From positions 1 to 40,008 of the forward strand of contig JBBSLN010000001.1 of NCBI GenBank assembly GCA_038255205.1: a stretch of DNA of 40,008 nucleotides. Reading direction: 5' to 3'. Shown here one piece after another: positions 1-40,008 of the stretch; position 1 is the stretch's first letter; each line of letters begins with the position of its first letter. Made by a program: the position numbers and the translations under genes. A model generated the notes under the pieces. It saw only the letters and a list, made by a program, of their open reading frames with translations, ran no database searches and had not been told where the DNA came from. The stretch is from Flavobacteriales bacterium (GTDB lineage Bacteria; Bacteroidota; Bacteroidia; Flavobacteriales; Flavobacteriaceae).

Positions 1-117
1 AGTGCAATACCAAATGTCGATCGTATCTTTACGGCAGGCAGGCGCGCTGGTAGAAATTGTCTTTTATTAAACAGGTATTGTAAATAGTAAACGTTCATTA
101 ATTATTGTTTTTAAATT

Positions 118-201
118 GCCCGGATGGCGGAATTGGTAGACGCGCTGGTCTCAAACACCTGTGCCTTAACTGGCATGCCGGTTCGACTCCGGCTCCGGGT
201 A
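118..201 (+). tRNA. trnL: tRNA-Leu(CAA)
   Basis: Acceptor stem GCCCGGA/TCCGGGT plus discriminator A; D-arm GGCGGAATTGGTAGACGC; anticodon loop CTCAAAC (CAA at 152-154, one U-U mismatch in the stem); long variable arm; T-arm GCCGG-TTCGACT-CCGGC. Confidence 0.96.
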
Positions 202-210
202 CTTGTTCGG

Positions 211-233
211 AACCCCTGTATTTACGGGGGTTT
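211..233 (+). terminator. Hairpin after tRNA (terminator or att-associated stem)
   Basis: AACCCC-tgtatttacg-GGGGTT followed by a short T run, between the tRNA and the convergent integrase. Confidence 0.45.
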
Positions 234-289
234 TGCCATTTATGAACTCTTCCTTTATCGACCTTAAAGATGGCACCCCACACTGTAAG

Positions 290-311
290 GTGCAGGAATA
301 AGTGCAGAAAT
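290..311 (+). repeat. Tandem 10-bp direct repeat, candidate integrase arm-type sites
   Basis: GTGCAGGAAT (290-299) and GTGCAGAAAT (302-311) between the tRNA and the integrase stop. Confidence 0.4.
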
Positions 312-317
312 CTCCGG

Positions 318-1739
318 TTACTTGTCCAATTCATGACCTAATTTCTTTTCCTCATGTGATTTTGAAGTGCGGACATTGTTCAGATCAGCCTGCCGTATTT
401 CCTCATTAAACGTTCCGAATCCTAATGCCTTTTCGGCAAGCTTTTCCTTGTTCAAATAATGCTTGTCCAGCACGGCCTGATTGCTATGGGTTAGGTCGGT
501 TGCTTCATTTCCCAGGTATTTATTCATATGAGTTAAATAGGTTTTTCGCAAAGCCTTGAATGTTTTACCTCCCTCAGGATGGCTTATATTATAAAAATGA
601 CTGAATCCACGACTTATAGCACTTCTCATAGTATTGACCCTATTTTCTGTAATTTCCGGTGCAATTATAAAAGCATCTGAATTTTTTAAATGCTCATAAT
701 TTGCTTCTGACAACAATCGCTCTATATCCTCCGTCACTGGAATGATAACTTCCACTTTCTCAGACTCTGCCTCCCGTCCTTGAATTCTATTCACCTTCAA
801 ATTGGGTATTCGAATGATAGCGTGCCCTTCTTTTTCCTTTATATGGCTATGTTTGAGATTAATAAGTTCTTCTGTGCGCATTCCTCCATGAATTCCCCAT
901 TTAAAAACGGAAACAAGGTACGGGCGGTAAAAATTACGGCGCTGTTTTACACCACTTTCATAAGTTTGCCAGCCATTTTCTGGTTTTACATCTCCTATAA
1001 GGGTTTCGAACTCTTTGAAAGATACTATTGGCTGATTATATTTCTCAGGTAGTTTTTTCACTTTATTAAACCCATTACGGACAGGAACATTATATTGTTC
1101 GGGGAACCATTTGAAAAATGATTTGAAGTTGCCTATTATTTTGTTAACTGACCTGTTTGAATAGCCCTTATTTACTCTCAGGAACTTATAAATCTTTCCG
1201 ACGATCTCATCATCGAAATCATGAACTGATAATAACTTCGGATCAATTGAGTGAAAAGCAAGTGCAGATTTTAACATTTCGAATTGGTGCTTCACATCTT
1301 TAACATGGCTTTCACTCCGGTTACGTTTTAAATGTTCTGGCACTTCTTTATCCGCCAACCAGTCCGTGTATCTGTCAATTGAATCACTCAAATTATCAGG
1401 ATTATTCACAACTTCCTTTCTTTGGGCCGTAGGAGCAATTACAGGAATACTCTCCCTATTCGGAATCATCTCCCCTCTGACCAGTTTTTGGAATTCAACT
1501 GCCTGCCGAATAGCTTCGTTAATGTTTCGCGTCTCAAGTATCATTGTCCGTCGTTTATTTTTGGTTCCAGGCTGGTGAACATAAACCTTAAATTTATGTC
1601 GCTCTCCAAATGGACACTGTGATATGTCCTTATGCTTACCCGCTTCTTTGCAAATTTTATCAACATTGGTTTTACATTGATAACAATAGATATACAATGA
1701 TTTTACCCTTTTGTCTTTTGGAAATTGCAAGGGTTTCAT
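318..1739 (-). CDS. Tyrosine recombinase/integrase with N-terminal extension and SAM-like domain
   Basis: 473 aa; GMRTEEL (catalytic R), FKALRKTY (variant HxxR), THSNQAVLDKHY (H...Y); adjacent to the tRNA. Confidence 0.88.
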   Translation of the reverse strand: MKPLQFPKDKRVKSLYIYCYQCKTNVDKICKEAGKHKDISQCPFGERHKFKVYVHQPGTKNKRRTMILETRNINEAIRQAVEFQKLVRGEMIPNRESIPVIAPTAQRKEVVNNPDNLSDSIDRYTDWLADKEVPEHLKRNRSESHVKDVKHQFEMLKSALAFHSIDPKLLSVHDFDDEIVGKIYKFLRVNKGYSNRSVNKIIGNFKSFFKWFPEQYNVPVRNGFNKVKKLPEKYNQPIVSFKEFETLIGDVKPENGWQTYESGVKQRRNFYRPYLVSVFKWGIHGGMRTEELINLKHSHIKEKEGHAIIRIPNLKVNRIQGREAESEKVEVIIPVTEDIERLLSEANYEHLKNSDAFIIAPEITENRVNTMRSAISRGFSHFYNISHPEGGKTFKALRKTYLTHMNKYLGNEATDLTHSNQAVLDKHYLNKEKLAEKALGFGTFNEEIRQADLNNVRTSKSHEEKKLGHELDK

Positions 1740-1787
1740 GGTCGCACATTATAGCTCGCAAATTTTTAGAGGCAATATTGACAATAT

Positions 1788-2006
1788 TCATTCTATTGTT
1801 GTATTAATTTTATACTCATATGTTAAATGCTTTAGAATTTCCTTATTGACAGCGTATTCAAATTCAGCTTTCATTACATATAACCTATTGGAACCAGTAT
1901 CCTTCAACAGAGCCACTTTGTTTCGGATACACCAAGACCGAAATCCCCGATAACTTGTATAACCAAGTGCCCTTGCTGCCACTTTGAATGAAATTCGCTC
2001 GATCAT
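1788..2006 (-). CDS. Small HTH protein, excisionase-like
   Basis: 72 aa basic protein with ISFKVAARALGYTSYRGFRSWC, typical of MerR/Xis-like HTH; directly upstream of the integrase. Confidence 0.6.
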   Translation of the reverse strand: MIERISFKVAARALGYTSYRGFRSWCIRNKVALLKDTGSNRLYVMKAEFEYAVNKEILKHLTYEYKINTTIE

Positions 2007-2066
2007 GTTTTAGTTCAGGATGATTGACTATTCAGTTTAAGAGTTAAAACTATTCAAAAAATTATT

Positions 2067-2270
2067 TCATCTACTTGGAAAATAAAATCCAGATTCTTCC
2101 CTTCCTTCAGTTTGGACTGGCAAATCCAACATGATATTATACTTTCCTTCCGCGTTCAAATATGATTTCCACATGCGTAAGAAAGGCCTCTTTGGTGTTG
2201 TTTTCTTATTTTTGGTTTTATTTGCTTTTTTTCTCATGTCCATTTTTCTTTTAATGATGTGATTAATCAT
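2067..2270 (-). CDS. Small basic hypothetical protein
   Basis: 67-aa ORF co-oriented with the xis-like gene and integrase; no recognised motif. Confidence 0.35.
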   Translation of the reverse strand: MINHIIKRKMDMRKKANKTKNKKTTPKRPFLRMWKSYLNAEGKYNIMLDLPVQTEGREESGFYFPSR

Positions 2271-2652
2271 TGTTCTCTCGTTGTTATGGATTTCACAGGC
2301 CTATAAAGCCCAAATTACTCTTGTCCGTATAATTGTTGGCTTTCTTAATAGGCATAATTTACTTCCATATGGGTAACTTGTATAGCATTGAGCACCACAC
2401 TTACCGGCAAATTTATGATAACTTGAGGTGAAAAACAGTTTACCATAGTTTATTTCAAGTTGATAATAAAAAGCAACTTTTACCAAACTTTATTTCTTTA
2501 AATTTCTCTAAGTGACAACAAAATAAATTTCTCGTTTGTTCTGCGGATGGATTCATTTCATGTATTTGTCTATTCAGGGTAAGATCACCATGAACGTGCT
2601 GGAAAAGTGTTGCCAACTGTTTATTCAAATGTGGATTATTTCACGTAGAATT

Positions 2653-3333
2653 TTACTTGTTCTCATTAGTAAATTCATACATAAGCATTTGGTCTACAAA
2701 ATCTACAACAGCAATTGAAGGTAACCTGCTCATTAATGTTTCAAGGGTTGAGGCTTTTAGAGCTTTTCCATCAATTATAAAATACCTTGCAATAAGAATA
2801 CATAACTTCAAATTTGATTTCTTTGGTATTATTATTTTTTGCATCTCAAATATTAGATGAACAAGTTCAGTGGAAAACCCATTGTATGGAATAATGTTAC
2901 TATTATGTCCATTGTCATAGAATAATGATTGAAAATTTTCAAGTGTGCAATCAGGAAAGCGCTCTTCAATAACCATTTTGTTAAATAAAGTTTTTAAACG
3001 CTCTTTATTGATACATCCGAATTTTGGTGAAAACAACGATACCTGAGGTTTCCGTTTTCTCACATCCATCAATTGATTTGTTATTTTGTTTTTAACTGGT
3101 CTTTTAACTGGCAATACCATTTTTAATTTTTTCTGTGCAGCATTAATTTGATTTAATGCCCAGACCGCATCAGGTGTATTATGGCAATGCGCCTTAACCA
3201 TTTTTTTTACTTTTTCCAGCCGTAACTGTGCATCAGTATATTTCCATTTTTGCCCCGACAATTCATCCAACTGATTATCAATATGTTCAAGTTCCCGAAC
3301 AATAGTAATTAAGAAAGTATCTGTAGTTTCCAT
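2653..3333 (-). CDS. Hypothetical protein, C-terminus loosely RteC-like
   Basis: 226-aa ORF; C-terminal STELVHLIFEM...LCILIARYF segment recalls Bacteroidota RteC-type domains (weak). Confidence 0.55.
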   Translation of the reverse strand: METTDTFLITIVRELEHIDNQLDELSGQKWKYTDAQLRLEKVKKMVKAHCHNTPDAVWALNQINAAQKKLKMVLPVKRPVKNKITNQLMDVRKRKPQVSLFSPKFGCINKERLKTLFNKMVIEERFPDCTLENFQSLFYDNGHNSNIIPYNGFSTELVHLIFEMQKIIIPKKSNLKLCILIARYFIIDGKALKASTLETLMSRLPSIAVVDFVDQMLMYEFTNENK

Positions 3334-3640
3334 GCTATAAGGGAATTAAGTTTCAGTACTTTGATCCTTAAGATAGCCCTGATTATCATTAGCGCAAAAA
3401 ATTGCAAGCTATTGCATTTTAATCGTATACATGCTAAAAACAGTTGCATGGGCTTCTTATTAGGGTGGCCTTAAGCTCCTCCGCATTGGTCTTTGGAACC
3501 AGGGGGAGCTTTTTATTGTTTAAAGCAAGTATAACTCAGAAATTTCAATATCCGTTGCACCATAATTAATTAGAGACGATTTAAATAGAGAATTTGAAAT
3601 TATTTGAAATTAACCGAAATTTTTCGAAATTTACAATAAT

Positions 3641-4435
3641 ATGTCCTCGTCAGATATTTTACAACAAAAAAGGAAGTTAAGTCAGTATATTCAGCAAGGC
3701 TGCAATTTACTATACCCCTATTATAATTATCGCAGGATTGTTGAACTAGCGAATAGATCTGTGGAATTTTTGAAGTCAAATTTAACAGAAGCCACATTGA
3801 CTAAGTGCTTAGGAATAACCCATGATAAATACGTTAATGAAACATCCCTTCAGCTACTAAATAAAGTACATAAAGTAATTTCTGAGATAGTTTTGGAAAA
3901 ATTAAATTTTGTATGGAAATTACAAATTGAACAATACATTATCAATGACAAACAGCCATTTCAAAGCGAAAGGCTAAAGGTTTTCAATGCAGATTGGATA
4001 GGGATTTCATTTAATGCCGCAGTGTCATTACGGCGGGGTAAAAGTTGTTGGAATCTGTTTTCATTAAATATTGAGAGCCCTTTTAAAATGTCTTGTTACC
4101 ATGGAAACATAGATTTTCTTGAAGGAAAAATTTCAATTGCATATAATGATAAAGTTACCATTGAATTACTGTCCGATACAAAAAAAATACTAATTGTAGG
4201 GTCATTGGCTCATGTTCGAAGGCAACACAATTCTGTATTTTGGGATGCATTATGCATAGAAATTGGCAATGATGGACTTAAGACTGGAATTACTATGTTA
4301 AAACGGATAGAGATTGAGGAACATTATATGCCCCGTGGAATCTATTCAATAGAACAAATACCAAAGAATGCATTTGATTTGTCTGTTTTGGAATCTTTAG
4401 TGCATTTCAAATTATATGGCATTGAATTTTTTTGA
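3641..4435 (+). CDS. Hypothetical protein
   Basis: 264-aa ATG-started ORF in AT-rich DNA, divergent from 2653-3333; no recognised motif. Confidence 0.6.
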   Translation: MSSSDILQQKRKLSQYIQQGCNLLYPYYNYRRIVELANRSVEFLKSNLTEATLTKCLGITHDKYVNETSLQLLNKVHKVISEIVLEKLNFVWKLQIEQYIINDKQPFQSERLKVFNADWIGISFNAAVSLRRGKSCWNLFSLNIESPFKMSCYHGNIDFLEGKISIAYNDKVTIELLSDTKKILIVGSLAHVRRQHNSVFWDALCIEIGNDGLKTGITMLKRIEIEEHYMPRGIYSIEQIPKNAFDLSVLESLVHFKLYGIEFF

Positions 4436-4784
4436 TATGAAATATCAAAAAAATAACGCGTTTTTTTACAGTTAGCGTACAGTTGATTTATATATAAACA
4501 TAAAATCCATTCTTTCTGATATTTTGGTTTATTCGCGTATCATGGAACTGATTTACATATTGAAGACTTTAAGGCAACTACCTGTGGAAGTGAAGCAAAT
4601 AGCAAATTGTAGAAAATAATAATGTTTGGCATCCACGATGCACCCATGAATAATTCCTGATTAGTTCAAATTATTTCTTTTGAACCTGGTAATTACTCTG
4701 GCCTTATATTTAATTTTATATTTCCTGATCTTTTGTCTCAAACAAAAACCTGACTTTTCAATCAGGTTTTCTGGGATTCTGTTT

Positions 4785-5678
4785 TCAACCTTTACTATTG
4801 TCAGTAACCATACGATGGTTTTCAAAATCAAGAATATAATCCACCGCCTTCTGTGCCTGACTACCGGCATAAACAACCAATCTCGGATTTTTCTTTAAAA
4901 CGGCATACCAGTTCTGGATATAGGCTGCGCTGTTTTCTCCTAATTTCTCCTGTATTCCTGCAATAGACTGGATGTAACATGACCCAAACTCAGCTGTTAG
5001 TTCTTCAATAGCATACTGCTCAGAGCCGAATCGGTGTTTTTCCATTATTTCTTTTCGGTTTAAACGCGATTTGTGGCCGGTCGAATGTACCAATTCATGG
5101 AACAGGGTTTCATAATAAGCTACACTGGAGTCGAAGTACTCGATCGCAGGCATGTTGATGTAATCACCTTCCGGGTGATAATACGGGTCGTTGTTCCGGA
5201 AGACAATTAAGGGTAGGTTGGGCATGGATTCCACAATGAACTTGCAATCTTCAATGGGGTGATTCGGCTTCAATATTCTTGGAATAATTTCTTTCTTGAT
5301 ACCATTACATTGGGCCACGTTGTACACCTTGAAATACCTGAGAAACGGTTTTTTAAATTTCTCCTCTCCATTTTGGTCACCTGTTTCAATCCATTTGAAA
5401 TAGACTACGAGGTACGGTTTTTCATCCTTTTTGACTGTTCCACCAACTTCCTTCAACTGTTGATAAGTCAGAAAGAAATTCTGAACATAACCTAGTGATG
5501 CTAACAACCACACATTAAGACCTCGATAAGGCTTACGAGTGATAAGATTTTGAGGTAGACCAGCATCTGTCCAGGTTCTTCTCCATGGGATAATTCCCTT
5601 TTCTAATTGTTCCAGAATCCGATTAGTGACCAATTGGTAAACATCCTTAATCTTCTCACTTTTTGGTTTTGTTTCCAT
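4785..5678 (-). CDS. ardC: ArdC-family antirestriction/ssDNA-binding protein with zincin-like domain
   Basis: YQLVTNRILEQLEKGIIPWRRTW, PYRGLN, FLTYQQ, YYETLFHELVHSTGH, YAIEELTAEFGS, SAAYIQNW are ArdC signatures. Confidence 0.92.
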   Translation of the reverse strand: METKPKSEKIKDVYQLVTNRILEQLEKGIIPWRRTWTDAGLPQNLITRKPYRGLNVWLLASLGYVQNFFLTYQQLKEVGGTVKKDEKPYLVVYFKWIETGDQNGEEKFKKPFLRYFKVYNVAQCNGIKKEIIPRILKPNHPIEDCKFIVESMPNLPLIVFRNNDPYYHPEGDYINMPAIEYFDSSVAYYETLFHELVHSTGHKSRLNRKEIMEKHRFGSEQYAIEELTAEFGSCYIQSIAGIQEKLGENSAAYIQNWYAVLKKNPRLVVYAGSQAQKAVDYILDFENHRMVTDNSKG

Positions 5679-5763
5679 GATTTTTGATTTTTAATTGTTT
5701 AAAGAGCTTTATGAAAAGTCGAATCTGAAAATGGCAGGAATAAAAAAATGTAATCTATCTGCC

Positions 5764-6552
5764 TTAGATGGGATAATTGGCTGTCAAAACCTCAATTTTC
5801 CTTTTCTTTTTAACTTCGGGATGTGTGGAAATGGCAATCGGCATATTAATTTTTTTGGAATACCATTTAAAAAGTTTAGAATACCTAGAAAGGATCTTAC
5901 TTTGGTAGGAACTGAGGAGAAACTTCCCTTTCAGCCGGGATAACACCTCCAAAAGCTTAGTAAAATCCTCCTCCGTGTATTTTTTGTAATGCCCCTTATG
6001 GGAATTGAAATACGGCGGGTCGCAGTAAAAGAAAGCGGTTTTACTATCTCTGGATTTTATTACCTATATAGCATCACCACATTCAATTTGGGTGTTTTCA
6101 ATCCGCTTTAGAAGTACCTCTGTAAAGGCATTTCGCTTTGAGTTCAATTGATATGCTGACTTGTTTTTAGTCCGGTCATATCCCCAGGAACCATTCAGCT
6201 TCGAGGCAAAGCTTTGGTTAGCCAGAACCCAGATTGCCCAAGCTCTCTCAATAGCGTTAAAAAGCTCAGGGTGCGAATTAATGACTGTGGCCCGGTAATG
6301 CTCATTCCGGCTGTGTAAGGTCCTTGAAATCCTTTTTTGGAGCGATTTAAAGTCAGTTTTGAGAGTACGGTAGAAGTTGATGAGTTCTCCATTTGAATCA
6401 TTGAGCACTTCTAGAGGAGATGGACTTTTTGCAAAGTACACCGCACCACCTCCGAAGAATGGCTCGCAATAGAGGGAATGCTTAGGAATAAGCGAAAGGA
6501 TGGTTTTAGAAAGTTGTTGTTTCCCCCCGTAATAGGTAAGCGGAGGTTTCAC
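5764..6552 (-). pseudogene. Dam/D12-class DNA adenine methyltransferase interrupted by one in-frame TAG
   Basis: YYGGKQ and YCEPFFGGGAV in 6064-6552; reading past TAG (6064-6066) in the same frame gives VIKSRDSKTAFFYCDPPY...EVLTANY to the stop at 5764. Confidence 0.9.
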
Positions 6553-6887
6553 CGGTGAAATTCTGATGATAATAAGACCTCATACATTTCGCTCCAAAAG
6601 ATGAAAGGCATTTCAGTATCATAAAACGGTTGTAGGGTCTGGTAAGCGCCGGTAAGGTATTTTTCCCGGTATCGCTTTACATTCTGATACTGGGTTATGT
6701 ATTTCATACCCATACGAGGTTCTAAAGCTTTTTTTAAATACATCAAGGCATGGAAACCGCCTGCCGTGTCCATTTCCTTCTGGAAGTGATTCAACTGCTC
6801 TTTGGTGAAAGGAAAAATATCTGAGTTTCGGTTATTTGATTTTAAGACTCGGGGAATTGGCATTTGAAAAATGGTTAACTTTTCCAT
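6549..6887 (-). CDS. Hypothetical protein
   Basis: 112 aa; its stop overlaps the methylase start (GTGA), implying translational coupling. Confidence 0.65.
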   Translation of the reverse strand: MEKLTIFQMPIPRVLKSNNRNSDIFPFTKEQLNHFQKEMDTAGGFHALMYLKKALEPRMGMKYITQYQNVKRYREKYLTGAYQTLQPFYDTEMPFIFWSEMYEVLLSSEFHR

Positions 6888-6905
6888 AATAGAATTTTGT
6901 AAGAG

Positions 6906-7391
6906 TTAGTTTGGTAGGTTTTGTTTTGTTATAAGCATTTTCTGCGCAAGGTCTTGCACATTTTTGCTGATGTCCATTGCAATTTCTGCATTGGCTTGAG
7001 CAATTAAGGCGGGTTTTAAGACACTTATCCCCACTTTATCCACAGGAGAGATACTTAAAAGATTTAATTGATAATAGAGCCGTATTTTCCCCTTTCGTTC
7101 AGAGCTCCCATTTAGAATATTTCCACCGTCATCGGATATGCTGATCAATCCGCTATGAACAAGCCCGGCCAAGGCACTTGAAATCGCCCTGCGGGATGTG
7201 CCTGCTTTTCTTTCCAGTTGACTTGTTGAAATCCAATCTCTGTTTTTTCTTCCCTTCCCCGTTTGCTTGTCTACCCAGCCCAGAGTTTGCCGAATGATTA
7301 CAAGCAGTACTTTTAATTCACACCCCTTCAAGTCCCTTAAGAAAATATCAAACAAAACATTCGGAACCGGCGTGGTTTGAATCGGATTCAT
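6906..7391 (-). CDS. Phage replication protein O-like winged-helix protein
   Basis: TTPVPNVLFD, ELKVLLVIIRQTLGW and DWISTSQLERKAGTSRRAISSALAGLV match the Rep-O N-terminal pattern. Confidence 0.8.
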   Translation of the reverse strand: MNPIQTTPVPNVLFDIFLRDLKGCELKVLLVIIRQTLGWVDKQTGKGRKNRDWISTSQLERKAGTSRRAISSALAGLVHSGLISISDDGGNILNGSSERKGKIRLYYQLNLLSISPVDKVGISVLKPALIAQANAEIAMDISKNVQDLAQKMLITKQNLPN

Positions 7392-7393
7392 GG

Positions 7394-7594
7394 TTATGAT
7401 CTTTCGTTACCTTCCGCTACCTGTGGCCCTTCATCCCTGTCAAAAACGAAAAACTCCGTTTGTGGCTGTTGAAATAATTTGATATACCTTTTCCCGCTGT
7501 CCGCCTCCTTTAATATTCCCACCTTGTACCAGGTGCTCTTTCGTTCCCCTTCCTTTTCATAATCTTTCCTTGTGCAGATATTAAATAGTTTCAT
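7394..7594 (-). CDS. Small hypothetical protein, possibly ssDNA-binding
   Basis: 66 aa; RKDYEKEGERKSTWYKVG resembles small beta-rich ssDNA-binding proteins; 2 nt from the rep start. Confidence 0.65.
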   Translation of the reverse strand: MKLFNICTRKDYEKEGERKSTWYKVGILKEADSGKRYIKLFQQPQTEFFVFDRDEGPQVAEGNERS

Positions 7595-7967
7595 CTTGTA
7601 AAATTTAACGACTGTTAAAAGCGACCGCTATGTGACTAAAGCGCACACAGCGACCTATGGAGTCGGGCTGCAAAAACTGCCCAACTGTGACTAATCCCGA
7701 TTCGCATTTTTCGTTCCATTCTGACGTACGTCAGAAGGTCCCTTTCAGGTAATGCCAATACTTTCTAAAAGAATTTATGAATTCTCTACCTAACTCCACA
7801 GATCGCTATGCACCACGAATACGTGATTTTGTACAGAAAAATCGTCTAAAAACCTTTATTTTTCAACGGATTTGACTTCTTCTAAGATATATTGTGCGAC
7901 ATTCCATTTCTTTAAAAAGGTGTATCGCCTACTTAGTTGAAGTTCAATAAAGGAACCCGTTACTTAC

Positions 7968-7996
7968 ACTGTATCATATCCCATTAAATTGTGCAA
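7968..7996 (-). promoter_or_regulatory. Sigma70-type promoter for the ssb-like/rep/MTase operon
   Basis: Minus strand TTGCAC-N17-TACAGT with extended TGn. Confidence 0.45.
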
Positions 7997-8103
7997 GTGA
8001 ATAATGTGGAGACGGTCAGTAAAATTTAATCGGAACATATTTTTAATATTCCCTGCTGTAAATATTTAGTTGGATCCTAACAGCTTCTGTTCTACTTTTT
8101 AAG

Positions 8104-8132
8104 TTGCAAATTCTTTTATTGTGGATTATGCT
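8104..8132 (+). promoter_or_regulatory. Sigma70-type promoter, probably giving a leaderless NYN mRNA
   Basis: TTGCAA (8104-8109), N17, TATGCT (8127-8132); the ATG at 8140 lies at the expected +1. Confidence 0.5.
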
Positions 8133-8139
8133 TTTCACT

Positions 8140-8643
8140 ATGAATGCAGCTTTTATTGATGCTCAAAATGTACATAAAGGAATCGCCTCTTTAGGTTGGA
8201 AGCTTGATTGGAAAAAATTCCGAGTTTATCTTGCAGAAAAATACAAAGTAAACACGGCCTATATATTTTTGGGATTTTTACCTACCCAGCAAGATCTATA
8301 TGCACTACTACAAAAGGCAGGTTTTATTTTGATATTCAAACCTGTTATATTCGATAATCAGGGTAAAGCTAAAGGTAACTGTGATGCAGATCTTGTGTTG
8401 CATACAATTGTGGAGAAAGATAGATACGATAAAGCTATTATTGTAACCAGTGACGGAGACTTTTATTCGTTAATTCGATATCTTTATAATAATCAAAAAC
8501 TCGAAATGGTTTTAAGCCCCTACGTTAAAACTTGTTCAAAATTATTAAAAAAAGAAGCCAAGGAAAAAATTAACTATATGCAAAACCTAAAACAAAAAGT
8601 AGGAAAAAATGAAAAAGCACCGCAGTGGGACGAAACCCAATGA
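8140..8643 (+). CDS. NYN-domain (LabA/DUF88, PIN-like) ribonuclease
   Basis: AFIDAQN, KGNCDADLVL and IIVTSDGDFYSL supply the NYN acidic motifs; start moved from 8104 to ATG 8140. Confidence 0.9.
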   Translation: MNAAFIDAQNVHKGIASLGWKLDWKKFRVYLAEKYKVNTAYIFLGFLPTQQDLYALLQKAGFILIFKPVIFDNQGKAKGNCDADLVLHTIVEKDRYDKAIIVTSDGDFYSLIRYLYNNQKLEMVLSPYVKTCSKLLKKEAKEKINYMQNLKQKVGKNEKAPQWDETQ

Positions 8644-8663
8644 AGTGCTCTTTCTTGTGGATA
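8608..8663 (-). ncRNA. Candidate small RNA antisense to the NYN 3' end
   Basis: Minus-strand promoter TTGCAA (8691-8696), N16, TGc-TATACT (8669-8674), then stem GAAAGAGCAC...GTGCTTTTTC with inner TGGG/CCCA stem; the G-U pair works only on the minus strand. Confidence 0.5.
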
Positions 8664-8724
8664 ATTGAAGTATAGCATGTACTAAATATCTTGCAAGCCC
8701 CTTTTGGAGAAAATGTAAAACAGC

Positions 8725-8751
8725 GAAAGGCATCCTATATGGGTGCCTTTC
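8725..8751. terminator. Intrinsic terminator-like hairpin
   Basis: GAAAGGCATCC-tatat-GGGTGCCTTTC downstream of the NYN gene. Confidence 0.55.
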
Positions 8752-8906
8752 AGGTCTGATATGGTAAGTTGTATATCAAATTGAATATTCCGGTCAAGGA
8801 TTTCCACTATACTTCCCCTTCAGTCATAGGTTAATTTTGTTTGTTGAAAACTTTCTGAAAGCCTCGCTTCGGTGGTGTTTCAAAGATTTTATACTTTTGT
8901 ATTATT

Positions 8907-9308
8907 ATGGCTGAATCTAAAACCTTCACGCTATACATTCTGATTTGCGGTAAAGGAGAATATTATACTGGTATCACTTCCAATTTGGAAAAACGCTTGC
9001 GTGCTCATCAATTAGGTTATGAGGAATCCAATCACTTCAAGCCACAGTGGACAAAATTTAGGCAACCGGTACAGCTAGCCTTCAAATATGAAGGTATTGA
9101 AAATTTTGAGATTGCAAAAAAGATTGAACGTTATATTAAGACCTGGAGAAGAGCCTATAAGTACAATTTAATTCAACAGGAGCTTTTTGCAATGCAATTA
9201 ATAAAACAATGTCATCAAAAGCATTTGGAAGAATATAGGCTCAAGTCAGGTACTTCTTTGCACACTTCTCAAATTCAACATCCTTGTATTGTTCATACAC
9301 AAAAGTAG
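8907..9308 (+). CDS. GIY-YIG nuclease (short YhbQ/UPF0213-like)
   Basis: LYILIC...YYTGITSNLEKRLRAH...WTKFRQPVQL...AKKIERYIKTW; TACTTTTG (Bacteroidota -7 motif) at 8892-8899. Confidence 0.88.
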   Translation: MAESKTFTLYILICGKGEYYTGITSNLEKRLRAHQLGYEESNHFKPQWTKFRQPVQLAFKYEGIENFEIAKKIERYIKTWRRAYKYNLIQQELFAMQLIKQCHQKHLEEYRLKSGTSLHTSQIQHPCIVHTQK

Positions 9309-10113
9309 AAACCGGACTTACGTGCCCTAGTCCTCGTTGAATAAAAGCGAGTGGCGCATTTTGGTCTCTCCTTTTATGGGCCCATCCGTGACGAAAACTA
9401 TGGGGCGTAATTCGCTCTAAAATTTTTGCATTTCCAACATATTTTTTTATGATTCTTTCTACCGTTCGTGTGGTTAATCGGGAATACCAGCCCGTCCCCT
9501 GTTTCCATCCAAGAAAGAGTGCATGGCTTGTGGTTTGAGAACATTCATTTATACGTAATGCCATATACTTAAGTAGTAGTTCATGAGTCATTTTAGACCA
9601 CATAATTGTTCTTTTCAGTCCGGTTTTCTTTGTAGTAATGATGGTATTGTGACGGTTCTCATTAATTTGAGAAACATCAAGATCCGTCAGTTCGGATACA
9701 CGAACTCCTGTATCCCACAACATACATATGATCAGTTGATCTCTAATAGATGCAAATCCGGATTTGGGAATTTCACTTAAAACCGATTCAAATTCCTGTT
9801 CACTCACCGCTCGGTGGGACTTTGCCACGATCCTTGGCAGTTTTATTAGTGAAGGGTTTAAGCAGATATAATCCTGATTTTTATAAAACTGAAAAAAGTT
9901 TTTGACGATGATGATTGCATATTGGACCGAGTAGGAATTAAATTTTCCTTCTAAAAATTTCCTGTAATTAACAACATCCATTATGGTGAATTCCTGCAAT
10001 TCTTTTTCTCCACACACCTCGATCAACCGTTCGAGCCAAATCTTATAGTTAACAGCCGCCCTTGGCGCATAGGAGGCTTTCCAATCCAAATAAAGTTTAA
10101 TTAATTCTTTCAT
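9241..10113 (-). CDS. XerC/D-like tyrosine recombinase
   Basis: DTGVRVSEL, TKKTG, TPHSFRHGWA and LGHVSPVSTFVY give a complete R-K-H-R-H-Y set. Confidence 0.93.
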   Translation of the reverse strand: MKELIKLYLDWKASYAPRAAVNYKIWLERLIEVCGEKELQEFTIMDVVNYRKFLEGKFNSYSVQYAIIIVKNFFQFYKNQDYICLNPSLIKLPRIVAKSHRAVSEQEFESVLSEIPKSGFASIRDQLIICMLWDTGVRVSELTDLDVSQINENRHNTIITTKKTGLKRTIMWSKMTHELLLKYMALRINECSQTTSHALFLGWKQGTGWYSRLTTRTVERIIKKYVGNAKILERITPHSFRHGWAHKRRDQNAPLAFIQRGLGHVSPVSTFVYEQYKDVEFEKCAKKYLT

Positions 10114-10117
10114 ACAT

Positions 10118-10156
10118 ACAAAAGACCCGCCCGGAACGAACCCGGCGGGCCTTTGT
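10118..10156 (-). terminator. Terminator/attenuator hairpin directly upstream of the recombinase ATG
   Basis: Minus strand ACAAAGGCCCGCCGGG-TTCGTT-CCGGGCGGGTCTTTTGT, ending 4 nt before the start codon. Confidence 0.65.
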
Positions 10157-10373
10157 AAACCTCTCTTTTACGAGTGGCTGATTCTGATAAAACCTTGGTA
10201 AAACCAAGCCATTACCGGAATCTATTTCTAATCTACCATAGACTTTTAAAAAATAAAAGGCCATGAAGTAAGAAACATAACAAACGCACCATTGTTCGTT
10301 CCGACCCTGATAAAGTATCAGGAGGTCTCCACTTAAGGAGCAACGGTAAGTCTTATTAACTTTTAATATTCAT

Positions 10374-10403
10374 AGTTTATCATATTGCAATATATTTTGT
10401 CAA
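10374..10403 (-). promoter_or_regulatory. Sigma70-type promoter of the recombinase leader
   Basis: Minus strand TTGACA (10398-10403), N18, TAAACT (10374-10379) with extended TGn. Confidence 0.55.
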
Positions 10404-10452
10404 GTGTCAAGATGTGGATATCCTTTGCGGTTACACTCTTTCACTTTTTGCA

Positions 10453-10626
10453 TTTTAAAGGAGATACAAAAATAAACTGTGATTTTGCGATTCCCAGGAT
10501 GAAGGCCTGGCGTTTCAAAAGATTTCCCGGCATATCCTCAATTTTCTGAATGGTATTCCGGTATTCCAGTTTCCTTTTGAACGTCGCAAATCCACAGTTT
10601 GTAAGTGGCTGGTATCACCTTTAAAA
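10453..10626. repeat. Large nested inverted repeat upstream of radC
   Basis: TTTTAAAGGAGATAC/GTATCACCTTTAAAA, AAACTGTGATTTTGCGA/TCGCAAATCCACAGTTT and TTCAAAAG/CTTTTGAA pairs. Confidence 0.75.
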
Positions 10627-10635
10627 TTTCAAAAG

Positions 10636-11094
10636 ATGCCAAAGACAAGAACACTCAACACCTTAAACGAAATCCGAGTAACGTACAGTAACAAAACTAA
10701 ATCCTGTGACAGAATTAAAATTGGAAGTTCCAGGGATGTGGCTTCCCTATTCCGTTCTGTATGGTCGGATAACATAGAATTCAGAGAAGAATTCAATATC
10801 CTGCTTTTGAATCGGGCCAATCATGTATTGGGATGGTATCAAGTATCTAAGGGCGGTTGTGCCGGAACAGTAGTTGACCCTAAGCTGATATTTGCAGTGG
10901 CCTTAAAATGTAATGCACAGGGTGTAATCTTATGTCACAATCACCCTTCAGGCAATTTAACCCCAAGTGAATCGGATTTGAAGCTGACAGAAAAACTCAA
11001 GAAAGGCGGAAACTTATTGGATATTGCAATACTTGATCACATTATTCTTAGTGTAGAGTCATACTATTCGTTTGCGGATGAAGCCAACCTCTAA
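10636..11094 (+). CDS. radC: RadC-like JAB-domain protein
   Basis: REEFNILLLNRANHVLG, GTVVDPK, ILCHNHPSGNLTPSESD, ILDHIIL. Confidence 0.95.
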   Translation: MPKTRTLNTLNEIRVTYSNKTKSCDRIKIGSSRDVASLFRSVWSDNIEFREEFNILLLNRANHVLGWYQVSKGGCAGTVVDPKLIFAVALKCNAQGVILCHNHPSGNLTPSESDLKLTEKLKKGGNLLDIAILDHIILSVESYYSFADEANL

Positions 11095-11895
11095 TTTTTT
11101 TTTAATTTTCTCCTTTTAAATTCAGCCATTCTAATGTTCGGTGCATTGCTAGTTTAAGTTACCCCAACTTCCGCAAAGCCCCCGAAGTATGATGGTATAA
11201 TTTTTTTAATGAATTTTTTTAGCCAGTCAGACTTAGTTAAGTGGTAGCCTTTTTAGAATACACCTTTCTGAAAGCAACAAAAAGTCTTAGCTAAAATTTC
11301 AATACACAGGTAATCAGCTACTTGAAATTTTTCATCTTGTTTAATCCAACAAAACCAAGGGTAAACCCCTGTATGGAATATTTGTAAAAAACAGGGGAAA
11401 GTACGTGTTTTTTAGCTGATATCTTCTTATACATTTGGGCGCAATATTAAATCTGGGAAGCAATTTCCAGAAGTTCCATTAAAATAAAGTGCCATGAAAA
11501 AAACTTTCCATTTTGTTTTTATCATATTAATTTCTACCTATACAAAAATTTATGACTTGAACAGAAACACTCTCAACCCGGCCTCACATACGTCCTGGCG
11601 GCCGCATGGCAAGATAGCTTGTGGCTCATGCGAACCTACTTACTCCAAACCGCCTTACCTCCTTTGCCCTAATTGCTTAACAATTAAAGTTAAAAATTTA
11701 ATTTCGACGTTTTCGTGTAAAGTTAAAAGTGTAATTTTATAAGAATTAAATTATTTGCTACCGCTATGTACAATATCAATGAACATTTTGAATTATTAAA
11801 ATAAAAAGTATTAAAATTATTCATTACAAAATCAATGATTTATGTAGAATTATAAAATAATTTATGAAGAAGCATTGACTTTACCATTTTCGTAT

Positions 11896-11903
11896 TACAT
11901 TTG
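11896..11903 (+). promoter_or_regulatory. Bacteroidota -7 promoter element upstream of the toxin operon
   Basis: TACATTTG matches TAnnTTTG, with TTG at 11876-11878; a second TACATTTG lies at 11430-11437. Confidence 0.4.
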
Positions 11904-12040
11904 GATTAATAATTAGAATTTCAAAAATTAATTACTGCATTCTTCTGCCCATTGCAGTTAATTTATATCTTTTACAGAAGCCGGGATAGTTCGAAGATTG
12001 CATTTTTTATAATTTAACTTCTTAATTAATTAACATAGCA

Positions 12041-14185
12041 ATGAAAAAATTGTACGTAGTTCTTATTGTTTTTTTTGTTTCCTACTCCAATCTTGAAGCA
12101 AATCATATGCTTTCAGGAAGAATTTATTATCAGTGGATGTATGGCACAACCTATAAAATTATTCTGGAAAAATATTGGCAATGTGATGGATTGGGTCCTA
12201 TTCCCCAAATCCCTGCGTGCTTTTATGATTCTACGTCTGGGAATGTAAACACTAATTTATTGTTCACAAGAGATACGATTTTTGATGTATCAATTGTGTG
12301 TGACACGCTTCCTAATACTTGCCAAAGTGTGAATAATATATGGCCTGGTTGGAAAATGGTGCGATACTCACTTATACATGATTTCGGAAATAGTAATCAT
12401 TGGAAATTTGGTTCTACAGAATGTTGTTACATTCAGCTTGATAATATGGACCAAGGTTCGGTCATTGAAACAGTTTTTTTATCGGCTATTTATCTAAACA
12501 ATGCCAGCTATAATAATTCTGCATATACGCCTATTGGGCCTGTGATTTCTGTGCCGGTCAATCAACTTCAACAAATTGACCTTTCCGCAATAGATCCCGA
12601 CGGTGATTCATTGGTCTATTCCCTTGAAAAAGCATGGGAACAAACGTGTTATTCTATGGTAGAAGCCGATTATACTCCTGGATTCAGTTACCTACAGCCA
12701 ATTTCAACTTACTTAACAGGAGGTGTTACTTTGAATAGCCAAACAGGTATACTCTCTTTTACTCCTACAACTATAGAGAATGATTTGGTAGTTTATAGAA
12801 TAACTGAATACCGTAATGGGCTAATAGTAGGTTTAACACATCGTGCCATCCAGGTAAAGGTAACAACCGATTTGAATAGCCGTCCTGTTATATCAGGAAT
12901 GAATGGTGGCAGCACTAATTCAATTACAATATGCGCTGGTGACAGTGTTAATTTTACGGTTTTTACGTCGGATGCGAACTTAGATTCAACTTCAATCTCA
13001 CATTATTATTTCACTGGAACAGATGATGTTTTTATTATCAATCCTGGAGTAAACGAAAGCGGCACTTTTAGTTGGATCACAGATTCAACCGATTCTGCAA
13101 GTTCTCCCTATATTTTTGCATTAACCTCGCAAGACAAGAATTGCCCTTTTAATGGTTATTCAAATAAAGCTTTTATTATTCAGGTAAATTATTGCGCGAA
13201 CAACGATGTTTGGCCTGGGGATGCAAACAGCGATAAAAATGTTGATGCTTCCGACCTTCTTCCCATAGGTCTTGCTTATGGAGCAACTGGACCCATTCGA
13301 CCATCCGCCTCACTTTCGTGGAATGCCCAACCTTGCCAGGGTTGGTCGCAATTTTTATCCTCGGGAACTGATTATAAACATAGTGATTGCGATGGCAATG
13401 GTGTTGTTGATTCATTCGATGTACAAGGTATCACGACAAATTTCGGCCAAAGTCATTTGCGTTTAGCTATGTCACCAAACAAAGCTGCCTTCCCGGCAGC
13501 TGAATTAAAAATAACTCTCTCAAAAGACACGGTGGCACCAGGTGAAACCATTTCAGGGGTAGTCTCTATTGGTGATGCATCCAATCTTTTTTCGGGCTAT
13601 GGAATTGGATTTGATATTCAAGGGGACCCGACTACCTATTCATTTAACTCCGGTGATTTTATACCAAGTATGCTACTAGGCAACAATATTCTAAATTTTA
13701 ATCAAATCTCATTTGACAGGGTTAACTCAGCAGTAACCAGATACAATCTTATTAATGCTAATGGTTATGGTGATATCTTTTCATTTACCCTGACAGCAAA
13801 TGCAGGTATTTCAGTGTTGACGAATTCCAATCTTACATTTAGTTCATCTGAATATAGCGATGCCGCCGGATATATAAGTCCCATAGGCAATGTTGGAGCT
13901 CCAATAGTGATTGATCCTTTACTTACTATCGAAGATCACAATCAAAATACTTTGTTCACTGCCTTTCTTAATAGCGGCAACCTTATTATTAATTATACGG
14001 GAAACTACAAGAATTCCGTTGCAGTATTAACGAACATGTTGGGCCAGGAAATAAAAATGTGGCCACTAAATGCTGATCTGAATACTTGCAGCGTGGCAGG
14101 AATCCAACCTGGAATATACCTGCTTTCACTTACAGATAATGCTACTTTTAAATCGAAGAAAATTTACATCCCGATTACTCATTAA
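12041..14185 (+). CDS. Secreted protein with Ig-like, dockerin-like and cohesin-like regions and a T9SS type A C-terminal domain
   Basis: Signal peptide; DPDGDSLVYSL; VWPGDANSDKNVDASDLL and HSDCDGNGVVDSFD EF-hand-like pair; C-terminal NMLGQEI...PGIYLLSL...SKKI. Confidence 0.8.
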   Translation: MKKLYVVLIVFFVSYSNLEANHMLSGRIYYQWMYGTTYKIILEKYWQCDGLGPIPQIPACFYDSTSGNVNTNLLFTRDTIFDVSIVCDTLPNTCQSVNNIWPGWKMVRYSLIHDFGNSNHWKFGSTECCYIQLDNMDQGSVIETVFLSAIYLNNASYNNSAYTPIGPVISVPVNQLQQIDLSAIDPDGDSLVYSLEKAWEQTCYSMVEADYTPGFSYLQPISTYLTGGVTLNSQTGILSFTPTTIENDLVVYRITEYRNGLIVGLTHRAIQVKVTTDLNSRPVISGMNGGSTNSITICAGDSVNFTVFTSDANLDSTSISHYYFTGTDDVFIINPGVNESGTFSWITDSTDSASSPYIFALTSQDKNCPFNGYSNKAFIIQVNYCANNDVWPGDANSDKNVDASDLLPIGLAYGATGPIRPSASLSWNAQPCQGWSQFLSSGTDYKHSDCDGNGVVDSFDVQGITTNFGQSHLRLAMSPNKAAFPAAELKITLSKDTVAPGETISGVVSIGDASNLFSGYGIGFDIQGDPTTYSFNSGDFIPSMLLGNNILNFNQISFDRVNSAVTRYNLINANGYGDIFSFTLTANAGISVLTNSNLTFSSSEYSDAAGYISPIGNVGAPIVIDPLLTIEDHNQNTLFTAFLNSGNLIINYTGNYKNSVAVLTNMLGQEIKMWPLNADLNTCSVAGIQPGIYLLSLTDNATFKSKKIYIPITH

Positions 14186-14194
14186 GAACTTCTA

Positions 14195-16081
14195 ATGAGT
14201 AAAATTTATATATATATTCTCCTTCCTATTTGTTTATGTATTACCCATATAAGCTATGCCCAGACAACAAGTGATGATTCTACTAAAAATAAAAGAACAT
14301 ATTTAAAAATGGGACATGAATTTTATCAAACCAATGGGAATTTTATGTTAAATGGAAGATTTAATTCCACTTGGATAGAATTATCTCCCTTAATATGTAA
14401 AGTTCCGATAACATTAATCTTTCAATACTCTACATTTTTTGACCATTCAAATACATCACATAAATATCGATTCTCATTTAAATACAATAAACAAACCAAT
14501 CTCCCAAACTATGATACTTCAAATTTATTAAATGATTCTATAATAGAATTAAACAAGAAACTTGCTATAAATAAAAACATTTTTGAAAAAAATTTCAATC
14601 AACATTTTCTTAAAACATTCCACGTCCCAGAAATGAAATCTTCAGTATTAGCAGTTGACACATTTAATATGAGCTCTTCTTTTCAATTACCGTATGATTC
14701 TGCTTGTATTTATATTAACAATTATGCTAATCAGCTTGAAAAATACAAAACTGAGTATGACGCTCTTTCAACTATTAATGATTCATTATCCCCATTAAAT
14801 TCCAATAATAGTGCAGATTATAAAAAAAGAAAAATTGAACTTAACAAACTAGATATTGGTCAAAATACTTTGAGTGAATCTCCTCTCACATTATATGATA
14901 TACAATATAGTGGAATTTTAACCGAAATTGATTATAATAATTTTATTCTACAAGTAGCAGGAGGAAATTTATACGACAATAAAAATCTATATTCATTGAA
15001 TTTTTTTAATACTAGCCATGATAGTCTTTCGTTTTTCAAATTTTCATCGGGATATGATTTTGAAAAGAATAAAGTAAAAATTGGGGGAATTTTTTATTAT
15101 AATGGTATAAATTTAAAAAATTTAAGCCATAAAACAAGTATTATTTCCTTTCAAAATCAAACTAATTTAAATAAAAACAACCAATTAAAAATAACGGTGG
15201 CATCATCTATTGCCAGCACAAATAATATTTCCGAAAATTCTTATAACTTATATGATGCCGGTGCAATTTCAATAACAACTTCGCACTTTATCCCAAAATC
15301 TTCTACATCTATTAATATTTCCTTCCAGACACTGGGTAAAACATATAACAATCCCGGGAATAAATTCCTACTCCCAGGTGACAAATGTAAAAAAATAAAT
15401 ATTACTCAGCCATTAACCAAATCAAAAAAAGTAAGCATTCATTCTGAAATTTCCAGCAATTCCAATAAAGACAAAAATTATAAATTCAGCAATTTATCTT
15501 TTTTGATTGAACCAATGGTGATTCATAATAATCACTTAATACTTCTTTCCTACTCCAACATAATTTCTAAAATCCAGTATTTCTTACATGATCAGCCCTC
15601 TCAAGAAGTCAAACAAAAAACTATTTCACTGAACTTCTCAAGTCGATTTAAATATAAATCAAAGTTTATTAATAATAATTTTTATTCATATTTTACAACC
15701 AATCAGTCTAATTCAACTAATAGAGATTACAGCGAATACTTGTTTTCCGATTTGATTTCAACAACATTAAATGATAAACAAACACTAAATTACCAACTTA
15801 GTTTTCGCAAAATAAATTCACAATTACACCTATTTTCACATTATTTAGCATTCTATCAAAAAATCAAATCCCTTGCGTTGGGGTTAGGTGTTGGTGATGA
15901 ATATAAGTACTTGAGTAAAAATCATACTATTTCTCTTTCTCCACAATTAGGATGGGTCACTAATAAATTTAAAAGTAAAATTAATTTTAATATATCTTAT
16001 AAAATTCTGTTAGTAAATAATTATGACAGGATGATTAAAAATTCCGAAACTTTAAATACTAAATTGACCGCTTCATTCTAA
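14195..16081 (+). CDS. Putative outer-membrane beta-barrel protein
   Basis: 628 aa; signal peptide; alternating beta-strand pattern in the C-terminal half; ends NTKLTASF (terminal Phe). Confidence 0.6.
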   Translation: MSKIYIYILLPICLCITHISYAQTTSDDSTKNKRTYLKMGHEFYQTNGNFMLNGRFNSTWIELSPLICKVPITLIFQYSTFFDHSNTSHKYRFSFKYNKQTNLPNYDTSNLLNDSIIELNKKLAINKNIFEKNFNQHFLKTFHVPEMKSSVLAVDTFNMSSSFQLPYDSACIYINNYANQLEKYKTEYDALSTINDSLSPLNSNNSADYKKRKIELNKLDIGQNTLSESPLTLYDIQYSGILTEIDYNNFILQVAGGNLYDNKNLYSLNFFNTSHDSLSFFKFSSGYDFEKNKVKIGGIFYYNGINLKNLSHKTSIISFQNQTNLNKNNQLKITVASSIASTNNISENSYNLYDAGAISITTSHFIPKSSTSINISFQTLGKTYNNPGNKFLLPGDKCKKINITQPLTKSKKVSIHSEISSNSNKDKNYKFSNLSFLIEPMVIHNNHLILLSYSNIISKIQYFLHDQPSQEVKQKTISLNFSSRFKYKSKFINNNFYSYFTTNQSNSTNRDYSEYLFSDLISTTLNDKQTLNYQLSFRKINSQLHLFSHYLAFYQKIKSLALGLGVGDEYKYLSKNHTISLSPQLGWVTNKFKSKINFNISYKILLVNNYDRMIKNSETLNTKLTASF

Positions 16082-17155
16082 ATGAAAAAAATAAATATAC
16101 TGTTAGCTATACTTTGGTGCCCCTTATTAATGAGTGGGCAAGTATCCATCAACCTTCAAAAACAATCTTACTTAGTATTTTCACATTCGGATGTTTTTAA
16201 TTTTACAGTTGTCAACTCAAATAATCAATCTTTAAAAGGGCGCATACAAATCAGAATTGAATCAGTGAATTTAGAACCTATTACTTATTTGGAATCCAAT
16301 ATATTCGAATTATCACCTGGTATTAATAGTAACTGGCAGATGCTTCAATCTGAAAGTATTTTCAACTTCTTTGATAATCCAATTTCGAATCACTTTAATC
16401 AGACAGGAAATTTGATTACAGGACATTATGAATTATGTATTGCATTTATTCCCTTATCCGGAGAAATAAATTCAGTCTCACGATGTTTTGATATTGAAGT
16501 TTTGAATACCCTTGGTTTAAAACTAATTTTTCCTTGTGATGGGTGTGAACTACCTTCACCAAATCCACTACTGAAATGGAATCCGCAATTCATTTTTGAC
16601 AATGAATATACTTACACCCTTCAAGTATGTAAAATAGAACCTGGCCAATCCGATTTAGAAAGTCAAATTTATAATATTCCTATTATATCTGTTACTGACT
16701 TAAGAGAAAATTATTTATTTTATGATCCCAAATTTCCCCCATTGGAAAATACATACGAATATTCTTGGCGGGTAAGCGTGATAAAAAATAATTTTCAAAT
16801 TCTACAATCAGAAATTTGGACCTTCCACCTTTCTCCCCCTAATATTATTCATACTAATAGCAATTTAAGAACTATTACCCCTGAAAGAAATCTTCATGAG
16901 TATATTTTCGAAAATTCTATTGGTTTCGTTTATAATAATAGATTTAATATGCAAGAAGTTGAGTACACTATCAAAGATCTCTCGAGAAATTCTAAAATTA
17001 TCTACCAAGATTTTATTACTCTTCACCCTTATCAAAATCAAATTGAAATACCCTTTTCTAAAATCGTATCAATCAACAAACAAAGCTTATATCTTTTGAC
17101 ATTTTTTGATACAAGAAGGCAACCATTTTATTTATACTTTAAATTAAAAGAATGA
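16082..17155 (+). CDS. Exported beta-sandwich (Ig/FN3-like) accessory protein
   Basis: 357 aa; signal peptide; PLLKWNP...YTLQV...YSWRVSV...SEIWTF is an FN3-like pattern; abuts both neighbours. Confidence 0.65.
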   Translation: MKKINILLAILWCPLLMSGQVSINLQKQSYLVFSHSDVFNFTVVNSNNQSLKGRIQIRIESVNLEPITYLESNIFELSPGINSNWQMLQSESIFNFFDNPISNHFNQTGNLITGHYELCIAFIPLSGEINSVSRCFDIEVLNTLGLKLIFPCDGCELPSPNPLLKWNPQFIFDNEYTYTLQVCKIEPGQSDLESQIYNIPIISVTDLRENYLFYDPKFPPLENTYEYSWRVSVIKNNFQILQSEIWTFHLSPPNIIHTNSNLRTITPERNLHEYIFENSIGFVYNNRFNMQEVEYTIKDLSRNSKIIYQDFITLHPYQNQIEIPFSKIVSINKQSLYLLTFFDTRRQPFYLYFKLKE

Positions 17156-17649
17156 AGTTATTAGCAAGTATCCTTGTCTTTTGCTTTCTTTTTGCCTGTA
17201 CAAAAGTAAACAGGTCAAATACTATTGGACAAAATCGTGACCATTTAACTCAGAAATCAGGACAGTTCACTTTTTCAATTCACCCTATTAACTCAATTAA
17301 AGAAGATAAAACGAATCCATTATGCGGTATACAAATCTCATTCATGAATAATGATCAAAATTTTCAACATAAAATAAAGTATGAATCGTATATTCATTTT
17401 TTTTCATTTGAGTTTGGAAAACATATTAAATTAGTTTCTGATTCAGATACGATTGCATGTGAGCATTACAACGGAGAACGATATTATGATGTCTCTCCGA
17501 TTTCTCATGTATTTACATACTTCCCAATTTCCGATTTATCTCTTTACAAGAAAGAAAAGTTCAAACTAGTGCTATTGAAAAACGATTTTATAAATTCTGA
17601 GAATGTTGAATTTTCATTACATAATAAGTTTTTACGAGATTGCCTATGA
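17152..17649 (+). CDS. Lipoprotein
   Basis: MKLLASILVFCFLFA-C lipobox; ATGA overlaps at both ends. Confidence 0.75.
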   Translation: MKLLASILVFCFLFACTKVNRSNTIGQNRDHLTQKSGQFTFSIHPINSIKEDKTNPLCGIQISFMNNDQNFQHKIKYESYIHFFSFEFGKHIKLVSDSDTIACEHYNGERYYDVSPISHVFTYFPISDLSLYKKEKFKLVLLKNDFINSENVEFSLHNKFLRDCL

Positions 17650-20600
17650 AAATCAAAGTTAAAAAACTAGGAGCAATATTTCTTGCCCTAGTTATGATTA
17701 TTGAAATTGTTGCTCCCACTTGTGCATTTGCCATAGGCGGGGGTCCTACACAGCCAGAATTTGAACGATTTAGTTCCATGGCAGATCCTGATATGGTAGA
17801 TCTCTTTAGTGGAGATATGAAATATAATATCCCATTATTAGAAGTTGGGGGTTATCCTATAAATTTAGCTTATAATGCGGGATCAGGGATGGATGAAGAA
17901 GCAAGTTGGGTTGGTTCAGGTTGGAATATAAATGTAGGAGCGATTAACAGGAATGTGAGGGGTATGCCCGATGATTACAAAGGAGATATAGTTTCTAAGG
18001 ATTTTCATATAAAACCCAATGAAACTTGGGGAGTTAATGTGGGAGTTAATCTACAGATAGCAGGTGCTGAAACACCCAGCCAATCCGGAACAGGTGCCCA
18101 AGACTCTACCACAAATGTTAATCTCGAGATTAGTCTTGGTATATTTAAAAACAACTATACTGGATATGGATTATCTCTGGCATGCAATCCAAGTGTTAAT
18201 ACTGCTATAGGTGGTAGTGGTACCCTTACTGGTGGCTTAGGACTTGAATTCAATTCTCAAGAGGGTATGTCAGCCAATGCAAGTGTTGGAGTGAAAAGAA
18301 AAGATGAAAACACAAAATCTTTAGGTGCAAACATTGGAGTGGGCTATAACTCGCGCCAGGGGCTTAAGTCCATTTCTTATGATTTGTCCTATCAAAAAAA
18401 TATTGTACAAGATAATAAAGCAAAAACCAGTAGTCCTTTAAGTGTATCAGGAGGTATTTCTTTGTCTCCAGCTAATTATAATCCCATTATTTCTGTTCCA
18501 TATCATAATTACTCCTATGCCCTTTCAGGTACCATAGGTTCTGAAGCTTATGTATTGCACCCAAGTTTAAAATTAAGTGGATTTTATTCTAAACAGGAAT
18601 ATAATCAACCCTTTCTTAAAATTCCAACCTATGGTTATATCTATTCACATTTAGGTAAATCAGCCAATTCATTAAATGATTTCCTTCGTGAGAATGATGG
18701 TGCTTATACAAAAGGAATTCCTTGTCTTCCTTTTCCGGTATTCACGTATGATCAATTTAATGTTTCCGGAGAAGGTATTGGGGGGCAATTCAGGCCCTAC
18801 CGTTCGGATGTAGGAATTTTACATGACAAAATGGTGTCAACAACTAGTGCATCTGGTTCAGCAGGTATTGAAATTGGCTTAGGGGTAAATGCTCATGGTG
18901 GAGGTAACGGAGGGTATACCGAAGTTGTGACATCCTCTGGGAAATGGAAGGATGACAATAACATGCGGGATTTTGCAGATTTCGAATTTTCAAAACCCTA
19001 CACTGAATTTGAAAGTTTTTATTTTAAAAGAGCTGGAGAACTTACTCCTTACACGAATAATATATATGGAATATTAAAAGATAATAATCCGGTTAGAATA
19101 AAACTTCGACCAAAAGTTGATTTCGCCCAGGCTAGTTTTGACATTTTTAATAGTACGGGAACACAACTTGATCCTGTTTCTCTCTCCGACAATTTAATTA
19201 AAACATATAGAGAACCGCGCAATACCGTATTTACCTTTTTAACTGCACAGGAGGCAGAAGTACATGGAATCAATAAAAAAATTCTTTCCTATCCACGTAA
19301 TACAATTATGATCGAAGGATGCGAAAATGACCAAAACCAAATTATTACTAAAATTCCAAGAACTAGTAAACCCCTCCATCATATATCTGAGATAACTTTA
19401 TTAGATACACAGGGAAAACGATATATATACGGACTGCCAGCTTATACGCAAAATCAACAAGATATTAGTTTTTCTGTCAGTGAAGAAGTTTCAGAACCCT
19501 TAGATGGAATAGTCTATTATAATTTCCCGGATAATACAGTATTTAACAACAAAGGTAATGACCATTATTTTTCGCGAGAAACTCGCCCATCCTATGCAAA
19601 TACCTTTCTATTAACCGAAATATTGTCTCCTAATTATGTAGATCAAAGTGCAGATGGAATTTCTTCAGATGACTTTGGAGATGCTGTAAAATTTAATTAT
19701 ACAAAAACGAATTCTCACTATAAATACAGGGCACCATATGGACAAAATACTGCATATTATAATGGTGGATTAAATAGTGGAAACGGTGCAGACCTGGATA
19801 TCGGTGACGCAAAAGCTTCTTACGTATGGGGAACTAAAGAACTGTGGTATTTGCATTCAATTGAATCGAAAACCCATGTTGCTTTATTCGTAATCCAGAA
19901 CCGCGAGGATGGCATGAGTGTCAAAAATTCAGATGGTGAAATAGATTCTACAAATACACTCCAACTATTGCAAGAAATTAAATTATTCACCAAATCGGAA
20001 TATATTCTATTTGGTGAAAACGCAACCCCTGTAAAGGTTGTACATTTTGTTTATGACTATTCTATTTGCCCAGGGATACCAAGTAATTCCAATAATATTG
20101 TTGATAATTCAATCGGAACTTTTCCATATTATCCACAAATAAATAATGTCAACTCTGAAGGTGGAAAGTTAACTTTAAAAAAGATTTATTTTACATATGG
20201 ATCAAACCAACGTGGTAAACTAAATCCTTATAAGTTCTCTTATAAAACTGACGTATTTGGGGACACTGTCTTTTATGGTATGAAGCAAGTAGATCGTTGG
20301 GGTACTTTTAAGAGTAATTTGCAAATTTCTCCCTCTCACTCTGTATATGGAAAAATAAATAATGTATTAAATGGAGATTTTCCTTACTCAGTTCAAGATA
20401 CATTATATTCTAATGAATTTGCAAGATTATGGAATATTAGCCATATTGATCTTCCTAGTGGTGCAAAAATTAATATAGAATATGAATCTGATGACTATTT
20501 TGCAGTTCAAAATAAGTTTGCACATCAAATGTATTTTATCGAAGGATTTAATGATATTCCGAATGCTACCACTTTTACAAATAGTTTATATGATAATAAT

Positions 20601-23600
20601 GGGAACTCTAACGACTATATCTACATACGTGTTCCGGATCAAACAGGTGTGACTGATGAAGAATTAATAGTTAAATTTTTAAATCATGTAGATGAATTAT
20701 TTTGTAGGGTTTCTATAGATTTAGGGAATAATAATAAATATGACTTTTTAAGTTCGTATGCACAAATCGACAGAAGTAGCTTGCCGTATATCGGAGTAAC
20801 ATCCGATCCCAATATTATTTGGATAAAACTTAAAAGCATAGAACAAACACATCCTATTGCATTGCAAGCTTGGCAGTTCATGAGAACAAATGCTCAGGAA
20901 TTAATTTATAGTGGCAGTGAAGCCCAAGCAAGTATTGAAGAAGCTATAAGAGGATTGGTTGGTTCAATTAGCGAAATAGTTGGAATTTTTACAGAATTTA
21001 AGAATCGAGCCATGAATAAAAAGTTAGCCAAGCATATAAATACATCCAAATCATGGGTACGGCTTAGTAATTCAAATGGATTTAAAATTGGTGGGGGCCA
21101 CAGAGTTAAGAAAATTCATGTTACTGACTCCTGGCAAGAAATGACTGGCAGTTCAGTTAATAAATCAGTAACATACATAACTAATTACGATTATACCGCT
21201 ACATACCGCAATATTACCATAAGCTCTGGGGTTGCTTCATACGAACCAGGGATAGGTCAAGAAGAGAATACTTTCAAAAGGCCAGTCCGTTACAAAGTAA
21301 AACGAGGATTAGGTCCGGATGACCACCTTTATTTAGAAGAGCCGTTTGGTGAATTGCTTTTCCCCAATGCTTCGGTAGGATATGGCAAGGTAACAATTAA
21401 TAAAGGAAGAAGCAATGATATTACACGAACAGCTACAGGGAAAATTGAAAAAGAATTTTACACAGCAAACGACTTTCCAGTGATATACAAGAGAACCCCT
21501 CTAGATCCAAATCACAAACGAAAGCCCCGACCAAGTTTAGGATTTATTTATTCTAGAGTGAGAGAATATCAAGCTGTCACTCAAGGATATCTTATTGAAC
21601 TAAATGATATGCATGGAAGAGTAAAATCTGAGAAAACAATTGATGAATTTGGAAAAGTTGTAACCTCTAAAAAATATAATTATAAGCAATTAAAAAATAG
21701 TGATGGACACAACATTTTAGACAACAATGTTAAAGTTGTCGATGCCCGTGGTGGAGTGCAAGAACAAACAATGGGTATGGATTCAGAGATTTGGCTTGAC
21801 ATGCGAGAAGAAACTACTAAAACTGATGGATTAACGGTAACTGGCAATACTGAATTCTTTGTTGTTACAGCTCCAATTCCCATTCCAATATTAATTCCGC
21901 CTATAATTCCAACTTACGTGGATAATGAAGTTCGTTTTCGTTCAGCTGTCAGCGTTAAATGTATATCAAGATATGGGATACTGGATAATGTAATTACATC
22001 CAAAGATGGCTCCCAGATTACAGAAACAAATGTTCTACATGATGCGGTTACTGGTGATGCTGTATTAACCCAAACAACCAACGAGTTTAACGATTCTCTC
22101 TTCAACCTATCCATTCCCGCCCATTGGGCATATAACAGAATGGGCTCTGCTTATAAGAACGTGGGAGTAACCTTGCATAAAGTAACTCAAATTGTAAATG
22201 GTGTAATAGACTGGCCATTTGGAGATCCTAACGATTATTTGATTCCAGGAGATGAAATTGAAATATATGCCAATGGAGTTGTTGGTAAATTCAAATTATG
22301 GGCTTCTGAAGATGCATCTGGCAATATTGTAATTATTAATCGAAAAGGAGAAAAATATTCCATTAGCATGCCTGCTATTCCAGTAAACTTAAAGGTAATC
22401 AGATCAGCTAGAAAAAACCTCTCCTCCTTCCCTATAGAAAAACTTATTTCTAAAAATGTATCACCATATAACAGCATTGTAGATTCACTTAATCTGAATA
22501 ATTTAGAAGTAATCAACACTGAAGCTCATGAATTCAAAGATGAGTGGAAGATTGATTGTGATTTAGTAAAAATTAATAAATGCGAGGATTTCAGGGCTAC
22601 GAATTTTTGTTTTTACTCATTTCTGGATTCCTTAATAGTCCGGTCGGATACCATTGACAATCCTTTATTTGTTAATTCGGCACTAGAGGACAGCATTTCG
22701 ATTATCGATATTTTAACCCCCTCGCATAGTTGTTTAGGAGATTCTGCAAACTTTGGTAGCATTCCATTGAATGATGTTTTATTTTATCCCGTTTCTCCAC
22801 CTTTATTAACAAATCATAGTTATTATTCTGAATGGAAATTAGGGCCAAATTGTTATATGACAATTCAATCGATAGACTCTGAGCCCTTAGATCTTGAAAA
22901 TCTTCATATAATTCAGCAGCTGGAATTTGGTTGTTTGGAAATTAAATCCTCTACAATTGATACAGCGACTATGTTAGAAATAAATGTAGTTAATGGAACA
23001 GCTTGTTTTTACTGTGAAGGCTGTTCAGAAATAAAGTGCGGTATAAAGCCAAACAATGTAGTTAATCCCTATCTTTCAAATATAAAGAACAATTGGAATT
23101 TACTGTCAGAATATAAATACTATACAAGAAGGAATGCTTTGGCATTTGTTGGAAGTAACCTACAAACTGAGGGCGAATTTGATTCCCATATACCTTTTTG
23201 GCAATTTACGTCTGAATATATGACAAATGCTGGACTATTAAACGACAATTGGATTAATTCAAAGACAGTGACCCGAATTAATCATAATCAAATTCCAATA
23301 GAAGAGAATGATGCACTTGCGAGACCTTCAAGTTTACTATTAGGTTACCAGGGTGATTATGCGAAAGCTGTCATATCTAATTCTAAAGCAAAAAATGCTG
23401 GAAATGATAATTTCGAAGACAGTGAATATTTTAGAGTATGTACAAGCCCGTGTTGGAAAGATTATTTTAGTTTTACCAATGTAATTGGCCCTCCACGTTC
23501 TACCTTTAATGATACCATTTCTCATACAGGAAATTATTCTGTTGAAATAATCCCAGGGGGTAGTATCTTCTATACTGCCTCGAATATTAATGATGTGGAT

Positions 23601-24119
23601 TCCTCATATTACAAGTATAATAGAGAAGATGAAATAGAATTAAATAATGCATGTTTAGTTAAATTTTCTCCTGATTCAGGTAAATACGTAATCAGTGCTT
23701 GGATTAAAGAGCCAACACCTTGTGATGCCAATTATACAAATGGAGTTATAATACTCAAAGCTGATTCTGCTGGTACCCTTATCACTAAAACATTTAGTGC
23801 AAGTGGTCCTGTAATTGAAGGATGGCAGCGAATTGAGGGAATTTTTAATATTCCAGGAACATTTACAACCTTGTCGATAGAGTTAAGAGCGATAGGTAGT
23901 ACGGTTTATTTCGATGATTTTAGAATTTTCCCTGCAAAGGGCAACATGAAAACCTTTGTTTACGATGCATTAACACATAGGCTCATGGCCGAATTGGATG
24001 AAAATAATTATGCCACATTTTTTGAATATGATGAAGAAGCTACATTAATAAGAATTAAGAAGGAAACCGAAAGGGGAATTATTACTTTAAAAGAGACAAG
24101 GCGCTTTGTTAAAAACTAA
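17646..24119 (+). CDS. Large secreted TcB/SpvB-like YD-shell protein (~2157 aa)
   Basis: Signal peptide; VDLFSGDMKYNIPL...YPINLAYNAG...ASWVGSGWNI resembles the SpvB/TcB N-terminus; YD-like strands (LPSGAKINIEYESD, DENNYATFFEYD); CBM-like segment near the C-terminus. Start set at the ATG overlapping the upstream TGA. Confidence 0.65.
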   Translation: MKIKVKKLGAIFLALVMIIEIVAPTCAFAIGGGPTQPEFERFSSMADPDMVDLFSGDMKYNIPLLEVGGYPINLAYNAGSGMDEEASWVGSGWNINVGAINRNVRGMPDDYKGDIVSKDFHIKPNETWGVNVGVNLQIAGAETPSQSGTGAQDSTTNVNLEISLGIFKNNYTGYGLSLACNPSVNTAIGGSGTLTGGLGLEFNSQEGMSANASVGVKRKDENTKSLGANIGVGYNSRQGLKSISYDLSYQKNIVQDNKAKTSSPLSVSGGISLSPANYNPIISVPYHNYSYALSGTIGSEAYVLHPSLKLSGFYSKQEYNQPFLKIPTYGYIYSHLGKSANSLNDFLRENDGAYTKGIPCLPFPVFTYDQFNVSGEGIGGQFRPYRSDVGILHDKMVSTTSASGSAGIEIGLGVNAHGGGNGGYTEVVTSSGKWKDDNNMRDFADFEFSKPYTEFESFYFKRAGELTPYTNNIYGILKDNNPVRIKLRPKVDFAQASFDIFNSTGTQLDPVSLSDNLIKTYREPRNTVFTFLTAQEAEVHGINKKILSYPRNTIMIEGCENDQNQIITKIPRTSKPLHHISEITLLDTQGKRYIYGLPAYTQNQQDISFSVSEEVSEPLDGIVYYNFPDNTVFNNKGNDHYFSRETRPSYANTFLLTEILSPNYVDQSADGISSDDFGDAVKFNYTKTNSHYKYRAPYGQNTAYYNGGLNSGNGADLDIGDAKASYVWGTKELWYLHSIESKTHVALFVIQNREDGMSVKNSDGEIDSTNTLQLLQEIKLFTKSEYILFGENATPVKVVHFVYDYSICPGIPSNSNNIVDNSIGTFPYYPQINNVNSEGGKLTLKKIYFTYGSNQRGKLNPYKFSYKTDVFGDTVFYGMKQVDRWGTFKSNLQISPSHSVYGKINNVLNGDFPYSVQDTLYSNEFARLWNISHIDLPSGAKINIEYESDDYFAVQNKFAHQMYFIEGFNDIPNATTFTNSLYDNNGNSNDYIYIRVPDQTGVTDEELIVKFLNHVDELFCRVSIDLGNNNKYDFLSSYAQIDRSSLPYIGVTSDPNIIWIKLKSIEQTHPIALQAWQFMRTNAQELIYSGSEAQASIEEAIRGLVGSISEIVGIFTEFKNRAMNKKLAKHINTSKSWVRLSNSNGFKIGGGHRVKKIHVTDSWQEMTGSSVNKSVTYITNYDYTATYRNITISSGVASYEPGIGQEENTFKRPVRYKVKRGLGPDDHLYLEEPFGELLFPNASVGYGKVTINKGRSNDITRTATGKIEKEFYTANDFPVIYKRTPLDPNHKRKPRPSLGFIYSRVREYQAVTQGYLIELNDMHGRVKSEKTIDEFGKVVTSKKYNYKQLKNSDGHNILDNNVKVVDARGGVQEQTMGMDSEIWLDMREETTKTDGLTVTGNTEFFVVTAPIPIPILIPPIIPTYVDNEVRFRSAVSVKCISRYGILDNVITSKDGSQITETNVLHDAVTGDAVLTQTTNEFNDSLFNLSIPAHWAYNRMGSAYKNVGVTLHKVTQIVNGVIDWPFGDPNDYLIPGDEIEIYANGVVGKFKLWASEDASGNIVIINRKGEKYSISMPAIPVNLKVIRSARKNLSSFPIEKLISKNVSPYNSIVDSLNLNNLEVINTEAHEFKDEWKIDCDLVKINKCEDFRATNFCFYSFLDSLIVRSDTIDNPLFVNSALEDSISIIDILTPSHSCLGDSANFGSIPLNDVLFYPVSPPLLTNHSYYSEWKLGPNCYMTIQSIDSEPLDLENLHIIQQLEFGCLEIKSSTIDTATMLEINVVNGTACFYCEGCSEIKCGIKPNNVVNPYLSNIKNNWNLLSEYKYYTRRNALAFVGSNLQTEGEFDSHIPFWQFTSEYMTNAGLLNDNWINSKTVTRINHNQIPIEENDALARPSSLLLGYQGDYAKAVISNSKAKNAGNDNFEDSEYFRVCTSPCWKDYFSFTNVIGPPRSTFNDTISHTGNYSVEIIPGGSIFYTASNINDVDSSYYKYNREDEIELNNACLVKFSPDSGKYVISAWIKEPTPCDANYTNGVIILKADSAGTLITKTFSASGPVIEGWQRIEGIFNIPGTFTTLSIELRAIGSTVYFDDFRIFPAKGNMKTFVYDALTHRLMAELDENNYATFFEYDEEATLIRIKKETERGIITLKETRRFVKN

Positions 24120-24125
24120 TGCGAT

Positions 24126-24818
24126 ATGAAATCAATTGTATTGTTAATTTTTTTTTATTCTGTTGTTTGTCAGGGTCAGGATATCCGTAGTGATCTAAAA
24201 CAAATTAATAGAAACTATTACCAAAATCCTAATTGCCTATTTTATAAAGTGAAAATCTTATATTATGATGTATTGGATCCGTCTGATATCTATGACTCAC
24301 TTGCTGCTAAATATTATAAGCAGAATTTGAATATTTACATGGATTTAGACGAAATGGAAATGTTACTTAATGAAGAATATCACATTATTGCAGATAACAA
24401 ATATAAAAACCTATTGGTTTCAAAAAATGCAATTCAAAAACCTACAAACTATTCTTTAGATATTATTGATACTTTAATTTTTTCAAATAACTATTCTATT
24501 AAATTAGTTAATGTGGACAATTCCACAGTTGAAATACTATTAAGTTTTGAAAATAGCGTTGTTATGGATTCAGCAATTATTAAATATGATAAAAATAATT
24601 ACTTTATAAATGAATTAATTTTGTATTATAAACATTCTGGAATATTTCATCAAGAGGATTTTGAATTTTTCAAACCAGTCATTCATATCCATTTTATTGA
24701 GCAAAAGTTCATTACTTATCAACCTGAACTATTTCATATAGACAGATATGTATTAAAACAGGATTCTCAATATGTTGGAAAAGGCAAGTATAAGAACTAT
24801 ACTGTAAATCAAAATTGA
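24126..24818 (+). CDS. Exported accessory protein, possibly LolA-like fold
   Basis: 230 aa; signal peptide; helix then beta-meander pattern. The fold call is an impression only. Confidence 0.55.
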   Translation: MKSIVLLIFFYSVVCQGQDIRSDLKQINRNYYQNPNCLFYKVKILYYDVLDPSDIYDSLAAKYYKQNLNIYMDLDEMEMLLNEEYHIIADNKYKNLLVSKNAIQKPTNYSLDIIDTLIFSNNYSIKLVNVDNSTVEILLSFENSVVMDSAIIKYDKNNYFINELILYYKHSGIFHQEDFEFFKPVIHIHFIEQKFITYQPELFHIDRYVLKQDSQYVGKGKYKNYTVNQN

Positions 24819-24840
24819 ATAAATTGACATTCCAAATCAA

Positions 24841-27800
24841 ATGGTAAGAAACTCGATTTGTATATTGACCGTCCTTATTTTTCATGCGTGTTACCTTTTA
24901 GGGCAACATCAAAAATTTGGGTTTTCTCCAAGAGAGGAGCATTTTACAAGTAGGCTCATTGGTAAAGATCTAGTTCCAGGATCATTTTTAAAGGTTTCGG
25001 ATGATAAATTAGAATCTTCATATATAGAACAAACAGATAGTATTAAAACCTGTATTTCCAAAATAACATTTAAGTTCAATACAGAGGCAAATTTAATTTT
25101 GCCTAAAGAGTATTCAGCAAAAATTTTCCTCAAAATATCAGGATTTGATTATCAAAATAAGCAAATATTTAAAAATAAACCTGCAAGTTTATTACTATCC
25201 TCAGAGAAAAATACAATTTCTGACTATATTCACTTTGATAATGTTCATCGACTTGAAGTAATTGTAGATTTAATTCATTTCAAAATAAATAATCGCACAG
25301 AAATACCTGGTGATATCTTTACACTGGAAAGTGACATTAGTGTTTCTAGAATGTTAGTTTTTGATTGCAACGATGTCACCTCTTTATCTCATTCTTACAA
25401 TAACAATTACGACAGATTAACTATTTCATGGTCCCCAATTACCAATGCATCTGAGTATGATCTTGAATGGGTTTTTGTGGATTCTTTAAGCAAAATGGGG
25501 GGAAAAATTATTAGTAGTCAACCCTATCGATTTGATTCAGTATTTACCAATAACGCCACCCGGGTTTCGACACAACACAATTCTTTTGATATTTCATTAA
25601 TGTATCCCAAAGGATTGTTACTTTATCGTGTCCGAGGTGTCAATATACTTTCGAATTATCAAAGATTAACTACCGTTTGGACCGGATCAGGTGTTTCTAA
25701 TGTTTTTCATACTTTAGGTCATGAAGATTCCTTAAATTGGGAGAGTATTCAGTCATTTGCGGAAAATGGATTAAAACATGAATTAGTTACTTATTCTGAC
25801 GGCACTTTACGTGCTCGCCAAGATGTTTCTCGAAACAATACTTTAGATACTGTGTTTGCTTCTGAAAGTATTTATGATCATATAGGCCGTAAAGCAGTCC
25901 AATCACTACCTGGCTCAACATTTCAGGGAAAGATTGAATTTTTTGAAGGCCTTAATTTATCTACATCTGGGGATGCATATTCCTACCTGGATTTCGAAGC
26001 ACAAGGTAACTGCGGTGGATACCCCGTTTCCATGGATTCAACAAGTGGAAGTTCCCTTTACTACTCCCAAAGTAATCCTAACAATAGCCAACGCCCTGAT
26101 ATGTTCACTCCAAGTGCTGAAGGATACCCTTTTTCAGTTACTGAATTTACTCCGGATCTTACTGGAAGAATAAGTAGACAAGGGTCGGTTGGACAAGAAT
26201 TTCAAATAGGAAGTGGTCATGAACTCAAACACTTCTATTCACAGCCATCCCAAGAGGAACTGGATAGGTTATTTGGGAATGATGTGGGATTTAAAGACCA
26301 TTATTTTTTAGAAATGACCACTGATCCAAATGGTCAGACCACCTTAATATACACAGATTTGTCAGGAAATATTATTGCTACTGGTCTCACAGGACAAAGT
26401 CCAATAAATCTTTCTCCACTTGATTCAGTACCACCCCAAGATACAATCCGGCATGACCTTCTAAGCTGGATTAATAATTATAATGACAATGTTTCAATGC
26501 AATCAAATGCTAGCTTCCCTGCTAAATCTGATGGAAATTATAATTTTGTATATTCTCTTAATCCTGTTTCATTGATTTTGGAAAATTGTCAAAGCGATTC
26601 TATATGTTATGATTGTCTTTACGATATTGAAATATCAATAGGATCAATTTGTAATGATTCAGTACCTAATGGTCCATTCTTCAAAAAGACTTATAGCAAT
26701 TATCAATTACCTGCACCCTTTGATACTTTATGTATAAATGATCCGGCAGCTATAAGTGACAGTTTCAATCTTTATTTACCCCAAGGGCAGTATTCGGTAA
26801 ATAGAAAAGTAATTATGAGCGCAGAAGCCAAAGATTTTTATCTTGAGAAATTTCTCAGAGAAAATGTTTGCACAACGATTGAAACATTTTTACAAAATCA
26901 ACTTTCTTTGATTGATAGTGCAGGCTGTGATGTAGACTGTAATACTTGCATTGATAATCTGGGTTCTTCAGGAGATTTTTTGAATTCCTACTTTAATGCT
27001 TTATCATCAGGTGACAGCACTTATGTACCAACTGCATCAGATACTACATGCGGAATGGTATATTATCAGGAAGCTGTTGACGAATGCATGGAATTTTGTC
27101 TTTTGACAAGCTGTAGAACTCGGTATAAAACTATGTTAAAGGATGTTTCACCAAATGGGCAGTATGGTACCTATGAACTTGATTCTTCTAATTATTTAGT
27201 TGGTCCCCATAGTTTAATTTCCATTTTTTACCCCTTTGGAAACGGTGTTTATACCTACAATCATCCCTTTACATTAAACCAAATGGGGGGGTATTATAAA
27301 ACTAAGTGTGGAGACACATTAAAGGTCCTTATCGAAGACCAATTTTACAGACCTGATGAGCTAAGACCATCAGATTTTATCCAATATTTTGAACCTGAGT
27401 GGGCTGAAAATCTCGTTAAAATTCATCCGGAATATCCGTACTATCAATTTTGTATTGATAACCAGGAAAGTCATTTATTTGATTATGGTGTATATTCAAC
27501 TGAAAGCTTTCAGGAGGCCTTAGCTGATTCTCAATATATTGAATTTCTGTTTACTGAAAATGTTATTGACATAATAGATCCCTATTTTGTTAGTGGTTCA
27601 GGAATTGCACTACAAACCGCATTTTTAAACGCACTAAAAAATGTTTTCGCGCCTTACCCCTCTCCTTGTATTGGACTCTCGGCTATTGAATTGGCAACTT
27701 TGATTACAGTATTTAAGGATTATCCCCCACCGGTTAGAAATGCAATGGCGTGTAACCCAGCATTAATACCTGATCCTATCACTCTTTGTGAAGGTGAACA

Positions 27801-30800
27801 AAATCATGTATGGCGAATTATTAAAGCCTTATATTTTCTAAAAAAACAGTTAGCCTATGCCTTTATGGAGGATATTTATGCCCAAAACAATCCTCCTTAT
27901 GGTTGTGTCAACACTTGTATCGGAAGCATGAATCCCAGTTCGATGTTATTTGGTCATTACAATCCACCAGCAATTCATCCTCAATATTGTCCTCTGTTTT
28001 GTGTTAATCCTGCATTTAGTGAGGCAATGCCAAGATTTCTAAATTTTACAGAAGCATCACAATTCTATTGGTTGTCTTCAGATGATTCAGATGAATGGGT
28101 TCAAGAGGCAATGGATCAACACTGTGACACCACATGCATTAGTCAAAGAAATTATTGGCAAAGCAAAGTTACCGAGTATTGCGGCAATATACCTGCTACG
28201 CGAATGGATTCACTTTTAGACGCTTTCCAGGCCATTTGCATTAATGGTTGTGATACTCAACATCCTTTGGGCTCAAGCTCAATTAACCCTGGAAATGTTC
28301 CGTATCCAACATATTACAACTTTCAACAAGCAATGGAAAATATTTTGCTAGTTAGCCCCACGGATGCTTATTGTAATGCTTCTATCTTTTCATTGCCAAA
28401 GCCTTTTGAATTGCCAACCAGTCTCTTTTTTTCAAACTCTATTGTGTATGATTCTATTCCGGGTTGCACATGCGATATTCTAGATTCTTTATATGTAAAA
28501 TATGTTTCAGAATTAGGTTCAGGAACGCTTGCAGGATACTCAAACTATTTGGATTCAGTATACAATGTAAATTTAAATTCAACTCAACTAGAAGAGCTTT
28601 TTGATTTATGCGATGAGGGTGGTTGCGATTTTTTAACGAATGTCATAAGTCTCCCTGAAATGCTTAGTTGTCCCACCTGTCTAAAATGCGAAGCCGTTAC
28701 CTCAGAAGTGGAAACCTTTATTGAAAACTCCCCTAGTGTTCTATTATCTCAATTTTTTGAGGAACAATTAGGTCTCCATTTAAATGAAGTTTTTAATTTT
28801 AACCTCACTCCCGAAGTTTATTTTGCATTCCTTGATTCATGTGGAATGCTTGATACACTTACCTACGGAACAATTGACTGTGACAGTTTGTCCCAGCTAT
28901 ACAATTGGTATTTAGGCACAGGTGGAAGTAGCCTTGAAGATTCTCTAAACAGCAAACTTAATTTAACACTCTCACTTGATGAATATCAGTCTTGGATAGT
29001 TCGCTGTAATGTAGTTGAATATCGTGATTCTGTAGCTCAAAAAATTATTCCTAATATCACTAATCCTTCCAGTAACGTTTATAGAGGTTATTTTGATGCC
29101 TTTTGTCAGGGTCCATCCTGTGATGATTTGGAATTTTTTAGAGATAGTTTAATTACCTTACCAGATATACCACCATTAGATATTTGGTTCAACTTGCAAT
29201 TCGGTTACGATTGGACATTTGCCCAAATTTCTGATCTGTTGAATACATGTGAAATTCCAATTCCAATTTACAGCGATAGTATCAATTGTAGTAGAATAGA
29301 TAGTTCCTATTCGGATTTTCTCGCTCAGAATACCCTTGACCTAGCTAGTTTCATGAATACAGAAGTTGGAATTATTTTAACTTCTCAACAATGGCTTTCA
29401 TGGATTTCACAATGTGATATTTTAATAGAAGCGGATACCATCGATTGTGATACTCTTAGCACAGTTATAATTTATTATAATGGATTGAGTGAACCCAGAC
29501 CACCAATTTCTATGTATTTAAATAATCACTATAATTTAGATACAACTTCTAATTACTGGATTCAATTTATTGACAGTTGTGATTTAGAAGTCCAAGAAAA
29601 CAGCTGCGATTCTTTAGAATATTACTATAATGAAGTTTATAAAATTGACACCAATTTTGATGTACCATTTTTTGTATATATTCATGATAGCCTAGGCTAC
29701 AATCTTACTTGGGAAGAATGTGCTGACTGGTTTGCTTTATGTAATCTAAATATCTGTGACACAATTTCTTGTGATAGCTTGGAAGTGCTATTTACCAATT
29801 ATGGTAATTTATTAGGACCAAAACCTCCAGTTTCCTTGTGGTTAGAATCTATTTTAGGTTATCAATTATCCTCTCAGGAATTTGAAGATTGGTTCGAATC
29901 CTGTGAACTCGAAGCCCCCGCTTTTAATTGCAGGGAATTTTTCGATTTATATCATTATTCTTATTTGATGTTGCCTATACCCCGGCCAACTTATACCAGT
30001 TACTTTAATGCTTTATTGAATTTAAATTTTACTCAAGAACAATACCAAGCATGGTTTGACACATGTGAATATACCCCTGAGATTAATTGTTCACAATTAA
30101 TTAGCATTCTTACAACTTACAATGCTCTGGATGAGCCTAGGCCTCCTATTTGGATGTGGATAGAGTCCACTCTTCAATTGGGATTTACCGTTCAGGAATA
30201 CATTTCGTTTTTCGACAGTTGTGAATATGAAATTCCAAATATAGAATGTGATTCTATTAATTCACTAATTTCTGTCTACAATTCCATCAATCCAAGGCCC
30301 CCTGTAGCAATTTATTTTAACACATTATTAGGATTGGAACTTAGTCATCAGCAGTACATGGCATGGATAGATTCATGTGATATAACCGTTGATTTACCTC
30401 TTATTTGTGACTCCCTTAACGTTGCGTATTCTCACTTTACAACTTTGTTTGACACTTCTTCAATGTTAACTCCTCTGGATAGTTTCATAACCTGGTATGT
30501 AAGTGGCAGCGTTCCTATTACTGCAAATAATCCATATTCCTTTGCTGAACTAGTTTTATTAATAGATAGTTGTGAAATACAAATTACTGATTCACTTACT
30601 TGCTATGGACTTCAAAATGTAATTTCCGAATACACATCAATCGCTTCAGGAAGCATTACTTTAGAAGAATATCTGAATAGTATTTTTGATTTAAATGAAA
30701 CTATATTGTTTTATCAGTCCATTCTTGATACTTGTGAAATTTTTACATATACGGAACACTTTCTTTGTAATCAGCCAATCTTTCCAGGATTCTTAATTGA

Positions 30801-33800
30801 AGAGGATTGTTCTGATGATTTTTATGAAGTAGCACTTGCAAATTCAAACTTATTATTTGAATATGCAACAGACTCTGTTAAAGGAATTTTCCTTAAATCC
30901 TATGAACCGTATTGTCTTGCAAATGCGGTTGAGGAATTATATGTTGAGGAATTAATGCTAGATTACCATTTTACTTTATATTATTATGATCAAAGTAAAA
31001 ATCTAGTTAAAACAGTGCCCCCTCAAGGTGTCGCAATTGCCAATTCCACTGAATTAGCCCAAATCCAAAATTATAGAAACGGATTTGGAACGGCCTTTCA
31101 CAACGCCCACTCGTTTGAAACGGAATATTTTTATAATAGTCTTAATAGCATAACCGATCAAGTTACTCCTGATGCCGGTCAATCCAGATTCTGGTATGAT
31201 TTAGTAGGTAGATTAGTCGTTTCTCAAAATTCCGAACAGGCCCTTGCAGGACGTTTTGTAGGAAATTACACTATTTATGATGAATTAGGCAGAATAACTG
31301 AAGTAGGTGAAATTGAAAATGATTCTACGATGACGGACTTTATTTCCAGAAATCCAGTATTTCTTGAGAATTGGATCAATTTAGGAATAAGGTCTGAAGT
31401 AATACAAACCTACTATGATTCACCACCATCAACATTGTCTTTTTTTAGCCAAAATAATATGAGGAATCGAGTTGCGGCTACCACCTATGAAGATGCTTAT
31501 GATAATGATATTAATACTTATCAAACTGCCTCTCATTTCAATTATGATATTTTAGGTAATGTACATTCCTTACTTCAAGAAAATCGTTCACTTTCCTCAA
31601 TTGGTAAAGCGTTTAAAAGAGTTGATTATTTCTTTGATTTAGCAAGTGGCAAAATCAATAAATTATGTTATCAATGTGATTCCATTGATCAATTTATACA
31701 TGTATACGAATATGATGCCGATAACCGTTTAATAACCACATTGACAAGCACCGATTCTATCGGTTGGGAATATGATGCTGATTATATTTATTATGATCAT
31801 GGACCATTAGCTCGAACTATTCTTGGAAATGAACGTGTTCAAGGCATCGATTATGCTTATACGCTGCAAGGTTGGCAAAAAGGAGTAAATGCATCAGTTG
31901 CTTTGAATCACAAGCCTCTTACCTCTGATATGGGATTAGACGGTATTGGAGCCGGGGGAGTAAATCCCATAGCTCAAGATGCATTTGGCTACACAATTGG
32001 TTATCACGCTCAGGATTATGTTTCCATTGGCACCACCCAACCCAGATTTGAAGCTGAGTATGAAGGAACTTCTTTCGGCGATAGCTCTTATTTAGTATCC
32101 GCTACTTATAACCGTGGATTATATAATGGAAATATTAGGCATATAGTAGTATCAAACACTGCCCTTGACTCAGTAACAATGGGTTATAAGTATGAATATG
32201 ACCAGTTAAATCGGATCACAGGAATGAAAGCATTTACTGATATTTTAGCAGATTCTAACCTGTGGAGTAATGGAAGTGCCATCGACGATTTTAAAGAAGC
32301 CGTTCATTATGATTCCAATGGGAATATCCTAACTTATACACGTAACGGAACGCTAATGGGTGGAAACCCTTTAGCTATGGATTCTCTTTCTTATCATTAT
32401 ATTTCCGGGACAAATAAACTTTCACACGTTACAGATCGTGTTCCTAATTCAAATTACTCCAATGATATTGATGGTCAAAGAAATTTGAATTATCAATACA
32501 CAAAGGATGGAAATATGAAAGTAGATTCAAGTGAAGGACTTTGGGTATATTGGAACACGTATGGGAAAATTGATAGTTTAGTAAATAGAAATAGTAAAAT
32601 AGCATTAAAATTCGTTTATGATCCTTCCAATAATCGAATAGAAAAACGATATTATACATCACCTGGATTTAGTTATAACCTAACTCTAACAACTTATTAT
32701 ATTCGAGATTCACAAGGCAACATACTTTCAATTTATGAACTTGACAAATTAAATAAACTCAATTGGGCTGAAGTACCACTTTATGGCTCTTCCCGTGTCG
32801 GTGTATTTAATCCTGATACAATAATTTGGGAGCCAGGTTGGTCCCATTTGAATAAGCCTATTTCCAACATAATGTCAGGAAATAAAGTTTATGAATTAAC
32901 AAATCACCTAGGAAACGTATTGGCCACAATTAGCGACCAAAAACTCCCAGTGGATACAAATGGTGGAGGAACCGACTTCTATTCTCCGATATTTGTAAGT
33001 GCACAGGATTATTATCCCGGCGGGTCTCCGATGCCTGGGCGAAATTTTAACGCAAATCAATACAGGTACGGGTATAACAAAGGCTCTGAGAAAGATGATG
33101 AAATTAGCGGAGCAGGAAACCACTTTACAACTTTTTACAGAGAAGGAGATACAAGGCTAATGACTTGGTGGGGGACAGACCCGATGTCTGACTTCCTTTC
33201 TTTTCAAAGTCCATATTCATATATGAACGGCAACCCAATAAATGGAACAGATCCCAATGGCGGATTTTTTCAAGAATTGAAAAATTGGGCACTTGGCAGA
33301 GGTTGGAAATCAAATGAAGCATACAAGTTTGGCAAAACTCACTCTGATTGGAATTATGAATGGCAAGGAAATAAATTAACTGGTCATGGTACTTATAGTC
33401 ATATTGATAAAAGTACAGAAGGCGGTAATATGTCTCAAGGGATAAACTTGGGAACTTTTGAATTTGCCCAATTTGATGCGGTACAGGATATACCTCGTTT
33501 TAGTTTTTTCAAGTTTGAAGGAGAATTAATTATTGGCACAGACTTTTTTGATCAAAAATCTTCATTTACACCAGGTCCTTTTGTTGTAGCTTCTCGACCA
33601 ACAAACGAGTACAAGAAAATAAATTTTGATAAAGAACGAGACCACTTCCATCATGAAATTGGACACATAGAACAGTTTAAAGATTTAGGACCTTTATACT
33701 ATCCGATTATCGCTATTCCAAGTGCTTTGGAATATAACATTAGGAAAGACCCAACAAAACATGATAATTTTTATACGGAAAAGTGGGCAAATACGCTGTC

Positions 33801-33891
33801 AATACATAGGTTTGGGCAGTTTAGTAAGCCGTCAGATTACCCGAGTTATAAAAGAGTTTATTTCCCATTCTATAGAGCAATCCAAAAATGA
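24841..33891 (+). CDS. Giant Rhs polymorphic toxin (3016 aa) with HExxH C-terminal domain
   Basis: Signal peptide; YD repeats; core YELTNHLGNV...QDYYPGG...SPYSYMNGNPINGTDPNG; 209-aa tip after DPNG (33262-33891) with HEIGH at 33652-33666. Confidence 0.93.
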   Translation: MVRNSICILTVLIFHACYLLGQHQKFGFSPREEHFTSRLIGKDLVPGSFLKVSDDKLESSYIEQTDSIKTCISKITFKFNTEANLILPKEYSAKIFLKISGFDYQNKQIFKNKPASLLLSSEKNTISDYIHFDNVHRLEVIVDLIHFKINNRTEIPGDIFTLESDISVSRMLVFDCNDVTSLSHSYNNNYDRLTISWSPITNASEYDLEWVFVDSLSKMGGKIISSQPYRFDSVFTNNATRVSTQHNSFDISLMYPKGLLLYRVRGVNILSNYQRLTTVWTGSGVSNVFHTLGHEDSLNWESIQSFAENGLKHELVTYSDGTLRARQDVSRNNTLDTVFASESIYDHIGRKAVQSLPGSTFQGKIEFFEGLNLSTSGDAYSYLDFEAQGNCGGYPVSMDSTSGSSLYYSQSNPNNSQRPDMFTPSAEGYPFSVTEFTPDLTGRISRQGSVGQEFQIGSGHELKHFYSQPSQEELDRLFGNDVGFKDHYFLEMTTDPNGQTTLIYTDLSGNIIATGLTGQSPINLSPLDSVPPQDTIRHDLLSWINNYNDNVSMQSNASFPAKSDGNYNFVYSLNPVSLILENCQSDSICYDCLYDIEISIGSICNDSVPNGPFFKKTYSNYQLPAPFDTLCINDPAAISDSFNLYLPQGQYSVNRKVIMSAEAKDFYLEKFLRENVCTTIETFLQNQLSLIDSAGCDVDCNTCIDNLGSSGDFLNSYFNALSSGDSTYVPTASDTTCGMVYYQEAVDECMEFCLLTSCRTRYKTMLKDVSPNGQYGTYELDSSNYLVGPHSLISIFYPFGNGVYTYNHPFTLNQMGGYYKTKCGDTLKVLIEDQFYRPDELRPSDFIQYFEPEWAENLVKIHPEYPYYQFCIDNQESHLFDYGVYSTESFQEALADSQYIEFLFTENVIDIIDPYFVSGSGIALQTAFLNALKNVFAPYPSPCIGLSAIELATLITVFKDYPPPVRNAMACNPALIPDPITLCEGEQNHVWRIIKALYFLKKQLAYAFMEDIYAQNNPPYGCVNTCIGSMNPSSMLFGHYNPPAIHPQYCPLFCVNPAFSEAMPRFLNFTEASQFYWLSSDDSDEWVQEAMDQHCDTTCISQRNYWQSKVTEYCGNIPATRMDSLLDAFQAICINGCDTQHPLGSSSINPGNVPYPTYYNFQQAMENILLVSPTDAYCNASIFSLPKPFELPTSLFFSNSIVYDSIPGCTCDILDSLYVKYVSELGSGTLAGYSNYLDSVYNVNLNSTQLEELFDLCDEGGCDFLTNVISLPEMLSCPTCLKCEAVTSEVETFIENSPSVLLSQFFEEQLGLHLNEVFNFNLTPEVYFAFLDSCGMLDTLTYGTIDCDSLSQLYNWYLGTGGSSLEDSLNSKLNLTLSLDEYQSWIVRCNVVEYRDSVAQKIIPNITNPSSNVYRGYFDAFCQGPSCDDLEFFRDSLITLPDIPPLDIWFNLQFGYDWTFAQISDLLNTCEIPIPIYSDSINCSRIDSSYSDFLAQNTLDLASFMNTEVGIILTSQQWLSWISQCDILIEADTIDCDTLSTVIIYYNGLSEPRPPISMYLNNHYNLDTTSNYWIQFIDSCDLEVQENSCDSLEYYYNEVYKIDTNFDVPFFVYIHDSLGYNLTWEECADWFALCNLNICDTISCDSLEVLFTNYGNLLGPKPPVSLWLESILGYQLSSQEFEDWFESCELEAPAFNCREFFDLYHYSYLMLPIPRPTYTSYFNALLNLNFTQEQYQAWFDTCEYTPEINCSQLISILTTYNALDEPRPPIWMWIESTLQLGFTVQEYISFFDSCEYEIPNIECDSINSLISVYNSINPRPPVAIYFNTLLGLELSHQQYMAWIDSCDITVDLPLICDSLNVAYSHFTTLFDTSSMLTPLDSFITWYVSGSVPITANNPYSFAELVLLIDSCEIQITDSLTCYGLQNVISEYTSIASGSITLEEYLNSIFDLNETILFYQSILDTCEIFTYTEHFLCNQPIFPGFLIEEDCSDDFYEVALANSNLLFEYATDSVKGIFLKSYEPYCLANAVEELYVEELMLDYHFTLYYYDQSKNLVKTVPPQGVAIANSTELAQIQNYRNGFGTAFHNAHSFETEYFYNSLNSITDQVTPDAGQSRFWYDLVGRLVVSQNSEQALAGRFVGNYTIYDELGRITEVGEIENDSTMTDFISRNPVFLENWINLGIRSEVIQTYYDSPPSTLSFFSQNNMRNRVAATTYEDAYDNDINTYQTASHFNYDILGNVHSLLQENRSLSSIGKAFKRVDYFFDLASGKINKLCYQCDSIDQFIHVYEYDADNRLITTLTSTDSIGWEYDADYIYYDHGPLARTILGNERVQGIDYAYTLQGWQKGVNASVALNHKPLTSDMGLDGIGAGGVNPIAQDAFGYTIGYHAQDYVSIGTTQPRFEAEYEGTSFGDSSYLVSATYNRGLYNGNIRHIVVSNTALDSVTMGYKYEYDQLNRITGMKAFTDILADSNLWSNGSAIDDFKEAVHYDSNGNILTYTRNGTLMGGNPLAMDSLSYHYISGTNKLSHVTDRVPNSNYSNDIDGQRNLNYQYTKDGNMKVDSSEGLWVYWNTYGKIDSLVNRNSKIALKFVYDPSNNRIEKRYYTSPGFSYNLTLTTYYIRDSQGNILSIYELDKLNKLNWAEVPLYGSSRVGVFNPDTIIWEPGWSHLNKPISNIMSGNKVYELTNHLGNVLATISDQKLPVDTNGGGTDFYSPIFVSAQDYYPGGSPMPGRNFNANQYRYGYNKGSEKDDEISGAGNHFTTFYREGDTRLMTWWGTDPMSDFLSFQSPYSYMNGNPINGTDPNGGFFQELKNWALGRGWKSNEAYKFGKTHSDWNYEWQGNKLTGHGTYSHIDKSTEGGNMSQGINLGTFEFAQFDAVQDIPRFSFFKFEGELIIGTDFFDQKSSFTPGPFVVASRPTNEYKKINFDKERDHFHHEIGHIEQFKDLGPLYYPIIAIPSALEYNIRKDPTKHDNFYTEKWANTLSIHRFGQFSKPSDYPSYKRVYFPFYRAIQK
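28471..30735 (+). repeat. About 13 degenerate Cys-bracketed 43-56-aa protein repeats within the Rhs
   Basis: Consensus C-D-S-L-x6-Y...(PRPP)...LN-x2-LGL-x-LT-x2-QY-x2-W-x-DSC, read from the translation. Confidence 0.85.
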
Positions 33892-34316
33892 TAGTTATGG
33901 GAAAACATTTTTTGCTTATTGTACTTTGGTCGTTCCCATTTTTGGAAGGATGTGTTGTTGATAAATTCGACTCTCGTTTAAAATTTGTCAACAACACCAA
34001 TTCTCCTGTATTTATTCATGGCAATTTTTCTTTACGGAATGATACTGTTATTCATTGTGATGGATGTTACTCAAATATAAGAGAGGGCGACTATTACAAC
34101 CCTAAGGACACAGCAGAAATAGGCTTACACGGAAAACTCTACGATGAATATTTAGAACAGTCCCCTGAAGAAGTATATAGGATTTTTGTTTTTGCTTCAG
34201 ATACTATAAAAAAGTACGGTTGGGAAAAGGCAAAGAACAATTATATGATTTTGAAACGCTACGATGTTACCCTTAAATACATCAAAGAAAATAACTGGAT
34301 TATAACCTTCCCTTGA
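33888..34316 (+). CDS. Putative cognate immunity lipoprotein
   Basis: ATGA overlap with the Rhs stop; lipobox PFLEG-C; 142 aa. Confidence 0.8.
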   Translation: MIVMGKHFLLIVLWSFPFLEGCVVDKFDSRLKFVNNTNSPVFIHGNFSLRNDTVIHCDGCYSNIREGDYYNPKDTAEIGLHGKLYDEYLEQSPEEVYRIFVFASDTIKKYGWEKAKNNYMILKRYDVTLKYIKENNWIITFP

Positions 34317-34327
34317 TTAACCTAGCT

Positions 34328-34352
34328 CAAAGCCCCATAATCGGGGCTTTTG
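34328..34352. terminator. Bidirectional intrinsic terminator
   Basis: CAAAGCCCC-ataatc-GGGGCTTTTG between the convergent immunity and XRE genes. Confidence 0.8.
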
Positions 34353-34354
34353 TT

Positions 34355-34678
34355 TTATAGAGCTTTTAACTTCGCAGCTTTAATAAGCCCATCAAGCGTA
34401 TAGAAAATGTTTTGTTTGTCGTTATCGGGCAGCTTCTCAATATCTTGTAAGCGTTTGAGTGTTTTTTTATCAAGCACTTTAAGTTCCCCACCTACCAAAT
34501 AATCTAAACTTACTTCCAACGCATCCGCCAATTTTTTAGCGGTCTCAATGCTGGGCTTCATCTCATCACGCTCATACTTGCCAACAATATCACCATTTAC
34601 GCCAGAGAGCTTGCCAAGCTCCGCTTGTGACATCTCTTTTTGCTTACGCACCGAAGTTATTTTTTGTCCGAAAGTCAT
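34355..34678 (-). CDS. XRE-family HTH transcriptional regulator
   Basis: FGQKITSVRKQKEMSQAELG...VGKYERDEMKPSIETAKKLADALEVSLDYLV. Confidence 0.95.
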   Translation of the reverse strand: MTFGQKITSVRKQKEMSQAELGKLSGVNGDIVGKYERDEMKPSIETAKKLADALEVSLDYLVGGELKVLDKKTLKRLQDIEKLPDNDKQNIFYTLDGLIKAAKLKAL

Positions 34679-34719
34679 CAGTATTGTTCAGTTTTTAGTG
34701 GTAAAAAAGTTAATCAGGG

Positions 34720-34802
34720 CAAATTTAAGTGAATTAACATTCATAAACAATTTGATTAGTTCTTGTTTTGTTCAGAAGGATACTATACTTTTGTGAAGGA
34801 TT
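34720..34802. promoter_or_regulatory. Divergent Bacteroidota promoters between XRE and ATPase
   Basis: TAAATTTG on minus (34720-34727) and TACTTTTG on plus (34786-34793), each with TTG about 20 nt upstream; GAAGGAT repeated at 34775 and 34795 may be an operator. Confidence 0.55.
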
Positions 34803-34827
34803 ATTCAGTAAAAACTATTTTTAAACA

Positions 34828-36495
34828 ATGGAAACAAGCCAACTCATTACCACCAATGCCGAAGAAATGTATTACGAAAACGCACTACTCAAACAAACTG
34901 TACTGGGCGGAATAAAATTAGAAGGCTTGGACAGAATGCGAGTAACCTTAAAAGTAGAGTTGAAAGATGCACCACGCCCACCCGTAAGGCACAACTTAGA
35001 TTTATACAACGATAACCAATTAGAAAAATTTATCCGCAAAATAGCAGAACGCTTAGAAATAGGCACGGCAGTAATAGCAGCCAGTTTAAGCGAACTAACC
35101 AACGAGTTAGAAAAATACCGATTAGTAAAAATAAAAGAACAACAAGCCGAAATACCACAAACAAAGCCATTAACAGAAACAGAAAAACAAACAGCCAAAG
35201 AAAATTTACAAGTAGAAAACCTATTGCAACAAACCTTAGAAGATTTACAACACACAGGCATACAGGGCGAAGCAGAGAACGCAGTGATATTATTAATGGC
35301 AATGAGCAGCCGAAAATTACACGACCCTTTGAGTGTGATATGCTTGGCAAAAAGCGGAACAGGCAAAAGTTATTTAATGGAACGAGTGGCCATGTGCATA
35401 CCCGAAGATGATAAAAGAGAGCACACCCAATTTAGCGGCAATAGCTTCTATTACTTTAAACGAGAAGAAATAAGGGGCAAAGTTTTTTTGATAGAAGATT
35501 TACACGGAGCAATGAATGTACTGTTCCCAATAGCAGAACTACAAACAAAAAAACGAATTAGTAAAACAGTAACCATAAAAGATAAAAGCGGACAACTAAG
35601 AACCATCACGTTAATAGTTGAAGGGCCTGTAAGCGTTATAGCCTGCACCACACGAGAGAAAATATATGAAGATAACTCCAACCGTTCAATACTGATTTAT
35701 TTAGATGGAAGCAAAGAACAGGACGAAAAAATAATGCACTACCAAAAACAAAACCGGGCAGGATTAATAGACCATTTTTCAGAAAAGCAAATGCAAAAAA
35801 AATTAATGCAGATGCAACAAGTATTAGAACCGATACGAGTAATAAATCCTTTTGCACCACTGATAAATTTACCCAAAGAGATTTTTAAACCACGCAGGAC
35901 ATTACCGATTTTACTCAGCTTTATTGAAGCCACTACATTTTATTGCCAGTACCAAAGAGAAACAAAAGCAGACGAGCAAACCGGAGAAGTTTATATAGAA
36001 ACACATCCGCAGGATATTGAATGGGCTTGCAAACTCTTGAAAGATGTGCTGTTTAGAAAGGGCGATGAACTAAGCGGCATCATCAGAGAATTTTATCAAT
36101 GGTTAAAAAAATGGCAAGAGCAGAAAAAGCAAAAACAGTTTTATGCCAATGATATAAGGAAACAGAACGGTATTAACCCGAGAACATTAAACAGGTATTT
36201 ACAGGAGCTAACAGATTACGGACTGTTACAAATAGCAGGAGGCAACAAGCACCGCACTGGGTACGCTTACAAAATCATAGCAGGAAAAGACTTTGAGCAA
36301 ATGCAAAGCAGCATTGAAGCGCAAATAAAACAAGTGCTTGAAAATGTTTGGAAAGCCTACGAACAAAGAAAAGCAGAACCGGAGAAACCAAAATCCACAA
36401 AATCAGGAAAGTTGAGCGAAGCGAAATCCCGCAGCATTGCGGGAAAAACAAGTAAGCCAGTTAGCCAAGAGTTGGACAAAGTAGTAAATGACTAA
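34828..36495 (+). CDS. P-loop ATPase/helicase-like protein with C-terminal HTH (primase-helicase family without primase domain)
   Basis: Walker A AKSGTGKS, Walker B VFLIED, EDNSNRS, PRRT; C-terminal PRTLNRYLQELTDYGLL; no CHC2 finger or Toprim motif seen. Confidence 0.75.
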   Translation: METSQLITTNAEEMYYENALLKQTVLGGIKLEGLDRMRVTLKVELKDAPRPPVRHNLDLYNDNQLEKFIRKIAERLEIGTAVIAASLSELTNELEKYRLVKIKEQQAEIPQTKPLTETEKQTAKENLQVENLLQQTLEDLQHTGIQGEAENAVILLMAMSSRKLHDPLSVICLAKSGTGKSYLMERVAMCIPEDDKREHTQFSGNSFYYFKREEIRGKVFLIEDLHGAMNVLFPIAELQTKKRISKTVTIKDKSGQLRTITLIVEGPVSVIACTTREKIYEDNSNRSILIYLDGSKEQDEKIMHYQKQNRAGLIDHFSEKQMQKKLMQMQQVLEPIRVINPFAPLINLPKEIFKPRRTLPILLSFIEATTFYCQYQRETKADEQTGEVYIETHPQDIEWACKLLKDVLFRKGDELSGIIREFYQWLKKWQEQKKQKQFYANDIRKQNGINPRTLNRYLQELTDYGLLQIAGGNKHRTGYAYKIIAGKDFEQMQSSIEAQIKQVLENVWKAYEQRKAEPEKPKSTKSGKLSEAKSRSIAGKTSKPVSQELDKVVND

Positions 36496-36559
36496 CTGAA
36501 AGGCTTATCAGTCAAAGGCTTTAGGGCAGTTAGCCAATCGTTTTAAAAAATGCAAGCAC

Positions 36560-37573
36560 ATGAAAAATTTATCAATCAAAAGTCAACCCTTCCAGTATCT
36601 TGAAAAATCCTTCAGGGAATGGTTAGACGTATTGGGCTATGCACAAACAACGGTTTACCAAATGCCCAACAGCCTGAGAGAATTTTTTTACTACTTAGAA
36701 CAAAACCACATTACACAGCTTCCGCAAATAGAAATAAAACACTTTAGAGAATATTACGCACAACTGAAAAACCGGAGCAACACAAGGCGGGGCGGTGGAC
36801 TCTCCAACAGTTATTTAAACAAGCATTTACAGGCATTATACAAGTTCACAGAGTATTTAAGACAAAGCGGGAGAATGGTTTTACCATCGCTGAATATTGA
36901 ATGGGAAGCAAACGATACGGACGAAATTATTTTTTTAACACAGGATGAAATCAAAGAACTGTTTGCAGCAACTTACGGCTACAATGAAGGCACAGCATTA
37001 GAACCGCTCAACAGCAGGGACAGGGCTATACTCAGTATATTTTACGGATGTGGATTAAGAAGAAACGAGGGTTACCATTTAGATTTATCGGACATCAATT
37101 TTGACAGGCAAATCATCCACGTAAGAATGGGAAAGGCTTATAAAGAAAGATTTGTACCGTTTAATAAATCATTAGCAAAACATTTACAGGATTATGTTTA
37201 TGATGCAAGACCGCTAATAGTGAATGACAAAAGAGAAGAAGCATTTTTTATAAGTCAGCGGGGAATAAGAATGAACGGCATGAGCATGAGTTTACGCCTG
37301 AAATTATTACAGCAAAGAACCGATAACATAGAACTGCAAAATAAAAATGTAAGGCTGCATGTATTGCGCCATTCCATCGCAACGCACTTTTTACAAAACG
37401 GAATGAGCCTTGAAAAAATCGCAAGGTTCTTAGGTCACGCATCCTTAGAAAGCACACAGGTTTACACGCATTTAGTGGAAGCAGATAAAAATGGAACAGA
37501 GCCACTAAAACCACAGCCATACAACAACATCCCGAAATATGAATACTTTAAACTGCATAAGGACGAACTATGA
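36560..37573 (+). CDS. XerC/D-like tyrosine recombinase
   Basis: YGCGLRRNE, GKAYKER, LHVLRHSIATH and LGHASLESTQVYTH give a full catalytic set. Confidence 0.95.
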   Translation: MKNLSIKSQPFQYLEKSFREWLDVLGYAQTTVYQMPNSLREFFYYLEQNHITQLPQIEIKHFREYYAQLKNRSNTRRGGGLSNSYLNKHLQALYKFTEYLRQSGRMVLPSLNIEWEANDTDEIIFLTQDEIKELFAATYGYNEGTALEPLNSRDRAILSIFYGCGLRRNEGYHLDLSDINFDRQIIHVRMGKAYKERFVPFNKSLAKHLQDYVYDARPLIVNDKREEAFFISQRGIRMNGMSMSLRLKLLQQRTDNIELQNKNVRLHVLRHSIATHFLQNGMSLEKIARFLGHASLESTQVYTHLVEADKNGTEPLKPQPYNNIPKYEYFKLHKDEL

Positions 37574-38592
37574 GCGGAAAAATAAAACTCGGAAAAACAA
37601 GAGACAGCAGAACCCGGAGAAAGGCGAAAACACAGGATGCAGAAGCTGTTTTACAATTACAGCAGGAGTTAAAAGAACAGACAGAATTTACCAACTATCT
37701 TTTAATGAAAGGCTTTAGCACAGCCACAATAAAACGATTTATAAAAGACACGGATTATTTTTTAAAGTGGAGTGAAAAAGAAAATGTACCCATCGAAAAT
37801 GCAAGCTATGCAGATGTATTACACTTCATACAAGGCAAGCGGAATAAGGTAAAGCAAAGAACCATCAGCATACAGATAAACAGTTTAAAACACTACTTTA
37901 ATTTTTTAGCCACCACCGGACAAGCAGGAGAAAACCCAACCACACAAATACAAATCAGGGGAATAAAGAGAAAGACCCTTTACGATATACTCAAGAAAAG
38001 CGAATTAGAAAGCCTGTACAACAACTTTGAATTGCCGAAAGAAGATAATCCTAATAAAAATCAGAACTGGTTTAAAACGGCTGTATTGGCTTCAAAGCGG
38101 AATAAAGTGATATTGGGTTTAATGGTGTACCAGGGCTTAACAGTTTATGAACTCGGAACACTTACCGAAAAAGACATGAAGCTGAGAGAAGGAAAAGTTT
38201 TTGTAGCAGGAAGCAGAAGAAGCGAAGAAAGAACATTGACTTTAGAAGCTCACCAAATATTAGATATTATGGAATATCAGTTGAAAACACGCAATGAAAT
38301 TTTACAGCAAACCAAAAAGCAGAGTGATAATTTTTTTGTCAGCACCGGAGTAAGCGAACATTTTAACAACACTATGCAAAAGCTGATGCAGAAGCTGCAC
38401 AAACAGAATAGCAAAGTAACAACAGCAAAACAAATCCGTGCAAGCGTAATTACTCATTGGCTGAAACTCTATAATCTTAGACAAGTTCAATACATGGCCG
38501 GACATCGTTTTGTAAGTTCAACAGAGGCTTATTTAGTGAATGATTTAGACGACCTCTCAGAAGACGTATCAAAGTTCCATCCGATAAATTAA
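37570..38592 (+). CDS. Second tyrosine recombinase-like protein with non-canonical active site
   Basis: YQGLTVYEL (Arg replaced by Thr), KQIRASVIT (HxxR reads QIR), AGHRFVSSTEAY; ATGA overlap with the first recombinase. Confidence 0.88.
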   Translation: MSGKIKLGKTRDSRTRRKAKTQDAEAVLQLQQELKEQTEFTNYLLMKGFSTATIKRFIKDTDYFLKWSEKENVPIENASYADVLHFIQGKRNKVKQRTISIQINSLKHYFNFLATTGQAGENPTTQIQIRGIKRKTLYDILKKSELESLYNNFELPKEDNPNKNQNWFKTAVLASKRNKVILGLMVYQGLTVYELGTLTEKDMKLREGKVFVAGSRRSEERTLTLEAHQILDIMEYQLKTRNEILQQTKKQSDNFFVSTGVSEHFNNTMQKLMQKLHKQNSKVTTAKQIRASVITHWLKLYNLRQVQYMAGHRFVSSTEAYLVNDLDDLSEDVSKFHPIN

Positions 38593-38610
38593 AAATCCAC
38601 CCACAGCCCC

Positions 38611-39797
38611 AGCAGCAAAAATCCCCGCCCTTTACCCTTGCAGACACACGAGCCAAACGCAAAGGATGCAGGGCTTCGTTGGTCTTTTTGCTGCTTCCCC
38701 TCGCTTGCCCTTCTGTTGTTTTTACTGTCATACTTTTTGTACCAACCGCACTTTTTGCACATTGCTTTTTGCTTTAGAATGAATTATTTTTTTTAGCGGA
38801 TAAAAGCAAAAATCAAAGAGCAAAAGCCGACACACAAAACAAAAAGATACGCCAGTAAAAACAACCCAAAGCTAAATAACATAATGTGATCTTATAGTAC
38901 ACGGGCTTTTTTAGCGGTGTGCTGCGCACGATTTTAATGCCCTTAGTCCTATAAGCACATTATGTTAAATAGCCGCACAGCCTACACACCCCGCCCACTC
39001 TGACGCTTCGTGCACAAGCCAATAAAAAAAGTCCTTGATTAATTTATTTTTAGCGGTAAGGTCTTTTTTTTATTCGCTTGCACACCCCACAAAATAAGCG
39101 GTTCGGCAAAAGTTGTAAAGAAAAGTTACAACACTTGCCGGAATTTATTTTATACACCTCCCTCCGGTCAAGCAAGTGTAAAGCCTCCGGCAGGTAGGTG
39201 CTTCGCATTTTTTTATTGGGGCAATCTTCCAATGCCCCAAACCCCTTTGGATGCTCATTTTTATAAACAGATAAAACGCACGAATCCACGCACAAGCCAT
39301 TTTTATCTATTTATAAAAATCGAGCTATGTTTTTTACCGCTCAATTAAGCGAACAGAAATAAACGTTTTTAAAGCTGATGTAAAAGGAAGCGTTGGCAAT
39401 GTGTGTAAGGCTTTTGCATCATCTTTAAAAATGAAACAACCGAAGGGCGTTAGTCTTTTATCATCAAATAAAATCAAAGGGCTGCTGATGTTCTGTTTTA
39501 GCGTGTCGGTAAGCATTGCGTATAATGTGCCGCTGGCTTGGCGTTAGTTGTTCTTCACAATTACGCTAAGCCGAAATTATACGCTGTGCTTTTTTGTGTG
39601 TCGGGAAAAACAGAACATTAGCAGACCTTTACCGCTTCCCTTCTTCAAATGAAAATCAGTTGAAAAAAGACAGATAAACGAGTATAAAAACACATCAAAA
39701 TGTTATCTTTGAAGCGTTAAGAAATTTTTTTGTACACAAGAACCGCCACATATAGCCCTGACGTAGTTTTTTCCTTTGAAACACAGGAAAAAAACGT
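38611..39797. repeat. Serial inverted repeats in the noncoding arm
   Basis: Pairs at 38611-38621/38685-38695 and 38715-38740/38839-38865; further stems at about 39130-39179, 39216-39240, 39258-39319, 39371-39426, 39518-39583 and 39761-39797. Confidence 0.75.
38874..38970. other. Two inverted dif-like (Xer) sites
   Basis: Plus TAGTCCTATAA-gcaca-TTATGTTAAAT (38944-38970); minus GTGTACTATAA-gatcaca-TTATGTTATTT (38874-38902). The first XerD arm equals the E. coli dif arm. Confidence 0.7.
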
Positions 39798-39831
39798 GAG
39801 CGTATCTAAAAATACCAAAGACTCCTCTACA

Positions 39832-40008
39832 TTCGGGGCGACAATGCCAGGACGGAATTACAACTCTACAGAATACAATTACGGTTTCAATGGCCAAATG
39901 AAAACCGATGAAATATCAGGAGCAGGAAACCATTATACAGCGGAGTTTTGGGAATATGATCCAAGATTAGGAAGAAGGTGGAACCTTGATCCTGTTGATA
40001 AGCCATGG
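39832..40008 (+). CDS. Orphan/displaced Rhs core module (partial, runs off the window)
   Basis: FGATMPGRNYNSTEYNYGFNGQMKTDEISGAGNHYTAEFWEYDPRLGRRWNLDPVDKPW; frame open from 39721, ATG at 39844. Not in the ORF track. Confidence 0.92.

What the first reader, a model, noticed from the sequence alone, without database searches (positions are those of the whole stretch)
33007..40008. Integrative element that appears to swap the Rhs toxin tip by inserting inside the DYYPFG motif
Seen: the full Rhs reads GAT TAT TAT CCC|GGC GGG TCT CCG ATG (DYYP|GGSPMPGR) at 33007-33033. A second Rhs core begins 6.8 kb later as GAC TCC TCT ACA|TTC GGG GCG ACA ATG (DSST|FGATMPGR) at 39820-39846, with no Rhs similarity upstream. 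Joining 33018 to 39832 restores an in-frame canonical DYYPFGATMPGR...FWEYDPRLGRRWNLDP core, whereas the resident core is the divergent one (FYREGDTRLMTWWGTDP). Between the junctions lie a toxin tip, an immunity gene, XRE, an ATPase and two tyrosine recombinases. Known: Rhs tips are usually thought to be exchanged by homologous recombination with orphan modules. Inference: a site-specific element uses the Rhs core as attB, installs its own toxin-immunity pair on the host delivery protein and pushes the earlier tip downstream. The exact crossover is uncertain by a few bases (both junctions share CGGG).
Basis: partly seen in the sequence, partly recalled or inferred. Interest (0 to 1): 0.92.

Follow-up and report, generated by a model that had tools for sequence, protein, structure and literature searches.

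The report
Mobile elements that swap toxin tips
A 6.8-kb stretch sits exactly between two codons of a bacterial weapon gene and gives it a new predicted toxin end with its likely antidote; relatives sit the same way in many bacteria, E. coli included, so these are likely mobile elements that splice themselves in with their own recombinase and so change the warhead a cell fires at its rivals.

Summary
Confirmed and widened. The 6,813-bp unit 33019-39831 (toxin tip, immunity, RstR-like repressor, MCM-like ATPase, two tyrosine recombinases) belongs to a large family. Of 100 assessable right ends, 79 precede an Rhs core and 14 belong to lineages found at other toxin genes. Each lineage uses one fixed in-frame codon boundary (10 changes on the Int1 tree against 32.5 shuffled); here YYP|FG. 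The closest relative splits a non-Rhs peptidase at DYLP|SG with no residue lost and no homology. This rules out homologous recombination and fixes the crossover at 33018|33019 and 39831|39832. Tandem arrays reach 9 and 11 modules. One-recombinase relatives sit in Rhs (T|DPIG) and CdiA (|VENN) genes of proteobacteria. E. coli shows a filled/empty pair differing by a 7,928-bp insert, with the displaced tip fused to Rhs in the empty strains. Int2 lacks two catalytic residues. Circles, recombinase activity and transfer route are untested. Ten paper searches found no description, only remarks that integrases lie near Rhs or CDI orphans; six look-ups in this scan's notes found no earlier report.

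The parts
24841..33018 (+). Host part of the Rhs delivery gene (aa 1-2726 of the 3016-aa ORF), ending at D-Y-Y-P; left arm of attL
   Evidence: ORF; DUF6443 and weak TIGR03696 hits
33007..33033 (+). attL junction; crossover between 33018 and 33019
   Evidence: Sequence; position fixed by relatives L055, L062/L063, L112/L113
33019..39831 (+). The element, 6,813 bp
   Evidence: 76% DNA identity over 3.76 kb and 80% at the right end to the 7,453-bp L055 element
33019..33891 (+). Element-borne rest of the Rhs core (starts GGSPMPGR) plus toxin tip with HExxH (33652-33666), predicted zinc metalloprotease-like
   Evidence: no Pfam hit; Atlas neighbours mostly unnamed, weak Peptidase_M91 lead at 0.78; an 89% identical tip occurs as a 323-aa protein behind a different leader at NYTT|FG (P0241)
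33888..34316 (+). Likely immunity gene, 142 aa, lipoprotein-type signal ending LEG-C, overlapping the toxin stop
   Evidence: position; no family hit; immunity role inferred
34329..34350 (+). Terminator-like hairpin between the convergent immunity and XRE genes
   Evidence: 1 found, 0.4 expected; weak
34355..34678 (-). XRE repressor, RstR family, divergent from the ATPase
   Evidence: NF041951 95 bits, cut-off 80
34828..36495 (+). AAA+ ATPase with C-terminal winged-helix-like region, predicted MCM-like helicase; fused behind a CHC2/Toprim primase in 14 of 87 relatives, stand-alone here
   Evidence: PF27228 MTBMA_p00010_2nd; model pLDDT 69, every listed Foldseek hit an MCM/CMG chain, best E 1.9e-6, TM about 0.35; lengths
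36560..37573 (+). Int1, tyrosine recombinase with complete R167-K192-H267-R270-H293-Y302 set
   Evidence: five residues invariant in 80 of 80, Tyr in 78 (2 gaps)
37570..38592 (+). Int2, tyrosine-recombinase fold lacking the first Arg (T191) and the HxxR His (K287); keeps R290, H312, Y321
   Evidence: Arg in 1 of 74, His in 4 of 74; R 67, H 66, Y 73 of 74
38874..38970 (.). Two inverted dif-like sites (7-bp and 5-bp spacers) forming a hairpin
   Evidence: Fold z -2.99, 0 of 200 shuffles as good; pairs in 41 of 73 right regions; 128 sites in 145 kb of right regions against 7 in 367 kb of module coding DNA
39511..39591 (.). Second strong hairpin in the right end, role unknown
   Evidence: z -5.91; conservation not tested
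39721..39831 (+). 37 open codons in frame with the displaced tip (TTG at 39730, no ATG); homologous stretch open in L002, L055, L091
39820..39846 (+). attR junction; crossover between 39831 and 39832
   Evidence: contig end at 39831 in run X1
39832..40008 (+). Displaced Rhs core (FGATMPGR...), cut by the contig end

Best explanation
The stretch 33019-39831 is a member of a widespread family of likely integrative elements that begin with a predicted toxin tip and its likely immunity gene, sit in frame at one fixed codon boundary of a polymorphic-toxin gene, and so put their own tip on the host's delivery protein and leave the earlier tip behind them. Shown: anatomy, the fixed junction, in-frame splits with no residue lost, tandem arrays, an empty/filled strain pair in a distant E. 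coli relative, complete catalytic residues in Int1 and incomplete ones in Int2. Inferred: the element excises as a circle joining its right end to its tip start. The MCM-like ATPase (with a primase where fused) copies the circle under control of the RstR-like repressor. Int1, helped by Int2 as a DNA-binding partner, recombines the circle with a short target (about GAYTAY-N4-C-N|N3-GG) and needs no identity at the bases beside the cut, most likely by one strand exchange resolved by replication. The new left junction is again a target, so later arrivals stack newest-first. About half of the right ends give the displaced tip a new start or signal peptide, so displaced tips may stay expressed. Transfer between cells would need a helper phage, a conjugative element or transformation.
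For: Fixed junction: 50 of 81 distinct right ends at YYP|FG, sharing an A-tract at -25..-20 and with no Rhs similarity upstream. The others sit at lineage-specific motifs, tracking the Int1 tree: 10 changes against 32.5 shuffled, window in a 19-of-19 YYP|FG clade. No homology needed: L055 splits a T9SS trypsin-like peptidase; its halves match intact homologues at 617|618 and 624|625; attL TTACCT|GGAGGG, attR CATACA|TCTGGT. Same tip after different left sides (L063, L112, G581c, G016) and same right end before different tips (L062/L063, L112/L113, G016). Arrays: 9 modules in G016, 11 in G851, each tip type staying with its ATPase type. E. coli JNE120442 against 21F61 and JNEC-KY177: 7,928-bp insert, 10,912 bp of right flank matching from the junction (0 and 1 mismatches). 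Six of 6 module right ends in three E. coli genomes at T|DPIG, while module-free orphans start at scattered places. 177 tips fall into 146 clusters. In-frame open stretch of 30 codons or more in 25 of 50 right ends against 3 of 100 in the other frames.
Against: No excised circle or empty site was seen for this genome's own element (contigs only). Loci with terminal repeats (L059, L113, L121) may be collapsed tandem repeats. In several lineages (G140, G784, G851) the right end matches the host over -9 or -12 to +5, so the cut cannot be placed there, and tandem identical copies may arise by homologous duplication. The empty/filled pair is from a distant one-recombinase lineage (ATPase 26-28%, recombinase 28-30% identical), and its direction is unknown. 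Loci and genomes are not independent samples; overlapping loci were not all removed. The tree is the quick version. No transfer genes were found and the ATPase had no match in 50,697 phage records. Recombinase activity and toxin activity are untested.
Confidence: 0.85

Rival explanations
1. Homologous-recombination displacement: tips move on circles made by RecA between core copies, and the recombinase module is a passenger that sits between tips.
For: Published model (PMC2935791, passages). Module-free orphans with long, variable core pieces occur in the same loci. Identical tandem copies could be RecA products.
Against: That model predicts variable core lengths and high identity. Here the starts are fixed per lineage, the window's two cores share no blastn match, L055 has no Rhs DNA left of its junction, and the E. 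coli crossover lies within 2 bases of the junction rather than inside the 71%-identical core.
Confidence: 0.05
2. The unit is offset: the recombinase module alone inserts between tips, and the tip upstream is not part of it but arrived separately.
For: Cargo between Int2 and the right end varies freely. Tip-immunity cassettes with only a right-end remnant exist (G051).
Against: In L055 an Rhs tip is fused to a peptidase at the left junction and the peptidase's own end follows the right end. The E. coli insert starts at the tip. Repeat units start at the tip in G016 and G851.
Confidence: 0.03
3. Same element and target, different chemistry: both strands are exchanged with a tolerated heteroduplex (Tn916/CTnDOT style, recalled), or host XerCD acting on the dif-like hairpin does part of the work while Int1/Int2 only excise.
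For: Mismatches beside the cut fit heteroduplex-tolerant integrases. Int2 keeps its Tyr in 73 of 74. Dif-like pairs are conserved in 41 of 73 right regions and largely confined to the modules in three genomes.
Against: Where the partners differ, attL kept host-type bases up to -1 and attR element-type bases (window, L055, L063, L112, G195, G581c, G523C43, L110); the reciprocal product was not seen, though selection on Rhs could hide it. The dif-like sites lie some 860 bp inside the right end, not at a junction, and are absent from 32 of 73.
Confidence: 0.3

Closest known systems
Rhs C-terminal displacement and CDI orphan modules (PMC2935791 passages; PMC3150448 one term search; PMC7662968 one passage)
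   Same: New tip inserted, old tip shunted downstream, arrays of tips, circular intermediate proposed.
   Different: [quoted passage not shown] Here each tip travels with its own recombinase and replication genes, and the junction is fixed and homology-free.
Rhs-associated integrases of Snodgrassella and Gilliamella (PMC5727410, one passage)
   Same: Integrase genes next to Rhs genes, suggested to help toxin capture.
   Different: No element, att site, junction or mechanism was defined there; whether those integrases belong to this family was not tested.
Integrons (recalled; compared in PMC5361080 passage, which finds no evidence of an integrase for T6SS arrays)
   Same: Tyrosine recombinase, newest unit first, older units displaced, little homology at the cut.
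   Different: No fixed intI-attI platform; every unit carries its recombinases; the target is inside a coding sequence; Int1 scores 101.6 against the 265 cut-off of TIGR02249.
IMEX elements such as CTXphi (recalled)
   Same: RstR-family repressor divergent from a replication gene, inverted dif-like sites forming a hairpin, tandem arrays.
   Different: Own recombinases; ends lie in toxin genes, not at chromosomal dif; MCM-like ATPase instead of a rolling-circle Rep; no phage genes.
PICI/P4-like satellites and small integrative elements with int-repressor-primase/helicase (recalled)
   Same: Size, gene kit and likely need of a helper.
   Different: No packaging or interference genes seen; attP carries a variable toxin-immunity pair that becomes the 3' end of the target gene.
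Shufflon Rci/pilV and integrative elements that restore the 3' end of their target gene (recalled)
   Same: A tyrosine recombinase sets the C-terminus of a host protein in frame.
   Different: Shufflons invert resident segments, and ordinary elements restore an equivalent 3' end; here a foreign functional domain is installed by integration.

Membership tests
Homologous-recombination orphan modules (Rhs/CDI) | Core fragments of variable length | tested here: not met
   Fixed start per lineage
Homologous-recombination orphan modules (Rhs/CDI) | High DNA identity between donor and recipient cores | tested here: not met
   No blastn match between the window's cores; none in L055
Tyrosine-recombinase integrative element | Recombinase with complete catalytic residues | tested here: met
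   Int1 80 of 80 (Tyr 78, 2 gaps); Int2 incomplete
Tyrosine-recombinase integrative element | Precise ends with an intact empty site | tested here: met
   L055 against intact peptidase homologues; E. coli pair, distant lineage; not for this genome itself
Tyrosine-recombinase integrative element | Identical core repeat at attL and attR | tested here: not met
   -1 and +1 differ in the window and L055; only GAYT at -12, C at -2 and GG at +4/+5 are shared
Tyrosine-recombinase integrative element | Excised circle | tested here: inconclusive
   No joint in runs X1-X3 (contigs only); terminal repeats in L059, L113, L121 ambiguous
IMEX (CTXphi type) | Inverted dif-like sites able to fold into attP | tested here: met
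IMEX (CTXphi type) | Integration at chromosomal dif by host XerCD, no own integrase | tested here: not met
   Ends in toxin genes; two own recombinases
Integron | Integron integrase with attI and attC cassettes lacking their own recombinase | tested here: not met
   TIGR02249 101.6 against 265; recombinases in each unit; no Rfam match in 33000-40008
PICI/phage satellite | Integrase, divergent repressor, primase/helicase | tested here: met
   primase domain absent in this lineage
PICI/phage satellite | Packaging or interference genes; helper-phage mobilisation | tested here: inconclusive
   No such ORF between the junctions; helper dependence cannot be tested here
Tn554-type two-recombinase transposon (recalled) | Right end carries 6-7 bases of the previous target | tested here: not met
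   Right-end -6..-1 is shared by elements at different sites (TCTACA in the window, L002, L091, L078) and differs from the host side in L063 and L112
Shufflon | Inversion of resident segments | tested here: not met
   Units are direct tandem repeats

The most novel reading that the evidence does not exclude
An undescribed, cross-phylum class of self-replicating mobile elements whose whole strategy is to carry a toxin tip and immunity gene and splice them, homology-free and in frame, onto whichever polymorphic-toxin delivery gene their lineage recognises (Rhs, CdiA, other Bacteroidota toxins). They would be a main engine of tip exchange and of orphan arrays, and would keep displaced tips alive through a leader at their right end.
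Probability: 0.65. Interest if true: 0.93.

Novelty: categorically new. Interest (0 to 1): 0.88.

Why it matters
How Rhs and CdiA toxins gain new C-terminal tips, and why old tips pile up behind them, has been explained by homologous recombination; reviews note nearby integrases only in passing. This gives a named machine, exact att junctions and natural filled/empty strains in E. coli (60 of 5,426 complete genomes hold a relative), so the question can be tested directly. It also shows a selfish element that pays its host with a new weapon while protecting itself with the immunity gene, and a recombinase family whose target specificity has shifted among conserved protein motifs, joining coding sequences in frame without overlap identity.

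Tried and rejected
The single genome-contig scan with one protein gave only 2 loci; the viral-contig scan gave none; the phage collection gave no ATPase match. The own genome holds no second module, and none of 11 same-genus genomes (57-99% complete) matched. No sister strain with an empty site could be fetched; a 3016-aa member of the tip's cluster lies on a 266-kb contig, but the tool that locates it is closed. Laying runs X1-X4 showed no circle or empty-site joint; they are contigs, so absence means nothing, and X2 and X3 are small shares. A crossover inside the shared CGGG was rejected because +1..+3 travel with the tip (L055, L062/L063). A crossover in the GAYTAY stretch was rejected for this lineage because -6..-1 travel with the right end (L063, L112). 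The three right ends with Rhs-like DNA upstream of YYP|FG (G025, L123, L125) proved to be junctions further upstream (DH|LG, before YQY). The tip has no Pfam or PHROG family; a profile search for it could not be queued, and it was not folded. The P. aeruginosa plasmid had no empty relative. The 13-kb circular Leptospira record holds the ATPase and an integrase but no Rhs core by my profile. The careful tree did not finish; the quick tree was used. Two reviews I recalled as likening the VENN codons to an integron attI site were not held, so that remains recall. Passages of PMC13183296, PMC3482391, PMC7204230, PMC5524665, PMC11278526 and PMC11606950 did not describe the element; no supplementary files were read, and Additional File 1 of PMC3482391 may list such neighbourhoods.
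Full report
Observation. The window is one whole contig (C1) of a fragmented genome of 667 contigs. The 3016-aa Rhs ORF 24841-33891 reads DYYP|GGSPMPGR at 33007-33033. A second core starts DSST|FGATMPGR at 39820-39846 and is cut by the contig end. The cores are 54.5% identical as protein and give no blastn match to each other; the genome holds no second module. Between the junctions (6,813 bp) lie a HExxH tip, a lipoprotein-like ORF overlapping its stop, an RstR-family repressor on the other strand, an ATPase and two tyrosine recombinases.

The family. The ATPase has 4,651 homologues at E 1e-20 among 7,999 scored candidates. It was found in 8 of 61 relatives, 16 of 401 genomes of the phylum and 37 of 401 of the order, own genome included. 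I collected 138 loci with the ATPase from genome handles and 78 metagenome loci (tally). The order tip - immunity - XRE - ATPase - Int1 - Int2 - optional cargo - right end is nearly constant (G655 has the recombinases swapped). Of 136 right ends, 36 are cut by a contig or locus end. Of the other 100, 79 are followed within 4.5 kb by an Rhs core, 14 belong to four loci that I labelled by inspection as non-Rhs toxin lineages, and 7 are other (overlapping loci not removed). 177 tips fall into 146 clusters.

The junction. Among 82 cores directly behind a module, 53 distinct ones align through the FG column of my core profile and 28 start at later motifs (1 duplicate dropped). Fifty of the 53 have no Rhs similarity upstream and share an A-tract at -25..-20 followed by an imitation of the D/N-Y-Y-P codons. 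The three exceptions are junctions further upstream. Other lineages use YR|YGF, DH|LG, the positions before GMYDYG, WLSIDP, YNYKY or YQY, or non-Rhs genes. On a quick Int1 tree of 77 labelled rows the target class needs 10 changes against 32.5 for shuffled labels, and the window sits in a clade of 19 rows that are all YYP|FG (near-copies inflate clustering). In complete genome G016, nine modules follow a 1,827-aa non-Rhs toxin gene; all nine right ends and the host gene meet their tips at the same TTGGCT. In complete genome G851, eleven modules of three types follow one Rhs gene, all at YP|FG, and each tip type stays with its ATPase type.

The decisive natural case. The closest relative (L055, ATPase 85% identical) is not in an Rhs gene. 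It splits a T9SS trypsin-like peptidase: the 5' half ends at DYLP and is fused to an Rhs tip, and the 3' half starts SG behind the right end. Intact homologues match the halves at 617|618 (P0126) and 624|625 (P0128), so no residue is lost or repeated. attL is GATTATTTACCT|GGAGGG and attR GACTATCATACA|TCTGGT. The bases on both sides of the cut differ between the partners; only GAYTAT at -12..-7, C at -2 and GG at +4/+5 are shared. Homologous recombination cannot make this. L063, L112 and G581c (same tip after host and after right end) and L062/L063 and L112/L113 (same right end, different tips) agree. The window's crossover is therefore 33018|33019 and 39831|39832. The GG of DYYPGG marks a tip brought by this lineage. 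In some other lineages the right end equals the host over -9 or -12 to +5 and the cut cannot be placed.

Beyond Bacteroidota. The ATPase matched 36 plasmid records at 25-32%. In Enterobacter and P. aeruginosa plasmids the same module, with a primase-fused ATPase and one recombinase, lies in tandem behind CdiA/TpsA genes, the Enterobacter right ends meeting tips at |VENN; a Caballeronia and an Aureispira record show Rhs junctions. Sixty of 5,426 complete E. coli genomes match the primase-recombinase DNA. I opened four: three at the rhs locus beside yddH, one in a cdi locus. All six module right ends found in the three rhs loci meet the core at T|DPIG, while module-free orphans start at scattered places. 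Strain JNE120442 differs from 21F61 and JNEC-KY177 by a 7,928-bp insert. In those two strains the tip that is displaced in JNE120442 is fused to the full Rhs; 10,912 bp match from the right junction, and the crossover lies within two bases. These relatives are distant (ATPase 26-28%, recombinase 28-30% to Int1), so this supports the family's behaviour, not this copy's activity. Two further searches for empty sites were not opened.

Machinery. Int1 keeps all catalytic residues in 80 of 80 sequences (Tyr 78, 2 gaps). Int2 has the first Arg in 1 of 74 and the HxxR His in 4 of 74 but keeps R, H and Y at the later positions, so it is likely a partner rather than a full catalyst, which fits the single recombinase of proteobacterial relatives. 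The ATPase is PF27228; its model (pLDDT 69) matches MCM helicases (best E 1.9e-6, TM about 0.35); 14 of 87 relatives are long primase fusions. Two inverted dif-like sites fold into a hairpin at 38874-38970. Such pairs occur in 41 of 73 right regions, mostly with 6+6 or 7+5 spacers. A stricter pattern found 31 of 34 genome-wide matches inside modules in three genomes and none in two others. Host XerCD may act on a replicating circle; that is inference. In 25 of 50 right ends, 30 or more codons are open in frame with the displaced tip (3 of 100 in other frames); many start MGCxKLxY, and G016, G443 and Enterobacter supply signal-peptide-like leaders. Internal expression of orphan Rhs toxins is known in Salmonella (PMC7043789, passages). 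The window's own frame has 37 codons and only a TTG.

This copy. The tip occurs elsewhere at 89% identity as a short protein behind another leader at NYTT|FG (P0241), so it has been both mounted and displaced. In run X1, which may be the source, a contig ends exactly at 39831, and another joins a different end to the 39832 tip and continues into a second ATPase copy. That suggests branching at the predicted base and a longer array, but it is not independent, and no listed contig bridges the window's right junction. No circle was seen.

Mechanism. Shown: boundaries, frame, fixed targets, arrays, an empty site in a relative, residue conservation. Inferred: excision, replication, Int1-driven integration, most likely by one strand exchange resolved by replication because only the host-left/element-right product was seen, and regeneration of the target at attL. 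Open: which strand is cut, the role of the hairpins, and how the element moves between cells.

What is known. Ten full-text searches found no description; subscription journals and supplements were not covered. [quoted passage not shown] PMC5361080 finds no evidence of an integrase for T6SS arrays. PMC5727410 saw integrases near Rhs in bee-gut bacteria and speculated. PMC7662968 notes integrase-like sequences in CDI orphan regions but keeps homologous recombination. PMC3482391 notes XerC/D genes beside polyimmunity loci. All were read as passages only. Comparisons with integrons, CTXphi, PICIs, Tn554, Tn916/CTnDOT and shufflons rest on recall. Six look-ups in this scan's notes gave two unrelated notes.

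Verdict. Real, widespread, with exact ends; very likely an integrative element that swaps toxin tips by site-specific recombination. The chemistry is of a known class; the strategy, as far as I could search, is undescribed. Interest 0.88.

Noticed in passing
window 38874-38970; 41 of 73 related right regions: Inverted dif-like site pairs with spacers summing mostly to 12 (6+6, 7+5), often two pairs per element, lying between cargo and the right end; they resemble the hairpin attP of Xer-exploiting elements and may deserve a study of their own.
   Followed up: partly
L055:158-3019 and 9390-10157: Off-target insertion made a chimeric ORF: a trypsin-like peptidase fused in frame to an Rhs core and toxin tip, its T9SS tail left behind the element.
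   Followed up: yes
L061:1917-2495: A module's left junction lies at an NDYYP|GG inside what looks like another tip, downstream of an earlier core.
   Followed up: no
G051:C16 (L032/L033), four orphan cores: Tip cassettes each preceded by the right-end motif but without repressor, ATPase or recombinases: possible non-autonomous derivatives.
   Followed up: no
G016, G851, G784, L109, L183, L184, region after the last recombinase: A cargo slot that often holds small two-gene toxin-antitoxin-like pairs or single hypothetical genes; empty in the window. E. coli versions carry symE beside the repressor.
   Followed up: partly
G851:C1:2089361-2116600: A second array in the same genome whose lineage joins about ten codons upstream of YQYKD; two target specificities in one chromosome. 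L060, L123 and L127 also stack lineages with different targets.
   Followed up: partly
L190 (E. coli C10 cdi locus): Many CdiA orphans without a module also begin GTT|GTTGAGAATAA at VENN, and one keeps a decayed copy of the right-end leader; they may be remnants of such elements.
   Followed up: no
window 17640-24818: A 2,159-aa protein without Pfam or NCBIfam hit and a LolA3-family gene precede the Rhs, which begins with a signal-peptide-like stretch; no type VI genes among the window's ORFs that I listed, so the delivery route is unclear.
   Followed up: no
window 318-11094: A patch of mobile-element-like ORFs (integrase-like, nuclease-like, RadC-like by eye) upstream of the toxin locus; not annotated with tools.
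   Followed up: no
L182 (NZ_CP091935.1, 13,148 bp circular): A small circular Leptospira record with the ATPase and an integrase and many frameshifts; could be an excised relative.
   Followed up: partly
window 39511-39591: Strong hairpin (z -5.9) in the right end, function unknown.
   Followed up: no
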